Source: an uncultured Elusimicrobia bacterium (GTDB lineage Bacteria > Elusimicrobiota > Endomicrobiia > Endomicrobiales > Endomicrobiaceae). Taken from it: a stretch of DNA of 64,000 nucleotides. Made by a program: the position numbers and the translations under genes. The stretch lies in NCBI GenBank assembly GCA_937916125.1, contig CALGGE010000066.1:27908-91907 (forward strand), read 5' to 3'. Each line of letters starts with the position of its first letter. Within the stretch, counting starts at the first letter, position 1. Of the stretch, positions 1-64,000 are shown piece by piece. The notes below the pieces were generated by a model, which saw nothing but the letters and a program-made list of their open reading frames with translations, was not told the origin of the DNA and did no database searches.

Positions 1-431
1 ATTTTAATATCATATTTTTTTGCAAAAGGAGCTATTTCCCCTTTCTCGTCAAAAGGTAAATCCGGAATAATTATACCGTCAATACCGACAGATGCACATT
101 TTTTGAAAAAATTATCATAACCGTATTTGAATACGGGATTAATGTATGTCATAAAAACTAACGGGATAGAAACTTTCTTTCTGACATTTTCTACAAGATT
201 AAAAATTCCCTCGAGTGTAGTGCCTGCTCCCAATGCTTTTTGACTGGATTCCTGTATTACCGGTCCTTCTGCAACGGGATCGGAAAAAGGAATACCGATT
301 TCTATTAAGCCCGCTCCGGCGGAAACCATTTGATAAATAAAATCTTCCGTCTTTTTTAAATTCGGATATCCTGCCGTTATAAACGGAATAAACAATTTGT
401 TATTTTTAAATGCTGTTTCAATTCTATTCAT
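1..431 (-). CDS. trpA: tryptophan synthase alpha chain; C-terminal part lies outside the window
   Basis: Not in the ORF track (no stop inside the window). My translation from ATG at 429-431 reads [70 protein letters not shown]. This contains the TrpA GIPFSDPxAxGPxIQ signature. The start overlaps the trpB stop by 8 nt. It is the last gene of the trp operon. Confidence 0.85.
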
Positions 432-1608
432 ATATTTTTTCTCCTCTGTATCTTGCAATTGCGGCTACATCTTTATCCCCTCTCCCGGACAAACAAATTA
501 TTATACTTTCATCTTTGCTTATTTTTGGTGCAAATTTGCGAACATAAGCTACTGCATGGGCACTTTCTATCGCACAGATAATGCCTTCTGTTCTTGCAAG
601 ATATTCAAATGCGGAAACAGCCTCTTCGTCGGTAATTGAAACATAATCTGCTCTTCCCGTGTCGTGTAAGTAGGCATGTTCCGGCCCTATCCCGGGATAG
701 TCCAACCCCGCCGAAATAGAATATACTTCCGCAATCTGACCGTCTTTATTCTGACAGAAATAAGACTTCATACCGTGAAAAATTCCGATTTCACCTTTTG
801 CGATTGATGCCGCATGCTTGTCGGTATCAAGCCCTTTGCCTGCGGCTTCACAACCTATAAGTCGAACATTTTTGTCATTGATAAAATTATAGAACATTCC
901 CATGGCGTTACTTCCCCCACCGACACAAGCAACAACTGCATACGGAAGTTTCCCCTCATATTCCAAAATCTGTTCTTTGGCTTCTTTACTTATAACACTC
1001 TGAAAATCTCTTACTATCGTCGGGAAAGGATGCGGTCCCATAACCGAGCCGAAAACATAATGCGTAGTATTTACGCTGTTAGTCCATTCCCTTAATGCTT
1101 CATTGACGGCATCTTTCAAAACTCTTGTCCCTGATTTAACGGCATTAACTTTTGCCCCCAACAGTTTCATTCTGTAAACATTTAAGGCTTGCCTTTTTGT
1201 ATCTTCTTCGCCCATAAATATTTCACATTCCAATCCTAAAAGTGCTGCCGCAGTTGCCGTTGCCACACCATGTTGCCCGGCACCTGTTTCGGCGATAACT
1301 CTCTTCTTACCCATTTTCTTTGCGAGAAGAATTTGTCCCAAAACATTGTTTATTTTATGAGAACCGGTATGATTTAAATCTTCTCTCTTTAAATAAATTT
1401 TTGCACCGCCCAAATCTTTAGTCATTTTTTTCGCGTAATATAAAAGCGACGGTCTGCCTGCATAATTTTTTAACAAAATGTTCAACTCGTCGCAAAATTC
1501 TTTGTTGTTTTTATAATATTCGTATTTTTTCTCGAGAGTTTTTATTTCGTTCATAAGTGTTTCGGGAATATATTGTCCGCCGAATATTCCAAACCGTGTG
1601 TTATTCAT
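424..1608 (-). CDS. trpB: tryptophan synthase beta chain
   Basis: 394-aa ORF starting [22 protein letters not shown]-lysine context [11 protein letters not shown] and the GGGSNAMG loop are typical TrpB. Confidence 0.95.
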
Positions 1609-1618
1609 TTTTTACTCC

Positions 1619-2209
1619 TTATATTGCTTTGACAATTTTTACTATATTTAATATTTTTTGTCTATCTTTTATTTTGTTTGTTTCAACGCCGCTTGATACG
1701 TCAATACAATACGGATTTAATTTTATTGCTTCACAAATATTATCTTCATTTATTCCGCCTGCAAGAAAAAACGGGCGGATGAATTCTTTCAAAAAAGTCC
1801 AATCGAATTTTATTCCTGTTCCTGCTCCGCCGTCGAACAGCAAATAATCCGCCAAGCTGTTACGCCGGTACAAAATATCCTCGGCATTTTTAACTTTTAC
1901 GGCTTTAATTATTTTATTATTACAAACTTTTCTTAGTTTATTTATGTAATTATCGTCTTCATTGCCGTGCAGTTGAACCAAGTCAATGATTTTTTTATCG
2001 CAAATTTCCGATATTTTATGAATATCTTCATTTACAAAAACGCCAACGGATAAAATATTTTTATTCAATCTGTTTTTTAATTTTTCCGCAGTTTCCGTTG
2101 ACACTTGTCTGTGGCTGTTGGCGAAGATAAAACCGACATAATCGGGATTTGCTTCGTTTACGAAGTCTATGTCTTGTTCTCTAAACAGACCGCAAATTTT
2201 GATATTCAT
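1619..2209 (-). CDS. trpF: phosphoribosylanthranilate isomerase
   Basis: Start placed at MNIKICGL (ATG 2207-2209). The 50 upstream codons of the track ORF (to 2359) are read-through of the intergenic repeat block. Motifs IKICG, DYVGFIF and FLAGGI are present, and the gene sits between trpC and trpB. Confidence 0.85.
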   Translation of the reverse strand: MNIKICGLFREQDIDFVNEANPDYVGFIFANSHRQVSTETAEKLKNRLNKNILSVGVFVNEDIHKISEICDKKIIDLVQLHGNEDDNYINKLRKVCNNKIIKAVKVKNAEDILYRRNSLADYLLFDGGAGTGIKFDWTFLKEFIRPFFLAGGINEDNICEAIKLNPYCIDVSSGVETNKIKDRQKILNIVKIVKAI

Positions 2210-2220
2210 AAAAATTACTC

Positions 2221-2430
2221 CATTTTTTAAAAATCGCCTTGCGATTCTTAACAGTTGAACAGTTGAAAAGTTGAAAAGTTGAAGAGTTTCAACTGCAACG
2301 ACAACAGAAACGATGAGATTCTTCACTACGTTCAGAATGACAACGACTACAAACGGCAACGGCGAGATTTCCGACTACGACCTTCGGGAATGACACCGCT
2401 ACGCGGTTGTTGTTCCCATCCCTCTATACC
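2221..2430. repeat. composite intergenic repeat block inside the trp operon (between trpC and trpF)
   Basis: Contains the core ATCGCCTTGCGA (2233-2244), a tandem octamer array NAGTTGAA x4 ending in the hairpin AGTTGAA-GAGT-TTCAACT (2251-2294), and two copies of a GAGAT-hairpin-GAATGACA element (2315-2347, 2364-2398). The same modules recur at 4296-4372, 8221-8290, 17395-17567, 38291-38384, 40571-40609 and 46949-46985. Confidence 0.85.
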
Positions 2431-3228
2431 TCAAAATTTGCTTCGCAAATTTTCAACCGTTAAACTATGCAAAAATTGTTTTTTGTTTTCGTTTCGCATC
2501 ATACTTTCGCCTATTAATGCTCCGTTAAAACCATTGTCTTTTAACATCGCAATATCTTTTGCCGTTTTAATACCGCTTTCAGAAATCAATATTTTGTTAT
2601 TCGGCAGATATTTTCTTAATTTTACAGATGTATTAATATCAACCGTAAAAGTTTTTAAATCTCTGTTGTTAATACCGATAATTTCCGCACCGTTGTTTAG
2701 TGCTTGTTTTATTTCCTGTTCATTGTGTGTTTCCACAAGGCAGTCTAAGTTTAAACTTTTTGCAATATTTATATAATTCTGTAGAGTTTTATCGTCGAGA
2801 ATTGCACATATTAACAGTAATGCACTTGCTCCTAAAAACCTTGCCTGATATATTTGGTATTCGTCAATAATAAAATCTTTTCTTAAAACAGGAATATTTA
2901 CGATACTCGAAATTTCCTGCAAATACTTATCTTTCCCCATAAAAAAGTTCGGTTCGGTAAGTACGGATATTGCCGCTGCTCCCGCCTGTTCGTATTCTTT
3001 GGCAATATCAATATAGGGAAAATTCTCAACTATTATACCTTTTGAGGGAGAAGCTTTTTTTATTTCGCAAATGAAAGCAAAATCTTTGCTTTTTAAAGAT
3101 TCTTTAAAAAAGAAATTTTTACTTAAAGGAAGTTTTGAAACTTCCTCTTTTAAAATTTCAATGCCTTTTTCTTTTTTTTCTTTTTCTATTCTTTCTCTTT
3201 GTTTTTCTACTATATTATCCAGAATCAT
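2431..3228 (-). CDS. trpC: indole-3-glycerol phosphate synthase
   Basis: 265 aa. Motifs FICEIKKASPSKG, LRKDFIIDEYQIYQAR, GINNRDL and ESGI are present, in operon context. Confidence 0.9.
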   Translation of the reverse strand: MILDNIVEKQRERIEKEKKEKGIEILKEEVSKLPLSKNFFFKESLKSKDFAFICEIKKASPSKGIIVENFPYIDIAKEYEQAGAAAISVLTEPNFFMGKDKYLQEISSIVNIPVLRKDFIIDEYQIYQARFLGASALLLICAILDDKTLQNYINIAKSLNLDCLVETHNEQEIKQALNNGAEIIGINNRDLKTFTVDINTSVKLRKYLPNNKILISESGIKTAKDIAMLKDNGFNGALIGESMMRNENKKQFLHSLTVENLRSKF

Positions 3229-3245
3229 AATTAAAATACTCCGTA

Positions 3246-4256
3246 TTACTTCTCGTTGGATAATTTTACATACATTTCCATCTGTTTTAGAGCTTTTCCG
3301 CTGTCAATCATTTCTTTTGCAACATTTATTGCGTCAGCAACAGACAACTCGGGTTTGGCAATATGTATTGCAGCCGCAGAGTTAAGCAAAACCGCGTTAG
3401 TTTTTGCACCTTTTACTCCCGACAGTATATCTCTTGTTATTTTTGCATTTTCTTGAGGCGTTCCGCCGACCAAATCTTCTTTCTTACATCTTTCCATACC
3501 GAACTGTTCCGGCTCAATTTCATAATGTTTATATTCTCCGTTTACAACCTCACAAACGCTTGTTGCCGAACTTGCGGAAATTTCATCCAAGCCATCATTG
3601 CCGAAAACAACCATTGCACTTTTAACACCGAGATTGGACAAAACATGTGCCATAGGGTCCAACAAATCCTTTTCATACACGCCTAAAAGTTGCATATTTG
3701 CACCTGCAGGGTTAACCAACGGTCCTAAAATATTAAATATCGTTCTTATACCGAGTTCTTTTCTTACTGGAGCAACATATTTCATTGCTATGTGATAATT
3801 CTGTGCGAAAAGGAAACAGAAATTTATTTTCTCCAAAATTTCTTTGCTTTTCTCAGGCGATATTGTTATATTTGCACCGAGAGCTTCCAAAACATCTGCC
3901 GCACCGCACTTGCTGGATGCCGCTCTGTTACCGTGTTTTGCTACGGGAATTCCCGCAGCGGAAATAACGAATGCCGACGTGGAAGAAATATTAAAGGAAA
4001 AAGACTTATCCCCGCCCGTGCCTACTATTTCCAAAATATCCATATCGTTTAGAAGTTTAACACAGTGTTTTCTCATACCTGATGCCGCACCTGTTATTTC
4101 CTCGATGGTTTCTTTTTTCATTGTCATTGCGGTTAAGAAAGATGCCATTTGTATTTGGCTTGCTTTACCGCTCATTATTTCGTCTAACACTGTTTCAGCT
4201 TCCTGAAAGGTTAAATTTTGTTTTGCTACTGCTTTTACGATTGATTCTTTAATCAT
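3246..4256 (-). CDS. trpD: anthranilate phosphoribosyltransferase
   Basis: 336 aa. Motifs GTGGDKSFSFNIS and HGNRAASSKCGAADVLEALG are present, in operon context. Confidence 0.9.
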   Translation of the reverse strand: MIKESIVKAVAKQNLTFQEAETVLDEIMSGKASQIQMASFLTAMTMKKETIEEITGAASGMRKHCVKLLNDMDILEIVGTGGDKSFSFNISSTSAFVISAAGIPVAKHGNRAASSKCGAADVLEALGANITISPEKSKEILEKINFCFLFAQNYHIAMKYVAPVRKELGIRTIFNILGPLVNPAGANMQLLGVYEKDLLDPMAHVLSNLGVKSAMVVFGNDGLDEISASSATSVCEVVNGEYKHYEIEPEQFGMERCKKEDLVGGTPQENAKITRDILSGVKGAKTNAVLLNSAAAIHIAKPELSVADAINVAKEMIDSGKALKQMEMYVKLSNEK

Positions 4257-4295
4257 ATAAATCTCCTTTAGAACTGCTTATAGTGACCGTGAATT

Positions 4296-4372
4296 TTAAA
4301 CTTTTCAACTATTCAACTTTTCAACTTCAACGACGAGATGCTTCGACAAGCTCAGCATGACAGACGAGACGA
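4296..4372. repeat. intergenic-type repeat block overlapping the 3' end of trpG
   Basis: TTCAAC-oriented oligomer array (CTTTTCAACTATTCAACTTTTCAACTTCAAC, 4301-4331) followed by the GAGATGCT-TCGACAAGCTC-AGCATGACAGAC hairpin element (4335-4368). Confidence 0.8.
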
Positions 4373-4932
4373 CAAAAGTTTTTTACAATTTGGTATCCGT
4401 TCGGTGTAAGAACCGATTCCGGATGAAACTGAACTCCGTAAACCTGATATTTATTGTGACATACTGCCATTATTTCCCCATCATCGGTTGTTCTTGCTAC
4501 GACTTTTAATTCTTTAGGTAACGTATTCTCTAAAACAGCGAGAGAATGATATCTGCCTACAACAAAATTTTTATCAAGTTCTTCAAAAATAGGACATTTA
4601 TTATCTGTTTCAATTTCTGATTGTTTACCATGCATTAAATTTTTTGCATAAGAAATAGTAGCACCGTAAGCCTCACATATTGCCTGATGACCTAAACAAA
4701 CACCTAATATGGGAATTTTTCCTGCAAGTCTTTTAACAACTTCTATACATATTCCTGCTTCCGAAGGTTTACCCGGTCCCGGTGATAAAATAATTTTTTC
4801 CGGGTTTAATTTTTCTATTTCTTCAACGGTTATTTCATTGTTTCGTTTTACCAATATATCGGGATTGATTGAACCGACATACTGGTATAAGTTATAAACG
4901 AAACTGTCGTAATTGTCTATTAATAAAATCAT
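4327..4932 (-). CDS. trpG: anthranilate synthase component II (glutamine amidotransferase)
   Basis: 201 aa. Class-I amidotransferase contexts GVCLGHQ and VQFHPES are present. The last ~15 codons (CRLVCHAELVEASRR) are encoded by the repeat element at 4335-4368. Confidence 0.9.
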   Translation of the reverse strand: MILLIDNYDSFVYNLYQYVGSINPDILVKRNNEITVEEIEKLNPEKIILSPGPGKPSEAGICIEVVKRLAGKIPILGVCLGHQAICEAYGATISYAKNLMHGKQSEIETDNKCPIFEELDKNFVVGRYHSLAVLENTLPKELKVVARTTDDGEIMAVCHNKYQVYGVQFHPESVLTPNGYQIVKNFCRLVCHAELVEASRR

Positions 4933-4942
4933 TTAAATCTCC

Positions 4943-6400
4943 TCAAAAATCGCCTTGCGAAAATTTTAGTGCATTAACTACTGCTTTTGCTTTATTTATG
5001 CATTCCTGATATTCGTTCTCGGGGATACTGTCTGCAACAATCCCTGCACCGGAACGTATAAAAACTTTATTATTCTTTTTAAAAGCTATTCTTATTGAAA
5101 TACATGTATCCATATTCCCCGAAAAATCAATATACCCTATAGCTCCGCCGTAAATACCTCTTTTATTTTGTTCCAATTCATTTATAATTTGACAGGCTCT
5201 TATTTTCGGTGCTCCGGAAAGTGTCCCCGCAGGAAGAACGGAATCTATCGCATCAAGAGCAGTTTTATCGTCGCGAATTTCACCCGCAACGGTTGAACCG
5301 ATATGCATAACATGAGAAAACCTTTCTATGCTCATATATTTTTCTACTTTTACCGAGCCGAATTTACTGATTTTTCCTAAATCATTTCTGCCCAAATCAA
5401 CAAGCATATTGTGTTCTGCCAGTTCTTTCTTGTCGGAAAGAAGTTCTTTTTCAAGCTCTAAATCTTCCCGTGAAGTTTTGCCTCTCGGTCTTGTCCCTGC
5501 CAAAGGAAAAGTATGCAAAACGCCGTCTTTCAGCTTTACCAATGTTTCCGGTGACGCACCTGCAATTTCAATATCTTTACTGCAAAAATAAAACATATAC
5601 GGCGACGGATTGGTGGTTCTTAAAATTCTGTAAGTATCCAGCAGGCTTCCCTCGATATCGGCTTCAATTCTGTTGGATAACACAGCCTGAAAAATATCTC
5701 CGTCTTTAATGTACTGCTTTGTTCTGTTTACTATATCGCAAAATTCCCGTTTACTGAAAAGATATCTGAAGTCCGATTTTAATTTCAACGGTTCGTCCTT
5801 TGCCGGTGAGCCGTTTTTGATAAGTTCTGCCATTTTATTAAGTTCTTCAACGGCATTTTTATAATTCCGTTCCAAATTATCCGTCTTAATATTAATTATC
5901 AAAATAATTTTCTGTCTTAAATTATCAAAAGCTATAACTTTATCGAACAACATCAAATCAACATCGTTGAATTTTTCGTCATCTTTTGCATCCAAATTTA
6001 AAGCAGGTTCGGAATATTTGATATAATCGTAGGAGAAATAGCCCACCAAACCTCCGGTAAAAGGCGGTAAAGTCTCTATTTTCGGGCTTTTATACTCTTT
6101 AAGGATATCTTTTATGTATTTTTTAGGATCGTCGTTATTTGATACCGTTTTGCCGTTTATTTTGATAATATTATTTAAGCAGGTAAATTCAAGCTTGGGT
6201 TCATAGCCCAAGAAAGTGTATCTTCCCCATTTAGAGGAATCTTCCAAACTTTCAAGCATATAGCAATGATTGCTTACCGATTTAAGGATTTTTAAAACCT
6301 GAATAGGTGTTTTGATATCGCTGTAAAGTTCGCAACTTACCGGAACGGTTTTGTAGTTTTTTGCCAACTCTGCGATTTGTTCATAAGAAGGTGTATTCAT
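4943..6400 (-). CDS. trpE: anthranilate synthase component I
   Basis: Start placed at MNTPSYEQ (ATG 6398-6400), because the 17 upstream track codons overlie the T-box terminator. Chorismate-binding motifs LSGAPKIRA and GIYGGAIGY are present. Confidence 0.9.
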   Translation of the reverse strand: MNTPSYEQIAELAKNYKTVPVSCELYSDIKTPIQVLKILKSVSNHCYMLESLEDSSKWGRYTFLGYEPKLEFTCLNNIIKINGKTVSNNDDPKKYIKDILKEYKSPKIETLPPFTGGLVGYFSYDYIKYSEPALNLDAKDDEKFNDVDLMLFDKVIAFDNLRQKIILIINIKTDNLERNYKNAVEELNKMAELIKNGSPAKDEPLKLKSDFRYLFSKREFCDIVNRTKQYIKDGDIFQAVLSNRIEADIEGSLLDTYRILRTTNPSPYMFYFCSKDIEIAGASPETLVKLKDGVLHTFPLAGTRPRGKTSREDLELEKELLSDKKELAEHNMLVDLGRNDLGKISKFGSVKVEKYMSIERFSHVMHIGSTVAGEIRDDKTALDAIDSVLPAGTLSGAPKIRACQIINELEQNKRGIYGGAIGYIDFSGNMDTCISIRIAFKKNNKVFIRSGAGIVADSIPENEYQECINKAKAVVNALKFSQGDF

Positions 6401-6414
6401 TTTGCTACCTCGAA

Positions 6415-6742
6415 AAATAAAAAAATTCATCCTAAACAAAAATGTTTTCAAGGACGAATCTGAATATCCGCGGTGCCACCTTGCTTTGAAACAGTTTGAT
6501 AAACAACAAGACGAACTTTTTAAAAATAAAACTGTCTCACACTTTTAAGGAATACCATCATATTCCCGGCAACTTACGCGTGCCCTGCGTTGCAGAATAC
6601 TCAAAGGTTTTACCCCTCTTTGACTGCACCCTCTGCGGTCCATTTCTACAAGCTGCTTACTACCGGCTTCTCACCACCCCGGCTCGCTGTCAGTGCATTT
6701 CTTGTTTTTATCTCCGCATCAACGGTTTGTTGTAACTTCGAG
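6415..6742 (-). promoter_or_regulatory. T-box leader (tRNA-Trp responsive, specifier UGG) with terminator/antiterminator
   Basis: Read on the minus strand. Stem I region: GATGCGGAGA...AGCGAGCCGGGGTGGTGAGAAGCCGG. Specifier context: GAAA-UGG-AC. T-box sequence: AAGGTGGCACCGCG (complement of 6468-6481). Terminator: TTCGTCCTTGAAAACATTTTGTTTAGGATGAA followed by a U run (about 6419-6460). It lies directly upstream of trpE. Confidence 0.75.
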
Positions 6743-6748
6743 ATAATG

Positions 6749-6777
6749 ATTTTAGTATTATTTTTTTCCTTTGTCAA
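6749..6777 (-). promoter_or_regulatory. sigma70-type promoter of the T-box/trp operon
   Basis: The minus strand reads TTGACA (6772-6777), a 17-nt spacer, then TAAAAT (6749-6754). The predicted transcription start is a few nt before the start of the T-box leader. Confidence 0.6.
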
Positions 6778-6830
6778 GCTTTTGTATGGGTTCAATATGC
6801 ACACATATGAAAAAGCTCATATATCTTTCT

Positions 6831-8060
6831 TTATGCCCATAGAGAAGAGATAGGAACAGCAAATAAATTGTCTTTTTGTGAAATAATATTATTCCCTGTA
6901 TATAGAATAATTCCTATAAAATTTTTATTCTTAGCAATATTGTTTTTAAACCACTTCAAATGCTTAAAAGAATCATTGTCGATATTTACACCGGATTTTA
7001 CTTCTATTCCTAATAAATCTCCATCCGAATTTTCTATAACAAAATCAACTTCTCTGTTATCTTTATCTCTGTAATGGTATAAATTATATTCATTAAAGAA
7101 ACAATCTATATTTGAAGATAATTCATTAAAAACAAAAGTTTCTGTTAATTTTCCGACAATATCGGCACTTTCTCTTACTTTGTTAAAATTTAAATTCAAT
7201 AATGAGGATATTATTCCTGTATCACAAATATAAAGTTTATCTTTCTTGGTAACATATTGGTAATCGTTAATTAAATACGGATTGACTCTTTCTGCTAAAT
7301 ACATATTTTCAAGAATTGAAATATAAGTATCAAAAGTTTGTTTTGTTATTGATAAAGAGCTTAATATAGCATTTTTCTCCATATATTTTGACGACCAGCT
7401 TGCAAGAATTTTTAATAAATCTTTCAATGCAGATTGTCTTTTAATATTTGCTATATCTTTTAAATCGTTTTCTATTAATGTATTAATATAATTTAAATAC
7501 CAAATTCTTTTCTCTTTTAAGTCTTTGTCAAATGTTATAGGGTAACCTCCGTCGAGAGCCAATTGAATTATATCATCTCTTGTATAATTTCTTTTATTAT
7601 TTATAAAAATACCTTTGAATGCATTTTGCAAAAAAACAGGTTCTTTTTGATTTTTTTCTCCCTGAGAAAATGTTCTTAAACGGATTTTTTGAACTCTTCC
7701 TGCCAAAGATTCTCTTACAGCAGGATTTGCCTGAATATTAGAAGAACCTGTTATTAAAAATTGTCCATTATTATTATTCTCATCAACTACTTTTTTTATG
7801 GAAGAAATAAGTTCGGGAGCTTTTTGTATTTCATCAATAATCATAGTCTTTGACGATTTTTTTAAAAAACCATCCGGATCTAAATTTGCAAATTTTCTTT
7901 GAGAAAAATCATCAAGAGTTTTGTATGTGGAATTTTTTAATGAGGCAGATTTTGCCAATGTTGTTTTGCCACATTGTCTTGACCCTGTTAAAATAACAAC
8001 TCGGCTGTTTTTTAAAGCATCTCTTATTGAGTTTTCTTGCCATCTTTTATAAAGTTTCAT
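6831..8060 (-). CDS. AAA-family ATPase with C-terminal DUF4143-type domain
   Basis: Walker A is ILTGSRQCGKTTLAK. The C-terminal RDKDNREVDFVIENSDGDLLGIEVKSG is typical of the AAA_14/DUF4143 family. Start chosen at MKLYKR; an alternative ATG lies at 8075. Confidence 0.7.
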   Translation of the reverse strand: MKLYKRWQENSIRDALKNSRVVILTGSRQCGKTTLAKSASLKNSTYKTLDDFSQRKFANLDPDGFLKKSSKTMIIDEIQKAPELISSIKKVVDENNNNGQFLITGSSNIQANPAVRESLAGRVQKIRLRTFSQGEKNQKEPVFLQNAFKGIFINNKRNYTRDDIIQLALDGGYPITFDKDLKEKRIWYLNYINTLIENDLKDIANIKRQSALKDLLKILASWSSKYMEKNAILSSLSITKQTFDTYISILENMYLAERVNPYLINDYQYVTKKDKLYICDTGIISSLLNLNFNKVRESADIVGKLTETFVFNELSSNIDCFFNEYNLYHYRDKDNREVDFVIENSDGDLLGIEVKSGVNIDNDSFKHLKWFKNNIAKNKNFIGIILYTGNNIISQKDNLFAVPISSLWA

Positions 8061-8115
8061 TATAACCCCTTTCAAATTTCTTGTTTCTTTTTTATATATT
8101 ATGATATAAAATTAT

Positions 8116-8212
8116 AAAAAAAGCAAAAATAATTTCGTAAAAAACATAAAAATAACTTAGTAAAAAACGCAAAAAATAATCATATTTCTGCACAAAAAAC
8201 ATAAAATTAATG
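8116..8212. repeat. four imperfect ~23-bp A-rich direct repeats upstream of the AAA ATPase gene
   Basis: AAAAAAGCAAAAATAATTTCG / TAAAAAACATAAAAATAACTTAG / TAAAAAACGCAAAAAATAATCAT / ACAAAAAACATAAAATTAATG at 8116, 8138, 8161 and 8192. Confidence 0.6.
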
Positions 8213-8220
8213 TTTGCTTT

Positions 8221-8290
8221 TGTCGCTATACTTCTTTAGAAGTATAGCGACAAAATTCCCGACTACGAACTTCGGGAATGACAGACAGGA
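8221..8290. repeat. perfect 14-bp-stem hairpin followed by a hairpin-GAATGACA repeat element
   Basis: TGTCGCTATACTTC-TTTA-GAAGTATAGCGACA (8221-8252), then ATTCCCGA-CTACGAACT-TCGGGAAT-GACAGAC (8254-8290). The second is related to the elements at 2315-2398 and 4335-4368. Confidence 0.8.
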
Positions 8291-8439
8291 CGGCGATATA
8301 CAAAGTATGACTTTAAAAAAAAGAAAAAATAAAATGTTGACAATATGTCCAATATATACTACACTTACATAAAAGAAAAGCAGTCAACAAGAAGATATAA
8401 AGAAAGCAAAGAAAATTAAAAAGATTTTGGGGGTATAAA

Positions 8440-8787
8440 ATGAAAAATAAAAGATTAGAAGACATAACAGAGGAAGATGCAAGAATAGTAGGAGGAGATT
8501 TTTTTGAAGATTTGGCAGAAGATTATGCTAAAAATCCTAAGAAATTAAAAGCTTACATTAAATCAGTTAACGAAGTTTACAGAGAAACCGGAGATGTTGA
8601 TATTTTGACTACAGCTTTAAAAATTATAGCTATGGTAAAAAAGAATATTAAACAGCAGGCAAAAAAAGCTAAAATGCAGAGAAGTACAATATATAATATT
8701 TTTAAAAAAGGAGCTAATCCTACATTTAGAAATGTTGCCAAATATACCAACAGTTTAGGCATACATTTGCAGTTTGTTTTAGATTAA
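8440..8787 (+). CDS. putative addiction-module antidote protein (HigA-like HTH, TIGR02684-type)
   Basis: 115 aa. The C-terminal part ALKIIAMVKKNIKQQAKKAKMQRSTIYNIFKKGANPTFRNVAKYTNSLGIHLQFV matches the family pattern as I recall it (..IA.A.G....A...G..R..LY.al...gNP.f.t...v..aLG..L). A GGGGG RBS precedes the ATG. Confidence 0.65.
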   Translation: MKNKRLEDITEEDARIVGGDFFEDLAEDYAKNPKKLKAYIKSVNEVYRETGDVDILTTALKIIAMVKKNIKQQAKKAKMQRSTIYNIFKKGANPTFRNVAKYTNSLGIHLQFVLD

Positions 8788-8860
8788 GTATTTTATCCGG
8801 AAGAATTTATTTCAAAAGATTGTATATCAAACAATGAAAAAATACTAAAAATACCGTAGG

Positions 8861-9889
8861 TTAAATGCTTTTTTTGACATCACCGCGATCGGTAACTATT
8901 CGATAACCTGCATTTTGTACTCTTCGTTCCAAACAACCTCTGCATTCAGCAGCTTCTTCTCCGGTGCAAATTTTGTTATCATATAAAGAGTACAATTTTC
9001 TATATCCTACGGGAGAAAGGTTAGGCATAACTACGTTTGCCCCCGCTTTCAGCCCCAATTCTCGCCCCTCGGGAGATACTGTGCCCAATGCCGTAGTCGC
9101 CGGAATCAACGCATAAGGAAACATCAATCTTAAAATTGCAATAAGTTTTAATGTTACGGTTAAACTTCCGTTTTTTAATTTTTCAAAGCGGGTATTTTTT
9201 GCCGGTATAAACGGACCTATTCCTATCATATCGGGTTTAAGTTTCTGTAAAAAACGCAAATCTTCAATAAGATTTTCCACAGTTTGATAAGGAGAACCTA
9301 CCATAAAACCGCTTCCTACCTGATAACCTGTTTCTTTTAAATCAAAAAGACATTTTTTTCTGTTTTCCAACGATAAATTATCAGGATGAAGTTTTTTATA
9401 ATGAGATTCCGTTGCCGTTTCATGACGAAGAAAATATCTCTCTGCACCGGCATTAAAAAATGCCTGATAACTGCCTCTGCTTTTTTCTCCCAAAGATAAA
9501 GTTACAGCACAGTCAGGATATTCTTGTTTTATTGTGCATATTATATCGCAAATTTTTTCATCGGTAAAAAAGACATCTTCCCCGCCCTGCAAAACAAAAG
9601 TTCTGTAGCCCAAACCATATCCCTGTTTACAGCAGTTAAGAATTTCTTTTTTTGTCAGTCTGTATCTTTCTATTTTTCTGTTGGTGCAATTTATTCCGCA
9701 ATAATAACAACCGTTTTTACAATAGTTCGTTATTTCTATTAATCCTCGTAAATAAACGGCATCACCGTAAACTTCACGCCGTACGGAATCCGCCTGTTTA
9801 AAAAGTTCTTCATTGACGGAATTATCGACAAGAAGTACCTTTAATTCTTTATCCAATAAGTTGTGAGTTGTTTTTAATTTATTTATCAT
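8861..9889 (-). CDS. hydE: [FeFe]-hydrogenase maturase HydE (radical SAM)
   Basis: 342 aa. The radical-SAM cluster motif NYCKNGCYYCGINCTNRKIERYRL and VLQGGED are present. The overall pattern is HydE-like rather than BioB-like. Confidence 0.7.
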   Translation of the reverse strand: MINKLKTTHNLLDKELKVLLVDNSVNEELFKQADSVRREVYGDAVYLRGLIEITNYCKNGCYYCGINCTNRKIERYRLTKKEILNCCKQGYGLGYRTFVLQGGEDVFFTDEKICDIICTIKQEYPDCAVTLSLGEKSRGSYQAFFNAGAERYFLRHETATESHYKKLHPDNLSLENRKKCLFDLKETGYQVGSGFMVGSPYQTVENLIEDLRFLQKLKPDMIGIGPFIPAKNTRFEKLKNGSLTVTLKLIAILRLMFPYALIPATTALGTVSPEGRELGLKAGANVVMPNLSPVGYRKLYSLYDNKICTGEEAAECRGCLERRVQNAGYRIVTDRGDVKKSI

Positions 9890-9976
9890 AAGCGGTATTT
9901 TAGCATTTTTTTATAAAAAAATGAAGAATAACCGTATCCCCCTTCATACGGAATGAAATACGGAACGTGCGGAAAA

Positions 9977-12900
9977 TTATGCCGCGGATAATAATGATTT
10001 TATATATTGCGTTGAGACTTCGGCAGATTTTACGACAGATACTTTTTTGCCGTATGTATCCATTAATAATTCCGGAATTCCCGTAAAGTCTGCAATTGCC
10101 GACGGAGAAACTTTTGTTATTTTGTATTCGTTCTGTCTTAAAATATTGTCCAAGTCTCCGTTAAGTCTTATTTTTATGGAATCCAAAAATTCTTTCGCCG
10201 TCATTTCGCTTTCGATTTCTTTTGTTTTGTAAATATCTTCCATGGTATTGCCGTTTAAAATATTCTGTATTGTAAGAATAAGTATTGCCTGAACCGTATC
10301 GGTTTTAATATTTTTCATTAATTTGTTTTCATCAATATCTATAATATTTGCAATATTTTTTGCGACGGTATTCATTACAACACCGCGGATAAAACCTACC
10401 GTTTCCTCATATTTTTCTTTTGCCGTCAAATATTCAATGTATGTTCTTGCATCATCACTGAATAATGATAAATTTAACTTTAATATTTCTTCTCTTAAAT
10501 ATCCGTTACTGTTTCCAATATCAACGGACAATATACCGCTGTCAATTATTTGTTTTACATCTTTTGCCGTATAATCAAACTTACGGCTTAATGCAGCGTT
10601 TATCCCCTTTTTAAATTTTTGCTCGTTTGTTTCTGCTCGCCTGAATTTTGATTTATTTTTATTTATAAACATTTTAGTATTTTCATCTATTACGACACTT
10701 ACAAAACTTTCCATTCTTAAAATTCTTTCAAAATAGTCGTCGGATATTTGTCTTTCAATATTCTTCAGTTTGCTCATATCAAACTCTTTTTTACCGAATA
10801 GAATACCGTTTATATCATCAACTATCGGTATTATTCCGTATTCATCAAATATATCAACATTATATAATCCGTAATAAATTTCATTACTGAATTTTATCGA
10901 TATTTTAGTATCTATACCTTTAGCTAATTTTATCGTTTTCAGCTTTTCCAAAAGTTCCAATGCTTTTTCCTTTTCGGTAATATCTTCGGCAATAATTCTT
11001 GCTCCGTCAAACAAAACTTCGGAAAACTCATCACTTCTGTCATAAGAAATTATGAATTTATATCCTGCATCCTGCAGTCTTTGCAATTCACGGTTATACT
11101 TTTCCGCTTGAGCCTTGCTTATTATAAAAGTTTTTGTTTCTGAGGCAATTTCTTCATTTTTGCATACTGCAGAAATATCAGTTATATTTCTTTCGGAGAT
11201 ATCAAGCTTTATTTCTTTGCCCGGAACGGTAATCGAATTTGTTATTTCATTTTTTAATTTATTTTGTATCGAATACAAAGTTTGCTCTTCAAGGTCTGCA
11301 AATACGATTGCCGTTTCAAAAGAATCGTTTTTCCTTGTATCGTAGTAAGCAGCAGTAATTAAATCCTGCAATTGCCGCTTATCAATATCAATGCCTTTTT
11401 TTGAATATACCGTCAATTTCCCGTCAGATTTATCATATTTAACACGAATACCTTTTTCAACATCAAGTATAAACCCGCCTCTTACCGTCTGTGTGGGTTC
11501 CGTTATTATTTCCATATTGACTACGATAATATTTGTTTCTGCAACAGCCAAACTTTGCAGGTAGTCTTTTTGTTTATAATCTTCTGTTATAACTATATTT
11601 TTGTCGATAATTCCGAATATTCCCGACCTGTTTTTAAAAACAGCATCAAACAATTCGTTAATAAATAACATTTGTCCTGCGATTTCAGAAACAAATTGTG
11701 AAACCGTATAATATTGTAAATTAACCCGCTTGACCGTATCATAAGAAACGTCCTTAATTTTTGAAATCAGGTTAGGCATAATATTCGCTATAATCCCGGA
11801 AACATATTCCGAAAACTTGTTGTTTATCGACGGTTTTATTGTTGCAAAATAATTCCAAACAAAATGTGCTGTCGTTTCGGTAATAAATAATGCAAAAAGC
11901 GAACCGGTGCCTATCCCTATCCCTATACTTAATGCTCTTATCACCCAAATCACAGGCGTCATTTTTGTTTGTATCGATAAAGGAAAATTATGTGCATTAA
12001 TAAAATTCGGAGTCCAGAAAACAAAAGTTTCAAGTAATACGCCTATTGCCACGCCTAATTTTGTTGTTTTGAAAAATTTCCCCGAATTTTCTTTGTATAT
12101 GCTTTTTATTATTTTTGAATTGCCTATTTTGGTCAATAAATTTTGCGTTGAAGGAAGCATAAGCTGTGCATATTTATTATAATTTACATCAACATACATA
12201 CCGTTTTCTTCCATAATAGGGTATATTCTCCCCGTGGTTTTGTTATCATCGTCTTCTTCTATTACGGCTCGAATTGATTTTACCAATGAATGATTTAATT
12301 CGTCTATTTGATCATTTGTTATAAAAAGAGTATTGTTCGACAAATATCTCGGAGCATTGGCAACATCTTTAAGAGATAATTTTCCGTTCATTTGTTTTAA
12401 TTCTTCCGGAGTTTTGGAATCCAGAAGTTTTATCAATGAGTAAAACAGATTTGATACTTTTATTGTTTTATTATCCGAATCCATTGTTTTTGTATAAGCA
12501 TAAACCGTTTCTTTTCCCGCATCGGTAATTATTTGAGGGAAAACGTCTATTCCGATATTTATTAATTCTTTAATAACATTTTCCGCAAATTTATAAGAAT
12601 GGCAGCTTGAAAACATTAATGTTATATTTCTTAAATTAACACCGTTATCATGAGCATTTATCAATGCTTGTGATATTTGTTTTACGGTAAAACCTCTTCC
12701 GGACGAATAGAATATTTCGTCATCCAAACCGTGTCCGTCAAAAATAAACAAGCCTTTTTCCTGACCGTATTCATTAAAACGTTCTATTCTGTGAAGAAAC
12801 ATATTTGCTTCTACCATTGTCTCGGTTACATGCATTCTTTTTACATATCTGAGAAGTGTTTTTTTGGATAACGGTTGATCTTTTCTTCTGTTGATATAGT

Positions 12901-15900
12901 CAACAATATCCTTTTTTACAACTACGCTTCCTTTTTCTTTTTCAAGATATTCCAATAATTCCGGAACATTTATCTCGTCCGTGTATTTTGTGTTTATAAA
13001 ATCCAAAACTTTATCTGCGAAAGAAATTTCTATATATTCAAATAAATCGGGTTCTACATCGAGTTTTTTTAAAATTTCTTCTATTCCCACAGGCGTAAAT
13101 CTTTGTGTTTTACCGTCAGCATTCTTTTCGTTATTATGTATTGAAAATATTGCCATTTTATTTACGATAAGGTAAAGGTCGGCAATAATGGCATCTAATT
13201 TATTATAATATTCCAAAGTATCAGCAATTATACTTTCTATTTTGTACGTCGGTATCGAAAATATATTGTCTCCCGATATTGAATATATTCTTCTGGCTAC
13301 TCTTATTGCCAGCTGATATTGACGTGTAATATCTTTTATGTCGTTTTGCTTACAGTAGTCTTCCATAGCCTTACTGAAAAACACCGACATGGAAAAAGCT
13401 TTGTTTTCAAGATCCAAAGAATCTATCCTATATGTTTCCAAATCATCAACCAGATCTACAAATTTTTGAAAATCAAAAGTTCTGCCGTACCGTACATCAA
13501 AATCACTGAATAACAAATCAATTACATATCTGTTATAAAATTCAACATATCTGAAATTTTCCAATATATATCCGTTAACTTTTTTCCCTTTAAAACTTTC
13601 AATATATTCTTCGGCAACTTCGCTGTTTTCTTTTAAATCTGCACGAGTGATCAATTTCATTAAATAATTAAAGTCTTCCTGTGTATAATTGAAATTTTCG
13701 GCAAGTATTAAGATAAATTTTAATTTTAACGGACTAAAAGATATACTATAATCATGTTCGGATTTTTTATAAAAATCAAATATAAGATTTCTGATTGATG
13801 AATTTAAATTTAAGAAATCGGATATATTTTCTCTTGTTTTTAACTCCGCAATAAATCTGTATTCGCAATAATTATACAATTTATCAAAATCGCTTATTGT
13901 ATATCCGTTTTTCTTTACGATATCCAAAAGAACCTGAAGCATAATTGAACTTATGTCGTCGGAATAAGTATCAAGTGCATACTCGTAAAAATCCGTAAAG
14001 CGGTTGCGTGAAATTTTGTCCATATTAAAAAACATATATATATATTCTTCTTTTTCAAGAAGAGTAATAATTTTGCAATATATTTCTTTTTGGTCATAAT
14101 TTATATTTGTAAATTCTAAAAGAAGTTTGTTTAATAAAGTCGTTGACGTTATTTGGTTGTTTCTTATATAATCGATTATATTTCTGTTGAATCCTGATGC
14201 TCTTACAACTTTATTTTGTAAATCTTTTACGTTTGCTTCTACGGAGGCAGAGTCCGCTTGTTTTTCGAATTCAATTTTGTTTTCTTCGGATAAAGCTTCT
14301 TTTCGTTCCGCATCATCCGTCTCTTCAAGGAAACTTATTATTTTTTGTCCCCTCTCGAATATCTCGAACGAGTCAAATATTTTATATAAATCATCAAGCA
14401 TATCGGAAATAAGAAGTAATGATTGTTTTGCCGTTCCTTTCTGCAACAAATCTATTACTCTTTGCAAATTCTCTTTATTGCTTATCAAAGTTTGTAAGTT
14501 TTTGATTTCTGACACAAGCTCCGGCGTAACTTTCTGTTTATGAAGGTCATCTACCGTTGCCTTAACGACTTCCGTTATTGTTTCTCGAATATCCCCTATA
14601 TCGTCACTTTCCAATATCTTTGCCGCAGCCAAATCCGAAATAAGTTGTATTCTTTCTTCGTCGTCAAGTTCGTTTATTTTCTGTTTCTGTTGAGGATAGG
14701 TAAGCCTATCATTTATTATCTGTTGTGCCGAAGGAGATATTGAGGCAACGGCAGGTGCTATCATTTGGAAAGATATTTTACTCTGTTCTTTTGCTATTTG
14801 ATAATATGTCTTTTGTGCAACATCTATACCATCGGAAACATTAGGTGTTATTACGATATAACTTACACCCTTTTCTTTCAACATTTCCGTTACGGTATTT
14901 GAATGGAAGCCTCCCGTTACAACAATATCCAACTTTTTAACATTTTTCATATTGGCAATAATTTTATTTATATCATTATCAGCTTTAGTATCAAAATGAT
15001 TTTCGGCAGGTTTGTTATCGTCATTGAACAAATTTTTTGCAAAATATAAATTTCTGTCATTGTTTATCTTATAGAACTTATCGGTTTCATCCATATATTC
15101 GTCCAACATGCTCAATACTCTGTTATCGGCATATTTATTCCACAACCGTTTATAAGTTTCTATATTTTCTTTGTAATAATTATAATCATCGGAAGTTATT
15201 TTACCTGTTACATAATCCCGCAAATATTTTTCAAAATTCGTCATAAAAACGATATCTCTTTGAACTTTCGTCTCGGAGAATCTTGTATTTATCTCTTCGG
15301 TAAGCTTGGCTTCTTCGCTTATCAAATCCAACGGATTTATTTTTTGACTTAATTCTATGTATCTGAAATATTTATCAAGTTCCGAATATTTGCCGCTTAA
15401 ATCCAAATTTTCCTGTCTGCACAGTTTTATTATGTATGTGTAAAGTTTATCGACTCCGGAAAAATTATCGGTATTATCAATTAACTGTTTGTAGGTGTTA
15501 TAAGGAAGTATTTGTTTCAGAAAAAACAACAAACTTTGCATTTGTTCCGTTATTTTTGAAAAATTAAGCCTGCTCTGCATATTGAGCAACATTATGTACG
15601 CAAAAGTATTTTCGTATTTTGTTAAATCTATTCCTAACTTATCTATATGTTTTGACAGTAAAGTATAATATTTTTGCGGTGAGAGTTTATCTTCTTTGAA
15701 TTTTTTTGAAAGGTTTTCAAGTTTAAATTGTCTCTTTGTATAATGTTGTTTTTTTAATTTTTGAGAATCTTCTTCAATCGCTTTCAATATTAAATCTATT
15801 TTTTCCTGATTTTCTATTATTTTACCGAATCTTTTTAAATTTTCCAAATAGGGTTCTTTTTCTTCCAATCCGTTTATTATTTCTGTTTTTCCGCTTTTTG

Positions 15901-16339
15901 CACTGTAATACTCGGCTCCTGTTAATCTTCCCGTTTCAAGGATTGTATCTAAAAGTTCTTCTTTTTTAGGGTTTTGGTTTATTTTGTCTGTCAACCAATT
16001 TGTGCTTACTTTACCGTAGGCACCTTCCAAATATATTTTGTTTATGCCGAATTTATTATCAAATGTTTCTATAATATTGCTTATATTTTTTTGTACTTTC
16101 GGATGACAGTGCAAATCCTGAATATTTATTATTACTCTGTCCGTTCCGGCATAATGAGCTTTTGTTATTTGTCCGTAACCGTACGGCAAAACAAAGTCAT
16201 CAAATATTTTACTATACCGATTTACTATTTCTTTGTTTATAATAATACTTGCCGTTGAAGGCTGAATTACAAATGATATTAACAAACTTATCGTTACAAT
16301 TAAAGAAATAAGTTTCTTAAATCTCATTATAATTTTCAT
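9977..16339 (-). CDS. giant membrane-anchored multidomain protein, paralog P1 (ChaN/TraB-like N-module; clan-CD-like His/Cys dyad; hydrophobic CPBP-like block; LLSAA tail)
   Basis: Start placed at MKIIMRFKK (GGAG 8 nt upstream); the track ORF extends to 16381. Signal/anchor peptide LISLIVTISLLISFVIQPSTAS. Motifs: INIQDLHCH (16103-16129), YLEGA, VVTGGFH (14903-14923), FIFDGHG...43 aa...SSCHS (12596-12748). TM block 11840-12070. No database search was run. Confidence 0.8.
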   Translation of the reverse strand: MKIIMRFKKLISLIVTISLLISFVIQPSTASIIINKEIVNRYSKIFDDFVLPYGYGQITKAHYAGTDRVIINIQDLHCHPKVQKNISNIIETFDNKFGINKIYLEGAYGKVSTNWLTDKINQNPKKEELLDTILETGRLTGAEYYSAKSGKTEIINGLEEKEPYLENLKRFGKIIENQEKIDLILKAIEEDSQKLKKQHYTKRQFKLENLSKKFKEDKLSPQKYYTLLSKHIDKLGIDLTKYENTFAYIMLLNMQSRLNFSKITEQMQSLLFFLKQILPYNTYKQLIDNTDNFSGVDKLYTYIIKLCRQENLDLSGKYSELDKYFRYIELSQKINPLDLISEEAKLTEEINTRFSETKVQRDIVFMTNFEKYLRDYVTGKITSDDYNYYKENIETYKRLWNKYADNRVLSMLDEYMDETDKFYKINNDRNLYFAKNLFNDDNKPAENHFDTKADNDINKIIANMKNVKKLDIVVTGGFHSNTVTEMLKEKGVSYIVITPNVSDGIDVAQKTYYQIAKEQSKISFQMIAPAVASISPSAQQIINDRLTYPQQKQKINELDDEERIQLISDLAAAKILESDDIGDIRETITEVVKATVDDLHKQKVTPELVSEIKNLQTLISNKENLQRVIDLLQKGTAKQSLLLISDMLDDLYKIFDSFEIFERGQKIISFLEETDDAERKEALSEENKIEFEKQADSASVEANVKDLQNKVVRASGFNRNIIDYIRNNQITSTTLLNKLLLEFTNINYDQKEIYCKIITLLEKEEYIYMFFNMDKISRNRFTDFYEYALDTYSDDISSIMLQVLLDIVKKNGYTISDFDKLYNYCEYRFIAELKTRENISDFLNLNSSIRNLIFDFYKKSEHDYSISFSPLKLKFILILAENFNYTQEDFNYLMKLITRADLKENSEVAEEYIESFKGKKVNGYILENFRYVEFYNRYVIDLLFSDFDVRYGRTFDFQKFVDLVDDLETYRIDSLDLENKAFSMSVFFSKAMEDYCKQNDIKDITRQYQLAIRVARRIYSISGDNIFSIPTYKIESIIADTLEYYNKLDAIIADLYLIVNKMAIFSIHNNEKNADGKTQRFTPVGIEEILKKLDVEPDLFEYIEISFADKVLDFINTKYTDEINVPELLEYLEKEKGSVVVKKDIVDYINRRKDQPLSKKTLLRYVKRMHVTETMVEANMFLHRIERFNEYGQEKGLFIFDGHGLDDEIFYSSGRGFTVKQISQALINAHDNGVNLRNITLMFSSCHSYKFAENVIKELINIGIDVFPQIITDAGKETVYAYTKTMDSDNKTIKVSNLFYSLIKLLDSKTPEELKQMNGKLSLKDVANAPRYLSNNTLFITNDQIDELNHSLVKSIRAVIEEDDDNKTTGRIYPIMEENGMYVDVNYNKYAQLMLPSTQNLLTKIGNSKIIKSIYKENSGKFFKTTKLGVAIGVLLETFVFWTPNFINAHNFPLSIQTKMTPVIWVIRALSIGIGIGTGSLFALFITETTAHFVWNYFATIKPSINNKFSEYVSGIIANIMPNLISKIKDVSYDTVKRVNLQYYTVSQFVSEIAGQMLFINELFDAVFKNRSGIFGIIDKNIVITEDYKQKDYLQSLAVAETNIIVVNMEIITEPTQTVRGGFILDVEKGIRVKYDKSDGKLTVYSKKGIDIDKRQLQDLITAAYYDTRKNDSFETAIVFADLEEQTLYSIQNKLKNEITNSITVPGKEIKLDISERNITDISAVCKNEEIASETKTFIISKAQAEKYNRELQRLQDAGYKFIISYDRSDEFSEVLFDGARIIAEDITEKEKALELLEKLKTIKLAKGIDTKISIKFSNEIYYGLYNVDIFDEYGIIPIVDDINGILFGKKEFDMSKLKNIERQISDDYFERILRMESFVSVVIDENTKMFINKNKSKFRRAETNEQKFKKGINAALSRKFDYTAKDVKQIIDSGILSVDIGNSNGYLREEILKLNLSLFSDDARTYIEYLTAKEKYEETVGFIRGVVMNTVAKNIANIIDIDENKLMKNIKTDTVQAILILTIQNILNGNTMEDIYKTKEIESEMTAKEFLDSIKIRLNGDLDNILRQNEYKITKVSPSAIADFTGIPELLMDTYGKKVSVVKSAEVSTQYIKSLLSAA

Positions 16340-16373
16340 ATTTTCTTCTCCAATAAAAAAACTTGTATTGTTT

Positions 16374-16913
16374 TTACACAATACAAGCCCTTTCTATATG
16401 TTTTTTATTATAATTTATTGATATAGATCTCGGTAAAACATTGAATAATATTTTCATCAGTAATAATAAAAAAACACTTAATCGCAGAGGTATTTTCAGT
16501 GGATAACTTTTTAATTCAGGTATAAAATTTGTTGAATTTTTTATTTTATATACAACAAAAATCAAGATTAAATTTAACATAGTAATTGTTAAGTTTGCCG
16601 TGCCTATATACTCGTTTATCTTTACAAAATTTTTGTTGCTATCTTTATTTGCTTTTTTTGTTTGATGTTTATTTTGTGCGGTTTGTGGAAACATTGTGGA
16701 TAAGACATCGATTGTCATATTTATTGATGCAAAAAATTTCCCTGCAACAGAACCGCTTGCCGAAATATTTTTCTTTTTAAAACAAAAAGACAAAGAAAAA
16801 ATATTCAACACAAAAAACAACACAACAAAAAACGATAATATTTTGGTTTTATAACCTGTTTCCATACTTAAATTATAATCTACAAACCTGATATTTTCAA
16901 GAATTTCTTGCAA
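16374..16913 (-). CDS. small hypothetical membrane protein (3 predicted TM helices), immediately upstream of P1
   Basis: 179-aa ORF with hydrophobic helices ILSFFVVLFFVLNIFSLSFCF, LTITMLNLILIFVVY and LSVFLLLLMKILFNVL. It is co-oriented with P1, with the stop 35 nt before the P1 start. I recognise no family. Confidence 0.5.
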   Translation of the reverse strand: MQEILENIRFVDYNLSMETGYKTKILSFFVVLFFVLNIFSLSFCFKKKNISASGSVAGKFFASINMTIDVLSTMFPQTAQNKHQTKKANKDSNKNFVKINEYIGTANLTITMLNLILIFVVYKIKNSTNFIPELKSYPLKIPLRLSVFLLLLMKILFNVLPRSISINYNKKHIERACIV

Positions 16914-16933
16914 AAATTTTGTAAAAATTTTAA

Positions 16934-16962
16934 TTGACTATTTTTATTTTTATATATATAAT
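16934..16962 (+). promoter_or_regulatory. near-consensus sigma70 promoter for the TM1266-like gene
   Basis: TTGACT (16934-16939), a 17-nt spacer, then TATAAT (16957-16962). About 170 nt of leader follow before the ATG at 17134. Confidence 0.6.
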
Positions 16963-17133
16963 ATCGGTACATTGCAACGGATTGGCTTGGTTTTGCGGTA
17001 AAACTTTGAAAATCCCGTGGCTAAGAAATAAAACAAGTTGTTCGGTTTTTCCTAACAGCCGGTAAATCGGATTTTATTTTTTCGGTCTCTTTTTGCAATG
17101 ATGCAGAGAGAGTTTTTTATTTGAGGTAATTTT

Positions 17134-17421
17134 ATGTTAAAAAATGAAGAAACAAGAATAGCAATAATAGCAATAGTCATAGAAGATAAAACGAAGTCTA
17201 ATATTGTAAATTCCATATTACACGATTATGCTGATTTATTTGTCGGCAGGATGGGTATTCCGTTTAAAGAAAAGAAGATATCGGTTATTACTCTTATTGC
17301 TCAGGGAACTAATGATATTATTTCTTCTCTTACGGGAAAATTGGGACGGATAGAAGGTATTACGGTAAATTCAATGTTGACAAAAAAAGTTATAACGACA
17401 GTTGAAGAGTTGAAGAGTTGA
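17134..17421 (+). CDS. small ACT/NikR-C-like protein resembling the TM1266-family putative iron-only hydrogenase system regulator
   Basis: 95 aa. RIAIIAIVIED....IVNSILHDYADLFVGRMGIPFKEKKISVITLIAQGTNDIISSLTGKLGRIEG matches my recollection of TIGR03959. hydE is nearby. The last 8 codons (TTVEELKS) are encoded by the repeat array. Confidence 0.5.
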   Translation: MLKNEETRIAIIAIVIEDKTKSNIVNSILHDYADLFVGRMGIPFKEKKISVITLIAQGTNDIISSLTGKLGRIEGITVNSMLTKKVITTVEELKS

Positions 17422-17567
17422 AAACGGCAATGTACAATGTATGATGTACAATGTACAATGAACGGCAACGACAACGACAGTTGAAAAGTTGAAGAGTTGA
17501 AGAGTTGAAAACGGCAATGTACAATGTACAATGTATGATGAACGACAGTTGAAGAGTTTAAACGGCG
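17395..17567. repeat. largest mosaic oligomer repeat array (a ~75-80 bp composite unit, 2.3 copies)
   Basis: The unit is ACGACA + (GAGTTGAA)n + AACGGCAA + (TGTACAA/TGTATGA)n + TGAACGGC. It occurs at 17395-17468 and 17475-17550, with a partial copy at 17542-17567. It lies between the convergent TM1266-like gene and P2. Confidence 0.85.
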
Positions 17568-20500
17568 TACGGTAAAGACTATGAGGCGGATAATATTTTT
17601 CTGATATTTTCGGTTATATTATCCCCGAAAATATAATCTGCAATTCTTAATATACCGGGATCAATTGCAGGACGTACGGGTTCAATTTCTTCCTTCTTAC
17701 AAGCTTTCATAAGCCCTGCGAGTAAAAGTCTTGCCTTATAAACGGTATCTTGTCTGTTATCCATATATCCTAAAGCATCTTTTGACAATATTGAAAAAGC
17801 TTCTTTAAACACCATTGAATCAGAATACAAACTGCCCGCCTTTACCTGAGAAGAATATAAATTTAAAATATTATTCCGTTTAGGACCTTGTTCATACTCG
17901 ATAAATTCATCCGGTTGTAAAGAAAAAACATCTTCAATATTCATTTTTTCCTTAAATAAAGATACGTGTGCCAACATTCCGTAAAAAATTTTCTGTCTCA
18001 TATCTGCTGCCTGCTGAGTATCTCTACTGACATACGGATTAACTACAAATTTAAAAACTTTGCCGAAATCACCCTGCTTGTATTTTCTTACAATATTTGC
18101 CTCGTATATTCCAAATAAAAAGCTGCTGCTTACGGAAATTCTTGTTTGTTTGGATTCCACAAAATAATCAAACAGATAAGAAAAATGTTCTTTCACATAA
18201 CTGCTTGCCGTAGTATCACTTTCGTTTCTTAATATCCTTGCTATTTCTTCCTCTTCCTGTTGAGATAAATTAACTTCCTGACGGGTTCCGTACTCATAAG
18301 CAAACCTCATTCTCTCTTTCATTCCTTTGGTTTCTTTAAACAATCTCATAAGATCCGATACGGCCTGTATTATATTGGAATTTTCTTTTGTATCTTCTTT
18401 TAATCGCTGTGCATATAACATATTTACCGGGATTATAAGTTTACCTATAGAATCACTGTTTATCACTTTCTGAAGAATTTCCTCAAGTCTCTCATCTATT
18501 ATATGATCCAAATAGACATCTTCCCCTTTTTCTGCAAGCAGAGCCAAACTTCCGGGATAACTGCCCTTAAGCAAAATACTATCTCTCTTGTTTGATAAAA
18601 ATACCAATCTTGTTTCATATTCCTGCTGGTCCTTATAAATTGAAATTTCATAATTCACATCGTTCATCTCCGACAAATCATATTTCCCTTCCATAAGAAG
18701 TTCTTCTTTACTTGATAAAGTTCTTGTAATTTTCAAATCATCAAAAAAATCTTTAAATTCATTCCAAACTTTATCGGCAACCTGAACAGAGATTTCAATA
18801 TCCGGAAGTTCATTTCTTATATTCTCAAAATCGTTTAAAACGGATTTAATATCTTCAATTGAACAATTTGCCAAGTCAAGTTTTATTCCGTCAACACCTA
18901 TATCATTTACGTCAACACTGATCGTTCTTACAAAAGTTTTAAAAAACTCGTCGAAAAATCTGAAAGTATATTCAAGCACCATTTTTTTACCGTTCTTATG
19001 TAAATTACCTGAAAGTTTGGTTAAATTTTCTTTTACCGTAGTTTCTCTGTTTAAAACACGAACATTTAAATTATTGTCTCTGATAACAACTGTTATAAAA
19101 TCTATATCACTGCCATTTAATATTTCAATAAATTCATTTTCTTCAAGTTCATTATTAAAAATATGTTCATCTGAAGCTATTTTTACACCTACATAAGAAG
19201 ATTTTTGCTCGAAAAATTCGCCGAAGAAAGATTTTCTCTTCAAAGCTTTAACGGCTTTTACATTTTCTGCAACCGCTCTCATATCTTCGGCAACATGAGG
19301 ATATTTCAAATCTTTTCTTCCTATTCTTGCAATAATATCTTCTATATTTACTACGGTATCGTATCCCATAACTTCCATTTCTTTTTCGTTTTCGGAATTT
19401 TTGCTTAAAACTACAGGTATATAAGTTTTGCCAAGAACCGACAGTGTCTGCCTTGCAGGTATTTGCGGAAACCCGTTAAAAGAAATAATACTGTTCTCTT
19501 CCTGTACTAAAAATTGCTTTGCATATTCCAACAAAACATCCTGCCAAATTAAACGTGTATCGGAAATTCCGACCAATATAATGATACCGTTATTATTTTT
19601 TAAAACATATACGGGTATTTTAACACCGTTCTTTTCCAAAATTGTCGGGTTACCATAAACTTCCTCTTCCAAAACGGAATTCTTAACGGGAACTATCGTT
19701 AAAGATAAAAAACCGAGTTTTACTTTAGCGTTAACGGCTTCTCTGATTCTTGCAATATCCAAAGTATCTGCTACATCCGACTCAATGGCAATCCAATTTC
19801 CTTTTTCAAATTTTGAGACCGTAGTATTAAAAAAACTTCTCACATTTGAATACAACTCTATAAAAACTCTCTTTAAATTGTCGTATATATACGTAACTTT
19901 ACCTTTTTTTATTGAAGGATTCTGAAGAAGTTTTTCCTCAACATTTAAATTTTGCATTTCTTCTCCTTCGTAAACATAAATTACATTTTCCTGCCATGGG
20001 AAACCTGCTTGAGTAAGCATTCTGTCAAAACTTTCCTTTCCATAATTATATGTAGCCATTAACGTTTCCAAATATGCCTGTTCGTTATGACCTCTGTTTC
20101 CCTCCGGGTACATTACTATCGTCAAACCGTCAATTTTTAAAACTTCTATTTTTTCAACATCTTTTGCCGTTGATCTTTTATACCAAACATCAAATATTTT
20201 ATCATCTTTTAAATCGCCGTAGATAATATCGGAAAATTTATCGGCAATAGAATCATCCTGAAAATAAACAGCAAGCTCTTTCAGCAAATATCCGGGCATA
20301 AATACAATAGAATCTTTACCGGACTTTGAATATTCCAATGCCTTATCCATAAAAGCTTTAAATTCTTCATTGGCTAAAATTTGCTCTTCCGGATGACTAT
20401 CATAATTACTTAATTTTTTATAGGTATATTTAACGGATTCCACGGGCCATATAAAAACAAATGTTTTATTTTCAAAATTCGGGAAAAAAGTCGTCAAAAC

Positions 20501-22110
20501 ATCTTTCAACCAATTGCGTTCTTTATAAGGGTATCTTATAATCGTTCCGTCAGATCTCATATAGTTGTGTTTATTCTGTCTGTTTACGGAAAACTTGGAC
20601 GGGAACAATCCGTAAAAAGGAATATCCGTATATAAAAATGTTGCAGATGTCATAATATCCGTAAACAAACTTTGAGACTCTTCCGACATAAAAAATGCGG
20701 AATCCTGTTCATCCAGCAGGGACATATCCAAGCATACATTTCGGTTCAACAATCCGTTACTTTCAAGAAACTCTTTAAAAGCTTTTGCATTTATTTCTTT
20801 ATTGGAAATAAAACTCTTAAATTTTGATATATCAGCATAAAAAACATTATTGCTATTGTAAATAAGTTCCGAACGTTCCTCAATTTTTTCAACATCAGAC
20901 CACTTTGTATATTTACCGTAAAAAACAATAACGGGATAAGTGTTGTCCCGGTTCCAATCTCTTTCAGAAGCCAAGAAAATTTTTCCTTTATTCAGTACGG
21001 ACACAAGTTCGTTTTTTTTCTTATCTGCAGAAGAAAAATCGGTTTTTAGAACTTTATATATTTTAATTATACCGTTTTCTCTTACAACTTCAAAGTCTCC
21101 CTCTGCCTGAATATCAATATCAAGCTCACCGATATCCGTCATATCAATATCTTTAACCGTAACGGATGTTTTATCGGAACAATTTATTTTAAAAATACTG
21201 CCATCAGGTATATAAACATTATTCAATGTTATTGTACCGTGCAGAGAAACTTCGGCATTTTGTTCGATGACGGTATCAACAAATACAACCTTTTCCAAAT
21301 CAGTATCTTTCGTATCGGCACCGTTATTTACCAGACCTTTCTTTTTTACTTCTTTAGTGTAAGCAGCTCCCCCGCCCGGAACGGCACCGACAACAAACAT
21401 CATCGGAAGCATTAAAACCATCTTCGTAAACAGCGACAAATTTCTATGTAAACGTTTTATTCTTCCCGGCTTTTGGGAACCCGTACTATTATCGACAAAT
21501 TCTTCTTCCCGTAAATTTGTTATTTCGTTTCTGTTATTGATTTCCTTTACGGTATTTTTCGACACATAAAACAGACGTTCTTTATTCTCAGACAAGAACG
21601 TCAACAAAAATCCTTTTTCGACAACTTCAATATTTTTCAGAACGGTATCATCGTCTAAACCTTTGGCATTAAAAATATCGGAAATATATTTTTGAACGAC
21701 AGACACATTTTCTTGTACCGTTTCAATATTCTTGTAACGGTTAAAAAGTTCACTGAGCAAATCATAATCCAAAAAGCCGACTGCTATAACCTTTGTAGGA
21801 TCATCCCAACTTTCGTTCATCAAAGAACTTCTTATAAATTTCTGATACGTATTGTTCAATATTGAAAGCTGTCTCATATAATCTTCATAAAATTTACTCT
21901 TACTTTCAATAACATCAACAGATTTTACGTTAGGCATAATAACGGCATAATTGATATCAAGTCCGTCCATAAGTTGTTTCATTCCGCGACTGTGATATCC
22001 TCCGGTTATTATGATATCTACAGGCTGATCCGTAGTTTTTAATATTTCTTCAAAAGACATTCTGTTATTATTTTTTATAACGGCTCTGTTTGCCGATTCT
22101 TCTTTATTTA

Positions 22111-22117
22111 TTTTTTT
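22111..22117 (-). other. A AAA AAA slippery heptamer followed by a 0-frame TAA, at the junction of P2 fragments B and C
   Basis: The minus strand reads CGG TTT ATA ATA AAA AAA TAA. The -1 frame continues ATA AAT AAA GAA GAA TCG ... directly into the 1,493-aa ORF. Confidence 0.7.
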
Positions 22118-22838
22118 ATTATAAACCGTCTCAAGAATATCAAATTCTTTTCCGTTAAAGTTTGTGAGAAAGATGAATATAAATCGGTTAAAATGATTTG
22201 TTCTTCATTTAACAATTGTACTAAATCAATATCATTCTTATTTTGCAAATAATCACAAAATATATAAAAATTTTTATATTTTTTACCGTAATTTTCATCA
22301 GAAGAATTATCATCCAAATATTTTTTTATTTCTTTATAGTATTGTAACGGATAATTCTTATTCAACTCTTTTATTTTTGAGTATTTATGATATGTCATTT
22401 TGTCAGCAAGAACGATGTTTATATCAAACAACTCTTTTTTAACTTTATTAAAGTTCAAATCTTTATAATATTTTTCCAAATCCAAATACTTTCTTATTGT
22501 CTTATATTTAAATAACGGAATATTTCTCTTTTTAGAAAGAGAAACAAGATATGAAAAATATTTAGACTGTGAAATGTACCCTTTCTTATAGCAATCAACA
22601 AGTTCGTCGAGACTTTTGACTGCAAAGCTGCAGACAAATGTTTTGGCATCATTTAAAACAGACGATATATCGAAAATTTTATTTTCAAGTAAAATTCTGT
22701 TTTCATATATTTTTGACAATATAATAAAATTTTCTTTATAAATATTTTCTTCTTCCAATCCCTTAAAATTTATTTTTTCGTTTTTATTAAAAATTCCGAA
22801 ATATTCCGCACCTGTTATTTTACCGTCAGTAAGCATTT

Positions 22839-22902
22839 TGTAAATAATATTGTTTCTGATTTTTTCATCTTGTAAATAATATTGTTTCTGACTTTTTCAT
22901 CT
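22839..22902 (-). repeat. 32-bp tandem duplication that frameshifts P2
   Basis: Plus strand: TGTAAATAATATTGTTTCTGATTTTTTCATCT (22839-22870) and TGTAAATAATATTGTTTCTGACTTTTTCATCT (22871-22902), with 1 mismatch. Removing either copy joins ...DEKVRNNIIYK to MLTDGKITGAEYFG in frame. Confidence 0.9.
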
Positions 22903-23286
22903 TTTACGGCTTTAAGCCAGTTGAAATCCAAATCTTTTACGGCACCCTCAAGATATATATTTTCAACATTATAATTTTTTGTCAAAAAATCCAAAATTAC
23001 GGCAATATTTTCCTGAGTATTTTTATCGGAGTGCAAATCCTGTATATTAATCAACGTTTTTTCGGCACCTATATATACATCATCAATAACCTTACCTAAG
23101 TCGGCGGGGATAAAATAATCCGCATTATCAACACTTACGGAAGTAATATTTACGGGTGCAATAACCGATGCACAAATATCACAACATATATAATTAACAA
23201 TACAAACCGTTAGAATACATGAAATCAGTTTTTTGTAATTATACATATTTTCTCCGTGCTGCAAAATATATAAAAATTTTACTGTT

Positions 23287-26200
23287 TTATGCTGCGGAAA
23301 GAATATTTTTAATATTATCAATATATCCGTCGGACTGACCGAAGCTCGATGTATCAAATTCTTTTATTGTTACAGGCAATAAGCCTATTTCTCCGCTCTT
23401 AAAATTAAATATACCGCCGTTTAATTTAGCCAACACCGTGCGATCTTTGTTTATTCTGTTGACAAGTATATTTTCCAATACACCGAAACCTAATAATTCT
23501 TCATATTCGGAAGGAATAATAAACCTTGCACTTTTTTGTTCTCTTGTTTCCAAATATACGGGTATGGACTGCGTATCATTAAGAGGGTTGGGAAGATGAA
23601 TAAAAGCCTGTTGTTGCGAATCCGCATTCCCCGCACTTAATGATATTTCATATTTAGTGTCATGTTGGACCGTAATAACATTTTCTTCCGAAACATCCTC
23701 TTCATTAACTGCATTTGTGGTAACAGGTCTTCTTTGAAGAATAAAAAGTTTACCGTCTTTAAATCCGAATTCAACATCAACGGCATAAAAAACATCGTCT
23801 TCCAATAATAACAGAACTTTAATAAGTTGTTTTATTTCTTCATAATTTAAAGTTCTTTCTTTTGCACCTTTATCCACAAAAGTTAATTTTACGCCTTCCC
23901 GTGTTGAAACTATTTTATAATCTTTGGTTGCAACGGAGTACTCCAATACATTCCCTGTTTCCATATTTACGGTTATTGTATCGGGAGTAAGTTTTCCCGA
24001 AACTATACCCTCTCCCAGTCCGTAAAGAGTTTCTATTGTGGTATTCCCGTATTTGTCTCTGCTGAAAGCAACTCCCGACTTATCAACATCTATCATAGTC
24101 TGTACCAACACCGCAGGAGAAACGATTTGTCCGCTGTTTATCATATATTTTATGCTTCTTTCTGAATAAAAGGATTCCCAACAGCTCAGCAAGGCATCAA
24201 AGAGATTTCCTCTGTCAACATTCAATACTGTTTCCCCCATACCGGCAAAAGCATTGTTTGCACTGTCTTCTCCGACACCGGAAGAACGTACGGAATATTT
24301 TGAATCTCCCAACGTTTTTAAAACCATATCTTCCAGTTCTTTCCTTAAAGAATCGGTTTCCTTAATTTTATTTTTGGAGTTTTCAATAAGGGAGATTATA
24401 ATTTTTGCGAAATTTTGAGCTAACTGATATTCTCCGTTATTTATCGCATTTTTAAAAGATTGTGAAAGCATTAAAAATTGTTGTTTCTGTCCGAGCATAT
24501 CAAAGAACCTCACAAAAACATCATAACTTATGCCTACACCTTCGGGAACAACTACATTATCTTCTTTTTCCAACAATCTGTGTATTTTTGCCAGTTCAAC
24601 GGTTTTAGAACCGAATTTATAAGAATCCCGTTCATATATATCATCAAAGCTCAGGATATCTCCTTTCGGACTATATACTCCGTAATTATAAGTACCGTAG
24701 AGTCTTAATTTTAACAGGTTTATAACATTTTCCGTATCGGTTTTTAATTCCTGCAAATAAGCATCTTCTTCAGTTTCCGGTATAAACATTTCATTCACAT
24801 TTGCCAATTGCAACATACCGACAATCTCATTTAAATCTTCCGGCAAATATTCATATTTTTCCAGCATAGTTCTGCATTCTTTTAAAAATACTTTCAAAAA
24901 TACAATTAAACTCTCTTTCGTATTTTGTGAAATTTCAAAAACTTCTTTTCTAATCATATCCAATTCTTGTCTGTATTCCGGAGATTTTATAAACTCCAAT
25001 TTCTCAAGCAAAGTCCTTACTATGGAATAGGCTATATTAGGATTGGCGGTTGTTTCCAAATTAGTTACGGCTTCATTCATAACTTTTACTTTATCCTGAA
25101 TATAACTTTCGTTCAGTTCTTTAATTTTATCTTTTATGGTTTGCGGCATATCCTGAGCAAAAAGCATATCCAAAGTTTGTGCCATTCGCGTATCACCGAT
25201 AGTTTGAAAATATATATATTCAACAATTCTTCCTATATTTTCAGCAACCGAATTTTTTATTAAGAAATCTTTTATATTTTCGGCGTCATCTTTTTCTATA
25301 TATGACTGTAAAAGTTTTAATGTCGAATCTTCTATATCGTCAAAAAGAAGTATATGTCCGGTTTCTCCGTTTAATAAAATAATAGAACCTTCACGTAAAA
25401 TTTTATCTTTGCTTTTGACTTTTCTTATACTTAAATTACCCAATTGAAAAGGATTTCCCGAAGAATAATAACATAAAATATTCAAACCCTTATCTTTCCA
25501 ACTTGCACCGTTAATAATAACCGACGGAGTATGATATTCCCTTGTAGTAATTGCGGCATGGCTTAAAACTCCTCCGCTTGTGGTTATTATTGCTTTTGCG
25601 GTTTTAATTCTTTCTACATCGTCGGGCGTAGTATAAGGTGCTACAAAAATGCTGTTTCCGTCAACATTATTCTTGTCAAACGTTACATATCCGGAGACAT
25701 ACGTACCGTTGCCTGCAGATATAGGTACGGCTCTGAGTTCCGGAGAGGAAAGGTTCTGTGTTTGTCTGTGAAGAAGATTGCTTATTCTATCCTGTTCCGA
25801 CGGACTTAACAGTTCCTGCCGAGGAATATCAAAACCTTCGTTACGTAAAATTTCGTAAAGTTCTTCAAATGTAACGGATTTTCTTCCCGAAAGAGAAACA
25901 TATTCCACAACGGAATATTTTAACCTTTTTATGGATGGTTTCGTAAGTCCTTTTACCGATAAAAAATCGCCGTTTTGCAGTTTCATATAACCGCTTACCG
26001 CCAATAAATCACCTATGTAACCGATAGTTTTGAATTTAAAGTTTGTATTCGGAATAAGGTTTATCAATTTACTTTTATTTATAGCGGCTTCTTCATCATC
26101 GGAAACGGCTTCCGCCAAATAAGAAACAACGTCATAATCTTTGTTTCTGCTCAATATACCGTTCTCATTCAAAAAAATTCTTCCTACGGCAAAACTTCTT

Positions 26201-29200
26201 TCTATAACATTATTGAACATATCATCCAACACATTTTGGGTTACTCTGAATCCAAACTCTTCAGGTATATCGTCGATCAAATCCAAAGATTGCAATACTT
26301 GTTTTAACCAATTCTTATCAAGGGAATTTCTTTGCGGACGAGCGGTAATTTTGTTTTCCGGCCATCCCGTAACCCCGTTCGGCATATATCCGTACCAAAT
26401 ATCTCCTTCCATAAATTTTTCAACCAAACTGTCAAAAGTTCTCCTGTAAGAATCCTCGCTGTATCTGTTGGACAATTCATCCAAATCCCAATCAAGCATA
26501 ACGGAATAACTGAACAAAGATACAACTTTAGTTGCAATATCTATAAAATCCATATCTTTATTAAATCCGTAATCCGTACTTAAAGTTGCTTTTAAACTGT
26601 ATGCGGCATCATTGCCCGCAGGTCGATTTATATCATTTTCCACAAAGAAACCGAATTTTTCCAATATCGTCGAGAAATATCTTATTCTTTCGGCGTTTCC
26701 GGTTTTCTTATCGCTTTCATGATAAGAGATGGTTATGGTTTTATCGGTATCAGCAAAATTCATAAATATATCAACACTGTGTGCAAACAATCTTGTCGTC
26801 CATACCAACAAATTATCCATACAAATAAAATCATCTATCTGATATTCATGTTTCTCTGCGGTTTTTTGTCGCGGGAGCTTATTTTGGGATAATCTTCCAA
26901 TAAAATCAAGTATATCCGGATTTAATTTATTTTCCGACAAATCATAAAGTTCCACTCCCGTTCTATCCAAACCGCCGGTATCCGAATATCCGATTGAAAT
27001 ACGAGGATTTCGATGAACGGCAACAACCGTTTTTATTGCTTTATCGCCTATTTCTATAATATCCTTTACTGTCTCTTTGAAATCCGAGATCGACGTTTGA
27101 TGAACCGCATTTATAAGAGTATGTATTTCGGTTATTTCCTCTATATGTTCGCTGTTCCATTGTTTTAAAGCCATATTCCGTTTTATCATATCTTTTGTCA
27201 AACTTGTCGTAAATAAAAGTTCTCCGTCCTGTTCCGGACGTATCGACAAATTATATAAAATATTGTTCAATGCGGTACGTGCATAATTCCCGTGTTCGGG
27301 ATTTATTAAGCTTAAAGATACTATCATTTTAGATAAAATTTTTACAAGTTCCGCAAAATCTTTTTCGGGATTTTTCGATGCAGACAAACCGTCAAGCAAA
27401 GATAAAACAAGATTGTTGTCATTAAGTATCGACTGCAAAGTATTGAATTTATCTCTTATTATCGCAACTTCTTTATTTTGTTTATTCGTAGTTCCGCTTA
27501 CGGTATAAAGTATGGGCGGTTCCTGCAAAATTATATTACCTGAAGTAAACATATCTTTAGGCAAATATTTTATGAGACGGGAAAATCTGTATTGTCCTCT
27601 CATCTCCGAAACAAACGCATCGGATACCGGCTTCAAAAAATAAGGAAGGTTGTTTTCCTCACATAATTCATTAAGCCTGTTTATGTCAAACAGATTATAA
27701 TTCTGCAAAGAAATATACAGCTCGGTCGAAGCCATATTAACAAGTTCGGATATAACATATCTTCTTGTTTTGTTATCAATATTTTTATTTTCCAAAATTA
27801 ACAACAATTTTTTTATTACGGATATTGCCAATACACGTCCGTTTTCTTTTTTACCGAGCAAATCATTACAAAACGACGATAAATCAAATAAAGTACAGTT
27901 ATCGACAACAATTTCCGCAAGGTCTTCGACATCGGATATAAGACTGTCTTTTTCAGGTAGCGGAATGCTCACATTCTTAATATTTGCTTTATAAACCGCA
28001 TCAACAAATCTTTGAAGCGTTTTCCTATTTAATCCCGGACCGTATATTGTACTCGTATCGTCATTCCAAGAATTTCTCTTGGCAGGATCTTCAACACCCG
28101 TATTTGCAAACATATAAGAATAAACAGAAATGTTTTTGGGATTTTTTTTCGAAAGTTTTTCAAACACATTATAGAACGTTTTTTCTCTTGATACGTATTC
28201 CAGAGAATTTTCATCCAAAGTATTTTGAGCAATCGGAGTATACACGACAAGGAGAAGCCGTTCCGTTATACCATTGCAAATATAGGTGCCGAAATCTTTA
28301 ATATCATTATCTTCCGAATTATAAAATTTACCGGAAATATCCATCATACCGTCAAGCAATCCGTAGAATTTTTCATTGTCGGAATTAACATCATACGAGT
28401 CAAACAGTATTTTAATCAAACTGTCCAACATCGTTTTTACGGTTCTTGTTCCGGTTTTCTTTTTTACTTTTGTAAAATCAAAAATAAACGGCAAAAAATA
28501 AGTTATACTATCTTCTTTTTGTTCCTCTTGTTTCAATATTATTTTCAACAACTCTTCCAACAATGTTTCCAGAAGGATACTGTTGCCGTCGTTAATTTTT
28601 TCAGCCAATTCTTCCATATTTGATAAAATTTCGGATACTCTTTCTCTATCCTGTTCCGCCGTAAAAGGTAATGCCTTTTCTCTGAAAACTCTGACATTAT
28701 TCGAAAGACTTTCGGAAAGAGATTTATCGACTTCTTTACCATCGGAAACGGCAAAATAATATTGTTTTAATGCATCATAATCTTTCAAATTATTTTGAAT
28801 TTGATACGGAATATCTTCATCTTTGGAAATAAATTCTCTGCTCAACAATTTATTTATTCCGTAAGGAATAAAATCCGAATTAATTTTATATGTTTCTCCG
28901 ATAAATTTGGAAACGTCGGCTAAGACAATATATTTGTCTCTTAATTTTCCTTTATGTATAAACAGAGAATCAACCATATGATAGAAAAAAGAATTGTTTG
29001 ATTTGTAAACATCTTCAAGTGCTATGAAAGGAATTAAAGAAAAAAGTAAAAAATCACTCATGTAAAAACTGCCCCAATTATCTATACCGTTCTGCTCGCA
29101 AAAAACTTTAAGCTTTCCGTAAACGGTAGAAACATCATTATAGTCGCCGTCTCTGAAATAATATTGGGGTTGATAATTGTGTCTGTTATTTTCTTTTACC

Positions 29201-32200
29201 AAATCAAGTATGGCATCTATTTGTTCAACGACGATTTTATATCTTTCAACTTTTTGTTCGGGCAAATTCGATAAATTTTTTATAATCTTTTTTACTTCGG
29301 CATAATCATATCCGTCAAGTAACGACAGTATTTCAATTATCCTGTCAACAACACTTTGTTCAACAACCGGAACGTCCGACATTTGTTCAATGTCTTTGGT
29401 TTGATAGAATTCATCACTTAATTGTTCTTCTTCATTTTTATCATCTTTGCTGCCGGTTATAACGGACAACATATCATTAAACCGACCTCGTGTTAAAGCT
29501 CTTATATTATATATTGAATGTAAAACGGTTGTAACAATCGGTGCCAAAAGCATATACTGAGGGAAAATAAACGACAACACTATATAAATCCAAGTCAACG
29601 ATGTTGCCGGAGAAAGCAAATCTTTCCAATCTCTTTTTTGGGAACTTTTTGTAATTATATCGTTCAACGTATGTGCGTAAGCAAATCCGATTGTTCCGGT
29701 AAATGCGGTTACAATCGCAGGAATTATCGGAAAAGGAGTTGTAAATACAAACGTGGTCAGCAAAATAAAAGGTGCGGCTCTAAAAATACCTTCTTCAATT
29801 ACTGGAGCGACAACAATTGTATAAATTAATCTGACAACATCACTTGCGTTCTTAAAAAAATTTTTCGCTATTACCAAAGGTTGACTTTTAGGATAAATCC
29901 TTGTCGTTAAGAAATCCTTGTCTCCTGTAGAAGATACATATCCGCCTTTCAACGTAAAAGATGTCTTTATTTTAGCAAGTTCGCCGGCTTTATTTATTTC
30001 ATAAATTTTTTCGTTCAGCAGTCTTATAACTTCGGCAAGTTTTTCCTTTGCCTGAGGCGTATCCTGAAAAAGGGATTCATCAAAAATTCTTCCTATGGTC
30101 ATATGCACTATTTTCGGAACTCTGTAATTCGGATCAAGATTTTCAAAATCTTTACGCAAGTTCAACATTTGTGCAATCAAATCCGTATCGGTAATCGTAT
30201 AAATTAAAACACCGTCGGGCATAAGCTTCAATGTACCTGCAAGAGATGTTTTAATACTCGGAAAAGTTTCTCCCAAGTTTTGGGTTGCCGCAAAAATGGA
30301 ATGAGTTTTGTTTTGATAAAGGAAGGACTCATCCATTTGTTGCGGCGTTGCACCTGACGAGTCATAGCCCACCGTCATGTGCAGTTGTTTATAAGGCATT
30401 AAGGAGACGGCGTCTCCCGATATTTCGCTTAAAGGTTTAAGAATATACCTGTATAATTTTTTCCTTGCCGATGTTGCAGGTTCAAGCTCTAAGGACGGAG
30501 CTGCATATTTATTTGCTTTAATCCTTTTAATCATATTAACGGTTTTTTCGATATCAATATTCGCATATTCCTTAATTTCTCCGTCGGAATAAATATAATT
30601 TATCGTACTTTCGGTACCTTTGTTAGCGTTATCTCTGTATTTAACAACAAACTCCACATTGCCAGTTTTAACTTCCGAAGATAAAATTTGCCATTCCAAA
30701 ATTTCAACATTACCGTAAAAAGTATTTTGTTTATCAATAATTTTTTCCGCTATAATTTGATAAATTTCCCGCTTTAAATCTTCTTCGGAATAATTTTGAA
30801 AAGCCTCACTTTGTACGGCATAAAAAAAACCTTCCATTACTTTCCTAAAACTGACATTTAAAGGTTCTTGCGTCAACGGTTCTATGTTTATGGTATTTTC
30901 AAGTATTGAAGAATAATATAAAACATTGTCCGTATAAAGTTGTCTTGCCGCTTCGGTTGATTCCGTTACTTTCGGAGTTATTATTACGTAAGATACTTTC
31001 TTGTCCAGAAAAATTCTCTCCAGTCCTCTTGTATGAAATCCTCCTGTAACAACAAGCGATATTTTCCTTGAAGGAGTTTGCGTCGAAAAATCGGAAGATT
31101 GACGAATGGCAGAGAAAAAGATTTGATCTCTCAAAATATTGTTTCGGTGATACTTGGACAGCAAGTCATAATACGTATCCAAACTTTGTATCGGTTGACT
31201 CGGCAAATACGACGGCCAAGTTGTCTTGAATTTTTTGTACCCTTCTTCAAAATTATAATATTCATCCGAAGAAATTTCTGCGGTAAAATAATTTCTTATT
31301 ACGGGAACGAACTCTGCAAGAAAATTAACTTCTTTTTCGTATTTTGTTCTTCCCGCTTTTATGTAAAGTTCATTTATAAAATCTTCTTTTTCTTTTACAA
31401 GTTCTATCGGATTTATTATGTCGCTTACGGCAAGCGAAGCAAAAAAACTTTCAAGATTCTTAAGTTTTAAATTTTTGGTTATTTCAAATTTATTGTTAAG
31501 TTTTATTAAATCGTAAGAAATATTTTCAAAATCGGTAAATTTATTACTTCTTTTAAAAAGTTCGGAGTAGCCGTCATAGTCAAGCTTATTTTTAAGTGAT
31601 GAAACAAAGCGGGCAAATTCACCGGAGATTTTCCCGTTATTTATAACATCGGTTTTGTCAAACAATGAAATATACAAAGATAAATTTTTATATTTTTCAA
31701 CTGAAACATCAAGATCTTCGGCAAGCCTGATTAATTCATTATAAAAACTCTTCGTCTTAATTTTTTTATTATCATACAAACTTATAATTCGTTGTATCTT
31801 TCTCGCTTTAGGGCTTGCATAATCTTTCCTGACTGAATTTATCTCTTTTTCAATATTTTTGCATACGGCTTCAATCTCTGGAGAAAGTGTTATTATTTCT
31901 CCCAACAGTTTAATATTTTCTTTATATAAACTTTCATTTTCTATACCGGCGACAAAATTCTTCTTATTTTTTATCGTTGAATAATATTCCGTTCCGCTTA
32001 AATTACCGGAATTCAAAAGATTTTCTACGATTTTTACACCGAATTTATTATCTTTCAATTCCGAAAGCCACGAAGTATCGACGATATTAAATGCTCCTTC
32101 CAAATAAACCTTATCAAGTCCGTATTTTGTATCGAGATATTCCAATATCGAAAAGATTTTCTTCTGTGTTTCGGCGTGACAATGAAGATCCTGAATATTT

Positions 32201-32379
32201 ATGACAATGTCCCCGTCATCAAAAATTTTTGACGAAGTTATTTTTCCCAAAGATGAGGGTATGAATTGTTGCATACCGTCAGAGAAACGTGCAGGCACGG
32301 CAAAACCGCCCTTTGGAAACAGTGTAATAACCAAAGAAAACGAAATCATTAAAGAAACTATCTTTTTAATCATTTTCAT
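23287..32379 (-). CDS. giant membrane multidomain protein, paralog P3 (ChaN/TraB-like N-module, 2H phosphoesterase, CPBP intramembrane protease, phosphohistidine swivel domain, PPDK-type ATP-grasp, ILSAA tail)
   Basis: 3,030-aa uninterrupted ORF. Signal peptide: MKMIKKIVSLMISFSLVITLFPKGGFA. N-module motifs: INIQDLHCH (32176-32202) and VVTGGFH (31033-31053). 2H motifs: LHMTVGY (30364-30384) and VHMTIGR (30088-30108). CPBP motifs: EEGIFR (29779-29796), FAYAH and HSIYN (29506-29520). Swivel domain: TTSGGVLSHAAITTREYHTPSVI, with His at 25558-25560. ATP-grasp: FGSKTVELAKI...VRSSGVGEDSANNAFAGMGETVLNV...GLGEGIVSG (about 23700-24690). Confidence 0.85.
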   Translation of the reverse strand: MKMIKKIVSLMISFSLVITLFPKGGFAVPARFSDGMQQFIPSSLGKITSSKIFDDGDIVINIQDLHCHAETQKKIFSILEYLDTKYGLDKVYLEGAFNIVDTSWLSELKDNKFGVKIVENLLNSGNLSGTEYYSTIKNKKNFVAGIENESLYKENIKLLGEIITLSPEIEAVCKNIEKEINSVRKDYASPKARKIQRIISLYDNKKIKTKSFYNELIRLAEDLDVSVEKYKNLSLYISLFDKTDVINNGKISGEFARFVSSLKNKLDYDGYSELFKRSNKFTDFENISYDLIKLNNKFEITKNLKLKNLESFFASLAVSDIINPIELVKEKEDFINELYIKAGRTKYEKEVNFLAEFVPVIRNYFTAEISSDEYYNFEEGYKKFKTTWPSYLPSQPIQSLDTYYDLLSKYHRNNILRDQIFFSAIRQSSDFSTQTPSRKISLVVTGGFHTRGLERIFLDKKVSYVIITPKVTESTEAARQLYTDNVLYYSSILENTINIEPLTQEPLNVSFRKVMEGFFYAVQSEAFQNYSEEDLKREIYQIIAEKIIDKQNTFYGNVEILEWQILSSEVKTGNVEFVVKYRDNANKGTESTINYIYSDGEIKEYANIDIEKTVNMIKRIKANKYAAPSLELEPATSARKKLYRYILKPLSEISGDAVSLMPYKQLHMTVGYDSSGATPQQMDESFLYQNKTHSIFAATQNLGETFPSIKTSLAGTLKLMPDGVLIYTITDTDLIAQMLNLRKDFENLDPNYRVPKIVHMTIGRIFDESLFQDTPQAKEKLAEVIRLLNEKIYEINKAGELAKIKTSFTLKGGYVSSTGDKDFLTTRIYPKSQPLVIAKNFFKNASDVVRLIYTIVVAPVIEEGIFRAAPFILLTTFVFTTPFPIIPAIVTAFTGTIGFAYAHTLNDIITKSSQKRDWKDLLSPATSLTWIYIVLSFIFPQYMLLAPIVTTVLHSIYNIRALTRGRFNDMLSVITGSKDDKNEEEQLSDEFYQTKDIEQMSDVPVVEQSVVDRIIEILSLLDGYDYAEVKKIIKNLSNLPEQKVERYKIVVEQIDAILDLVKENNRHNYQPQYYFRDGDYNDVSTVYGKLKVFCEQNGIDNWGSFYMSDFLLFSLIPFIALEDVYKSNNSFFYHMVDSLFIHKGKLRDKYIVLADVSKFIGETYKINSDFIPYGINKLLSREFISKDEDIPYQIQNNLKDYDALKQYYFAVSDGKEVDKSLSESLSNNVRVFREKALPFTAEQDRERVSEILSNMEELAEKINDGNSILLETLLEELLKIILKQEEQKEDSITYFLPFIFDFTKVKKKTGTRTVKTMLDSLIKILFDSYDVNSDNEKFYGLLDGMMDISGKFYNSEDNDIKDFGTYICNGITERLLLVVYTPIAQNTLDENSLEYVSREKTFYNVFEKLSKKNPKNISVYSYMFANTGVEDPAKRNSWNDDTSTIYGPGLNRKTLQRFVDAVYKANIKNVSIPLPEKDSLISDVEDLAEIVVDNCTLFDLSSFCNDLLGKKENGRVLAISVIKKLLLILENKNIDNKTRRYVISELVNMASTELYISLQNYNLFDINRLNELCEENNLPYFLKPVSDAFVSEMRGQYRFSRLIKYLPKDMFTSGNIILQEPPILYTVSGTTNKQNKEVAIIRDKFNTLQSILNDNNLVLSLLDGLSASKNPEKDFAELVKILSKMIVSLSLINPEHGNYARTALNNILYNLSIRPEQDGELLFTTSLTKDMIKRNMALKQWNSEHIEEITEIHTLINAVHQTSISDFKETVKDIIEIGDKAIKTVVAVHRNPRISIGYSDTGGLDRTGVELYDLSENKLNPDILDFIGRLSQNKLPRQKTAEKHEYQIDDFICMDNLLVWTTRLFAHSVDIFMNFADTDKTITISYHESDKKTGNAERIRYFSTILEKFGFFVENDINRPAGNDAAYSLKATLSTDYGFNKDMDFIDIATKVVSLFSYSVMLDWDLDELSNRYSEDSYRRTFDSLVEKFMEGDIWYGYMPNGVTGWPENKITARPQRNSLDKNWLKQVLQSLDLIDDIPEEFGFRVTQNVLDDMFNNVIERSFAVGRIFLNENGILSRNKDYDVVSYLAEAVSDDEEAAINKSKLINLIPNTNFKFKTIGYIGDLLAVSGYMKLQNGDFLSVKGLTKPSIKRLKYSVVEYVSLSGRKSVTFEELYEILRNEGFDIPRQELLSPSEQDRISNLLHRQTQNLSSPELRAVPISAGNGTYVSGYVTFDKNNVDGNSIFVAPYTTPDDVERIKTAKAIITTSGGVLSHAAITTREYHTPSVIINGASWKDKGLNILCYYSSGNPFQLGNLSIRKVKSKDKILREGSIILLNGETGHILLFDDIEDSTLKLLQSYIEKDDAENIKDFLIKNSVAENIGRIVEYIYFQTIGDTRMAQTLDMLFAQDMPQTIKDKIKELNESYIQDKVKVMNEAVTNLETTANPNIAYSIVRTLLEKLEFIKSPEYRQELDMIRKEVFEISQNTKESLIVFLKVFLKECRTMLEKYEYLPEDLNEIVGMLQLANVNEMFIPETEEDAYLQELKTDTENVINLLKLRLYGTYNYGVYSPKGDILSFDDIYERDSYKFGSKTVELAKIHRLLEKEDNVVVPEGVGISYDVFVRFFDMLGQKQQFLMLSQSFKNAINNGEYQLAQNFAKIIISLIENSKNKIKETDSLRKELEDMVLKTLGDSKYSVRSSGVGEDSANNAFAGMGETVLNVDRGNLFDALLSCWESFYSERSIKYMINSGQIVSPAVLVQTMIDVDKSGVAFSRDKYGNTTIETLYGLGEGIVSGKLTPDTITVNMETGNVLEYSVATKDYKIVSTREGVKLTFVDKGAKERTLNYEEIKQLIKVLLLLEDDVFYAVDVEFGFKDGKLFILQRRPVTTNAVNEEDVSEENVITVQHDTKYEISLSAGNADSQQQAFIHLPNPLNDTQSIPVYLETREQKSARFIIPSEYEELLGFGVLENILVNRINKDRTVLAKLNGGIFNFKSGEIGLLPVTIKEFDTSSFGQSDGYIDNIKNILSAA

Positions 32380-32413
32380 CTTCCGGAAATTCGCAAATGT
32401 AAACTATACCAAT

Positions 32414-32442
32414 AGTATAACCTAAAACATTGATATTTTCAA
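32414..32442 (-). promoter_or_regulatory. candidate sigma70 promoter of P3
   Basis: The minus strand reads TTGAAA (32437-32442), a 17-nt spacer, then TATACT (32414-32419). It lies about 35 nt upstream of the P3 ATG. Confidence 0.45.
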
Positions 32443-32609
32443 CAAGTTTATTATATAAATTTTATACGAAAAAATACATTGTTGTTTGTGAAAAATTTGG
32501 GAAAAAATCAAAGAGCCGGAAACTTTTACGAACTTATTCCGTCCGTAATTATCCTGCTCTCTTTACCGAACTTAAATTCTGTCTGTTATCAAACGGCTAT
32601 ATATAAAAA

Positions 32610-33866
32610 CTATTTTTCAAAAGTAAATTCTATGTCGTTAATGCGGACCGTATCGCCGACTTTACAACCTTTTTCTTCCAAAGCCAATTCCACACCCATT
32701 TTCTTGAGAATATTTTGAAATCTTCTCAAAGCTTCTTCCTCGTTAAATTTTGTCATTTCGGCAAGAGTCTCAACTTTCTTACCTGTAACGACAAAAACTC
32801 CGTCATCATCAATACCGATTTTAAAATCAGGTTCATAAATATATTTTTTTACGGGGATTGATTCGAACTCCTCTTCTTTTGCGGGAAGTTCGGTAAGTTT
32901 TACAATTTCGGACAACAGCGTATCTATACCGTCTTTTGTCATATTTGATACGGCAAATATTTTTTTATTTTTGACTTTTTTCTTAAACGCTTTTACATTT
33001 TCCAAAGCCTGCTCGCCCGAATCCGTTTTATTCAACGCAATAAGCATATATTTTTTAGAAAGATATTTTGAATATTTCTTTAATTCATCATTTAAAATTT
33101 TATACGTTTCATAGGGATCACGCCCGTCAAAACCGCTGACATCTATCATATAAAGCAAAACTTTTGTTCTTTTGATATGTCTTAAAAATTCAAGACCCAA
33201 CCCTTTACCGGAACTTGCTCCTTCGATAATACCCGGAATATCGGCGATAACTATCTGTTTATCATTTAAAGAAACTACACCCAAATTAGGCTCTAAAGTT
33301 GTAAACGGATAGTCTGCAATTTTCGGTCTGGCCGAACTGACTACCGAAAGAAAAGTAGATTTGCCTGCATTAGGAAAACCGACAAGCCCGACATCGGCAA
33401 TAAGTCTTAATTCCAAATCTATTTCCGCAGTTTCGCCCGGTTCGCCTTTCTCGGCTATTCGCGGGACGGTATGTCTTTGCGTTTTAAATGCGGAATTCCC
33501 TCTTCCGCCTCTTCCGCCCTTAGCAACGAGAACTTTCTGTCCGTGTTCTTTTAAATCGGCAAACAAATCACCGTTTTTATAAATAAGAGTCCCTACGGGA
33601 ACTTCTATAATCAAATCTTTACCGTATTTACCGTATTTATTTGAACCTTCGCCTTTATTACCGTTATCGGCGAAAAATTTCGGTCTGTACGACAAATCAA
33701 GAAGAGTTGCCTTTTTTGTATCGGCAACAATAAAAATATCTCCGCCTTTTCCCCCGTTACCGCCGTCGGGACCGCCAAGAGCGACATATTTTTCTCTTCT
33801 AAATGAAATACAGCCGTCGCCACCGCGTCCGGCTGTAATGAAAATTTTAGCTTTATCTATAAACAT
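32610..33866 (-). CDS. obg: GTPase Obg/CgtA
   Basis: 418 aa. The Gly-rich Obg fold GRGGDGCISFRREKYVALGGPDGGNGGKGGDIF, G1 GFPNAGKST and a C-terminal TGS-like extension are present. The rplU-rpmA-obg order is conserved. Confidence 0.95.
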   Translation of the reverse strand: MFIDKAKIFITAGRGGDGCISFRREKYVALGGPDGGNGGKGGDIFIVADTKKATLLDLSYRPKFFADNGNKGEGSNKYGKYGKDLIIEVPVGTLIYKNGDLFADLKEHGQKVLVAKGGRGGRGNSAFKTQRHTVPRIAEKGEPGETAEIDLELRLIADVGLVGFPNAGKSTFLSVVSSARPKIADYPFTTLEPNLGVVSLNDKQIVIADIPGIIEGASSGKGLGLEFLRHIKRTKVLLYMIDVSGFDGRDPYETYKILNDELKKYSKYLSKKYMLIALNKTDSGEQALENVKAFKKKVKNKKIFAVSNMTKDGIDTLLSEIVKLTELPAKEEEFESIPVKKYIYEPDFKIGIDDDGVFVVTGKKVETLAEMTKFNEEEALRRFQNILKKMGVELALEEKGCKVGDTVRINDIEFTFEK

Positions 33867-33877
33867 TTTAACCTTAA

Positions 33878-34138
33878 TTAATTTGCAGAAGGCTCAATAT
33901 TAACAAAACATCTGTCGCCTGCTCTTCTTACAAATTTTACGGTTCCCGCAACTTTTGCAAACAAAGTATTATCTTTACCCATACCTACGTTTAATCCGGG
34001 ATGAAATTTAGTTCCTCTCTGTCTTACAATTATTGCACCTGCCTGTGCAAGCTGATCGCCGTATATCTTTACGCCTAATCTTTTACCTTGTGAATCTCTG
34101 CCGTTACTGGTAGAGCCTTGTCCTTTTACATGTGCCAT
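33878..34138 (-). CDS. rpmA: 50S ribosomal protein L27
   Basis: 86 aa starting [24 protein letters not shown]. Confidence 0.95.
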
Positions 34139-34156
34139 TTTATTCTCCTAAAACTT

Positions 34157-34471
34157 TTAAGCCTTAATATCCAAAACTTCCACTTCGGTTACATACTGTC
34201 TGTGTCCCTGCATTTTTTTATAACCTTTTTTAGGTCTCTTTTTGAAAACAAGAACTTTCGGCAGTCTTTTCTGTGCGATGACTTTTGCGGTTACCGTTGC
34301 ACCTTCAACAGTCGGTTTGCCTACTTTAACGTTATCACCGTCAGCTACCATTAAAACCTGATCTAAAACTACTTCATTTCCTTCTTGGGCTTCGTCGAGT
34401 TTTTCAATAACAACATTCAAACCCTTTTCCACTTTATACTGTTTTCCGCCCGTCATTACGATTGCATACAT
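34157..34471 (-). CDS. rplU: 50S ribosomal protein L21
   Basis: Start placed at MYAIVMTGGKQYKVEKG (ATG 34469-34471). The track ORF has a 26-codon spurious extension. Confidence 0.9.
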   Translation of the reverse strand: MYAIVMTGGKQYKVEKGLNVVIEKLDEAQEGNEVVLDQVLMVADGDNVKVGKPTVEGATVTAKVIAQKRLPKVLVFKKRPKKGYKKMQGHRQYVTEVEVLDIKA

Positions 34472-34545
34472 TTCATTAACTCCTATAGACACTTCAAATT
34501 GCGTCATTAATAATCTGTGTAGTTTACAAAAATAAAAGAAATATG

Positions 34546-35511
34546 TCAAGAGATTTTTATGGAAATTTCTCCGGATTCCAATATTTTAATATTCCCGAAA
34601 GAATCTTTTACCAACAAATTTCCTTTCTCGTTTATGTCAACGGCTGTTGCCGTAACAACAGTTCCGTTCGACAAATATTTTATTTTTTTATTTAAAACAA
34701 GAGATAATTTCTTATACTCTTCAATTATTTTTTTATCGTAAATATTTCCGGCCAAGCGAAATAAATTATTCAAAATTTCGGCAATAAAAACATTTCTTGA
34801 AACATTTTCTTTTGTAACACATCCCGCTTTTTTTCTAAGCTCTTCGGGAAACAACTTTGTTTTTAAATTCACGCCTATTCCTACCACAACGGCATCAACG
34901 GTCTGTGTTTCAAAATTGCTTACGGCTTCGGTAAGTATTCCGCAAACTTTTTTACCGTTAACATAAATATCGTTAATCCATTTTATTTCGGGAACGGAAT
35001 CCGTAAGTTTTTTTACGGCTCTACATACAGCCAGTGCGGAAATGATTGTAATTAAAGAAATATCCTGCAACCTTAACGGCATTTTTAATATCGTACTCAA
35101 ATATATCCCGGTTGATTTCGGAGAAAAAAAACTTCTTCCGAATCTGCCTTTACCGTCGGTTTGTTCATCGGCAACAAGCGTAGTCCCGTTATTAAAAAGA
35201 TTTTCCGCAATTAATTTCTTTGCCTGTTTATTGGTAGAATCGATAGTTTTAAAAATTTTTATATCAAACTTCTTATATTCGTCCGAAAGATTATTTCTTA
35301 TTTCAATATCGGATAAAATATTATTTTTCGAAGAAAATTTATACCCGCCGTTTTGTAAGGAATCTATCGAGTATCCGTCATTTTTTAAAGATCTTACGGC
35401 TTTCCAAACTGCCGTTCTTGAAATTTGTAATTCTTTAGCTATATCCTGTCCCGAAATAAATTCCCCTTTGTTTTTATTAAGAATATTCAACAATTGTTCT
35501 TTTGTTTTCAT
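34546..35511 (-). CDS. birA: bifunctional biotin-[acetyl-CoA-carboxylase] ligase / biotin operon repressor
   Basis: 321 aa. It has an N-terminal wHTH (ISGQDIAKELQISRTAVWKAVRSLK) and the ligase motif ADEQTDGKGRFGRSF. Confidence 0.85.
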   Translation of the reverse strand: MKTKEQLLNILNKNKGEFISGQDIAKELQISRTAVWKAVRSLKNDGYSIDSLQNGGYKFSSKNNILSDIEIRNNLSDEYKKFDIKIFKTIDSTNKQAKKLIAENLFNNGTTLVADEQTDGKGRFGRSFFSPKSTGIYLSTILKMPLRLQDISLITIISALAVCRAVKKLTDSVPEIKWINDIYVNGKKVCGILTEAVSNFETQTVDAVVVGIGVNLKTKLFPEELRKKAGCVTKENVSRNVFIAEILNNLFRLAGNIYDKKIIEEYKKLSLVLNKKIKYLSNGTVVTATAVDINEKGNLLVKDSFGNIKILESGEISIKIS

Positions 35512-35537
35512 TGTCGTTTATCACACATACGAAAAAC

Positions 35538-36719
35538 TTACTTCAGAGAATTTTCCAAACGGTTTAAGCCTTCAACAATTTTTTCCATGGATGTTGCATA
35601 CGAAAATCTCATATATCCGTCGGCACCGAAAGCCGAACCGGGAACAACGGCAATACGTGCATTTTCCAATAAATATTCCGCCATTTCGGTATCGGTATTT
35701 ATTAATTTACCGTTGTATGATTTTTTAAGTAAGCCCGAAATATTCGGAAAAACATAAAATGCACCTTCCGGTTTAAGACAGGTAATGCCTTTAATGCCGT
35801 TTAATCTTTCAACTATATAATTTCTTCTTTTTTCAAATTCTTTTCTCATCATTTCCAAACTTTCTTTAGGACCGTTTAATGCTTCGGTTGCAGCCTTTAA
35901 CGAAATTGACGACGGACAAGAAGTTGACTGACTTTGAATTTTTGTCATTGCGGCAATTATTTCTTTCGGACCTGCCGTATAACCTATTCTCCAACCTGTC
36001 ATGGCAAAAGCTTTTGAAACGCCGTTGACAACAACGGTGTGTGCTTTTACTTCGTCGGAAATTTGAGCTATCGAACAGAACTTAAAAGTATCATAAACAA
36101 GTTTTTCGTAAATCTCGTCGGAGATTATTAATATATCATGTTTAATGCAAACATCGGCAATTTCTTTAAGTTCTTCTCTTGTATAAGTATTTCCCGTAGG
36201 ATTTGAGGGAGAGTTCAATATAAAAGCTTTAGTTTTTCGGGTTATTGATTTTTCTATCGCTTCGGGCTTTACCTTAAAATGTTCTTTGTCGCTTGTATGA
36301 ATAAAAACAGGTTTTGCACCCGCAAGTATTGCCATATCCGGATAAGACACCCAATAAGGAGCAGGAATTATAACTTCGTCACCGTCGTCAAATACGGACT
36401 GAAAAAGATTGTACAGAGAGTGTTTTCCGCCGCACGATACGATAATTTCTTCCTTTGTATAATCGAGATTATTATCCTGTTTAAACTTTTTTATTATTGC
36501 GTCTTTTAAATCAACCGTTCCGGCAACGGGACAATATTTTGTAAAACCTTTGTTAATTGCATCTATCGCAAAATCTTTTATATTTTGCGGCGTATCAAAA
36601 TCCGGTTCGCCCGTTCCGAAACTGATAATATCTATACCTTGAGCTTTTAATGTTTTGGCTTTTAAATCTATTGCAAGCGTGGGAGACGGCTTTATTGACT
36701 GAACACGTTTTGAAATCAT
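35538..36719 (-). CDS. pyridoxal-phosphate-dependent aminotransferase (aspartate aminotransferase-like, class I)
   Basis: 393 aa. Motifs FGTGEPDFDTP, NSPSNPTG and the PLP-lysine context VNGVSKAFAMTGWRIGY are present. Confidence 0.85.
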   Translation of the reverse strand: MISKRVQSIKPSPTLAIDLKAKTLKAQGIDIISFGTGEPDFDTPQNIKDFAIDAINKGFTKYCPVAGTVDLKDAIIKKFKQDNNLDYTKEEIIVSCGGKHSLYNLFQSVFDDGDEVIIPAPYWVSYPDMAILAGAKPVFIHTSDKEHFKVKPEAIEKSITRKTKAFILNSPSNPTGNTYTREELKEIADVCIKHDILIISDEIYEKLVYDTFKFCSIAQISDEVKAHTVVVNGVSKAFAMTGWRIGYTAGPKEIIAAMTKIQSQSTSCPSSISLKAATEALNGPKESLEMMRKEFEKRRNYIVERLNGIKGITCLKPEGAFYVFPNISGLLKKSYNGKLINTDTEMAEYLLENARIAVVPGSAFGADGYMRFSYATSMEKIVEGLNRLENSLK

Positions 36720-36832
36720 TTTATTCCTCTTTAATACATAAAATTATAAAATTTAAATCCGAAAAATTATACAATATAAAATTCAAAAAGTAAACGACAA
36801 ACTGCTTCAATATATAAACAACATACAACAAA

Positions 36833-38290
36833 CTATGAAAGTTTACTTTGTGCGACATCGTATAAAAATTTGTGCATTTCGACGAGAGCCAGTGTATCCT
36901 GCTTGCAATATTCAAGAAGGTTTTTTTTGGTTTCTTTGATTTTATCTTCGTTATACAAGCCCATTGCCATATAAGCAAATGCCGAAAGAGCAATATCGCC
37001 TTCACCGATTTTAAAACTGTCGTAATTCATTTCCGGTATCATAATCGGTAAAACTTTTTTTATTGACGTTCTTCCGTGAAAACGTCTGTCATAATAATTG
37101 TTTCTTAAAATTTCCTCAAAATCCACAATTCTGTCTGCAATTAACCGTAATTGCGATAGTAAATCCGGATACATTTCTCCGAATTTCAAAATAATATTTT
37201 TTTCAAATGACGAGTATGTTATTATACTGCCAGTATCGCCGAAAATATCTATAAGATTTTGAGCGATTATTCTGCGACAATCCTGTTTGTGGTCTGCAAT
37301 ATATTCAAAATGATCCGTTATATGATCTATTGCATCGCATTTATGTACGGAATACTGTGTTATTACCTGAGAATGAGGTGCGACATTTTTGTACAAAGGA
37401 TATATCGTCATAACGGCTTCAAAATCCAAATAATAAACGGGAAAAATTATCTTTTCCAATTCTTTTTTAAGTTCGGGATTTATAAAAATTTTATCGTTAA
37501 GGACACAATCTTTTACGATTTTTTGAAGAGGTTTCAGTTCAGTATCTTCGGGAATATCTTTAACCTGCCATATTTTTTGTTCTGCAAGTTTATCAAAAAT
37601 TGTTTGAGATAATCTGGGAATATCAAAAAGATGATATTCTATATCTTTACCCGTACAATTCTCAAACAAAGCACAATTTTTGCACATAAGTTTAAGATTT
37701 TTTTCTCTCGGACCGTCAGCGAGAACGACTTCTTTTGAATAAGACAACAGTTCCGCAAACTCTCCTGCTTTTACCGAAGCTTCTTCCGTACAATCTATTT
37801 GAGAAAAAAGTTGTTCGGTGGGCATACCCAAACGAAAATCTTTCGATAAAAGAAACATTACCGTTTTTGTAATTGTCGGTACTGTTTTTTCGGCAATGAG
37901 TTTTTCGTATGCCATATCCGAAATATATTTCTTTTTCCCTTTTCCGCCGGATTTTATATCTATCATGCTCCAGGTACCGTCTTCATTTCTGGAGAGAATA
38001 TCGGCTTTTGCTATAAAACCGTCATATTCAAACAAAGGATCAAAAATATTTTTAACATTTTTGTCTTCTATAAATTCTTTTGTTTTTTTGATTGCATCGT
38101 GAAACCCGCAGGACACCCATACACCGTCTTTGAACATAATTCTCGCCATAGAACGAACATTTTGGGATTCCATTATCAGAAATTCGTTGCTTAACGTGGT
38201 ATTTTTCGGGACAAGACCTCTGTATAAATGCCAAGCATACACGGGACAGTCCAATGATTTTAAAAAGACATTTTTATTTATCGGTTTCAT
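36833..38290 (-). CDS. DUF2779 domain protein (putative nuclease)
   Basis: 485 aa. The N-terminal FLKSLDCPVYAWH and the central YYLDFEAVMTIYPLYKNVAPHSQVITQYSVH match my recollection of DUF2779 (FLDFEt...iPfQySlH). Confidence 0.6.
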   Translation of the reverse strand: MKPINKNVFLKSLDCPVYAWHLYRGLVPKNTTLSNEFLIMESQNVRSMARIMFKDGVWVSCGFHDAIKKTKEFIEDKNVKNIFDPLFEYDGFIAKADILSRNEDGTWSMIDIKSGGKGKKKYISDMAYEKLIAEKTVPTITKTVMFLLSKDFRLGMPTEQLFSQIDCTEEASVKAGEFAELLSYSKEVVLADGPREKNLKLMCKNCALFENCTGKDIEYHLFDIPRLSQTIFDKLAEQKIWQVKDIPEDTELKPLQKIVKDCVLNDKIFINPELKKELEKIIFPVYYLDFEAVMTIYPLYKNVAPHSQVITQYSVHKCDAIDHITDHFEYIADHKQDCRRIIAQNLIDIFGDTGSIITYSSFEKNIILKFGEMYPDLLSQLRLIADRIVDFEEILRNNYYDRRFHGRTSIKKVLPIMIPEMNYDSFKIGEGDIALSAFAYMAMGLYNEDKIKETKKNLLEYCKQDTLALVEMHKFLYDVAQSKLS

Positions 38291-38384
38291 AAAAAATCGC
38301 CTTGCGATTTTTTAGCTGAACAGCTGAGAAGCTGAGGAGCTGAAAAGTTTATTGTACATTATACATTGTGTACTGTACATTGTC
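38291..38384. repeat. composite intergenic repeat block between the PHP gene and the DUF2779 gene
   Basis: Hairpin AAAAAATCG-CCTTG-CGATTTTTT (38291-38313), octamer array NAGCTGAR x4 (38314-38347), and a TGTACAT-type heptamer array (38352-38384). The last array encodes the PHP C-terminus ..NVQYTMYNVQ. Confidence 0.8.
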
Positions 38385-39236
38385 ATCAAGCTGCTTTTTC
38401 TTTTTTTCCAATGATTCCACGACACAGTAAGGGACTTTTATTTTTCCCATAATCGGAGATTCTTTTCCGTAAGCTCCGTGACAATCGGAACCTCCGGTTG
38501 CTATAAGGTTCAATTCTTCGGCTATATTTAAAAATTTTTTTACGACATTGGGCGGATGACTTTTGTGCCAAGCTTCTATTCCCATAAGCCCGTCGTTAAT
38601 AAGTCCCTTAAAAATATTCTTATTGCTGTAATGTCCGTAATAAGGATGTGCAAGAACGGGAATACCGCCGGCTTTTAATATTAAAGTTATTGCGTCCTTA
38701 GGCGATATGTAATGTTTGGGAAAATAGGCAGGTTTATCAAGACCTAAAAATTTTTGAAATGCTTCGGATACGTTTGAAACATATTTTTTTTCGACAAGAG
38801 CTTTGGCGAAATGAAGTCTGCCTACGTTTTTGCCGCCGGTATTTTCAATCAGACCTTCGGAATCAAGTTCTATTCCCAAAAACTTTAAAGCATCAAAAAT
38901 ATCCTTTGCTCTTTTTTGTCTGGCTTTCTTGAATACGGCCAAAGCTTCGTTAAAACTTTTCGATTTATGATTTACGTAATAACCGAGAATATGCATTTCC
39001 GTCTTTGACACGTTATCAAGTTCGGCAGAAAGCTCTATACCCGAAATAACTTCAACTCCGTACTTTTTTCCTGCCTCAATTGCTTCCTGTACGCCGTCAA
39101 CGGTATCATGATCCGTTATGCTTATCGCCGATAAGCCGACTTTTGAAGCATAAGCAACAGCTTCAGACGGTGTAAAAACACCGTCTGAGCAACATGTGTG
39201 AATATGTAAATCTACAAAAAATTCTTTTTGCGACAT
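38349..39236 (-). CDS. PHP-domain metal-dependent phosphoesterase (TrpH/YciV-like)
   Basis: 295 aa with DLHIHTCCSDG, ITDHDT and GGSDCHG motifs. Confidence 0.8.
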   Translation of the reverse strand: MSQKEFFVDLHIHTCCSDGVFTPSEAVAYASKVGLSAISITDHDTVDGVQEAIEAGKKYGVEVISGIELSAELDNVSKTEMHILGYYVNHKSKSFNEALAVFKKARQKRAKDIFDALKFLGIELDSEGLIENTGGKNVGRLHFAKALVEKKYVSNVSEAFQKFLGLDKPAYFPKHYISPKDAITLILKAGGIPVLAHPYYGHYSNKNIFKGLINDGLMGIEAWHKSHPPNVVKKFLNIAEELNLIATGGSDCHGAYGKESPIMGKIKVPYCVVESLEKKKKQLDDNVQYTMYNVQ

Positions 39237-39239
39237 TCG

Positions 39240-40550
39240 TTACAACAACTCCGATGACAACGCTGCAAGTACGCTTCTTTCGCTCTTGGAGAACAACAAA
39301 TGTCCGAAGACCGACTGACCTTTAAACCTTTCTACCAAATATGTTAAACCGTTTGACGAGGCATCCAAATAGGGATTATCTATTTGATACGGATCACCGG
39401 TTAAAACAATCTTTGTTCCGTTACCTGCTCTGGAAATTATCGTCTTTATTTCGTGCGGCGTTAAATTCTGTGCGTCGTCGATAATTATATATTGTTTTGG
39501 AAGGGAACGCCCTCTTATATAAGTAAGCGAATCCACTTCTATCTGTCCCGACGAAAATAAATAATCTATCTTTTCTTCGGCTTTTACATCATCATGACCT
39601 TTATCTATAAGAAATTCCAAATTGTCGTTTATCGCACCCATCCAAGAAGAAAGTTTTTCTTCTTTCGAACCCGGCAGGAAACCGATATCTTTTCCCATCG
39701 GGATAATAGGACGTGCAATGTACAATCTTCTGAATTGTCTTTCTTCAACGGTTTTCTGCAAGCCTGCAGCAAGTGCGAGCAATGTTTTACCGGCACCGGG
39801 AAGCCCTATAAGCGTAACCAAAGAAATTTCGTTACATAAAAGAAGTTCAAATGCAAACCTCTGCTCTATATTGAGCGGTTTCAAGCCCCACGGCTGAGAA
39901 TTGATATGAAATAACGGCTGGACAGACTTTGTTTCCGGGACATATTTACCCAATGCACTTTTTGACGAGCCGGTTTCGTCTTTAAAATAGACAAATTCGT
40001 TGGGATAAAATTTCAACGATTTTGAAACTTCTATTTTGCCGTTTTTATAAAATTTATCAATTTTATCTCCGGAAACTTTAAGCTCTCTCCATCCTCTGTA
40101 AATTTCATCTATCTTGACTTTGGATTTTTCGTAATCCTGCGTAGTAATATCGAGAATTTCGGCCTTAATTCTAAGATTAATATCTTTAGTTATAAATACA
40201 ACATTTTCACCTTTCTTTTTTAAATAAAGTGCCGTTGATAATATCTGATGGTCGGCCTTTGATACTATAAACTCTTCCGGAAAATCCACTTTGTGAAGCA
40301 TTTCTATGACAAGTTGTCCGCCGTTTTTAATAGGAACGCCCTGAGAAAGTTTACCTTTCGCTCTTAAACCGTCAAGCGTTCTGGAAATAAGTCTGGCACC
40401 TCTTCCGCGTTCATCATTAAGTTTTTTAAAGTTATCCAATTCTTCAATTACGGTTAAAGGAATAACAACCTTATTGTCTTTAAAAGAAAAAATCGAATCA
40501 GGGTCGTGCAGCAAAACATTTGTATCCAATACAAAGGATTTCATAGCCAT
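39240..40550 (-). CDS. PhoH-family ATPase with N-terminal PIN domain (YlaK-like)
   Basis: 436 aa. PIN start FVLDTNVLLHDP, Walker A GLPGAGKTLLA, and the PhoH motif IVLTGDPYQID are present. Confidence 0.85.
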   Translation of the reverse strand: MAMKSFVLDTNVLLHDPDSIFSFKDNKVVIPLTVIEELDNFKKLNDERGRGARLISRTLDGLRAKGKLSQGVPIKNGGQLVIEMLHKVDFPEEFIVSKADHQILSTALYLKKKGENVVFITKDINLRIKAEILDITTQDYEKSKVKIDEIYRGWRELKVSGDKIDKFYKNGKIEVSKSLKFYPNEFVYFKDETGSSKSALGKYVPETKSVQPLFHINSQPWGLKPLNIEQRFAFELLLCNEISLVTLIGLPGAGKTLLALAAGLQKTVEERQFRRLYIARPIIPMGKDIGFLPGSKEEKLSSWMGAINDNLEFLIDKGHDDVKAEEKIDYLFSSGQIEVDSLTYIRGRSLPKQYIIIDDAQNLTPHEIKTIISRAGNGTKIVLTGDPYQIDNPYLDASSNGLTYLVERFKGQSVFGHLLFSKSERSVLAALSSELL

Positions 40551-40570
40551 AAAAGATACCCCCCTTTTTT

Positions 40571-40609
40571 AATGTACAATGTATGATGTACAATGTATAA
40601 TGAACGGCG
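40571..40609. repeat. TGTACAA heptamer array
   Basis: AATGTACAATGTATGATGTACAATGTATAATGAACGGCG has the same module order as in 17428-17468. Confidence 0.8.
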
Positions 40610-40674
40610 TTTTCTTTTATATTATAGCCAATTCGGAGCAAAAAAACAACTAAAAAATTGCGAAGAATTAAAGG

Positions 40675-41379
40675 TTATTCATATCTGAAAACAAAAGCTT
40701 TATGTTCTCTAAAATTATTTTTGGAATTTCTGACTACTTTCTTTAAAACAGAACTTTTCTCACCTACAACGTCATAACTTTGTTGATAAAACTGTGAAGG
40801 TATTGTATGCCTTTTATCGGTAGGATTAACAATAAAAGTATATTTTATCCCGCCATATTCATAACTTGCCGCTTTTAACGGAGCTTTTATTTCAAAAGGA
40901 TTTTCCGTTTTATTCCCCTTAGATAAAATTTCGGCGACAAAAGATATTTCGGAAATTACGTCAGCAATATTTTCCCAATCTTTGGAATATTTTTCATATA
41001 AAGCATTATCATCCAAATAACATTGACTGTATAAAAGCCCCTTCGCACCGTCGATAATTGCATTATAAGACAGAAAACGCAATTCTTCTTTTTTTAAAAT
41101 CTGTTTCTTCGTCGTAAAAAGATTTATTTTTGCACATTGCGATACGGATGAAAGAACCGAAAGACCTGCCTTTGCGACTTCATCGTTGACGGGATTTGCG
41201 GGAGAAATATCGGAGCTTACGGTAACGGAATTAAAGCCGGCACCTTGTGCTTCAATGATATCCCGAGAAGTTTTTATTCCGTCAAGACCGACAATAAAAT
41301 CGGCAAAAGCATAACCGAAAAAAAATATCTGAAAAAACAAAATTGCAAACAATGTAAGAAATTTTTTTGATTTAATCAT
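40675..41379 (-). CDS. hypothetical secreted protein
   Basis: 234-aa ORF with an N-terminal signal-like peptide MIKSKKFLTLFAILFFQIFFFGYAFA. I recognise no family. Confidence 0.55.
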   Translation of the reverse strand: MIKSKKFLTLFAILFFQIFFFGYAFADFIVGLDGIKTSRDIIEAQGAGFNSVTVSSDISPANPVNDEVAKAGLSVLSSVSQCAKINLFTTKKQILKKEELRFLSYNAIIDGAKGLLYSQCYLDDNALYEKYSKDWENIADVISEISFVAEILSKGNKTENPFEIKAPLKAASYEYGGIKYTFIVNPTDKRHTIPSQFYQQSYDVVGEKSSVLKKVVRNSKNNFREHKAFVFRYE

Positions 41380-41399
41380 TTTTCATTTCCTTATTTTTT

Positions 41400-41408
41400 T
41401 GGTATAAT
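41400..41408 (+). promoter_or_regulatory. candidate extended -10 element (TGgTATAAT) for tilS
   Basis: TGGTATAAT lies 52 nt upstream of the tilS ATG. There is no good -35 element. Confidence 0.35.
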
Positions 41409-41460
41409 ATTATTATATCAAATTATTTAATAATTTGGTAGTTAAAAAAAAGGATAATAG

Positions 41461-42447
41461 ATGATTATTTGGGAAAGATTCAGGAAAAATATTTTTGACA
41501 ACAAACTTGTTTGTCGTGGAGATAAAATTCTTTTGGCTGTCTCCGGCGGAGCAGATTCCATGGTAATGACAAGTTTGTTTTCCATGCTTAAAAAAACAAT
41601 CGGCATTGAGTTGATGATAGTAAACTTCAACCATAATTTAAGAAAAGAGTCCGTTAAAGAAGCAAAAATCGTAAAAAAATTTGCGGATAACCTTAAAATC
41701 GAATGCATATTAAAAAATTTAAACACCAAAGAATATGCAAAAGAAAAAAACATTTCTACGGAAACTGCCGGACGACAATTGAGATATGCCGAACTCGAAA
41801 AAACTGCAAAAGAATACAAATGCAACAAAATCGCCACTGCTCATAATATGAACGACAATGCGGAGACAATACTTATGTGGATGTTGAGAGGAACGGGAAC
41901 GGAAGGCTTAAGCGGAATTCCCGTAATAAGAAAAATTGATAAAAACCTGTCGATAATAAGACCTGTTTTATCCGTATCCAGAGATATGATAGACGCTTAT
42001 GCAAAAGAAAAAAATATAAAATTCTGCACGGATAAAAGCAATTTCAAATGTGATTATACAAGAAACAAAATAAGGCTGAACATCATACCGGCATTAAAGA
42101 AAATAAATCCGTTATTTATCGAACACATTTATAATCTGTCAACAATAGTTAAAGACGAAACCGCATATTTTAAGAAAAAGATAAATTCTTTTATTTCAAA
42201 AAACGTAAAAATAACAAAAGATAAAATATTTGTAAATTTAAATGCATTTAAACTGCAACAAAAAATAATGCAGTTTAAAATATTAAAAGAAATTATTCCT
42301 GACAAAAAAAGAGCCGTCCACATAAGCCAAGTTATCGATTGGCTGGCAGACGGCAAAAGTAAAAGTTATATTTTATCCAAAGATTGGAACATAAAAAAGA
42401 GCAGAAAATATTTTACTTTTTCTAATCTTTTAAAAGCGGCAAAATAA
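41461..42447 (+). CDS. tilS: tRNA(Ile)-lysidine synthase
   Basis: 328 aa. The PP-loop LLAVSGGADSMVM and ATAHNMNDNAETILM are present. The 3' end overlaps the convergent kinase gene by 26 nt. Confidence 0.85.
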   Translation: MIIWERFRKNIFDNKLVCRGDKILLAVSGGADSMVMTSLFSMLKKTIGIELMIVNFNHNLRKESVKEAKIVKKFADNLKIECILKNLNTKEYAKEKNISTETAGRQLRYAELEKTAKEYKCNKIATAHNMNDNAETILMWMLRGTGTEGLSGIPVIRKIDKNLSIIRPVLSVSRDMIDAYAKEKNIKFCTDKSNFKCDYTRNKIRLNIIPALKKINPLFIEHIYNLSTIVKDETAYFKKKINSFISKNVKITKDKIFVNLNAFKLQQKIMQFKILKEIIPDKKRAVHISQVIDWLADGKSKSYILSKDWNIKKSRKYFTFSNLLKAAK

Positions 42448-43117
42448 CCGTTACGGTAGTACCTTTAGACGGAGCGGATATAATTTTAACGGTTCCGTTG
42501 TGCATTTCGATTATTTGTTGTGCTACGGTCAGCCCCATACCTACGGCCTTAGCGGTTTTTGTAGAAAACATAGGATCAAAACACTGATCAAGAGTTTCTT
42601 CATCCATACCTTTTCCCGTATCGCTGACAACAACCGAAACATTATTCTCATCCGAGGAAACATCTATTTTCACCGTACCCGTATTATCCAAAGCATCTTT
42701 TGCATTTTTAATGATATTAAAAAATACCTGCGAAAGTTTTTCAACATCGCCGTATATTTTTGCAGATTGTAAATTTGCATCAAATGTTATTCCGTCAACT
42801 TTTGAAGCATCCAAAGCCTTTTGTAAAGAATCTTTTAAATCACAAATTTCTCTCTTTACCTGTTTTACTCTCGTCATATCCAAGAGTTCGGAAATTCTGT
42901 TATTAAGCGTAATAACTTCACTTGAAAGAAGTCCAAGCATTTTTTCCTGAGTAGGAGTTTCGATTTTAATGGATTTGTTTAAAAAATAAGAAATATTTGA
43001 CAGTCCCGCAACGACATTTTTTAAGTCGTGAGAGGCAATGGATGCAAATCTCGCGATACATTTATTCTTCTCTAAATTCAATTCTTTTTTGGTTAAAGTA
43101 TAAGTTTTTTCACTCAT
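42422..43117 (-). CDS. soluble core histidine kinase (HisKA + HATPase_c, no sensor domain)
   Basis: 231 aa. H-box FASIASHDLKN, N-box FNIIKNAKDA, and G-boxes DTGKGM / GMGL are present. Confidence 0.8.
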   Translation of the reverse strand: MSEKTYTLTKKELNLEKNKCIARFASIASHDLKNVVAGLSNISYFLNKSIKIETPTQEKMLGLLSSEVITLNNRISELLDMTRVKQVKREICDLKDSLQKALDASKVDGITFDANLQSAKIYGDVEKLSQVFFNIIKNAKDALDNTGTVKIDVSSDENNVSVVVSDTGKGMDEETLDQCFDPMFSTKTAKAVGMGLTVAQQIIEMHNGTVKIISAPSKGTTVTVILPLLKD

Positions 43118-43120
43118 TGT

Positions 43121-44182
43121 TTATTTCCCCAAAATTTTATTTATTAAATTTATTACATCTTCTATCTCAAAAGGTTTGTTTATATAGAAAAAGCCTTTCT
43201 CTTTAACCGTCTGTGCGTTTACGTCATCATTTAAAATATAAATAACACCTGCATTGGGAAAAGCTTTTTTTATTTTATCCTGAATATCGCAAATATTGGT
43301 TTCTATCTGTGCGTCTATAATTGCAACATCAAAAAACGTATTTTTTATTTCTTCCAAAAGTTTTTCGTAACCGGAATAAACAATAACATGAAACCCTTTC
43401 TCGATAAGTTCTTTCTTCAAATTAGCAAATTCTTCGGAATCATCGTCAATTAATGCCACATTAAGTTTTCTTTTATCTTTACCTAAAATATCAAAAACCT
43501 GTGCGGTCATTAAAGGAGCATCCACAAAATTATTTACACCGAGCTTTTTGGCTTCCGATATTAAATGCTGATTCTCTTTATTTACAACCAAGATTGTTTC
43601 GGGCAGAGTACCTATAAGTTTAATAATTTTATTAAGAATATTTAATGTTTGGCCATCTTCGCTTGCAGCCTCAAGTATTAAAATATCAGGTCTGTGTTTT
43701 CCGAGAAACTCCAATTTTTCGTCGTTACAGGCGGTAACTTTCAATCCGCAATCTTTTAAGGAGTTGACAAACGTTACGCCGGCTTTTGAATCTTTATCAA
43801 CTACTACGGCAAACGGTCTGTTGACTATATCTTTTATCATTGCAAGAGCCGCGTCTATTTCAAACGGTTTACTTAAACATGCAAACGCACCGGAATTTAA
43901 TGCCTCGACAATCAAGTCATTAAGAGCATAAGCCGTCATCATAATACCTATGATGTCCGGCTTTATTTTTTTTATTTCTTTAAATGTTGTCGTGCCGTCC
44001 ATACCCGGCATTCTTATATCGGAAAACATTATATCAAAATCTTCCTGCTTGGCAAGCTCTATGGCTTTAAATCCGTTTTCCGCATCCATTACTTCGTAAC
44101 CTTCCAATTCCAAAATACTTACAAGAGACATTCTTAAAGAATCTTCATCATCAACAACCAAAATTTTTAAATTATCATTCAT
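43121..44182 (-). CDS. response regulator with one canonical and two degenerate receiver-like domains, and no recognisable output domain
   Basis: 353 aa. REC1: ILVVDDED...FSDIRMPGMDG...MMTAYA...KP. Two further alpha/beta receiver-like blocks start at AVVVDKD and ALIDDDS. Confidence 0.75.
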   Translation of the reverse strand: MNDNLKILVVDDEDSLRMSLVSILELEGYEVMDAENGFKAIELAKQEDFDIMFSDIRMPGMDGTTTFKEIKKIKPDIIGIMMTAYALNDLIVEALNSGAFACLSKPFEIDAALAMIKDIVNRPFAVVVDKDSKAGVTFVNSLKDCGLKVTACNDEKLEFLGKHRPDILILEAASEDGQTLNILNKIIKLIGTLPETILVVNKENQHLISEAKKLGVNNFVDAPLMTAQVFDILGKDKRKLNVALIDDDSEEFANLKKELIEKGFHVIVYSGYEKLLEEIKNTFFDVAIIDAQIETNICDIQDKIKKAFPNAGVIYILNDDVNAQTVKEKGFFYINKPFEIEDVINLINKILGK

Positions 44183-44203
44183 ATCGCAAAACTCCTTTCC
44201 GTA

Positions 44204-45829
44204 TTATAAAGGCAACTCTACGGTAAACGTAGTACCGACATCTTTCGTACTTGCCACAAGAATTTTTCCCTGATGTGCATCAATAATTTCTTTCACAATG
44301 GGAAGCCCCAACCCTATACCTTTAAGCTTGGTGGTAAACAACGGTTCAAACAAATGTTTTACGGTATCTTCACTCATACCGCAAGCATTATCTTCTACAA
44401 GAATCTGATATGCTTTATCGGTTTTGCGTGTAGAAACTTTTATAACACCGTCTTTTTTATCGACGGGCATTGCATCTTTTGCGTTTGTAATAAGGTTTAT
44501 TATAACCTGAGTTATTTTATCCGGATCCATAACAACGGTATAAGGTTCCAAGTCCGTAACAACCTTTATGTTGTCGGGCATAACTACTGCCGGAATAACT
44601 TTATTAATAAACGGAACAATATCGATGGCAAGTTTGTTTAATTTTTTTGTTCTGGAATAGTCCAAGAGATCCGTTATAATCTTGTTTGCTCTTAAAACTT
44701 CTTCCGATAACATTCCTATCATTTGGTTGGAACGTGCGAGAGTTTTGGACATTTTTTCAGCTTCTTCGGGAGCTTCTTTTATTTTTTGTATCGCGTTAGG
44801 ATCGCTGAAAATAGTCATTTTAGACAGAAAATATGAAATATTTTTGATAGCGGCAAGAGGATTCCTTAATTCATGTGCTACGGAAGACGCCAGCCTACCG
44901 ATGGTAGCAAACTTTTCGGACTTTATTAAATCCTGTTGCATACTCTGAACTTTATCAAGAGTTTCTTCCAATTCGTAACTTCTCTGTTCGAAAGCAATTT
45001 TAAGGCTTAGCAATTCTTTCTTTTCTTTGTTAAGTTCTTTAATATGAGCTTCCATATCGCTTGCCATGGAATTGAACGACCTTGCAAGCTCTCTGAATTC
45101 GTCATTGGAATGTATTGATACTCTGTAGCTTAAATTACCTGCGGCAATTTTTCTGGTCCCTTGAGCCAGTTCCCTGATAGGTGTAAGTATAACTCTGACC
45201 AGGAAAAACGAAATTATTATACCGGCAAAAATAACGATAAACGTCAATATAACAATAGATCTGGTCATTTTATCTATTTGATAATTAACTCTGTCAAGTG
45301 CCATTCCTATACGAACAGCTCCAACAACACTTTCTCTGTCATATCTTGCATTTTTTACGCCGGGAATATTTTCGTAAGAAAGTATCGGAACCATTATATC
45401 CATAACTTCCCCGATATTGTCTATATTGTACGAATCTTTTTGAATTTTGCTTCTTTCCAAATTCAATATGGTTACGGAATCCACCGAACCGGAAAAGACT
45501 TTCGTTTTGATACCTTCGTTGGCAATAGATTCAACAGCCAAAGGGATTCCGTTGGCATCATAAATTACGGCATAAAGTACATCTTCTTCTTTAATTGTAT
45601 TTCTGGTTAAATGGGATAAAAATTCTTTGCTGGAAGTAACTACGCCGTACTCACCGGAAGTTGCAAGAGAGCTTGCCAAAATGACGGCTTTGTTTTCTAC
45701 CGAACCTCTGAGAACGAGAGTTTGGCTGGCAACAAAAAACCAAGACAATATTACAGACGTTAACACAATTACTAAGGAGATTGCTATGATGACTTTGAAG
45801 TTTAATCCGAAAAACATTCTTCTTTTCAT
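44204..45829 (-). CDS. membrane sensor histidine kinase (2 TM, HAMP, HisKA, HATPase_c)
   Basis: Start placed at MKRRMFFGLNF (ATG 45827-45829), because the 27 upstream track codons are antisense translation of tRNA-Thr. H-box SVAHELRNPL, N-box NLITNAKDA, G-box GIGLGL. Confidence 0.85.
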   Translation of the reverse strand: MKRRMFFGLNFKVIIAISLVIVLTSVILSWFFVASQTLVLRGSVENKAVILASSLATSGEYGVVTSSKEFLSHLTRNTIKEEDVLYAVIYDANGIPLAVESIANEGIKTKVFSGSVDSVTILNLERSKIQKDSYNIDNIGEVMDIMVPILSYENIPGVKNARYDRESVVGAVRIGMALDRVNYQIDKMTRSIVILTFIVIFAGIIISFFLVRVILTPIRELAQGTRKIAAGNLSYRVSIHSNDEFRELARSFNSMASDMEAHIKELNKEKKELLSLKIAFEQRSYELEETLDKVQSMQQDLIKSEKFATIGRLASSVAHELRNPLAAIKNISYFLSKMTIFSDPNAIQKIKEAPEEAEKMSKTLARSNQMIGMLSEEVLRANKIITDLLDYSRTKKLNKLAIDIVPFINKVIPAVVMPDNIKVVTDLEPYTVVMDPDKITQVIINLITNAKDAMPVDKKDGVIKVSTRKTDKAYQILVEDNACGMSEDTVKHLFEPLFTTKLKGIGLGLPIVKEIIDAHQGKILVASTKDVGTTFTVELPL

Positions 45830-45852
45830 AGAGATCCTTTTGCTGAAGAGAA

Positions 45853-45925
45853 AGCCGACGAGAGGACTTGAACCTCCGACCGATGGTTTACAAAACCATT
45901 GCTCTACCAACTGAGCTACGTCGGC
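45853..45925 (-). tRNA. tRNA-Thr (anticodon UGU)
   Basis: Manual cloverleaf fold of 73 nt: GCCGACG-TA-GCTC-AGTTGGTA-GAGC-A-ATGGT-TTTGTAA-ACCAT-CGGTC-GGAGG-TTCAAGT-CCTCT-CGTCGGC-T. No CCA is encoded. Confidence 0.9.
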
Positions 45926-45968
45926 ATATACGACATTTTACGGTGTAACTTAAACTAATGATTTGCAT

Positions 45969-45997
45969 AGTATAACATAACTTAAAAATTTTGTCAA
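45969..45997 (-). promoter_or_regulatory. sigma70 promoter upstream of tRNA-Thr and the two-component operon
   Basis: The minus strand reads TTGACA (45992-45997), a 17-nt spacer, then TATACT (45969-45974). It lies about 40 nt upstream of the tRNA 5' end. Confidence 0.6.
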
Positions 45998-46029
45998 CGA
46001 AAATTTACCTCAAAACAATAAATATTGAG

Positions 46030-46090
46030 ACAAAAAATAAGAAACCCGCAAATACGGTATATAAAAAATATACGACAATATTTGCGAGTT
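46030..46090 (-). terminator. candidate intrinsic terminator after mscL
   Basis: The minus strand reads CTCGCAAATA ...(nested GTATAT/ATATAC hairpin)... TATTTGCGGG followed by TTTCTTATTTTTT. The stem is imperfect and the loop is long. Confidence 0.4.
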
Positions 46091-46117
46091 TCAAAATTTT
46101 TATCAAAAAACTAAATT

Positions 46118-46582
46118 CTATTTAATATCGGACGTACAATTGGGACACTTGGTAGCTTTAATATTAATCGTCGAAAAGCAATGAGGGCATTCCTTTGTTG
46201 TAGGAGCTGCAGGAGCCGGTGCCGGTTCTTCTTTCAATTTATTAATAACTTTAAGCAATGAAAATATTGTAAGAGCTACTATCAGGAAAGAAATTATGCT
46301 GTTAATAAAAAAACCTATATTTAATGTTACTGCACCTGCGGTTTTTGCGGCTTCAATTGAAGCATAAGGTGCCGCAGACTGTGCACCGTCTCTCAAAACG
46401 ATGAACCAGTTACTGAAATCAATATTACCCATTAAAATACCGATAGGCGGCATTATTATGTCCGCAACCAAAGAATTTACAATTTTTGTAAATGCAGCAC
46501 CGATAATGATACCAACCGCCATATCCATTACATTTCCTCTGGATATGAATTTTTTGAATTCACTAAAAAAACTTTTAATCAT
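46118..46582 (-). CDS. mscL: large-conductance mechanosensitive channel with a C-terminal zinc-ribbon extension
   Basis: 154 aa. The MscL core is [37 protein letters not shown]. The C-terminal tail is [24 protein letters not shown] (CxxC-x11-CxxC). Confidence 0.9.
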
Positions 46583-46687
46583 TGTTTTTCTCCCTTTTTT
46601 CGTCTTTTGTTTTTATTTTTATCTGACCGCTTTATTAATCTCCGAAAAAAAACCGCTCTTACGAGTGGTTTTGCTTTCATTTTCATA

Positions 46688-46760
46688 CTGCCCGACCTGG
46701 GCTCGAACCAGGACTTTTCTGTTCCAGAGACAGACGTGTTACCAATTACACCATCGGGCA
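46688..46760 (-). tRNA. tRNA-Gln (anticodon CUG)
   Basis: Manual cloverleaf fold of 73 nt: TGCCCGA-TG-GTGT-AATTGGTA-ACAC-G-TCTGT-CTCTGGA-ACAGA-AAAGT-CCTGG-TTCGAGC-CCAGG-TCGGGCA-G. U1-A72 and G73 are typical of bacterial tRNA-Gln. Confidence 0.9.
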
Positions 46761-46780
46761 ATCAAATTTAACAATGCAAT

Positions 46781-46809
46781 ATTTTACAAAAACTAAAAAA
46801 AATTATCAA
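46781..46809 (-). promoter_or_regulatory. sigma70 promoter of tRNA-Gln (and probably mscL)
   Basis: The minus strand reads TTGATA (46804-46809), a 17-nt spacer, then TAAAAT (46781-46786). The tRNA starts 20 nt downstream. Confidence 0.55.
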
Positions 46810-46889
46810 GAGAAAAATTGCTGTATTGTCTTCAATAAAAATGTTGTATGCGAAAATAAGCAACAAAAGAAACAGTTTTTTTTACAAAC

Positions 46890-46930
46890 AAAAAAAGCTG
46901 TGAAGATTCCATTCCTCACAGCTTTTTTAT
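46890..46930 (-). terminator. intrinsic (bidirectional-looking) terminator downstream of the giant ORF
   Basis: AAAAAAAGCTGTGA-AGATTCCATTCC-TCACAGCTTTTTT: arms at 46897-46903 and 46916-46922, flanked by A and T runs. Confidence 0.65.
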
Positions 46931-46966
46931 TTTACATTTCACAACAAACCTTTTAACTTTTCAACT

Positions 46967-46985
46967 AAAAATCGTTTCACGATTT
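46967..46985. repeat. AAAATCG-loop-CGATTTT hairpin abutting the giant ORF stop codon
   Basis: AAAATCG-TTTCA-CGATTTT has the same arms as the hairpin at 38291-38313. It is preceded by a TTTTCAAC oligomer (46949-46965). Confidence 0.7.
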
Positions 46986-49900
46986 TTACGCCGATGCTGC
47001 AATTGCATGTATGTTCGAAAGCTTCATCAACGCCGTAGGCATACGATCTCTTGCTGCTCCTCTTCCGTCCGCCAACAACGCTCCCAAATCTTTCATAAAG
47101 TCTTCTTTTACATACGATATCTTCTCGGTTACCGCTTTCTGCAGTTTAACTACATCTATCTCAAATGTCTCGTCTTCGTATTCTTTCTTGCCTACAACGC
47201 TGTCTTTTATCGCCGTCGTTACTACATTCTGATTGACTGCCTTGCTTATTACAAGTTTGCTCATTATGTCTTCCGGTCTTGTGCTTGCACTGTCTAACAA
47301 CGCAATCATTCCGTTATCTTTATTCGCCATTATCAACATATCTCTTACTACCGATAATATCTCTATCGATGCCTGTATATCGCTGCCGCTCACATCTTCC
47401 ATCGCTAATATTTCGCCCGCTCTCTGCGTGTATGCTTGTACTATATCCTGAACATTCCCATTCTTTACTTCCTCTATATTATTGAACCCTATCGCCTGTG
47501 CCATCTCGTTTGAGGTCCCGTATATCGCAAGAACCGCTGCTACCGTATCTTTTATCTCCTGAGGTTTGGTTACTCCGTTTACTACCGTACTCAATATCTC
47601 TCTTACAGCCTTATTCGATTTACCTTTTACTTCTTTCCTGTCTGTTCCCAATGCTTCACAAACTGCATTTATTGAAGATGTTATAGGTGCTAATCCTTTG
47701 TTCCTTGCTGATGTTTCAGGTACCATCACTATCCCCTCAAATCCCATCGCTTTAAATTCTTCCGGTGTTACGGATACCGTCCTGATATCAAATGTTCCGG
47801 ATTCTTTATCAAGTTCGCTGTATGATATCGCGTCTTTACTTATACTTTCTATATTTACAACGTGGTCCGTTCCAAGCAATCCTATCATTCCTTTCTTCGG
47901 AACTTTTACTTCCGTTATCTCTTCCGCATATACGGCTTTGGCTCTCGGCATTACGCTACCGAGTTCCTGTAACAAATCTCCTATCGTTACATCTATTACG
48001 GAACTTGTTCCCGCTACTTTCAGCTCTTCTATTGCCGTCGTGTAATCACTACCAGCAATATCTGTTACGGAAGAATCTATTCTTGCCGCAATAAAGTCTG
48101 CTATAGCATCGGTATTAAAGCCCATCGACGCCATTACAACTACCGCACAGTTGGATACTGCCGCCTCTATCGTTTCATTGTCTATACTGCCTTTTACTCT
48201 ATCGCTGACTTTTGTCGCTATCTCCGTATACGGATTTACTGTCTCGGAAACTTCTGCCTTCTCCGCTTCCTGCCGTGCAGGCTGAACCGCCGGCTGTTTC
48301 TTGCCTATCGCAAAACCTTTCGTTTCTACTTTTCTCGTCTCTCTGTTGAACGTTAATCCAAACGTTATATCGTTACCGTCGGATGCCTTGGTAAGTGCCG
48401 CTTCTACCTGTTTATTCGCTTCCTCAAAGTTCGTTACAAGTTTCTGCAATTGTCCTTGTGCAGCAAACATTTCTCTGAATTTTATCCTGTCGCCAAACGT
48501 TATCTTTTCGCCTTTATTCGATTTCGCTACCAAATCATTATATGCCGCTTTCTTCTCTTCGCTCATTCCATCATATATCGCAGATATCTTGCCTTCCTGT
48601 TTGGAATAGTTATCGTTTATGTCTCTTACCGCTTTTATCAATTTATTTACGCTTACTTTAGGACTCTGTTCCTGTATCAGTTCAAGCCCTGCAAGAACGT
48701 CTCCGCTAAACACTCTCTGCACTCTTTCGTCACTTGTATCCGTTACCGCACCTGCTTTAAATTCATTACATGCTGCAACATATTTCATATAACTGTCATA
48801 CGCAAACCATGTATCTCTTGCCATCTGTTTCGTTTCGTCAGTCGCACTGTCTCTGTTTATCTCAAGTATCTTATTCATTACTCTGTCCGTCGCTTCTTCT
48901 CCTATCATTGTAGCCATCAATCCTCTCGCTTCCGCGTAAGTAGGTGCTATTATCTCCATCGCTCTCTGTTTCTGCGACCAGACTTTCTTTTCATTTACTA
49001 CCGCATTATTTGCTTTCTGTAATGTCGCCTCTTCATTGGATTCCATTACATCATTCAAATTGCTCAATATCATTCCAACACTGTATCCGTCATTCTTCTT
49101 TGCTGCTTCTCTTAATATCTTGTTCTCTCTTACCGAATCTACCGATGTTATCTGTACTATATCTCTGTTGAAGAATTCCGAACTGAATCTTGATTTTCCA
49201 TCTCTGTGGGCAAATCTTCCATTTCCCTGCTCTGACTGCGTTGCATCCATCTTCTCAAAGTTTACTTTCCACATCGTCGCCTGTACTTTCGCTTCCCCTT
49301 CTATACCCTGTTTCGCTTTCAAGTTGTTTACTGCTCCGCCCATATCGCCCGGGTTCCATCCTCTTCCAAGCAAGCTCACATCTCCTACTATAAACGATAC
49401 TTCTCCCTTCTTCATTACATTCTTTAATACTTCCTGCAACACTTTCGTCTTCGTATCTATATCTATTTCCCCGAGTTTATCTACACTGTAATCGGATACC
49501 CCGTTTGCTGCCATAACTTCCGCTACCTGTGCATACTGATATCTCTTTCTATCCGAAAGTTTCGTCAACTCTCTGTCAAGTAAGTCTAACGACAAACTTA
49601 CTATGTCTTCGGATGATATTCCGTTCTTCTCCAATCCCTCTACCAACTGTGTCGTTACATCAAAGTTGGCCGTCATTATCAAATCTACTCCCGCAGTCCC
49701 CTGTCTGTTCAACTTCTGTCTGGATGTCGCTATTACTTCCGCTATATCTCCCTGTGTCTGTGTTAATGCCGTCGTTACTCCTACCTTCATACTGTCGGGC
49801 ATACTACCGCCTATCTCCTCATAATCCAAATCTTTTAACATTGTCCTTATTGATGCACTGAATGTCCCTGAGAAGCCTACCGACCAATCAAATGCCGCTA

Positions 49901-52900
49901 ACGCTTCTTTCGATGATATAAATGTCTCCAACGACGGTTTATTGATATTCTCACATCCTTCCATTAACTCTATAGTCCACATCCCCGGCATATTCAAATT
50001 CTTCATCGCTACTCCGTTATTGGTTATATATACCACCTTATCCTTTCCTTCGCCCTCAACTACATATGCCCCGGTCCCTACCGTCTCTTTCGCATTATAC
50101 AACGTCAACGCATCCATTCCGGTTACCAAGAACTCTCTTACTTCCGTCTTGGAATTGAATATGTCTCCGTATTGCTCATATATATCGTCTATTAATGTAT
50201 TTAGTGCCTTATCATACTGTTCCTGCGTTATTACGGGGGTCGCTATTTCTTCCTGCGCGTCTGCATCCTCTCCCGCATGTTTCGCTTTTACTTCTTTTAC
50301 AGACTCCCTTACATTACGTATCATATTGTCTCTGTAGCCTTCCTGCTCGTCTTCTGCCGCAACCGTCGTTATTATCGCTTCGTCTCCCTCTGATTCATTT
50401 ATCTTCCTTGTCCCCTTATCTCCTTCGCTAAATCTTGACATGTCTGCAATATCTATTTCTACATTATCTACCATAGCCGTCAGTTTGGTTCCCTCGCCCG
50501 TTAACCCTAACAGTCTCTGTCTTACTTCCAAGTTCCTTATTGATAAATACTGTTCTGTTACTATATCTTTTATCTGATGCTCGCTTAACCCTAATACCGC
50601 CATCGCCGCTTTTACCGTATCTCCCGAAAGAACCGTCGCCTGTATCGACTCGATATCTTTATTTTCTTCTGCTTCTTTGTATGCATCCGCTACCGCTGCA
50701 GATATCGCTCCATATGCTTCTCTTCTCTGCTCTATCTGCTGTCTGCCGCCCTTCTTGCCGAGTGCCTCTCTATCACCTTTGTATCTGTCTTCCGTTACTC
50801 CTAAATATGCATAGTCGGTTACCTCTATATTTGCTCCACTGAGCAATTTATCATAGTAGTCTACCATTCCATACTCTTTCGTATATTTCCCTGCTGCACT
50901 TGCTAATGCCGATGCCGGTATCGTTGCCGCATAGTCTAATTCGTCTCCTACCAATTGTGATATCCTGTCTATCGGCAAGTTTATTCTATCCAATCCTTGC
51001 CCTTTCTCTACCAACAATTTTATCGCCGCCGCACTGTCTTTGGCATCATTAAATTGTACTTTTACGGTCTTGGTCTTACCGTTACTTAATGTAGTTTGAT
51101 TAAGTTTTATTCCTGCTCCATCTAACAACTTCCTGTTATGTTCTACCTGATCTTTTATTTCCTGATTGGTCTCTTCCGCTCCGTATGATAACAAGCCTGC
51201 CATTGATTCCGAAAACAAACTTCCCCAACTGCTATACGTTCCGATTATTACTCCTGCACTGTCTAACTTTTCTCTCATCCCTTCTTTGTCTTCCGTGTTC
51301 GTTATCATCTCTACTTTCCCTAACGAATCTCCGAATACAAATTTAATATGATTATACAAATCTTCCGCATTTGAGTTCTCGTTCGTTAACCATGTTATAA
51401 ATTTGTTCTCCTTATTCTCTATGTTCGGATTTGCACTTAACAACAATACACTGAATAATCCGATTATCGATTTACCGCCTGCCGTCTGCAACTCTTGTGC
51501 GTATCCCGCCGATTTCTCTTTCCCCTCTCCGTCATTTTCTACCGTGGCTCGCAAAATGTCTCTGAACGCTTCTTTCTGCCCGTCTCTAAATCCTGACAAT
51601 GCAAGTACAGAGTATGGTACCTCTATATCCAAATTATATTTCTCCCTTATACCTTTTAATATCTCTCCTTCTTCATCTGTTATATCACCGTTAACAACAT
51701 CTATCAGTGTCTTATAATCTTCCTTCGCTTCTTCTTTGCCGCTTGCTACCATCACTCCCTCTACTGAACTCCTCATGTTGTCTCCAAGTATTGTCGCTAT
51801 CTCTTTGGCCGCTAAATTATATTTCAAATACTCCGCCATCTCTTTATCACTCATATTATCAATTTTCGCTAACTGTGCATCGGTTAAGAAGTATTCTGCC
51901 TCTACCGCATCCACTCTGCCGGATCTCTTATATTCTTTATTCTCCGCTCTTGCCGCAGCATATCCCGACAGATATTCTTCTACTACCGCTCTAATATCTT
52001 CTATCTTGTCTTCGCTAACATCATATTTCCCTGTTCTCAAATCGGAAATTATATCTTCAACACTTGCGGTAGGATTATCAATTTTCTCATCAACGCTCGT
52101 TCTTGTCGGCGTTGTCGATTTAGTAAGCATTGCATTAACTGCATCTGTTGCTTTATTGAGCCTATTTACTTGTTTTGGTATAGATTTATTAACTTTTCTT
52201 TGTTTTAATGCAGACACTAAATCCATTCCCGCGGCTATTAAATTACCTGCCGTACTTAATTGGATATCATCATCCTTTTTATTGACATTATCTTTATTCT
52301 CACTTAATTTATTTTGAAGAGCTACTATACCTGCCTTAGCTATATCTGCGACTACATTTACTGTCATAACTGCAAGAGCTTGTGGCAATGAAGTTTGAAC
52401 TTTCCAACTCGGAGCAGAACTGCCACCGGTATTAGCACCATAAGCAGCACCTACCAAACCAACTATAGGAGCTCTTAATAACATATACCCTGTAGTACCC
52501 TTCATAAAACTACCGAAATCTGATAATTTTTCTATCCCCTTTGCATGTGCTGCCGCAAATTGTTTTTCTTTTATTGAAAGTATTTCTTTTGCAGATAATG
52601 GTGTTGCATACAACTGTTCGCTCACAATAGTTTGCAGTTTATTAAATTCATTATATTGTTGGGCCAAACTCTCTGCCAAATCAACATTAATATTCGGCAT
52701 TGATGCTTGTATATTCTGAGCATTTACCTTACCTGTACTATCAACACCAAAAGTTTCAATCATTTTCATTATTACTGCATTAGGAACGGATGCACCAAGT
52801 TTTTCCATTGCAGAAACAACATTTTCATCATGGCGAGCATGCAAAATTTGTAATATTGTTTCCTTTCCGATTCCTGAAACATTTATTCCAAAAGAAGAAC

Positions 52901-55900
52901 TATAAGTATTGAAATCTATCAAATTATCCAATGAAACATTGTTGTTTAACAACCACTGTGCTATTTCGAATTTATCACCCGATGTCGCTCTATAAGTATC
53001 GGAAGCAGACCTACTTGAAGAAGTTTCCGTTACTATCGCAGGAGACAAATCCAAACCTAAAGTATCCCTAAGTAATAAATTTAATGCTTCGGCTAAATCA
53101 TCATCATCGTTGAGTTTGAGATAATAAGAAACCGACTGTTTAGCACTATTGGTTAAAACTCCACCTTCCAACAACATTCCATTATCTTGTAATCTTTGTT
53201 CTATATTTGAAATATCTTGACTACTTACACCATGTTCTGCTAATACAGCACCAAGTTCTGCCGTTGTCTTAGGCATATCCTTAAATTCTGTATCCATGCC
53301 ATAAGTTGCCATAACTCTATCACTATAACCAAACATTATCTCTGCTGCAGTCTGTAAACTATCAGCCGTAGTAATGAATCCTTCAGAAGAGCCTTGAGTT
53401 TGAGAAATACCATTCCATTGTTCATACAAAGCTTGAGCTTTTGCCCCTATTGCACTATCTGTTCCGAGTGTTGTTGCTATTCTTCTAAACGCATCTTTTG
53501 CCGTAGTTTCCAAGTTTCCTAATGCATCTCTCAACTGTTGCTCACCGCTAATAAGGTCTGTATTTGTACCTTCGATATTTAACCTTGAAGTTTGTTCCGC
53601 ATTCAATATATCCGATAATACATTATAAACAACTTGTCCTTCTTCCGTATTCATACCTGCTTCAACTATAAGGTTATTCAACTCTGCAGTTAAGAATTTA
53701 TCTTTTATGGTATCGACAAGTCCGAATACTAAAGATTGAGAAGCTTGATTATACAACATATATAATTTTGCCAATTGGAAATCACGAACATCAGCAGATA
53801 GTTTATCACTAATACTTCCGTCTGAATTAAATAAATTATTTAACAATCTTTGATCTTCCTGAGAAGGACTGGATTTTAATTGTTCATATATTCCTTTTGT
53901 GATAACTTCATTACCACTAATTTTTTCCATATAAGCAGATACTTCTGTCTGATTACCAAATACCGTTCTTGTGGCGGTTTCTCCGCTGTGTCTTGTGACT
54001 CTACCATAAACTTGAGTCAACAATGATGCCGACATCTGAGAACTGTCAACAAGTAAATCAAAATTACCTACATAATCAAGACCCATACCGGCTTTTTCAT
54101 TGCCGATTATTATCTTAGCATTTGCACCACTATCCTTTTCTCTGTTTATAATGTCATCTGTCTTTTCCGTATCGGTTTCTATATTTAATATTCTATAACG
54201 ATAATCCGTTCCATGCTCCGAGTCATATTTCGCTAATGCATCCCTTACCTGTTCTCTAACAGCAACATCCACAGAAATAATTACTTGGTTTCTTGCATTT
54301 TCACTATTTAAATTATTTATTATTCTATTAACTATATTATCAATTATTTGCTGTCTGTTTTCCGTCTGAACAAATAATACCTGATCGCCGGTAGCATTTT
54401 CCGTTACAACTTCAAAACGCTTTTCATCTCCATATTGTGCTATCTCCATACCAAATGAAGCAGCCATATCCTGGACATGAGATAACGTTCCCGACATACC
54501 GATATACTGTCCGTTACCAAAGAATAATCTGCTACCTGATGTTCCAAAATCAGTTTCACTTACTGAAACATTTTCTAAGGCTGCCTCATGATAATTTGTA
54601 TCTAAAACTTTTTCTACACTAAGATGTTGGTCTCTATTAAATATACCTTGTACTTCATTTGTCATTCTCGATGCAGCATATGCATAGGCCGCATCCTGGA
54701 ACACTCTTCCATTCTCCTTATTACCATTTGCAACAGGAACTATTTGATACGAGCCGTCTGCTTGTAATGCTAAAGCATAAGTATCTTTACCGTTTTGTTT
54801 TTCAAGTATTGCTTTAACACAAGAATCTATCCAAGTTCTGTTTATATTATTATCCCTAGCAAAAGCATCTAATTGTTCACTTAATTCGGTTGAAATACTT
54901 CCTTCTCCGGTATCTTGTGAAACTTTTATATCTCCGTTTCTTACAAGTTCTGCTGCTTTTGCATATGCAGTTAACAATCCGTCTGTCTGTTCTTTAGTCC
55001 ACTTATCCGTTATGTTATTTGCACCGTTGCTCAGTATAAACGATGTCTGGCTTTCCATAAACTTATGAACTTCATCTGCTATCGTTAATCTGTCAGTCTG
55101 AGCCTGGAAATCAGTTAAAATATTTTGTAATCTTGAATTACCTTGTGCAGCCTGCGAAGCAGCCGTTGTCCCCAAGAATCCCATCTGTTCGCCGGTCCAA
55201 ATTCTTAAACCGTCTTTATCATTCATGGCAGCTTCAAATTCTTCTACATTTACTCCCTGTTGTGCATTCTGTGCAAGTCTGTCCATATCATAAATATTAA
55301 CTTTTCCGCCGTTCTGATTGGCAAGTTGTATAAAGTCGCTTACGGATATTTCGTTCGCCTGTCCCGGATTCAAAGTTCCATTTAAATATTTCTGATATTC
55401 TTGAGCATTGGCAACAATTAAGTCCATATTTGTTTCGCCTCTTAAGCTTCTTGACAAAGCTACACCTGATGCTATTAAAGTTTTACCGAAACCGACACCG
55501 GCAAGCATTGCGATATTATTGCCTGTCATAGCATCGGTTATTGCTTGTTTTTGACCGGGTTTAAAGCCTAAAGATTGCGATCCGTCATCAGACATATAAA
55601 CTTTATTATCTTTTAATAATTGTTCTGCTTTATCAACAGAAGCTGCGGCATCAAATATATTTATCATTTCTTGTGTCAAATTAACATTCTGTAAATATTC
55701 ATAGGCACCAACAAAAACACTATCATTAAAGAAAGAACTTATTTCTCCAAAGTTGTTAAAGTTGTATTCTAAAACTCTATTCGTAACAAAACTTAAACCA
55801 TCATTTCCTGATACACTTTGAACAGCTGCTCGAACATCTCCTACAACTTTACTTGCAAGAGACACTCTCATATCAGCAGATTTAACTTTACCAAACAAAT

Positions 55901-58900
55901 CATTGATTTGAGCAGCTTTTGCTTGCTGTCTCGCAGCTTCCTGCTCAGCTTGAACTTCAGCAGTTGCTCCGGTATCCACTTTTCCATAACTATTGCTATC
56001 AAAGATATCATTTACATTTAATTTTGCCGTTTCTTGTGCTATCAATTCTGTCATAAATTTATCATCTTTATAAGTTTCCATTTGTGCATCAAGATAAAGC
56101 AATTTATCTTTTGTAGTTTCTTGATTGGTTAATTCATTTGTAATGTTGTTCATTTTCTGTGTGTTGGCAAGAACAACAGTCCCAAGTTCATGATACAAAG
56201 TCTCTGCTGCACCGGTCAAATTAACACCATTCTGAGACAAGACTTTCAAATTCAAGAATGTCGCAGATACATCACTATAACTTGAATTATTAATAGCCGA
56301 TGCAATATTTCCATTATTTGCAGAAATTACATTATTAATTCTATTAATAATATTCTGCGAAACATCGCCACCTTGTTTCGTTAATGTGTCCAAAGCCGCT
56401 AAGCTTGTAGCATTTGCAATAGAACCTAAACTTGCATTGTCGGCATTAGCCGTAAAATCGTTGAAATTAATTCTATTAATTACTTCACTAACGGTCGATG
56501 CAGTGAAAGGAATATTATTAGAAGCAACCTTATTATTTAAAATATTTCTGTTAACTATATTGTTCATACTTACTAATGCATTCCATGCATTTACGTCGCC
56601 ATTATTTATAGCTTGTGCCATGTTTGCAACACTAAATTTGCCATTGGCATCAGAGTATTGTCCTATCGTTGATAACAGTTGTACTTTTGCCGGAGTATTT
56701 AAGGAGACAGTATCACCGACAAAACGAGTCTTGAAGACATCCCATGTACTTAAATTTTGTTGTTGTGATAAACCATTATAAGCCGTAGCCGCACCATATA
56801 TCTGTTGAATACTCTTTACAAAATCTGCTGTTTGTGTATTTGCAGAAAAACCGGAACCCATCGCACCAATATATGCTAACATAATATTTTGAATATTCCC
56901 TGCATCAAAATTCATACCTGCTGTATTTGCGGAAAATGTTGCCATATTATTATTTAGCAATGTACTGAAAGACGTGGTATTTGTCATAGAGTAAACTTGA
57001 GCTATCGCACCAAGTGATGTCATAAAGTTTTGTAAAGATGATGTATCTGTTATATTGTCAGCAGAAAAAACAACATTTCCATTTTGAACAACATTGAACT
57101 TACCTGCATCAAATTGTACTTCCACACCATTAATGCCATTCATTGAAAGCATTCTGTTCATAGCATTCGTTGCAATTGAATTATTATTCTGAGAGTAACT
57201 TGTATTACTTACTGTCGTTGCATATGTTGTATTTGTATATACATTACCTACTCCGTCAGGAGACATAAACTCTACTAAAGATTCTGCAGCAGCATCACTT
57301 ACGCCTAATGGTTTTAGTATAAAACTCTTTATGGCACCTTCCTTAAACCATTCTTCAAAAGCACCTTCTCCTACTCTGCTTAGAGCTTTATAAATTCCGC
57401 TATTTTTGAATGACTCTAATACACTGTTTTTTGTAAAATTGGAAAGATTTTCTCCTAATTTTATAGTTCCTTCACCAAACGGAGTAGCACTAAAATTATC
57501 TTTTATGCTTGACAATTTTTTACCAAGTACAGAGCTTCCAAATCTTTCTCCTGCTCCGGAGAATAAACCTTTAACACCTTCAGCTAAACCTTCTGCCGTA
57601 GGCATACCTAAATACATTATCAAACCAAATCCTAAACTCTGTCCGGGATTAACAGCTAATAAATTTCCTTGTTTCCCGGTCTGTTGTATTTCGTTAAAAG
57701 CTCCTCCTAAGAAATTCGTTATTATATTTGAACCGAATGTGTTATATATCCATTTGTTTGCACCGTCACCAAGGAAATTGCCGGTAACAGAAGCTATTGC
57801 ATTCATACCGATATTTAATTCAAACATGGAATACATGTGGGCTGTCAGAGACTGTAATGTGGAACCCCATTGTGTTAAACCAAGTCCTCCTCCAAAAACC
57901 AAACTTTGTGCATGTCTTAAAGAACCTAATAAACCCGATTCTCCTTCGATTATTCCATTTTTCAAATAACCGGAATTCCCGATAAAACTGTTTCCTAAAT
58001 TTTCAAATTTATCAGACCAACTTAATGTTTCTGCAGTCGTTTTAACAGCCTTAGTCGCACTAACCTCTACAGCTTTTTCTATTGCATTTGTGGATAATCC
58101 GAAATTATCTAATGCAGAGTTTATATTATTAAGACCTTTTCCTTCCGCTGTTTTTAAGGCTTCTTGTAATTTATCAGATACTCCGTTCATACTCTTTGCA
58201 GCTAATGCTGCTTTTCTGACTGACGTCATTTCATCAAATACTTTTATTGCTGTTCTGGCAGAACTGAAACCTGTCGCCCCGGACTGCAATGCAAAAGACG
58301 TTGCCTTTGCTGCACTACCTATCTGCATCGGGAAGGCAATAGCAAGTCCGGTTGCTGCTAAATTCAACAAACCGCTAGGGACATCACCATTGCTAAAAGC
58401 ATAACTTGCATTCATTGCACCCTGACTTGCAAAGTATGCTGTTCCTAAAGCAGAGAGTGTCAATGAAATAGGATGTGATAGAGCCGTTGCCGCTGCCGTT
58501 CCTAAAACTGCACCTATACCGGCACTTGTTCCGCCCAAAGCAGGAACAAATGCTGCGGCACCCATACCACCGGTGGCAACAGTTACAGCTATTGCGGCAA
58601 TACCTGCCACACCAGCCCAACCGGCAGCTGTTCTATCTTGTTGTGTTATATTTACTACGTTTTTACTTGTTAACATTGTTGATGCTAATGTTAATGCTGC
58701 ATTGTCTGCTCCCCAACCATGCCATATACCTTCTACAGCTCCACCTATTGCCACAAATGTTCCGCCAATAGAATCCAACGTCCCGGCTATAAAATTCTTA
58801 TTTATGGTTAAATTAGATGCCTTAACATCTGTAGTTCCTTGCCAGAAACCAAAATCTAATTCATTATAATCACTACCATACCAAGTAGTTCCATTTTTAA

Positions 58901-61900
58901 ATTTTCCACCGGCAAAATCTTGTTCACCGAAAGCTACAGCACCATTATATTTTACGGTGCCTGCACTAACACTCGGAGCAGTATATTTTACAGGTGCACT
59001 CCCGTCAAAGCTATAAGTCATGGAAATTGTATTATTGTTAGAATCTGTTAAAGTTCTGGTAACACTTACTTTACCATCTCCGGTTAAAGGATGAACTGTA
59101 GTACTAAACCAATCTTCCGTTTCCTGCATTCTTTGAAGAACTAATGATCCTAAGCTTGCAACAGAAGTGTCGCTTTCACAGAAAACTTTTACACTACCGT
59201 CAACATTAACATCATAGCTAATTCCTATATTTTGATAAACTCTATTGTTGGACAATTCCTGAACACCTTGTGTATTGAAATGAGAATCGTACAAAGAAAC
59301 TTCAGTACCACCCAAGAATTGAGAGAATGAAGTTCCCAAAGTTTCTGCATTTATACTGACTTCAAACGTAGTAGTATTTGAATTGGTATTAAACTTACTT
59401 ATAGTTATATTTTCACTATCAATGGTAGCATTAAGTTCGTATTTAACGTTATTGGTACTTTTTTTACTCTCTTCCGGAGGATTTTTATCGGTTTTTGCGT
59501 TATAGCCCATTGTTATGTTATCACCAAAATTTTTCAATGTTAAATCTGCAATCAAACTTACTCCATCTGAAGATAAGCTCAAATCTTTTAACGCAAATGT
59601 CGATGATATATCTCTGCCGTTAGCATCTTTTGCTCCAAGATTTCTGGTAAATCCAATATCTTCCAATGATAAATTTCTCGTATCTTTTCTATCATCTTCC
59701 GGGAAAAATATTGCATATCTATTATGATTATTTCTTGCTTCCACAAACTGTTCATAGGTCATTAAATTATTTGCATTAAGGTATCTATCAAGATCTTCAT
59801 CCGTAACATATCCTTGTCCATTTTTTCCATTAGAATCTGAAACATACTCTCTTGTATTAGAGTCCCATCCTGTCAGTCCAAAGAGAAATTCAATTCTTTG
59901 ATTATCTATTAAGTACTGTTTAACATTTTCTTCCGTTACTTCGTAATCAAAACCTTCAGCATTGTTGGCAGCCACGCTTGTCCCGTTATCAACCATAGCA
60001 AGGTCTCCTAAATATCTGCGGTAAGCCTGTTCATCACTTAAACCATCATAAGCAGATAATAGAGGTGTGTCAAATCTCTCTCCACCCATTTGTTCATGTA
60101 TCAATGCATTGTATTCATCGTTGGTCATAGTATAACTAACTTTAACATCTGAAGGATCTATTTCTTTACCATTAGCATTAAGTAAGCCATCTAAAACAAC
60201 TCCACCTTCTTCAGTATAAGAGATTCTTGCTCTATCGTATACTTGTCCGGCATATTCATATTTATCGCAACCCCAAATAAGACTTCCTTCCATATGTAAA
60301 GTACCATCTTCTTCCCCGTATGAAATTTTCAATCCTGTAGATTTTTCATCTGTAGTTGCTCCTTCAAAAAGATAATGAGAGTCTAATACTAAATCACCCG
60401 AACTATATTTCTTAACACCGGAATTTCTATCATCAATATTAATATAATATGCATCATATATAGTTTTACCTGTAGCACTATCAGTCTCACCGGTATCTTT
60501 AAAGAAAGAATATACATGCTCACCATTCAATGTTGATTTCGTCCATAATTTTGTTACAAGTTTTGCATTATCAGCACCTGCAGTTTGAGTAATCTTACCA
60601 TTGGCACCAACTGTTGTTACAGAATAACCTTTTAAATAAACTTGTCCATCGATAACATTTCCATTATCATCTTTTTCAGGATCGACGAAGAAATCGGTTA
60701 TACATGTCGTTGTGTAACTTCCTTCCATAGTCTGCTTGAATTCACCATCTTTAAAAGATATTATTATCTTGGTATCTTTATTATAAACAGTCTCTAATAT
60801 TCCACCCAAACCATCTGTTGTTCTTTCCTTTGTCCCTGCCGTAACTGTCTTATAATATCCAAAAGTTTCTCCGTATTCCTGAAAATCTCCGTTCTTATCA
60901 AGTATTACAGTACTATTGTTAAGATATTTGTATCCATTAGGAATATATCCGTCCAACACATCACCCGAGTATATTCTTGTAGTTAGTCCCGTTTCCTCAT
61001 CCGTTACATCTTTCCAACTGCTATTAAATTTATAATTATTATATGAACCGTTTATAGTCGTTTTACCATTAACTATATCTATTGTTTCCGTATAACTTCC
61101 TATATCATATTTGTTACCTTGAACATCTATATCCGTACCGTAACTTACTGTTCTTGTATATCCAAAAACATCTCCGTACCCAACAAATTCTCCTGAACTA
61201 TTAAACTTTACACTACTACCTTCAAGATATTGATACCCCGTAGGTACATAATTTTCATCCAAGGCATCACCGGAGTACGTTCTTATTGTTTCACCGGTCT
61301 CATTATTCTTTACATCTGTCCAACTACTATTAAATCTACTGCCATTATTCATTCCTGTAACTTTTGTAGTTATACTTGAAGGTTCGATATCCGCGTCGCC
61401 ATCATAATTATATTTTGTCGTTTCCGTATGATAATTATTCTCATCTATTGTTGTCGTTCTTGTCGTATCTATCACTCTCTGCTTATTCGTGTCATATCTC
61501 ATCTCATAACTCTCGTTACTGCCAAGTACGTCTTTACTTTCTACCTTACCGTCTTGTCCGAAATTTATTATGCTGTTCAATGTCCCGTCTTCACCTTGGT
61601 CGCTTCCTTCATATGTCCTGGTCAATACTCCGTCTTTGGTTACATCCGTATATTTACTGAATAAACCAGAATATTCTCCGGTTCCGGTTATTGTCGTAAT
61701 TTCTAAGCCGTTAGTTTTATAATCTGTATGTTCCGTATAAGTTGTGTTGGTATTTGCATCTATTGTAGTGACTTTATCTGTGTATATTAATTCTTGATTA
61801 CTATTGTAAGTTTCGCTGTAACCTGTTAAATCCCTCACTGTTCCATCTTCAGATTTATATTGCAATCCATCACTATAGGATAAAGTTCTATTTCCTTCAC

Positions 61901-64000
61901 TATCGATTGTAGTTATTATTTCGCCTGAAGTTTCCCAAGTATTTCCTTGCTCATCGGTTCCTTCTGATACCACCACTTTATATGATAAATTATCAATACC
62001 TTCTTGTACAAACTCACCATTTGCATCTCTTGTAAATCTTGCATCACCTGATAAGTACTCTATACCATCAGACTCTATTCCTGTTAAATCAAGAGAGAAT
62101 GATCCATCTTCATTCTGTACAAAATCATATCCGTCTATTGTCAAAGTCTTTGTCAAAGTATCTACTTTATACTCGTGGCCATCTATAGTACCACTTTCCC
62201 CTAATATACTATTCATCAAATCTATTGACAAATCGGTAAGTCCGTTCATACTATCAAATAACATTGACAAAGCAGGACTATCAACTACAGCATCTAACAT
62301 TCTTGAAATATCCGTAACATTGGGAGTATTAGCATCTATATTAGGAACTACAACTTCTTGCAAGGCAATAAGTCCGGAAGATGTCATTTGATAACTGTGA
62401 TCATCCATATGTTGTTCCAATAAGTATGAACCTTTGGCATATGTACTTCCTTCAGCGTAAACGGATGTTGCAGATACACCTGAAGACAATGATTTTGAAC
62501 TTACATTCTCAAATGTTCCTGAAACCGTTAATGTATCTCCGTTATCATATACAAAACCATCAAATGTAGAAGTTGATACTTTTGTTTGCTGTTCCTGTTG
62601 ATCCTGCTGTTGTCCTTCTTCCTCAGATGTCTGCTCACTTTCAATAGGATTTTCCATGTCATTTATAACAGCATCTTTAACCGTCAAATTACCCGACAAT
62701 ATAGCATCCGTAATTTTTCCCGTATCATCAATATTAAAGGTTATTACAGAACCGGCATTCCAGCTTGCATTATTACTGCTTGCTTTAATCTCTTGTCCTG
62801 CATCAGTAATATAGTTAACAGATAGACTTTGTGCAAGTATTGCATTATCATCCTTATTCCCGCTAAGTTTTAAACCTTTCGCAACGGTTGTTACATTACC
62901 GTCACCGTCAACCATATCAAAATTATTTTTCGTCTGAACATATACTGCATTTTCTGCATTAGCACTGTTGTAATTGTATAATCCGCTCCAGAAACCTACA
63001 ACATCTCCCTTATTGAAAGAAGTTTTTAATGAATCTAAATTATTTGTAAATTCAAAATTGTCTTTATCCAATATTTCAATATTGGCATTGTTAATAGTAG
63101 CCGTTGCCCTAAAACCAAGGACACCGTTTTCATCCGTCCCTAATTCCAAAACCGTACCTTTAGCAACATTAACTCTGCCGACACCATCCGCAGATGTTAC
63201 GGACCCGTTTTCTGTAGCCGTATATTTAATATTTCCGTTAACGGAAGTGTATCCTATCAAAGCATCATCCAAGTTACCTACAGTTCCGGACATAGATATC
63301 CCTGTAAATACAAGATCAGCTGAAGTGTTTCTCGTAAAACCTTTCAACTGTGTCTGTTCCATATTCTTCAATATACTATTCAAAGTGTTATTTGTATCAT
63401 CACCGTAATATTCATATGCCGATGTTGCATCAGTTATGGTCCATGCACCATTTTGGAATGTAAGGCTACCATCTGAAACGGTAAAATGTATATCTCCTTT
63501 TTCCGTTCTTATGGTATAGTTGGAACCTTTAGTTAATTTACTGTTTTCAGACGCAATTGCACCAAGCAGTGAAGATGACGTTAACGAAGAAGATGTTGCA
63601 TTACGGAATATACCGTCAATATTAACTTTACTATAGTTATCATTATTATCATCTACACTTCCTTCAAAACTCATCCGTGTTTCAGAAGCCGGGCTTCCGT
63701 CTGTCGGATTTCCATTTATTGCAATTGTTTCATTTTGTACAGTTCCGGCGAATTTAAAAGATCCCGATATTTCGGCAGCTATAATTCCGCCCGAATCATC
63801 TTTATAGAAATCTATTGTACTTGCTCCTGCAAGCCAATTTGCAGTATAACTATCATCAACTCCGCTTATATGTGCAGAAATTTCATTAGTTGCTATTACT
63901 TTATTCCCTTCAGCATCACCAACAAGTTTTAAAGCACCTGCAGATATTGTTGTGCCGTCAGTTACTTTTATATCGGATTTATTTGTTACACATAAACCGT
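46986..64000 (-). CDS. giant multidomain membrane protein (more than 5,670 aa; N-terminus outside the window) with beta-rich repeats, Gly/Ala-rich hydrophobic segments, two SecA-like ATPase modules and an AIAASA tail
   Basis: The track ORF 46986-63674 starts at an internal ATG. I translated 63675-64000 in the same frame and found no stop (..[34 protein letters not shown]...ETRMSFEG). Motif coordinates are given in the findings. Confidence 0.85.
   Translation of the reverse strand, partial: [5670 protein letters not shown]

Follow-up and report, generated by a model that had tools for sequence, protein, structure and literature searches.

Does a single bacterial protein of 3,030 amino acids carry, back-to-back, a 2H phosphoesterase module and a CPBP intramembrane protease module, and what would the two do in one chain? 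The question is raised by P3, an open reading frame in the stretch of DNA analysed here (the window, 64,000 nucleotides), whose host is a ruminant-gut Endomicrobiaceae bacterium. An original prediction had placed the pair of modules at 29480-30460 of the window on the basis of five short motifs. We followed it up with profile searches, structure prediction and comparison with related proteins, one of which, the public protein P0002, is 100% identical to P3.

Two predicted domains in a giant modular protein

We consider it quite probable that P3 is a membrane-anchored, modular giant multi-enzyme with a 2H and CPBP core. Its features are listed here with window coordinates, strand and basis.

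23287..32379, minus strand: P3, giant modular protein, 3,030 aa (ORF translation without stops)
32290..32379, minus strand: signal-peptide-like N-terminal segment, aa 1-30 (hydropathy; pattern recurs across the P3 family)
30820..32277, minus strand: conserved N-terminal domain, aa ~35-520 (common to P1 and the split P2 gene)
29875..30507, minus strand: predicted 2H phosphoesterase-fold domain, aa ~625-835 (AF2 model, Foldseek, profile ranking of 1vdx/2fyh)
30364..30384, minus strand: 2H motif 1, LHMTVGY, aa 666-672 with H667 and T669 (sequence, AF2, conservation)
30088..30108, minus strand: 2H motif 2, VHMTIGR, aa 758-764 with H759, T761 and invariant R764 (sequence, AF2, conservation)
29839..29889, minus strand: linker from 2H to membrane helix, amphipathic helix aa 831-847, consensus LxIL..lFKN (alignment; AF2 helix at lower pLDDT)
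29485..29847, minus strand: putative CPBP/Rce1-like four-helix core, aa ~845-965 (PF02517, hydropathy, K/R pattern)
29779..29796, minus strand: CPBP motif 1, EEGIFR, aa 862-867 with E862 invariant (sequence, conservation)
29671..29685, minus strand: CPBP motif 2, FAYAH, aa 899-903 with F899 and H903 invariant (sequence, conservation)
29506..29520, minus strand: CPBP motif 3, HSIYN, aa 954-958 with H954 invariant, and N958 (sequence, conservation)
25690..27942, minus strand: conserved region preceding the swivel domain, aa ~1480-2230 (present in every supermodule)
25360..25659, minus strand: PEP-utilising-enzyme mobile (swivel phospho-His) domain, aa 2241-2340 (Pfam PF00391, E 3e-12)
23692..24615, minus strand: PPDK_N ATP-grasp nucleotide-binding domain, aa 2589-2896, C-terminal of the swivel (Pfam PF01326, E 2.6e-51)

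All five motifs (two of 2H type, three of CPBP type) were located in the P3 translation exactly where they had been placed, the two HxT motifs lie 92 residues apart as claimed (H667 and H759), and the hydrophobic block described behind them is borne out by Kyte-Doolittle peaks at aa 848-953. The proposed span takes in the motifs, but its upper end is set too low, as the 2H domain begins near aa 625, at about 30507 of the window.

Motifs this short might have arisen by chance in a long, low-GC ORF, in a region unrelated to both families: H-x-T-x is brief, and no curated 2H model matches P3. In 2,000 shuffles of P3, however, the pattern hydrophobic-H-hydrophobic-[TS]-hydrophobic, which occurs twice in all of P3, was expected 0.2 times, an HxT-type pair spaced 60-130 residues appeared in 0.1% of the shuffles, and the ordered triple of EExx[FLIVM]R, FxxxH and HxxxN-D in none (0/2,000). 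These statistics, together with the high-confidence 2H fold, the PF02517 matches in the modules and the conservation among orthologues described below, refute a chance origin, to which we assign practically no probability.

A predicted 2H fold below the thresholds of curated profiles

Neither Pfam nor NCBIfam returned a 2H family for P3 or for the isolated 2H segment, even at E<=10. Weak matches to LigT_PEase appeared in 4 of 17 2H module copies (best E 0.0039), and AKAP7_NLS and 2_5_RNA_ligase2 each matched one of the 17 weakly. Word-indexed homologue searches found nothing with the 2H alignment and a single protein with P3 aa 600-1000, and a PDB profile search with a 2-sequence alignment gave no meaningful match. 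The original prediction had proposed Pfam profiles as a check on both domains and had named their failure as evidence against itself; CPBP scored over the cut-off on the segment, while for 2H there was no match to P3 at curated thresholds, and there it was structure prediction that decided.

The AF2 model of the domain (aa 618-848, alignment of 17 module copies) reached a pLDDT of 90.2 and a pTM of 0.83, with both HxT motifs on beta-strands (E49-54 and E140-146 of the model). Searched against the PDB with Foldseek, it gave a best E of 6.6e-6 and TM values <=0.65, with a match probability of ~1.0 for the best 49 of the top 50. This top 50 includes the AKAP18 central domain, archaeal and E. coli LigT, Usb1, CPDase, ASCC1, Acb1 and MHV ns2; by recognition we take nearly all of its entries to belong to the 2H superfamily, with 2fsq, 1iuh and mitoribosomal chains not labelled so. 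The profile of the 17 module copies likewise ranks the Pyrococcus LigT structures 1vdx and 2fyh first in the PDB (E 0.016), and both HxT motifs are in register in that alignment. The predicted fold, the Foldseek matches and the conservation of the motifs thus bear out the 2H assignment: as modelled, P3 aa ~625-835 is a 2H phosphoesterase fold with both H-x-T dyads intact. Since every match to a curated profile lies below threshold, the domain is a new divergent family inside the 2H superfamily, outside the existing curated families.

Among characterised proteins, the LigT (ThpR) 2',3'-cyclic phosphodiesterase/2'-5' RNA ligase family (1vdx, 2fyh, 4qak, 5ldi) shares the fold (Foldseek E 3e-5 to 1e-3), a similar motif spacing of ~90 residues, and motifs in register, with LHxT on strand 1 and H-x-T-x-G-R on strand 2. 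Identity to LigT is ~10-15%, below all curated thresholds, and the P3 domain is longer (~215 against ~180 aa), an additional long helix following its motif 2. Whereas LigT is a free-standing soluble enzyme, the P3 domain forms part of a membrane protein of 3,030 aa. The best structural match is the central domain of AKAP18 (AKAP7; 2vfy, 2vfk, 5jj2; TM 0.58/0.65), a 2H domain which, like that of P3, sits in a larger scaffold protein and which binds 5'-AMP through its HxT motifs; AKAP18, a eukaryotic protein, is not partnered with a membrane protease, and its identity to the P3 domain is only ~9-11%.

The AKAP18 central domain binds nucleotides and is not known to catalyse a reaction, and the P3 domain could similarly be a non-catalytic nucleotide-binding or regulatory module rather than a phosphoesterase, one that might sense AMP, the product of the dikinase, or another nucleotide. 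The top Foldseek matches are indeed AKAP18 central-domain entries, one of them with AMP, and the domain is dispensable in many relatives. The catalytic His is also lost in 5 of 19 paralogous copies (motif 2 to Q, N, Y and Y; motif 1 to F), which nonetheless retain the fold and the G-R that follows motif 2, so the fold is able to persist without catalysis. P3 and all 10 of its orthologues, however, keep both dyads where these are covered (motif 1 in 9/9 loci; motif 2, as H-x-[TS]-x-G-R, in 10/10) at only 42-69% overall identity, which is the pattern expected for active sites, and the other recognised neighbours (LigT, Usb1, CPDase, Acb1, ns2) are enzymes. We therefore regard a purely non-catalytic role as rather unlikely. 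Lying ~15 residues from the membrane beside the mouth of the protease, the 2H domain would hydrolyse a cyclic-phosphate or phosphodiester bond, or bind a nucleotide monophosphate. A 2H clade invisible to curated profiles is now defined, membrane-proximal and fused to an intramembrane protease, and the contexts of 2H domains are widened beyond soluble RNA-repair and nucleotide-signalling roles.

A CPBP-type membrane core

Taken by itself, the P3 segment reaches 24.5-24.8 bits with Pfam PF02517 (gathering cut-off 22.4 bits), over profile positions 4-91 of 93; for the whole 3,030-aa P3 the score is 18.3 bits, below the cut-off. The same profile matches 21 of 24 related CPBP modules (best E 5.7e-8). 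Across these 24 modules, at 22-43% identity, E862, F899, H903 and H954 (E32, F69, H73 and H124 of the module) are invariant. The conservation check that had been suggested for both domains came out in their favour, as all catalytic residues are kept wherever the motif is covered in 10 orthologous loci of 42-69% identity, including the EExxFR / FxxxH / HxxxN set in each locus covering the respective motif. NCBI names the P3 homologues, all of which are metagenome-derived, 'CPBP family intramembrane metalloprotease/glutamic endopeptidase'. Hydropathy resolves four helices in the block, as does a low-confidence AF2 model of 2H and CPBP together (2-sequence alignment, pLDDT 38); the CPBP alignment, run as a profile against the PDB, matched nothing meaningful. 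The Pfam match on the segment, the related modules and the conserved motifs support the CPBP assignment, and judged by its sequence P3 aa ~845-965 is a CPBP/Rce1-type four-helix core with E862, H903, H954 and N958 intact.

A block with so borderline a Pfam score (18.3 bits over whole P3) could also be a membrane anchor that has lost its protease function, and some related copies do lack parts of motif 1 (EN and ET in P0012, EG in P0023). Such a loss fits poorly with four residues that never vary across 24 modules sharing 22-43% identity, and with a motif set that the orthologous loci keep complete wherever they cover it; conserved polar residues within the membrane imply more than an anchor, and we find the anchor-only reading very unlikely. 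As a protease, the CPBP core would both anchor the chain and cleave a peptide substrate arriving from the face of the 2H domain and the dikinase.

Among known systems the core is closest to the CPBP/Rce1-like (PF02517 'Abi') glutamic intramembrane proteases, for instance MmRce1 (4CAD), which have EExxxR, FxxxH and HxxxN in the same order on a four-helix core, as predicted for P3. The apparent orientation of the P3 helices and catalytic residues relative to their flanks matches TM4-TM7 of MmRce1. P3 is predicted to have the minimal four-helix core only, compared with eight TMs in MmRce1, and the P3-type CPBP is, unlike MmRce1, an internal, repeatable module of giant proteins. Precedents for a CPBP protease fused to or working with other machinery are exosortase E/protease (VPEID-CTERM, TIGR04162) and myxosortase. 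The match of TIGR04162 to P3 at the EE helix is insignificant (E 0.55), P3 has no exosortase domain or sorting-signal context, and the exosortase E and myxosortase systems have no 2H or dikinase partner.

The membrane block was also said to persist in degenerate form in P1. This did not hold up: a 29-module CPBP profile scored 2.1 bits there, on the AHFVWNY helix alone, and Pfam found nothing. A role for P3 in anti-phage defence (Abi-type CPBP, 2H effector) was considered as well and dropped without support from PADLOC, in which P3, P1 and P2 matched no defence model at E<=0.01.

Membrane topology and the N-terminus

On which side of the membrane does the 2H domain lie? Mean K/R counts along the CPBP modules are 2.97 before helix A, 0 in the A-B turn, 4.72 in the B-C loop, 0.03 in the C-D turn and 3.97 after helix D, an alternation that fits four spans. 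Internal CPBP copies of P0009, P0005 and P0012 have ATP-grasp units both before and after them. The MmRce1 cavity is open towards the cytosol, with E140 ~10 A from the cytosolic face and R145 deeper (PMC5874806), and this layout matches a helix that runs from the flank side outward. We infer from charge, flanking dikinases and the Rce1 structure that the 2H domain, the protease cavity and the dikinase share one face of the membrane. With four crossings by the core, the 2H domain and the B-C loop would lie on one side together with all that follows the core, the dikinase included; by homology with MmRce1, the cavity of the protease would open to this side. Since the dikinase depends on ATP, the side in question is most likely the cytoplasmic one.

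The N-terminus points the other way. P3 begins with MKMIKK, a hydrophobic stretch and GFA|VPA, and the N-termini of the family carry 3.1 K/R ahead of the hydrophobic stretch and 0.74 behind it, with A-x-A-like ends. In P3 and nearly all relatives this looks like a cleavable Sec signal peptide, which would put the N-terminal domain and the 2H domain outside the cytoplasm and so contradict the cytoplasmic assignment. A hydrophobic segment at aa 1103-1121 would have settled the conflict as a fifth TM; it is absent from the orthologues and was rejected, and there is no further conserved hydrophobic segment. A five-TM reading with helix A split was also rejected, as it would alternate the faces of successive dikinase units in P0009, P0005 and P0012.

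One way to take the signal-like N-terminus at face value is that all of P3 is exported, the CPBP modules being in-cis processing or membrane-insertion elements of a giant secreted polyprotein whose cassettes would act outside the producer, perhaps in the cells of a host or prey. The positive n-regions, 15-20-residue hydrophobic stretches and A-x-A-like ends of the family speak for this, the CPBP modules are spaced along the chain between its enzyme units, and Elusimicrobiota are host-associated and enriched in huge uncharacterised proteins (PMC11573180). With four strongly hydrophobic helices in each module, however, the chain would be expected to stall in the membrane of the producing cell, the K/R distribution places the flanks on the positive-inside face, the ATP-grasp dikinases and the radical-SAM and AAA domains (by the database names of relatives) need cytoplasmic cofactors, and no secretion-system genes were found near P3 within the window. 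Export of the whole protein is accordingly quite unlikely in our judgement. A related and similarly improbable proposal is that the giant Elusimicrobiota proteins are polyproteins in which the CPBP module before each dikinase (<=3 per chain) cuts the chain in cis into membrane-tethered enzymes, the new 2H clade included, with the Sec-type N-terminus and N-terminal domain directing assembly at the envelope or export across it; if true, this would amount to autoprocessing of the MARTX kind, with a glutamic intramembrane protease as its basis. We retain the single cytoplasmic face as the most likely arrangement.

A CPBP–dikinase supermodule with optional cassettes

The C-terminal unit of P3 resembles dikinases of the glucan, water dikinase/rifampin phosphotransferase type, which likewise combine a swivel phospho-His domain with a PPDK_N ATP-grasp. 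In plant GWD the order is swivel, then ATP-grasp, as in the P3 unit. The best PDB sequence matches of PPDK_N are 5hv1, 5hv2 and 5fbs, deposited as 'phosphoenolpyruvate synthase' and presumably Listeria rifampin phosphotransferase. Compared with PEP-synthase relatives the P3 unit has no PEP/pyruvate TIM-barrel and no CBM, and its ~750-aa region upstream of the swivel is unrelated to known substrate-binding domains; from its position, this conserved region (aa ~1480-2230) may be the substrate-binding part of the dikinase. The unit would phosphorylate its substrate by the water-dikinase route, from ATP to phospho-His to substrate, while being tethered, unlike its GWD and rifampin phosphotransferase relatives, to a CPBP membrane core.

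In the relatives of P3, the CPBP module stands at the head of a supermodule that recurs, with 1-3 copies per protein, and consists in order of CPBP, a variable stretch, a conserved region of ~600-750 aa, the swivel phospho-His domain and PPDK_N. The 2H domain is an optional cassette, found between the N-terminal domain and the first CPBP, or in 2-3 copies elsewhere. CPBP is more tightly linked to the downstream dikinase than to 2H, and this tight linkage suggests a membrane-coupled phosphotransfer machine. The pairing of 2H and CPBP in one 3,030-aa protein stands as it was described; it is not a unique fusion, however, but one combination in a modular family of giant proteins, of which 2H and CPBP are interchangeable building blocks. 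A literature search found no paper on the combination of CPBP and 2H.

What the family has in common is an N-terminal domain of ~480 aa without annotation, shared across 5,716 clusters and carrying invariant QDLH, EG and TGGFH motifs. It matched no Pfam or PDB profile, and a guess from DLHCH, EG and TGGFH that it might be TIKI/TraB/GumN-like was dropped on that account. The family is probably Elusimicrobiota-specific and has so far been seen in Elusimicrobiota only. The arrangement described here, composed of this N-terminal domain, CPBP–dikinase supermodules that can be repeated and cassettes that may be absent, 2H among them, provides a first domain map for a subfamily of the huge proteins for which Elusimicrobiota show an enrichment (PMC11573180). 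In the genome studied here, P3 is encoded in a neighbourhood of housekeeping genes, among them the trp operon, obg, birA and tilS.

The 2H and CPBP modules of P3

The original prediction placed a 2H phosphoesterase directly before a CPBP protease inside the giant protein P3, and all five motifs on which it was built lie in the P3 ORF exactly where it put them.

Window 23287-32379, minus strand: P3, single unbroken ORF of 3,030 aa
P3 aa 666-672: LHMTVGY, 2H motif
P3 aa 758-764: VHMTIGR, 2H motif
P3 aa 862-867: EEGIFR, CPBP motif
P3 aa 899-903: FAYAH, CPBP motif
P3 aa 954-958: HSIYN, CPBP motif

The hydrophobic-H-hydrophobic-[TS]-hydrophobic pattern occurs exactly twice in the whole of P3 versus a mean of 0.2 in shuffles, a pair of H-x-[TS] patterns 60-130 residues apart arose in 0.1% of shuffles, and the ordered CPBP motif triple appeared in 0 of 2,000 shuffles of P3. 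The motif observation in P3 is confirmed.

The CPBP assignment was borne out by the Pfam Rce1-like profile (PF02517), which scored 18.3 bits on whole P3 and 24.5-24.8 bits on the isolated segment (cut-off 22.4), covering nearly the whole profile. The same profile matched 21 of 24 related modules (best E-value 5.7e-8), in which the motif 1 glutamate, the F and H of motif 2 and the H of motif 3 are invariant, and NCBI labels homologues 'CPBP family intramembrane metalloprotease / glutamic endopeptidase'.

Neither Pfam nor NCBIfam recovered a 2H family in P3 or the isolated 2H segment, even at E<=10. A word-indexed homologue search returned a single relative, a partial Elusimicrobia protein with every motif conserved, and AlphaFold2 on a two-sequence alignment was unusable (pLDDT 38). 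Relatives were gathered by an exhaustive HMMER search with P3 aa 1-1010 as query, and local iterative searches among them then identified the 2H-like module in 19-22 copies and the membrane module in ~30. From an alignment of 17 2H copies (A2), AlphaFold2 produced a confident model of P3 aa 618-848 (pLDDT 90.2, pTM 0.83) that places both H-x-T motifs on beta-strands. The 50 best Foldseek matches in the PDB (probability ~1.0 for the top 49, best E-value 6.6e-6) include the AKAP18 central domain, Pyrococcus and E. coli LigT, Usb1, Deinococcus and Arabidopsis CPDase, ASCC1, phage Acb1 and MHV ns2; we take nearly all 50 to be 2H proteins, a few entries (2fsq, 1iuh, mitoribosomal chains) not being labelled so. 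When the A2 profile was run against 177,635 PDB sequences, two Pyrococcus LigT structures ranked first (E 0.016) with 'LHxT' and 'HxTxGR' in register, and a few module copies gave weak LigT_PEase, AKAP7 or 2_5_RNA_ligase2 matches. Because the structural model, Foldseek and the A2 profile agree while curated profiles fail, the P3 domain is a member of the 2H superfamily yet of none of its curated families. The 2H prediction therefore holds at the level of fold and A2 profile but not of the Pfam and NCBIfam profiles. The module is a new divergent clade, invisible to curated profiles.

Conservation and modular architecture

Among GTDB species representatives, a scan turned up 10 loci that share the 2H–CPBP arrangement at 42-69% identity; all come from ruminant-gut MAGs of Endomicrobiaceae or Elusimicrobia (red deer, sheep, goat, yak; 'Ca. 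Ruminimicrobiellum'). Wherever a locus covers the motif, the catalytic residues of both modules, the predicted His/Thr and Glu/His, are all kept. Remoter paralogous 2H copies have sometimes lost one His (motif 2 to Q, N, Y, Y; motif 1 to F).

The P3 C-terminus is a dikinase-type unit, and it forms part of a recurring supermodule in which CPBP is followed by a variable stretch, a conserved ~600-750-aa region, the swivel domain and PPDK_N.

P3 aa 2241-2340: PEP-utiliser swivel domain, C-terminal part
P3 aa 2589-2896: PPDK_N ATP-grasp, after the swivel domain
Window 23287-27942, minus strand: supermodule in P3, conserved region at P3 aa ~1480-2230

Glucan, water dikinase has a swivel-then-ATP-grasp order, and the P3 swivel domain likewise precedes the ATP-grasp. 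The best solved relatives of the unit (5hv1, 5hv2, 5fbs), deposited as 'phosphoenolpyruvate synthase', are presumably Listeria rifampin phosphotransferase.

When the four modules were mapped across relatives, P3 proved to have one copy of the supermodule, P0005 and P0012 two each, and P0009 three. In about 11 clusters 2H sits between the conserved N-terminal domain (N-domain) and the first CPBP; at least 11 others lack 2H, with CPBP directly following the N-domain, and P0021, P0023 and P0024 carry two or three 2H copies without an adjacent CPBP. By this module order, the predicted back-to-back pairing is real and conserved within a ruminant-gut clade, and the more general functional coupling is that of CPBP with the dikinase. 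Each P3 module is a member of a known superfamily, and neither a 2H–CPBP nor a CPBP–dikinase architecture turned up in our literature search.

The N-domain and the giant-protein family

The N-domain is well conserved and common to P3, P1 and the split P2 gene.

Window 30820-32277, minus strand: N-domain of P3 (~480 aa), with invariant QDLH(C)H, EG, TGxEY and TGGFH motifs
Window 14800-16300, minus strand: N-domain of P1
Window 9977-16381: P1, sharing the N-domain alone with P3 (27% identity)
Window 17579-23357, minus strand: P2 paralogue between P1 and P3, in three ORFs (22815-23357, 22108-22836, 17579-22060)
Window 22834-22903: tandem duplication, 32 bp, 2.2 copies, 94% identical, at the first P2 break

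The domain is present in 5,716 representative clusters, whose proteins are mostly 2,000-7,400 aa long, and the taxa named by sources are Elusimicrobiota in every case; the family looks Elusimicrobiota-specific. Its members are named as PEP/pyruvate-binding, radical SAM, AAA ATPase, phosphoglucomutase, sugar phosphate isomerase or HEAT proteins, names that reflect other embedded enzymes. Because it has no match in Pfam or among PDB sequences, we regard the N-domain as the undescribed signature domain of this family. The literature on the subject goes no further than noting an abundance of huge, uncharacterised proteins in Elusimicrobiota (PMC11573180).

The three P2 ORFs jointly cover the N-domain, in order. 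Since the 32-bp tandem duplication shifts the frame at the first break, either P2 is a pseudogene or its split is an artefact of assembly or sequencing. The P2 N-domain has DLHSD in place of the DLHCH of the other paralogues. The degenerate CPBP block claimed for P1 did not survive scrutiny: against the module profile it scored 2.1 bits, confined to a single helix, and it had no Pfam match.

Membrane topology

Conserved hydrophobic segments are confined to the one at the N-terminus and those of the CPBP cores. Counting K+R over 29 modules gives means of 2.97 (before helix A), 0 (A-B turn), 4.72 (B-C loop), 0.03 (C-D turn) and 3.97 (after helix D), a charge distribution that suggests four spans with both flanks on the positive side. 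ATP-grasp units stand immediately before and after internal CPBP copies, so both flanks should lie in the same, ATP-containing compartment. The MmRce1 structure has a catalytic cavity open to the cytosol, with E140 ~10 A from the cytosolic face and R145 deeper (PMC5874806), which fits P3 helix A running outward from the flank side and H903 and H954/N958 lying near that side. As these four lines (hydrophobic segments, charge, dikinase placement and MmRce1 homology) agree on a probable four-span core, we infer that 2H shares the membrane face of the protease cavity and dikinase, most probably the cytoplasm, which bears on the question of sidedness raised with the original prediction.

Window 32290-32379, minus strand: signal-peptide-like N-terminus, with positively charged n-region, hydrophobic stretch and A-x-A-like end
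Window 29019-29075, minus strand: isolated hydrophobic segment GSFYMSDFLLFSLIPFIAL, P3 aa 1103-1121, Kyte-Doolittle 1.57, ~140 aa past the CPBP core

P3 and 98% of 128 relatives have N-termini resembling cleavable Sec signal peptides: K/R residues number 3.1 before the hydrophobic stretch versus 0.74 after it, and the ends are A-x-A-like. Such an N-terminus would export the N-domain and 2H, at odds with the need of the downstream domains for cytoplasmic cofactors. A fifth TM would reconcile the two, but readings of this kind fail on the module layout of relatives and on orthologue hydrophobicity. Orthologues do not conserve the segment at aa 1103-1121, which probably forms a buried helix rather than a fifth TM.

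A possible mechanism

The analysis establishes the folds and families of 2H and CPBP, their intact, conserved catalytic residues and the modular architecture. The CPBP core would serve as a four-span anchor with its flanks on the same side, holding 2H ~15 residues from the membrane, where it could hydrolyse a cyclic phosphate or phosphodiester or, alternatively, bind a nucleoside monophosphate as AKAP18 does. The C-terminal unit would pass phosphate from ATP through phospho-His to a substrate held by the conserved upstream region, and the CPBP core may cleave a peptide entering from the face shared with 2H. Cleavage of the giant chain by its own protease is speculative.

Genomic surroundings

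The window is chromosomal; its genes include the trp operon, obg, L21, birA, tilS, phoH and mscL. No PADLOC defence-system model matched P3, P1 or P2 at E<=0.01. GC is 30-37% over most of the length and up to 42% inside a 5,562-aa ORF that does not resemble P3 and is free of significant Pfam domains.

Window 46986-63674, minus strand: 5,562-aa ORF
Window 8115-8180: tandem repeat, 23 bp, 2.8 copies, intergenic, between an AAA-type ATPase ORF and a small plus-strand ORF

At 48-52 kb, GC is raised (0.42) and both GC and AT skew are strongly negative.

Follow-up and report, generated by a model that had tools for sequence, protein, structure and literature searches.

A giant protein of Endomicrobiaceae with a predicted membrane anchor and a highly divergent, SecA-like ATPase module

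Within a 64-kb window (64,000 nucleotides) of contig CALGGE010000066.1, assembled from an uncultured Elusimicrobia bacterium, a frame scan with translation revealed 5,670 stop-free codons in minus-strand frame 2, running from position 63998 to a stop codon at 46986-46988. The other two minus-strand frames meet a stop 4 and 6 codons from the window edge, and plus-strand ORFs listed across positions 46986-64000 reach at most 193 aa. The first in-frame ATG lies at position 63674 and the frame continues past the window edge, placing the N-terminus beyond the window; residue numbers used here count from the first codon inside it. The original prediction had described this frame as open up to the window edge, with its stop at 46986 and a product of more than 5,670 aa, and the scan recovered it. 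All motif positions assigned there in two ATPase modules agree within a few bases, and composition, hydrophobicity and motifs reproduce the proposed order of a beta-rich N-terminal part, hydrophobic segments and ATPase in one ORF (Table 1).

Table 1 Features of the giant ORF and of its product
Feature	Residues (aa)	Window position	Strand	Basis
Giant ORF	at least 5,670	46986-64000	minus	Frame scan, translation, homologous giant ORFs in other assemblies
Presumed ectodomain, T/G/S/D/N-rich	1-1750	58749-63998	minus	Composition; homologous to L003 ORF0, ORF2 and L001
Predicted membrane anchor, about three Gly/Ala-rich hydrophobic helices	1790-1893	58320-58631	minus	Kyte-Doolittle
Gly/Ala-rich amphipathic segments, then N/S/A-rich linker	1894-2780	55659-58319	minus	Conserved in close homologues
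Module 1, SecA-like SF2 ATPase	2781-3420	53739-55658	minus	Motifs, AlphaFold model, Foldseek, sub-threshold Pfam DEAD
Module 1, Q-motif		55527-55568	minus
Module 1, motif I		55476-55517	minus
Module 1, motif Ib		55170-55199	minus
Module 1, motif II		55023-55082	minus
Module 1, insertion between motifs II and III		54507-55022	minus	Predicted beta-hairpin aa 3074-3100; position of the SecA preprotein-crosslinking domain
Module 1, motif III		54477-54506	minus
Module 1, motif V		54072-54113	minus
Module 1, motif VI		53979-54017	minus
Conserved region after module 1	3421-3839	52482-53738	minus	phmmer
Second hydrophobic pair	3840-3895	52314-52481	minus	Kyte-Doolittle peak 1.72 at aa 3875-3893
Module 2, ordered ATPase-like motifs, lineage-specific	4130-5010	48969-51611	minus	Motifs; few homologues
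Module 2, GFRDGQKEAF		51552-51593	minus
Module 2, QTAGGKS		51468-51488	minus
Module 2, further motif		51213-51242	minus
Module 2, DELD		50925-50951	minus
Module 2, GFSGT		49857-49880	minus
Module 2, GRGWNPGD		49344-49376	minus
Module 2, QGNGRFAHRDG		49185-49229	minus
Possible papain-like (C39/CHAP-type) peptidase	5270-5440	47679-48191	minus	Cys/His motifs, sub-threshold Pfam in homologues
Conserved C-terminal domain, tail ...NIHAIAASA	5399-5670	46989-47804	minus	blastp L001, L002; phmmer

We rejected a chance ORF, because its length rules this out at the G+C content of the window (34.5%). No tandem DNA repeats were found within the ORF. An exhaustive search returned 13 representatives among 1.84 billion clusters, showing that the family is rare; a word-indexed protein search with module 1 gave no match, its index evidently missing these giant proteins. 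The homologous loci belong to Endomicrobiaceae MAGs from several independent rumen assemblies, so that the relatives for which the original prediction had proposed to look do exist, with the same layout. They include L001 (4,575 aa or more), L002 (4,422 aa or more) and P0001, a complete ORF of 5,548 aa. Alignments by blastp cover aa 2007-3887 in the comparison with L001 and aa 2021-3196 in that with L002, and those to L001, L002 and L003 reach about aa 3887-3897. The giant gene is flanked by housekeeping genes (MscL, two-component systems, PhoH, Obg, trp operon), and the flanks differ from genome to genome. As 5,670 stop-free codons coincide with protein-level conservation across independent assemblies, we conclude that the ORF represents a real gene on the chromosome of a rumen/gut Endomicrobiaceae (Elusimicrobiota) bacterium.

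The first 1,750 residues are rich in T, G, S, D and N (11, 10, 9, 9 and 8%, respectively), in agreement with the T/S/N/D/G-rich, beta-type stretch that had been noted there, and match no known domain in Pfam, PHROG or NCBIfam. They contain a few diverged internal repeats, such as aa 877-955 and 979-1056, which align with a score of 212 compared with a null maximum of 58. Residues 1750-2150 are dominated by A, G and L (16, 14 and 10%), and hydrophobic peaks are found at aa 1800-1832 and 1873-1891. The predicted anchor displays Kyte-Doolittle peaks of 1.91, 1.55 and 1.41, includes a 52-residue stretch devoid of charged or amide residues, and is conserved as a hydrophobic cluster in P0002 and P0005 (phmmer). 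Composition and the peaks at 58320-58631 thereby confirm the Gly/Ala-rich hydrophobic segments previously placed at about 58,650-57,480. The N-terminal region, which spans at least 1,750 aa, is probably located outside the cell, a topology that we infer only, because the complete homologue P0001 has no obvious N-terminal signal peptide. Between the anchor and module 1, aa 1894-2780 match P0002, P0003 and P0005 by phmmer, and the region following module 1 matches P0008, P0002, P0001 and P0003 (E 6e-61 to 1e-33) and, weakly, P0006, P0007 and P0009.

By its motifs, module 1 is an SF2-type ATPase, as had been proposed. Motifs I, Ib, II, III, V and VI appear in order and are conserved in 12 sequences with identities down to 19%, and the Walker motifs of this compact, 640-aa module are intact. 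Some motifs have a SecA flavour, with GMSGT in module 1 compared with GMTGT in SecA, and DEVH..T..I.S.G compared with DEVD..TPLIISG. Sequence profiles, on the other hand, return generic helicases. Pfam DEAD matches module 1 with E 5.7e-5 and is found in 8 of the 12 family members, ResIII in 5 of 12, next to Cas3-like_C, all of them below threshold. SecA_DEAD (PF07517), one of the profiles that the original prediction had named for a check, never matched at E <= 1-10, neither in the window protein nor in its 11 homologues. Likewise, SecA_SW (PF07516) had no match in segments covering aa 2701-3600, and SecA was not found in the NCBIfam scan of the window protein or in PDB sequence searches. When five or six segments were scanned with Pfam, PHROGs, NCBIfam and PADLOC, the only matches were weak ones to DEAD and to PHROG_16 'DNA helicase' (E 4e-7). 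Searches of the PDB by phmmer and with small profiles returned nothing for module 1 or module 2, and a separate PDB profile search with module 1 pointed at generic SF2 helicases, including a type I restriction R subunit at E 3e-4. In pairwise comparison, neither module resembles E. coli SecA more than expected by chance (BLASTP E 0.99 or worse; Smith-Waterman p = 0.10-0.30 against 2,000 shuffles). A profile of the 12 module 1 sequences was colinear with E. coli SecA residues 99-396 in hhalign (E 4.8e-4, 278 columns), crossing the insertion between motifs II and III with low confidence; we dropped this alignment as SecA-specific evidence, as the controls RecQ and RecG score the same as SecA.

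The SecA-likeness of module 1 is instead supported by its predicted fold. An AlphaFold model built with 11 homologues in the alignment reached moderate confidence (pLDDT 69.8, pTM 0.52), whereas single-sequence prediction was unusable (pLDDT 39). The model displays two alpha/beta lobes, like the two RecA-like lobes with SF2 motifs of SecA and SecA2. When compared with the PDB by Foldseek, ranks 1-18 are all SecA or SecA2 entries from five genera (E 2e-13 to 5e-10), although TM-scores are only 0.41-0.47. The structural comparison that had been suggested for this module therefore places SecA/SecA2 above every other solved structure. The next family is DinG (E 1.4e-9); DinG/XPD-type helicases follow SecA within about four orders of E-value and, together with MrfA, fall between 1e-9 and 1e-7, below all SecA entries. 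Viral DinG-like SF2 helicases reach E 1e-11 in a different library.

A long insertion had been claimed at the site where SecA carries its preprotein-crosslinking domain, and it is present at the matching place: DEVH and GMSGT are 187 residues apart, and the equivalent gap between motifs II and III of E. coli SecA is about 180 residues. The modeled insertion comprises strands E294-298, E304-310 and E318-320. SecA_PP_bind (PF01043) matches two of the 12 family members below threshold, the better match being that of P0003 (E 1.7e-3, 19.4 bits compared with a cut-off of 23.5); in P0003, the only homologue inspected for position, it lies directly after motif II.

The generic helicase signals could also mean that an ordinary SF2 nucleic-acid helicase or translocase, rather than a protein-translocation motor, forms module 1 and perhaps module 2. 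In that case the whole product would be a large conflict protein of many domains, for instance a defence protein or a polyvalent protein from a conjugative element. The helicase families matched in Pfam, PHROG and PDB sequences would fit such an enzyme, as would DinG, XPD and MrfA close behind SecA in Foldseek, the viral DinG-like helicases, and the location of the distant homologue P0006 near CRISPR I-C genes and a relaxase/TrbC/VirB3/VirB4 cluster. We nevertheless consider this reading unlikely. In this membrane-embedded protein, searches revealed neither a nuclease nor a methylase nor a DNA-binding domain; unlike in DinG/XPD-type helicases, neither Fe-S cluster cysteines nor nucleic-acid accessory domains were seen in module 1. 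PADLOC assigns the ATPase modules to no defence family, phage tblastn gave no match, and the variable flanks are housekeeping genes. The top structural matches are consistently SecA, and the insertion occupies the SecA position with a sub-threshold SecA_PP_bind match. A polyvalent protein of a phage or conjugative element was rejected in view of the chromosomal context and of the lack of methylase, nuclease and ArdC-type domains, P0006 being the sole, distant homologue near T4SS genes.

Downstream of the second hydrophobic pair, module 2 carries ordered ATPase-like motifs. This much of the original view of a second, looser SecA-type repeat stood, but a relationship to SecA or to module 1 did not emerge. 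Module 2 has no significant match to SecA, E. coli helicases or the PDB, and its comparisons with the module 1 profile, SecA, nine other E. coli ATPases and the first module of L011 and L012 were all non-significant, the best reaching E 0.012 over 122 columns ending at a GF[ST]GT motif. Pfam DEAD matches at E 0.008. Homologues of module 2 are confined to P0014, P0015 and P0016 (64-72% identity), the same three proteins being returned by a profile search for further ones, and the module is absent from most members of the family, including L001, L002, P0001 and P0002. L011 and L012 also harbor a tandem arrangement with module 2, but their first module (module 1') is a different one. Module 2 is possibly a second motor in this variant.

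The protein ends in a conserved C-terminal domain, matched by phmmer in P0008 (E 7e-40), P0002 (E 5e-16) and P0001 (E 1e-15), with a tail (...HA[IV]AA[SA]A) that recurs in nearly all homologues read to the C-terminus. Partly overlapping this domain, a possible papain-like peptidase is indicated by the candidate residues Cys5284 (SNCAVVVMASMGF) and His5379 (GTDHVVNIESI). Both motifs can be recognised in the sequences of homologues, where Pfam gives sub-threshold matches to Peptidase_C39 (E 0.048, in one homologue only) and CHAP (E 0.2).

Such a peptidase could process the protein, and module 2 is missing from L001, P0001 and P0002, which raises the question of whether the 17-kb frame arose from two or three adjacent genes by fusion or mis-assembly, or whether its product is cut into separate proteins, with ectodomain, anchor and module 1 forming one unit and module 2 and the C-terminus another. 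The equivalent region is indeed split in relatives: L003 consists of three consecutive ORFs, L011 of two, with a frame change at about aa 4055 of the window protein, and L012 is split at a different place. However, the split positions differ among relatives, and the two L011 frames abut exactly, fitting a frameshift or assembly error better than a gene boundary. The frame is free of interruptions in the window, P0001, L001 and L002, each longer than 4,400 aa, are likewise single ORFs, and all homologues share a variable middle followed by the conserved C-terminal domain. A composite frame, or a product cut into separate proteins, thus appears improbable.

The C-terminal features would also suit a giant adhesin whose C-terminal domain and tail are recognised by a separate export system (type I, Tad or T2SS-like); the ATPase modules would then have a regulatory or remodelling function unrelated to translocation. 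The near-universal tail is in line with this, and so is the possible peptidase, since C39 domains are associated with type I secretion. Moreover, two distant homologues, P0007 and P0009, directly follow a TadE-family gene, P0009 also a Tad-family gene; a full Tad-type locus is located directly upstream of P0009, with RcpC, secretin, T2SSE and T2SSF genes. Yet no transporter genes stand beside the gene in the window, L001, L002, L010 or L011, with Sec, T1SS and T2SS genes found neither downstream in the window nor around those four loci. A mid-protein transmembrane cluster is unfit for a fully secreted type I substrate, and the C39 signal is below threshold. We judge this explanation very improbable.

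The original prediction had held that no described system embeds SecA-type motors in a giant membrane protein. This was wrong: a study of 2023 describes, in Omnitrophota (Archaeovorin and Dockerin types) and some Actinobacteria, giant transmembrane proteins that carry divergent SecA DEAD and preprotein-binding domains. These proteins have C39 peptidases and T2SS-like neighbours, their SecA domains follow transmembrane anchors and lack the scaffold/wing domain, and self-export was proposed there already (West-Roberts et al. 2023, bioRxiv 10.1101/2023.11.21.568195). Size cut-offs in that study are >=10,000 aa for 'large' and >=30,000 aa for 'giant' proteins, a class of 5-10 kaa being tabulated as well, and Elusimicrobiota are grouped with the PVC phyla (10.1101/2023.11.21.568195). 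A PF07517 architecture cluster for such giant proteins has also been reported (10.64898/2026.06.07.730766). Like the Omnitrophota giants, the window protein is encoded by a very long ORF mostly without recognisable domains, and its presumed extracellular bulk is followed by a transmembrane anchor and a fast-evolving SecA-like ATPase, here with the transmembrane cluster at aa 1790-1893 ahead of module 1 at aa 2781-3420. A possible C39-type peptidase (in our case a sub-threshold match in a homologue) and distant homologues beside Tad/T2SS-type loci add to the resemblance. Unlike them, it is far smaller (at least 5.7 kaa compared with the 10 and 30 kaa cut-offs), is hosted by gut Endomicrobiaceae, harbors a second ATPase-like module, and has no detected glycosyl hydrolase, dockerin or other enzyme domain; its module 1 is too divergent for Pfam SecA_DEAD, the means by which the Omnitrophota SecA domains were found. 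No Omnitrophota giant protein is among the 13 matches of the exhaustive search. We therefore describe the protein as a compact, very divergent Elusimicrobiota variant of the giant SecA-domain membrane proteins, the likeness to those of Omnitrophota being drawn from their description. Its module 1 also departs from SecA itself, a soluble protein of about 900 aa that docks on SecYEG, in being embedded in a membrane protein downstream of hydrophobic segments.

Taken together, we favor, as the likely though far from certain interpretation, a membrane-anchored giant protein that carries its own SecA-like domain as a motor helping to thread a long chain across the membrane. In this layout, a beta-rich, repeat-containing and probably extracellular N-terminal region would lead into about three Gly/Ala-rich transmembrane helices and then into a cytoplasmic region with the highly divergent SecA-like ATPase, its two RecA-like lobes and an insertion at the preprotein-binding position; the second hydrophobic pair, the lineage-specific second ATPase-like module and the C-terminal domain with the possible papain-type peptidase would follow. 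The tethered motor would use ATP to help pass either a partner polypeptide or the very long extracellular part of the protein itself through the cytoplasmic membrane, and the exported part may serve as a surface or adhesion structure. A self-contained export machine, as suggested in the original prediction, can be hypothesized on this basis. We give rather little credence to its strictest form, in which a SecA-like motor, tethered in cis beside the protein's own internal transmembrane anchor, would itself translocate more than 1,750 aa of N-terminal sequence that lacks a signal peptide, and module 2 would act in tandem as another motor, acquired independently.

The synthesis and export of bacterial proteins that are thousands to tens of thousands of residues long are still poorly understood. 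SecA-like domains in giant proteins were hitherto known by annotation only, from uncultured Omnitrophota, and the family described here is a much smaller version, of about 5.5-6 kaa, from gut Endomicrobiaceae. Being too divergent for standard profiles, such modules would be missed by Pfam-based surveys. The idea of a motor acting in cis is testable, because module 1 is compact and its Walker motifs are intact. If module 2 is an ATPase, the swapping of motors, with module 1 or module 1' combined with module 2, would constitute a new evolutionary pattern, and if the self-exporting arrangement holds true, fusion and exchange of translocation motors within giant surface proteins would have happened repeatedly in bacteria.

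The giant open reading frame (ORF; window 46986-64000, minus strand) is a real gene. As originally predicted, its frame is open from the window edge to a stop at 46986-46988; a frame scan counted 5,670 codons, the remaining two minus-strand frames meeting stops no more than 4 and 6 codons from the edge. Plus-strand ORFs overlapping it do not exceed 193 aa among those listed. At the window G+C content of 34.5%, a frame of this length is not a chance occurrence. A first ATG lies at 63674, yet the frame leaves the window and a related locus, L003, continues upstream for more than 900 residues from the stretch aligning with aa 158 (numbered from the window edge), so that this ATG does not fix the true N-terminus. 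Homologous frames of 4,575+ aa (L001) and 4,422+ aa (L002) reach their contig ends, and a complete homologous ORF of 5,548 aa (P0001) stems from a separate metagenome. These single long frames speak against the alternative, considered at the outset, that the ORF would fall apart into ordinary genes. The gene is indeed broken in some assemblies, as three consecutive ORFs in L003, as two ORFs in L011 with frames abutting at aa ~4055 (giant-ORF numbering), equivalent to a single frame change, and at another position in L012. The positions of these breaks vary, and one frame is retained in several assemblies; we take the splits for frameshifts or assembly errors and not for the ancestral gene structure.

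Features of the giant protein (aa numbering from the window edge)
Feature	Position (aa)	Strand	Basis or remark
T/G/S/D/N-rich region	1-1750	-	composition
About three Gly/Ala-rich hydrophobic helices	1790-1893	-	hydrophobicity; kept in homologues P0002 and P0005
Amphipathic Gly-rich segments and Asn/Ser-rich linker	1894-2780	-	
Module 1, putative SecA-like SF2 ATPase	2781-3420	-	
Module 1, Q-motif			conserved in 12-sequence alignment
Module 1, motif I, VGxGKT			conserved in 12-sequence alignment
Module 1, RIWTxExxG[FH]L block			conserved in 12-sequence alignment
Module 1, motif II, ADE[VG][HD]			conserved in 12-sequence alignment
Module 1, T..Y[IV].S.G strand			conserved in 12-sequence alignment
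Module 1, motif III, [GL]MSG[ST]L			conserved in 12-sequence alignment
Module 1, motif V, G.G.DY.GN.DL			conserved in 12-sequence alignment
Module 1, motif VI, Q..GR..R			conserved in 12-sequence alignment
Conserved region after module 1	3421-3839	-	homologue matches
Second pair of hydrophobic segments	3840-3895	-	hydrophobicity
Variable region among homologues	~3900-5400	-	~1,500 aa here, containing module 2
Module 2, GFRDGQKEAF			first ordered motif; close mirror of GFKPGQKQAI in module 1
Module 2, QTAGGKS, GTYSSWGSLF, DELD, GFSGT, GRGWNPGD, QGNGRFAHRDG			further motifs, in this order
Cys motif and His motif (GTDHVVNIESI...)	5270-5440	-	both recurrent in homologues
Conserved C-terminal domain ending ...NIHAIAASA	5399-5670	-	matches to homologues

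The giant protein is modular, with a variable middle and a conserved C-terminus: BLASTP matched aa 1352-1893, 2007-3887 and 5399-5670 to L001, aa 2021-3897 and 5379-5670 to L002, and aa 158-750, 1068-1800 and 2785-3897 to the three L003 ORFs. The equivalent of the variable region measures 350 aa in L001 and consists of 1,265 unrelated residues in L002. Pfam, PHROG and NCBIfam scans found no known domain in the N-terminal region, which contains a few internal repeats that have diverged (aa 877-955 and 979-1056, for example, align with a score of 212, the shuffled maximum being 58); no DNA tandem repeats were found in the ORF. Its composition, followed by an Ala/Gly/Leu-rich stretch at aa 1750-2150, agrees with the initial description. 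If the helices at aa 1790-1893 are odd in number, as hydrophobicity alone suggests, the N-terminal part and the ATPase would lie on either side of the membrane. The Cys and His motifs resemble a papain/C39-type peptidase, with sub-threshold Pfam scores for this putative peptidase region in homologues (Peptidase_C39 E 0.048, CHAP E 0.2). Nearly all homologues read to the C-terminus share near-identical tails (...HAIAASA, ...HAVAASA, ...KAVAAAA, ...RAVAASA; ...KAVSQAA in P0008), encoded here at window 46989-47015 (-), a possible signal for sorting, processing or secretion. Upstream of P0001, a Lys/Glu-rich ORF (L010 14-931) carries sequence like the N-terminal repeats of P0001 (VSEIGTEEEAVKNFVDG versus VSDIGTEEGSSKKFIDG) and may belong to that gene or be a paralogous leader.

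Module 1 has the sequence of a functional-looking SF2 ATPase. Its motifs, like those of module 2, lie within a few bases of the positions first assigned. The module 1 motifs are kept down to 19% identity in the 12-sequence alignment, and include an intact Walker lysine, DE pair and motif VI arginines. Pfam DEAD matched motif I below its cut-off (E 5.7e-5; 23.4 bits, cut-off 26) and PHROG_16 ‘DNA helicase’ matched the second lobe (E 4e-7); NCBIfam and PADLOC scans returned nothing for the module. Searched exhaustively with HMMER, 1.84 billion cluster representatives yielded only 13 relatives, the non-fragmentary ones being 1,750-5,548 aa long. A word-indexed protein search returned none of them, even though one shares 55% identity, and negatives from such searches should not be trusted for proteins this large.

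The original assignment of module 1 to the SecA type holds for the predicted fold and not for family membership. Pfam SecA_DEAD matched neither the module nor any of 11 homologues, and comparison with E. coli SecA by BLASTP and shuffle tests was not significant. A 12-sequence profile aligned colinearly with SecA residues 99-396, a span starting at motif I, crossing the preprotein-crosslinking domain and ending at GMTGTA (hhalign, E 4.8e-4), but RecQ (2.8e-4) and RecG (1.2e-3) score alike over short motif stretches, so that this score does not discriminate. A profile search of PDB sequences listed generic SF2 helicases and no SecA, and SecA_PP_bind was sub-threshold in 2 of 12 members (best E 1.7e-3 in P0003, directly after motif II). 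Sequence evidence for a SecA-like module 1 is weak; the structural evidence, drawn from a predicted model, is clearer. A single-sequence model was useless (pLDDT 39), whereas the model from an 11-sequence alignment reached pLDDT 69.8 and pTM 0.52. Foldseek ranks 1-18 against the PDB were all SecA or SecA2, from Bacillus, Mycobacterium, Clostridioides, Thermotoga and Escherichia (E 2e-13 to 5e-10), followed by DinG (1.4e-9), then MrfA, XPD, RecQ and others. TM-scores to SecA were modest (0.41-0.47), as is usual when a protein has several domains and its lobes move, yet they also leave the margin over helicases short of overwhelming; in a viral structure library, E-values as low as 1e-11 are reached by SF2 helicases, DinG-like ones among them. 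We conclude that module 1 is an SF2 ATPase which, in the predicted model, has SecA as its nearest structural relative; the curated sequence criterion places it outside the SecA family.

Module 2 (aa 4130-5010) had been proposed to repeat the SecA pattern. The motifs are present in order, but hhalign comparisons with SecA and with nine further E. coli ATPases were negative, as was a search of the PDB; the match to the module 1 profile (E 0.03-0.05) was counted negative and Pfam DEAD reached E 0.008. Its only homologues are three proteins (64-72% identity), downstream pieces of the split giant genes in L011 and L012. These loci carry a different first module, 1' (L011 6601-8850; L012 about 4090-6360), whose motifs (MIGTGEGKT/ILGTGAGKT, ILADEVDMVVY...SPYGG, GFTGTY/GLTGTY) look by eye more SecA-like than those of module 1. 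BLASTP aligned module 1' with E. coli SecA at E 0.014 over 233 residues. A match to module 2 (E 0.012, 122 columns, ending at the GF[ST]GT motif) is only suggestive of kinship. Since module 1' has no detectable homology to module 1, ATPase modules appear to be exchanged between giant genes. As the module 2 homologues sit with a first module 1', a tandem of a putative SecA-like module and module 2 recurs in three genomes.

A scan of one genome per species identified three homologous loci, all in rumen Elusimicrobiota MAGs; the named genus among homologous loci, Candidatus Praeruminimicrobium, belongs to the Endomicrobiaceae. Elsewhere, the window consists of ordinary chromosome, with MscL directly downstream of the giant ORF, then histidine kinases and a response regulator, a PP-loop enzyme, PhoH, a PHP protein and an aminotransferase, farther on BirA, L21, Obg and a radical-SAM enzyme, and a trp operon at 424-6451. 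Two of five relatives carry Lnt (apolipoprotein N-acyltransferase) directly downstream of the giant gene (L002 13351-14898, L011 14224-15762), where the window has MscL. Only the P0006 homologue has a mobile-element flavour, with type I-C CRISPR genes (Csd1, Cas7) on one side and a relaxase/TrbC/VirB3/VirB4 cluster on the other (L013 340-2954, 18538-20893). Four very large genes (2,134, 1,493, 3,030 and >5,670 aa) occupy one strand within 54 kb. The first two (9977-16381 and 17579-22060, both minus) have no Pfam match at E <= 0.01. The third (23287-32379, minus) is an unusual domain fusion: its C-terminal end carries PPDK_N ATP-grasp (E 3e-51) and PEP-utilizers mobile (E 3e-12) domains, a membrane domain of the Rce1-like CAAX-protease type matches weakly near aa 850-960, and ~2,200 residues lack any known domain. 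The only clear plus-strand gene is the PP-loop (TilS-like) gene at 41461-42447, the window being otherwise transcribed from the minus strand; its plus strand has a strong excess of T over A (23,128 versus 18,786).

The original prediction knew of no described system of this kind, which is wrong, as West-Roberts et al. (2023, bioRxiv 10.1101/2023.11.21.568195) and a 2026 preprint reporting a PF07517 architecture cluster of 20 proteins among long Omnitrophota proteins (10.64898/2026.06.07.730766) already describe such proteins. Full-length Omnitrophota giant genes code for many transmembrane regions, with anchors ahead of SecA-related domains, a missing scaffold/wing domain, C39 peptidases and often T2SS-like genes nearby; SecA-bearing giants of a similar kind are found in Actinobacteria, Elusimicrobiota too have very large genes, and a role in export of the giant protein itself has been proposed (10.1101/2023.11.21.568195). 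The present protein has the same kind of layout. This link is strengthened by two distant module 1 homologues, P0007 and P0009 (L015 12643-22225 and L016 22131-30119), which have TadE-family genes immediately before them and, in both cases, a further giant ORF after them that runs off the locus (5,934 aa and 3,109 aa); the P0009 locus also holds Tad, RcpC, secretin, T2SSE and T2SSF genes, and a conserved locus of Tad genes and two giant genes may exist. Unlike the described giants, the present protein is far smaller, comes from a gut Endomicrobiaceae host, has a motor invisible to Pfam SecA_DEAD and possibly a second one, yielded no enzyme or dockerin domains, and has no secretion genes beside its gene in the window, L001, L002, L010 or L011.

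The observation behind the original prediction is confirmed and its interpretation partly supported: the giant gene encodes hydrophobic anchor segments and an intact SF2 ATPase whose predicted fold resembles that of SecA. The N-terminal bulk would be extracellular and the ATPase cytoplasmic, where it might work on polypeptide rather than nucleic acid, possibly on its own chain. P0001 starts without an evident signal peptide, so export of the N-terminal part, if it lies outside the cell, would be unusual; this makes a motor acting in cis attractive, although attraction is not evidence. Module 2 is a candidate second motor, the proposed function is hypothetical, and the architecture had been published before; the giant protein represents a compact and divergent variant, from Elusimicrobiota, of an uncharacterised kind of protein described only recently.

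Follow-up and report, generated by a model that had tools for sequence, protein, structure and literature searches.

How one reading frame comes to hold two sharply different codon usages is the question raised by this locus. The window, that is, the whole 64,000-nucleotide stretch analysed, derives from a metagenome assembly of 111 contigs and carries, on the minus strand, only the last 5,670 codons of an open frame of 10,611 codons in contig C66. A first-pass annotation had noticed a break in composition inside this giant ORF and had suggested that the 3' part is a separately evolved module fused onto the gene. In this study, we located the break and compared it with the homology boundaries of the protein, with the copies in relatives and with codon usage elsewhere in the genome. 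The ORF is laid out in the window as follows.

46986..46988, minus strand: stop codon of the giant ORF; the start lies about 14.8 kb past the window end
46989..48014, minus strand: C-terminal domain of ~340 aa (full-length residues ~10,270-10,611) with the tail ...MPTALMKLSNIHAIAASA
48192..52070, minus strand: ATPase-2 sub-module (full-length ~8,918-10,210), weakly SecA/SF2-like
49,347-49,373, minus strand: LLGRGWNPG motif of ATPase-2
50,934-50,945, minus strand: DELD, Walker-B-like motif of ATPase-2
51,468-51,482, minus strand: AGGKS, invariant Walker-A-like motif of ATPase-2
51926..52163, minus strand: support interval of the codon-usage change point, where the variable upstream part meets the conserved C module
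52062..52121, minus strand: Thr/Pro/Ser-rich linker KSTTPTRTSVDEKIDNPTAS
52164..64000, minus strand: upstream part of the ORF within the window (full-length codons ~4,941-8,890)
52317..52487, minus strand: two Gly/Ala-rich helices that form a hydrophobic hairpin (YMLLRAPIVGLVGAAYGANTGG ... LPQALAVMTVNVVADIAKAGIVAL)
52482..56504, minus strand: ATPase-1 module with the motifs GVGFGKT, DEVH and QVYGRVTRH

A synonymous step inside one reading frame

The plus strand is C+T-rich from 46,986, as had been described: the purine and G+C fractions are 0.339 and 0.422 over 46,986-52,030, compared with 0.426 and 0.358 over 52,031-64,000 and with 0.463 and 0.350 in the housekeeping genes at 32.6-46.6 kb. 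The change point was placed by maximum likelihood on the indicator of T (and of G) at the third codon position of the minus-strand ORF. For T3 it falls after window-ORF codon 3994 (window 52,016; log-likelihood gain 138.7) and for G3 after codon 4009 (window 51,971; gain 102.9), with joint support over 51,926-52,163. The break is confirmed as a single change point, its gain of 139 comparing with a maximum of 10.0 in 500 permutations; no second change point was found upstream within the window (best gain 2.5). Its place had been misjudged. It was put at ~52.3 kb, on the hydrophobic stretch, but it lies ~300 nt further downstream, at window ~51,970-52,050, which is 100-150 codons downstream of the hairpin and at or just after the Thr/Pro/Ser linker; the hairpin itself has codon usage of the upstream type (T at 4-fold sites 0.44). 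The odd part is also smaller than the 3' third that had been assumed: because the ORF runs to 10,611 codons, it makes up the last 16%.

Third positions have T 0.41 and G 0.13 upstream of the step, and T 0.19 and G 0.29 downstream. GC1 and GC2 are flat across it; GC3 goes from 0.23 to 0.40 and third-position purine from 0.49 to 0.68. As positions 1 and 2 are nearly unchanged, the step is synonymous. Inside one ORF, T at 4-fold sites (T4) goes from 0.41 to 0.12, with a value of 0.15 in the C-terminal domain and of 0.11 (G, 0.33) in the ATPase-2 sub-module. Single codons illustrate the change (GCG 7% to 47%, GGT 46% to 11%, ATA 61% to 86%), and the per-amino-acid codon tables differ across the step with p = 1e-5 to 1e-28. 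In the C module, 3- and 4-fold boxes use NNA and NNG in place of NNT and NNC, codons for Glu, Lys and Gln end preferentially in G rather than A, and 2-fold pyrimidine boxes favour C over T. G is far in excess of C on the coding strand (GC skew 0.26-0.43). Its codon usage is atypical for the host genome, with T3 of 0.19 and G3 of 0.29, where the ORFs of the genome average 0.35 (sd 0.047) and 0.16 (sd 0.037), respectively. The third positions of the upstream part are T-richer (T3 0.41 vs 0.35) and C- and G+C-poorer than the genome mean, and its GC3 is 0.23 vs 0.26-0.35 in the neighbouring housekeeping genes.

Neither amino-acid composition nor the next base nor antisense genes explain the step. 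The C-terminal part is enriched in E/K/D/A, as had been pointed out, but the enrichment is modest (0.34 vs 0.26), and genome-wide E/K/D/A content has no relation to T4 (r = -0.02). T3 in the module is equally low for every next base, whereas elsewhere in the genome it depends strongly on context. The stack of antisense ORFs that had been reported is real: start-to-stop ORFs of 60 aa or more number 21 on the plus strand over 47,007-52,317, and the next appears only at 54,437. It is mostly a by-product of codon usage, as shuffling of synonymous codons gives 26.7 +/- 3.1 stop-to-stop antisense frames, 34 were observed, and the longest of them has an ordinary length; the purine excess on the coding strand leaves few stop codons on the antisense strand. 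An artefact, such as an assembly chimera at ~52 kb, or a by-product of amino-acid composition or of antisense-gene constraint might have been suspected in an assembly of 111 contigs and in an E/K/D/A-richer region with many antisense ORFs. However, the frame is continuous, and the layout of an upstream ORF running into the module is found in at least seven independent assemblies. Together with the flat positions 1 and 2 and the differing per-amino-acid usage, these observations largely refute this reading, to which we attach hardly any credence. The step lies overwhelmingly in synonymous codon usage, and neither the absence of a step nor amino-acid composition alone describes it.

Module boundaries and copies in relatives

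The C module comprises ~1,680 codons, namely an SF2/SecA-like ATPase unit and the ~340-aa terminal domain with its small-residue tail, and it ends giant membrane-protein ORFs across Endomicrobiales. The giant ORFs of the nearest relatives (~60% identity) match it by BLAST from full-length residue 8,879-8,930 through the stop, strong similarity starting directly after the Thr/Pro/Ser linker at SVEDIISDLRTGKYD... Upstream of the module, the giant ORFs of these relatives are unrelated or have only scattered cassettes in common, and the upstream part inside the window has no homology to their orthologous giants. The N-terminal ~690 codons of the gene are a second conserved module with a bias like that of the C module. 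A mirror-image step ends it at full-length codon 690 (677-717), a zone of intermediate bias follows at codons 600-1,200, and BLAST homology to relatives ends on this side at codon 691. The C-side change point falls at full-length codon 8,935 (8,923-8,966). Thus the change points, 690 and 8,935, coincide with the homology limits, 691 and 8,879-8,930.

Of 61 relatives, 21 have a homologous module at the equivalent C-terminal place, the best identity being 59-72%, and the phage and plasmid collections gave no match to the module. The C-terminal domain is the most widely shared piece and also closes giant ORFs that lack ATPase-2. In an alignment of 17 sequences from 9 genomes (A3), the protein of the window shares 29-65% identity with the other members and has all invariant residues; the domain carries the motifs GVT.P, RD, SKAVNQNV and F.ID..KLQ and the tail MP..LM.LSDIHAVAAAA. 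In ATPase-2, T54-A-G-G-K58 (Walker A) and D234-E235-x-D237 (Walker B) are invariant in 9 sequences. SecA and SF2 DEAD-motor ATPases are probably the nearest fold to the unit, which resembles them in its Walker-A-like AGGKS, DELD box and GRG motif, and differs from them in its very large insertions and in its place at the C-terminal end of giant membrane proteins. Pfam DEAD scored 16.4-19.9 bits, below the cut-off of 26, the SecA family did not match, and sequence and profile searches of the PDB returned nothing relevant. In the AF2 model, which is of low confidence (mean pLDDT 56.7), the top Foldseek matches were SecA structures (1tf5, E = 3e-3) with a TM of 0.14-0.16, and no match reached E <= 1e-3.

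The annotation had proposed a search for genomes in which the two parts are separate genes. None were found: the genomes and metagenomes gave no stand-alone gene for the 3' part, and an exhaustive profile search of 1.84 billion proteins returned giant proteins and fragments only. Three shorter "proteins" that resembled separate 3' genes were assembly artefacts, owing to a 10-N scaffold gap or to frame breaks; P0002 follows such a gap, and P0003 lies between frame breaks and an in-frame stop. The remaining short matches were cut at contig or gene-call ends.

The step itself recurs in relatives. In the giant ORFs of seven of them, the T3 change point lies at most 290 codons from the start of the homologous module, and in all of another 14 giant ORFs, drawn from 9 genomes, the last 330 codons are T4-lower than the preceding ~950 (sign test p = 6e-5). 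The T-depletion of the relatives' copies is of the same kind and weaker; the copy of one congener (G005) shows only a weak drop, and G-ending codons amount to 0.32 in the C module here vs 0.11-0.15 in the modules of congeners. Where 4-fold codons are conserved, the third positions of this genome and of the relatives are identical in a fraction of 0.41-0.48, with 0.33-0.40 expected from composition. Synonymous sites are almost saturated between copies, yet every copy is T-poor, which argues that the bias is maintained and is not a relic of recent transfer. The module that had been called separately evolved does have a distribution of its own, but its composition does not mark a recent or foreign fusion, as the homologues are biased in the same way although 4-fold sites are nearly saturated. 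As a qualitative impression, the amplitudes of the bias at the N and C ends go together across genes.

Likeness to tuf and possible causes of the bias

Biased windows were defined by T4 < 0.15 and G-ending Glu/Lys/Gln codons > 0.33. Outside the giant gene, 17 of 4,165 windows are of this type, 9 of them in a second giant ORF (C108) and 4 in the EF-Tu gene, tuf; the 19 inside the gene all lie in codons 0-600 or 9,000-10,575. A bias that is shared by the N-terminal module, a second giant gene and tuf does not serve as a trace of recent or foreign fusion. When codon log-ratios relative to the genome were compared, the correlation with tuf was 0.68 for the C module (p = 3e-9), 0.52 for the N module and 0.02 for each of two middle zones, the best of 690 other genes reaching 0.53. 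It was 0.22 for fusA and 0.26 for the r-protein genes (S10/spc), whose T4 is 0.35-0.52. Since these genes are nearly devoid of the tuf-type bias, it is not the ordinary expression axis. T4 is low in tuf, and not in its neighbours, in 17 of 17 relatives checked, and G-ending codons in tuf amount to 0.23 here vs 0.04-0.13 in congeners. For Ile the module prefers ATA (86-89%), whereas tuf raises ATC, which suggests a rule on the nucleotide itself (a purine as third base) more than adaptation to tRNAs. Purine-ending codons occupy 88% of invariant vs 75% of variable module residues (Fisher p = 0.023).

We consider it moderately probable that the break is the junction of two building blocks, an old terminal module under tuf-like selection on codons or mRNA and a middle of other origin. 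Downstream, the C module closes the giants of Endomicrobiales; upstream would lie lineage-specific material built from other cassettes. The bias of the module appears to be actively maintained in the lineage, its synonymous sites being purine-loaded and T-avoiding, and because it is of the same kind as in tuf, the most expressed gene, selection on translation or mRNA is its most likely source, rather than the composition of a foreign donor. The N and C modules may be old residents at selection-mutation equilibrium, while the middle would have been swapped in later and have retained a drift-type, T-rich usage. On present evidence the upstream stretch, and not the 3' module, is more likely the newcomer. 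Selection per codon is possibly unusually strong in the terminal modules, perhaps because a failure of translation wastes a product of ~1.2 MDa. Several observations stand against this explanation. EF-Tu molar amounts are implausible for a 10.6k-aa protein. Conservation alone is no predictor, as ATPase-1 is a family cassette, present and 30-56% conserved in other giant ORFs, yet T-rich at 4-fold sites (0.43), and biased ends are missing from most of the genome's other giants. A cost-of-failure model would also expect a rising gradient, not steps or a biased 5' end.

It is unlikely, in our judgement, that the 3' module was recently acquired by horizontal transfer or a recombinational swap and keeps the composition of a donor lineage. 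The step does fall on a homology and cassette boundary at a linker, the giants are clearly mosaic, and an IS3-type transposase and a tail-collar-like gene of this genome also have low T4. However, the nearest copies found are only 59-72% identical, and with synonymous sites so close to saturation a donor signature should have ameliorated. Each relative's copy is shifted in the same direction with respect to its own gene, no sampled relative has pyrimidine-ending codons at ~0.22 of its 4-fold sites genome-wide, the phage and plasmid collections are without a match, and ordinary housekeeping genes of normal composition flank the module downstream. The tuf-like preferences, the sharp boundary at the linker and the zone of intermediate bias after the N module would also be expected if the C module (and, via early termination, the N module) were transcribed and translated at a much higher rate than the middle, an internal promoter with its own start codon being one way, so that the usual codon selection tied to expression would act there alone. 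We regard this as very unlikely: promoter-like sites at the boundary number 3 vs 4.7 +/- 2.0 expected, none of them well placed, no in-frame start has a Shine-Dalgarno-like motif here and none is conserved across six related loci, the stand-alone version of the gene was not found, and the module would have to be expressed above the level of ribosomal proteins.

U-poor, purine-loaded 5' and 3' provinces might instead protect the ends of a 32-kb transcript or raise its usability independently of tRNA matching, possibly through fewer Rho-loading or RNase sites, less secondary structure or fewer spurious promoters. The preference for a purine as third base, and for C over T where no purine is available, fits such an RNA-level architecture, as do the use of ATA for Ile and the GC skew of the coding strand, and both ends are affected in several giant genes. 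Predicted folding of the module is also weaker, in spite of its higher G+C (-24.2 vs -26.5 +/- 0.8 kcal per 150 nt after genome-average recoding), and tuf behaves likewise. But the difference in folding is slight and recoding changes it in the middle as well, most other giant ORFs of the genome lack such ends, and no mechanism would confine the effect to provinces of 2-5 kb instead of the whole transcript; we find this account distinctly unlikely. A wider proposal, still rather unlikely, is that selection maintains "codon provinces" in the clade's giant genes, in which 5' and 3' modules are purine-loaded and U-poor to the degree of tuf as an RNA or translation adaptation to a 32-kb message and a 1.2-MDa product, and the exchangeable middle escapes. 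Such provinces might, for example, be Rho- or RNase-proof ends or reflect accuracy selection that scales with the mass at stake, and would represent a new, module-resolved form of codon-usage selection.

Comparison with known systems

Compositional steps within genes are usually read as scars of transfer. At this locus that reading can be tested and largely fails, as the atypical block is the conserved, family-wide part, with a bias that arises anew in each lineage and agrees with that of the gene under the strongest translational selection. Composition-based finders of islands and horizontal transfer would mislabel such modules as foreign. If selection is confirmed, synonymous sites would be shaped module by module inside one reading frame, and giant genes would be a natural system in which to separate mutation bias from tRNA matching, and both from constraints on the mRNA (Rho loading, RNase attack or folding, for instance).

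Among giant multi-module bacterial genes, the present one is a single uninterrupted ORF with sharp steps at inter-module linkers and with modules shuffled among relatives. Its steps are strand-specific shifts from T to purine at synonymous sites, not a difference in G+C explicable by a donor genome, and they recur in the homologous modules of many relatives and resemble tuf. The term "codon usage" is absent from the text of the giant-gene survey of West-Roberts et al. 2023 (bioRxiv 10.1101/2023.11.21.568195). As in codon optimisation by expression, conservation or ancestry, the conserved, older blocks here are nearer to the codons of the most expressed gene. Accuracy selection of the Akashi type is codon optimisation linked to expression and conservation, and in keeping with it, invariant residues here have favoured codons more often. 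The effect is nevertheless far larger than in known codon optimisation and step-like, and the r-protein genes and the conserved ATPase-1 cassette are without it. Optimisation in conserved vs variable domains and in core vs singleton genes is treated by Lopez et al. 2020 (mBio, PMC7374057).

The excess of A+G on the coding strand, largely at third positions, also resembles purine loading. Purine loading of mRNA-synonymous strands (Szybalski's rule, Forsdyke) is described as a genome- or gene-wide trend, whereas here it is switched on and off at module borders within one gene. Position-dependent codon bias against nonsense or processivity errors, as reportedly modelled by Eyre-Walker in 1996 and by Gilchrist and co-workers, is said to rise gradually along a gene. 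As in such models, the bias at this locus is strongest towards the 3' end, the part of so long an ORF in which an abortive event costs most; in contrast to them, it comes in steps, with an unbiased middle of 8,000 codons and an equally biased 5' module.

A sharp break in composition and codon usage

The minus strand of the window carries a single open frame from 46,986 to past 64,000. It is part of a membrane-protein gene about twice as long as the stretch visible in the window: 10,611 codons (~1.2 MDa) at 74,893-106,728 of the contig (window 46,986 to ~78,800, past the window end), in an assembly of 1.75 Mb and 111 contigs that is 99% complete. The N-terminus of this giant ORF is signal-anchor-like (MNIIKKSV...FVSLFVVLCFVINIANLPVYA). 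The first-pass annotation described the plus strand as C+T-rich from 46,986 to ~52.3 kb, and the purine content on the two sides of the break bears this out.

Base composition of the plus strand
46,986-52,030, plus strand, 3' part of the giant ORF: purine 0.339, G+C 0.422
52,031-64,000, plus strand, remainder of the giant ORF in the window: purine 0.426, G+C 0.358
32.6-46.6 kb, plus strand, housekeeping genes: purine 0.463, G+C 0.350

In the sliding profile, plus-strand G+C rises from ~0.35 to 0.40-0.45 below ~52.3 kb, and GC skew and AT skew both drop to -0.3 to -0.4. Likelihood change-point analysis placed the switch in third-position T (T3) after codon 3994 of the ORF as seen in the window (position 52,016; log-likelihood gain 139) and that in third-position G (G3) after codon 4009 (51,971; gain 103), with a support interval of 51,926-52,163. 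Since 500 permutations gave gains of at most 10 and no second change point was found in the upstream 3,990 codons of the window, the break is real and sharp. The step previously placed at ~52.3 kb thus exists, although the actual switch lies ~300 nt further downstream, just past a Thr/Pro/Ser linker instead of at the hydrophobic hairpin with which it had been said to coincide.

The step is not fully explained by amino-acid composition, since G+C at first and second codon positions is flat across it and synonymous usage differs between the two sides. Third positions go from ~0.23 G+C and 0.49 purine upstream to 0.40 G+C and 0.68 purine downstream, and the codon tables differ for nearly all amino acids (p = 1e-5 to 1e-28). 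The rule in the conserved 3' part of the ORF (the C module, which comprises a SecA/SF2-like unit, ATPase-2, and a terminal domain of ~340 aa) is a purine in position 3 or, where this is impossible, C over T.

Synonymous codon usage on the two sides of the break
GCG: upstream 7%, downstream 47%
GCT: upstream 32%, downstream 5%
GGT: upstream 46%, downstream 11%
ACT: upstream 27%, downstream 5%
GTT: upstream 49%, downstream 17%
ATA: upstream 61%, downstream 86%
CAG: upstream 36%, downstream 79%
GAG: upstream 15%, downstream 42%

Amino-acid composition was ruled out as the cause, as local E/K/D/A content and T at 4-fold sites (T4) are uncorrelated (r = -0.02 in 4,165 windows genome-wide). So was next-base or dinucleotide context: T3 in the module is low to the same extent whichever base comes next, whereas third-position T in the genome at large depends strongly on the next base. 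Selection for off-frame 'ambush' stops was rejected because +1-frame stops are increased, +2-frame stops decreased and the net gain is nil. The tRNA set is unremarkable (39 genes detected by ARAGORN; most 4-fold boxes have GNN, UNN and CNN anticodons) and was likewise dismissed. GC-biased gene conversion was excluded, as C does not rise and the relatives swap T mainly for A.

The antisense ORFs reported as stacked over 47,007-52,317 were recovered (21 plus-strand ORFs with starts, the next only at 54,437), and the stack is mostly a product of the module's own codon usage: synonymous shuffles give 26.7 +/- 3.1 stop-to-stop antisense frames of at least 60 aa where 34 were counted, and the longest observed frame is of unexceptional length. 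With no long frame and a small excess of ORFs, overlapping antisense or alternative-frame genes were ruled out as the cause of the bias.

Codon zones of the full-length giant ORF (minus strand)
Codons 1-690 (the N module): T4 0.07, bias equal to that of the 3' part
Codons 690-1,200: T4 0.22, intermediate
Codons 1,200-5,000: T4 0.32, genome-like
Codons 5,000-8,930: T4 0.41, third positions T-richer and C- and G+C-poorer than the genome mean
Codons 8,935-end: T4 0.12, the biased 3' part in the window

The step in the window is large because usage departs from the genome mean one way on one side and the opposite way on the other. At the edge of the window, from ~63,800 in the upstream direction (full-length codons ~4,400-5,000), usage changes once more, though more softly: third-position C declines from 0.15-0.23 to 0.08-0.14 and T increases from 0.35 to 0.41-0.46, which may mark one more cassette border.

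Modules on either side of the break

In the three closest giant ORFs (~60% identity), similarity to the giant protein begins at residue 8,879-8,930 and extends to the end, and upstream of this point the giant protein has nothing in common with them. On the N side, residues 35-691 resemble another family member. The change points in codon usage fall at full-length codons 8,935 (8,923-8,966) and 690 (677-717), and the reading of the break as a junction between modules is well supported. The giants are mosaics in which ATPase-2, the terminal domain, a further ATPase unit (ATPase-1) and assorted repeats occur in varying combinations. ATPase-1, upstream of the junction (52,482-56,504; GVGFGKT/DEVH/QVYGRVTRH), is a family cassette, 30-56% identical in giants of 10 of 61 relatives. 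In several relatives the C-terminal domain follows ATPase-1 after a few hundred to ~1,300 codons, without ATPase-2, which gives ATPase-2 the look of an inserted or alternative unit between the two. The relatives used are species representatives, and several of their ORFs end at contig ends and are hence incomplete.

ATPase-2 carries AGGKS, which is invariant, along with a DELD box and a GRG motif. It matches Pfam DEAD only below threshold, searches of the PDB by sequence and by profile with the module gave nothing, and a low-confidence AF2 model (pLDDT 57) ranked SecA structures at the top (E = 3e-3, TM ~0.15). The label of a SecA-like or SF2-type ATPase is therefore reasonable but unproven.

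A search of other genomes for the two parts as separate genes had been suggested, and no such case was found. Every genome match to the C module either belongs to an open frame of 1,250-9,003 aa or is truncated at the end of a contig. A word-indexed search found three proteins of 924-2,940 aa with the module, all of them artefacts: the first is preceded by a 10-N scaffold gap with the frame open on both sides, the second is bounded by a frame overlap on one side and an in-frame stop on the other, in a short scaffold, and the source of the third is a 3.9-kb contig. A profile search run exhaustively over 1.84 billion representative proteins yielded 38 matches, only giants and fragments, and the giants carry the module near the C-terminus. 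Searches found no paralogous copy in the window's genome and no match in phages or plasmids.

Distribution and cause of the bias

Codon usage with T4 below 0.15 and G-ending E/K/Q above 0.33 was found in 17 of the 4,165 windows outside the giant ORF. Nine of these are in the ends of a second giant ORF on another contig (C108:3,634-10,995, minus strand, 2,454 codons), in which T3 is low and G3 high over the first ~800 and the last ~500 codons, with ordinary usage between them. This layout is like that of the window's giant, and sequence similarity between the two was undetectable. Four more are in the EF-Tu gene, tuf (C74:28,394-29,611), where T4 is 0.08 compared with 0.35-0.52 in the adjacent fusA and S10/spc ribosomal-protein genes. 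In the window's genome and 17 Endomicrobiales relatives (loci L027-L043), T4 in tuf is 0.08-0.21, with one outlier of 0.35, and the neighbouring fusA, nusG and ribosomal-protein genes (0.25-0.6) do not avoid T. The T avoidance of tuf is thus an unusually isolated codon bias. By correlation of codon log-ratios against the genome, the C module resembles tuf at r = 0.68 and the N module at r = 0.52, compared with 0.02 for each of the two middle zones, 0.53 for the best of 690 other genes and 0.26 for ribosomal-protein genes. T4 was also just 0.13 in an IS3-type transposase gene and a phage-tail-collar-like gene (C26:27,753-28,772; C68:7,808-8,668).

The bias recurs in the relatives. In seven of their ORFs the T3 change point lies at most 290 codons from the start of the homologous module, and T4 is 0.20-0.31 in the module and 0.34-0.44 before it; the copy of one congener (G005) has only a slight T4 drop. 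In additional giant ORFs from nine genomes, T4 was lower in the last 330 codons than in the preceding ~950 in 14 of 14 (sign test p = 6e-5). However, the bias that accompanies the module is not simply inherited. G-ending codons make up 0.32 in the C module and 0.23 in tuf of the window's genome, against 0.11-0.15 and 0.04-0.13, respectively, in congeners; this shared excess suggests that some force is at work inside each genome. Purine-ending codons of the C module are also more frequent at invariant than at variable residues (88% vs 75%, p = 0.023).

These observations are best accounted for by selection that maintains a bias in codons or mRNA composition. The 3' part had been thought a separately evolved module fused onto the gene; the module junction stands, and recent transfer as the origin of the bias is disfavoured. 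Where 4-fold codons are conserved, the window's genome and its relatives have a third-position identity of 0.41-0.48, and composition alone predicts 0.33-0.40. Synonymous sites are therefore close to random, so that any donor signature should have faded. This saturation, the recurrence in relatives, the lack of a donor-like genome and the likeness to tuf all argue against recent transfer; an old transfer of the C module is a possible alternative. The bias is not an ordinary expression effect, because it is missing from ribosomal-protein genes, from the conserved ATPase-1 cassette and from the majority of this genome's other giant ORFs, and because Ile is encoded by ATA instead of ATC. Its amplitude appears similar at both ends of a given giant gene, consistent with some property of the whole gene, expression for example. 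Under maintained selection, the terminal modules would be long-resident parts of the giants, whose total mass investment could make per-codon selection as effective as in tuf, and the middles would have been swapped in too recently for codon adaptation. Two further explanations are possible though less likely. A function of the purine-loaded ends at the RNA level agrees with the coding-strand G excess and the weaker predicted folding, although the folding effect is small and unspecific and does not discriminate. Separate expression of the C module is not supported at the junction: promoter-like sites are not in excess, no Shine-Dalgarno motif was found, and no in-frame start codon is conserved there.

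Terminal domain and C-terminal tails

The terminal domain is conserved and unannotated, ends in MP..LM.LSDIHAVAAAA and gave an AF2 model of too low a confidence for use. Among 17 aligned C-terminal domains, the Cys at 48,147-48,149 (INAVCEALG), proposed as a papain/C39-like nucleophile, is present only in the three closest, and the His of GHV.TVT is nearly invariant.

Many giant ORFs start with a signal anchor and a '...GKITS..VINIQDLH' domain. Nearly all ORFs of the genome longer than 1,400 codons terminate in a tail of small residues, ...[IL]L[SA]A[AS]-COOH (LLSAA, LLAAA, ILSAS), for example those at window 23,287-32,379, 17,579-22,060 and 9,977-16,381; the tail of the window's giant is ...HAIAASA. 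A tmRNA, whose tag was sought for comparison with these Ala-rich tails, was not found by ARAGORN in the 99%-complete assembly. The tails of the giant ORFs recall a C-terminal degron of the ssrA/ClpX type ('LAA') or a sorting signal.
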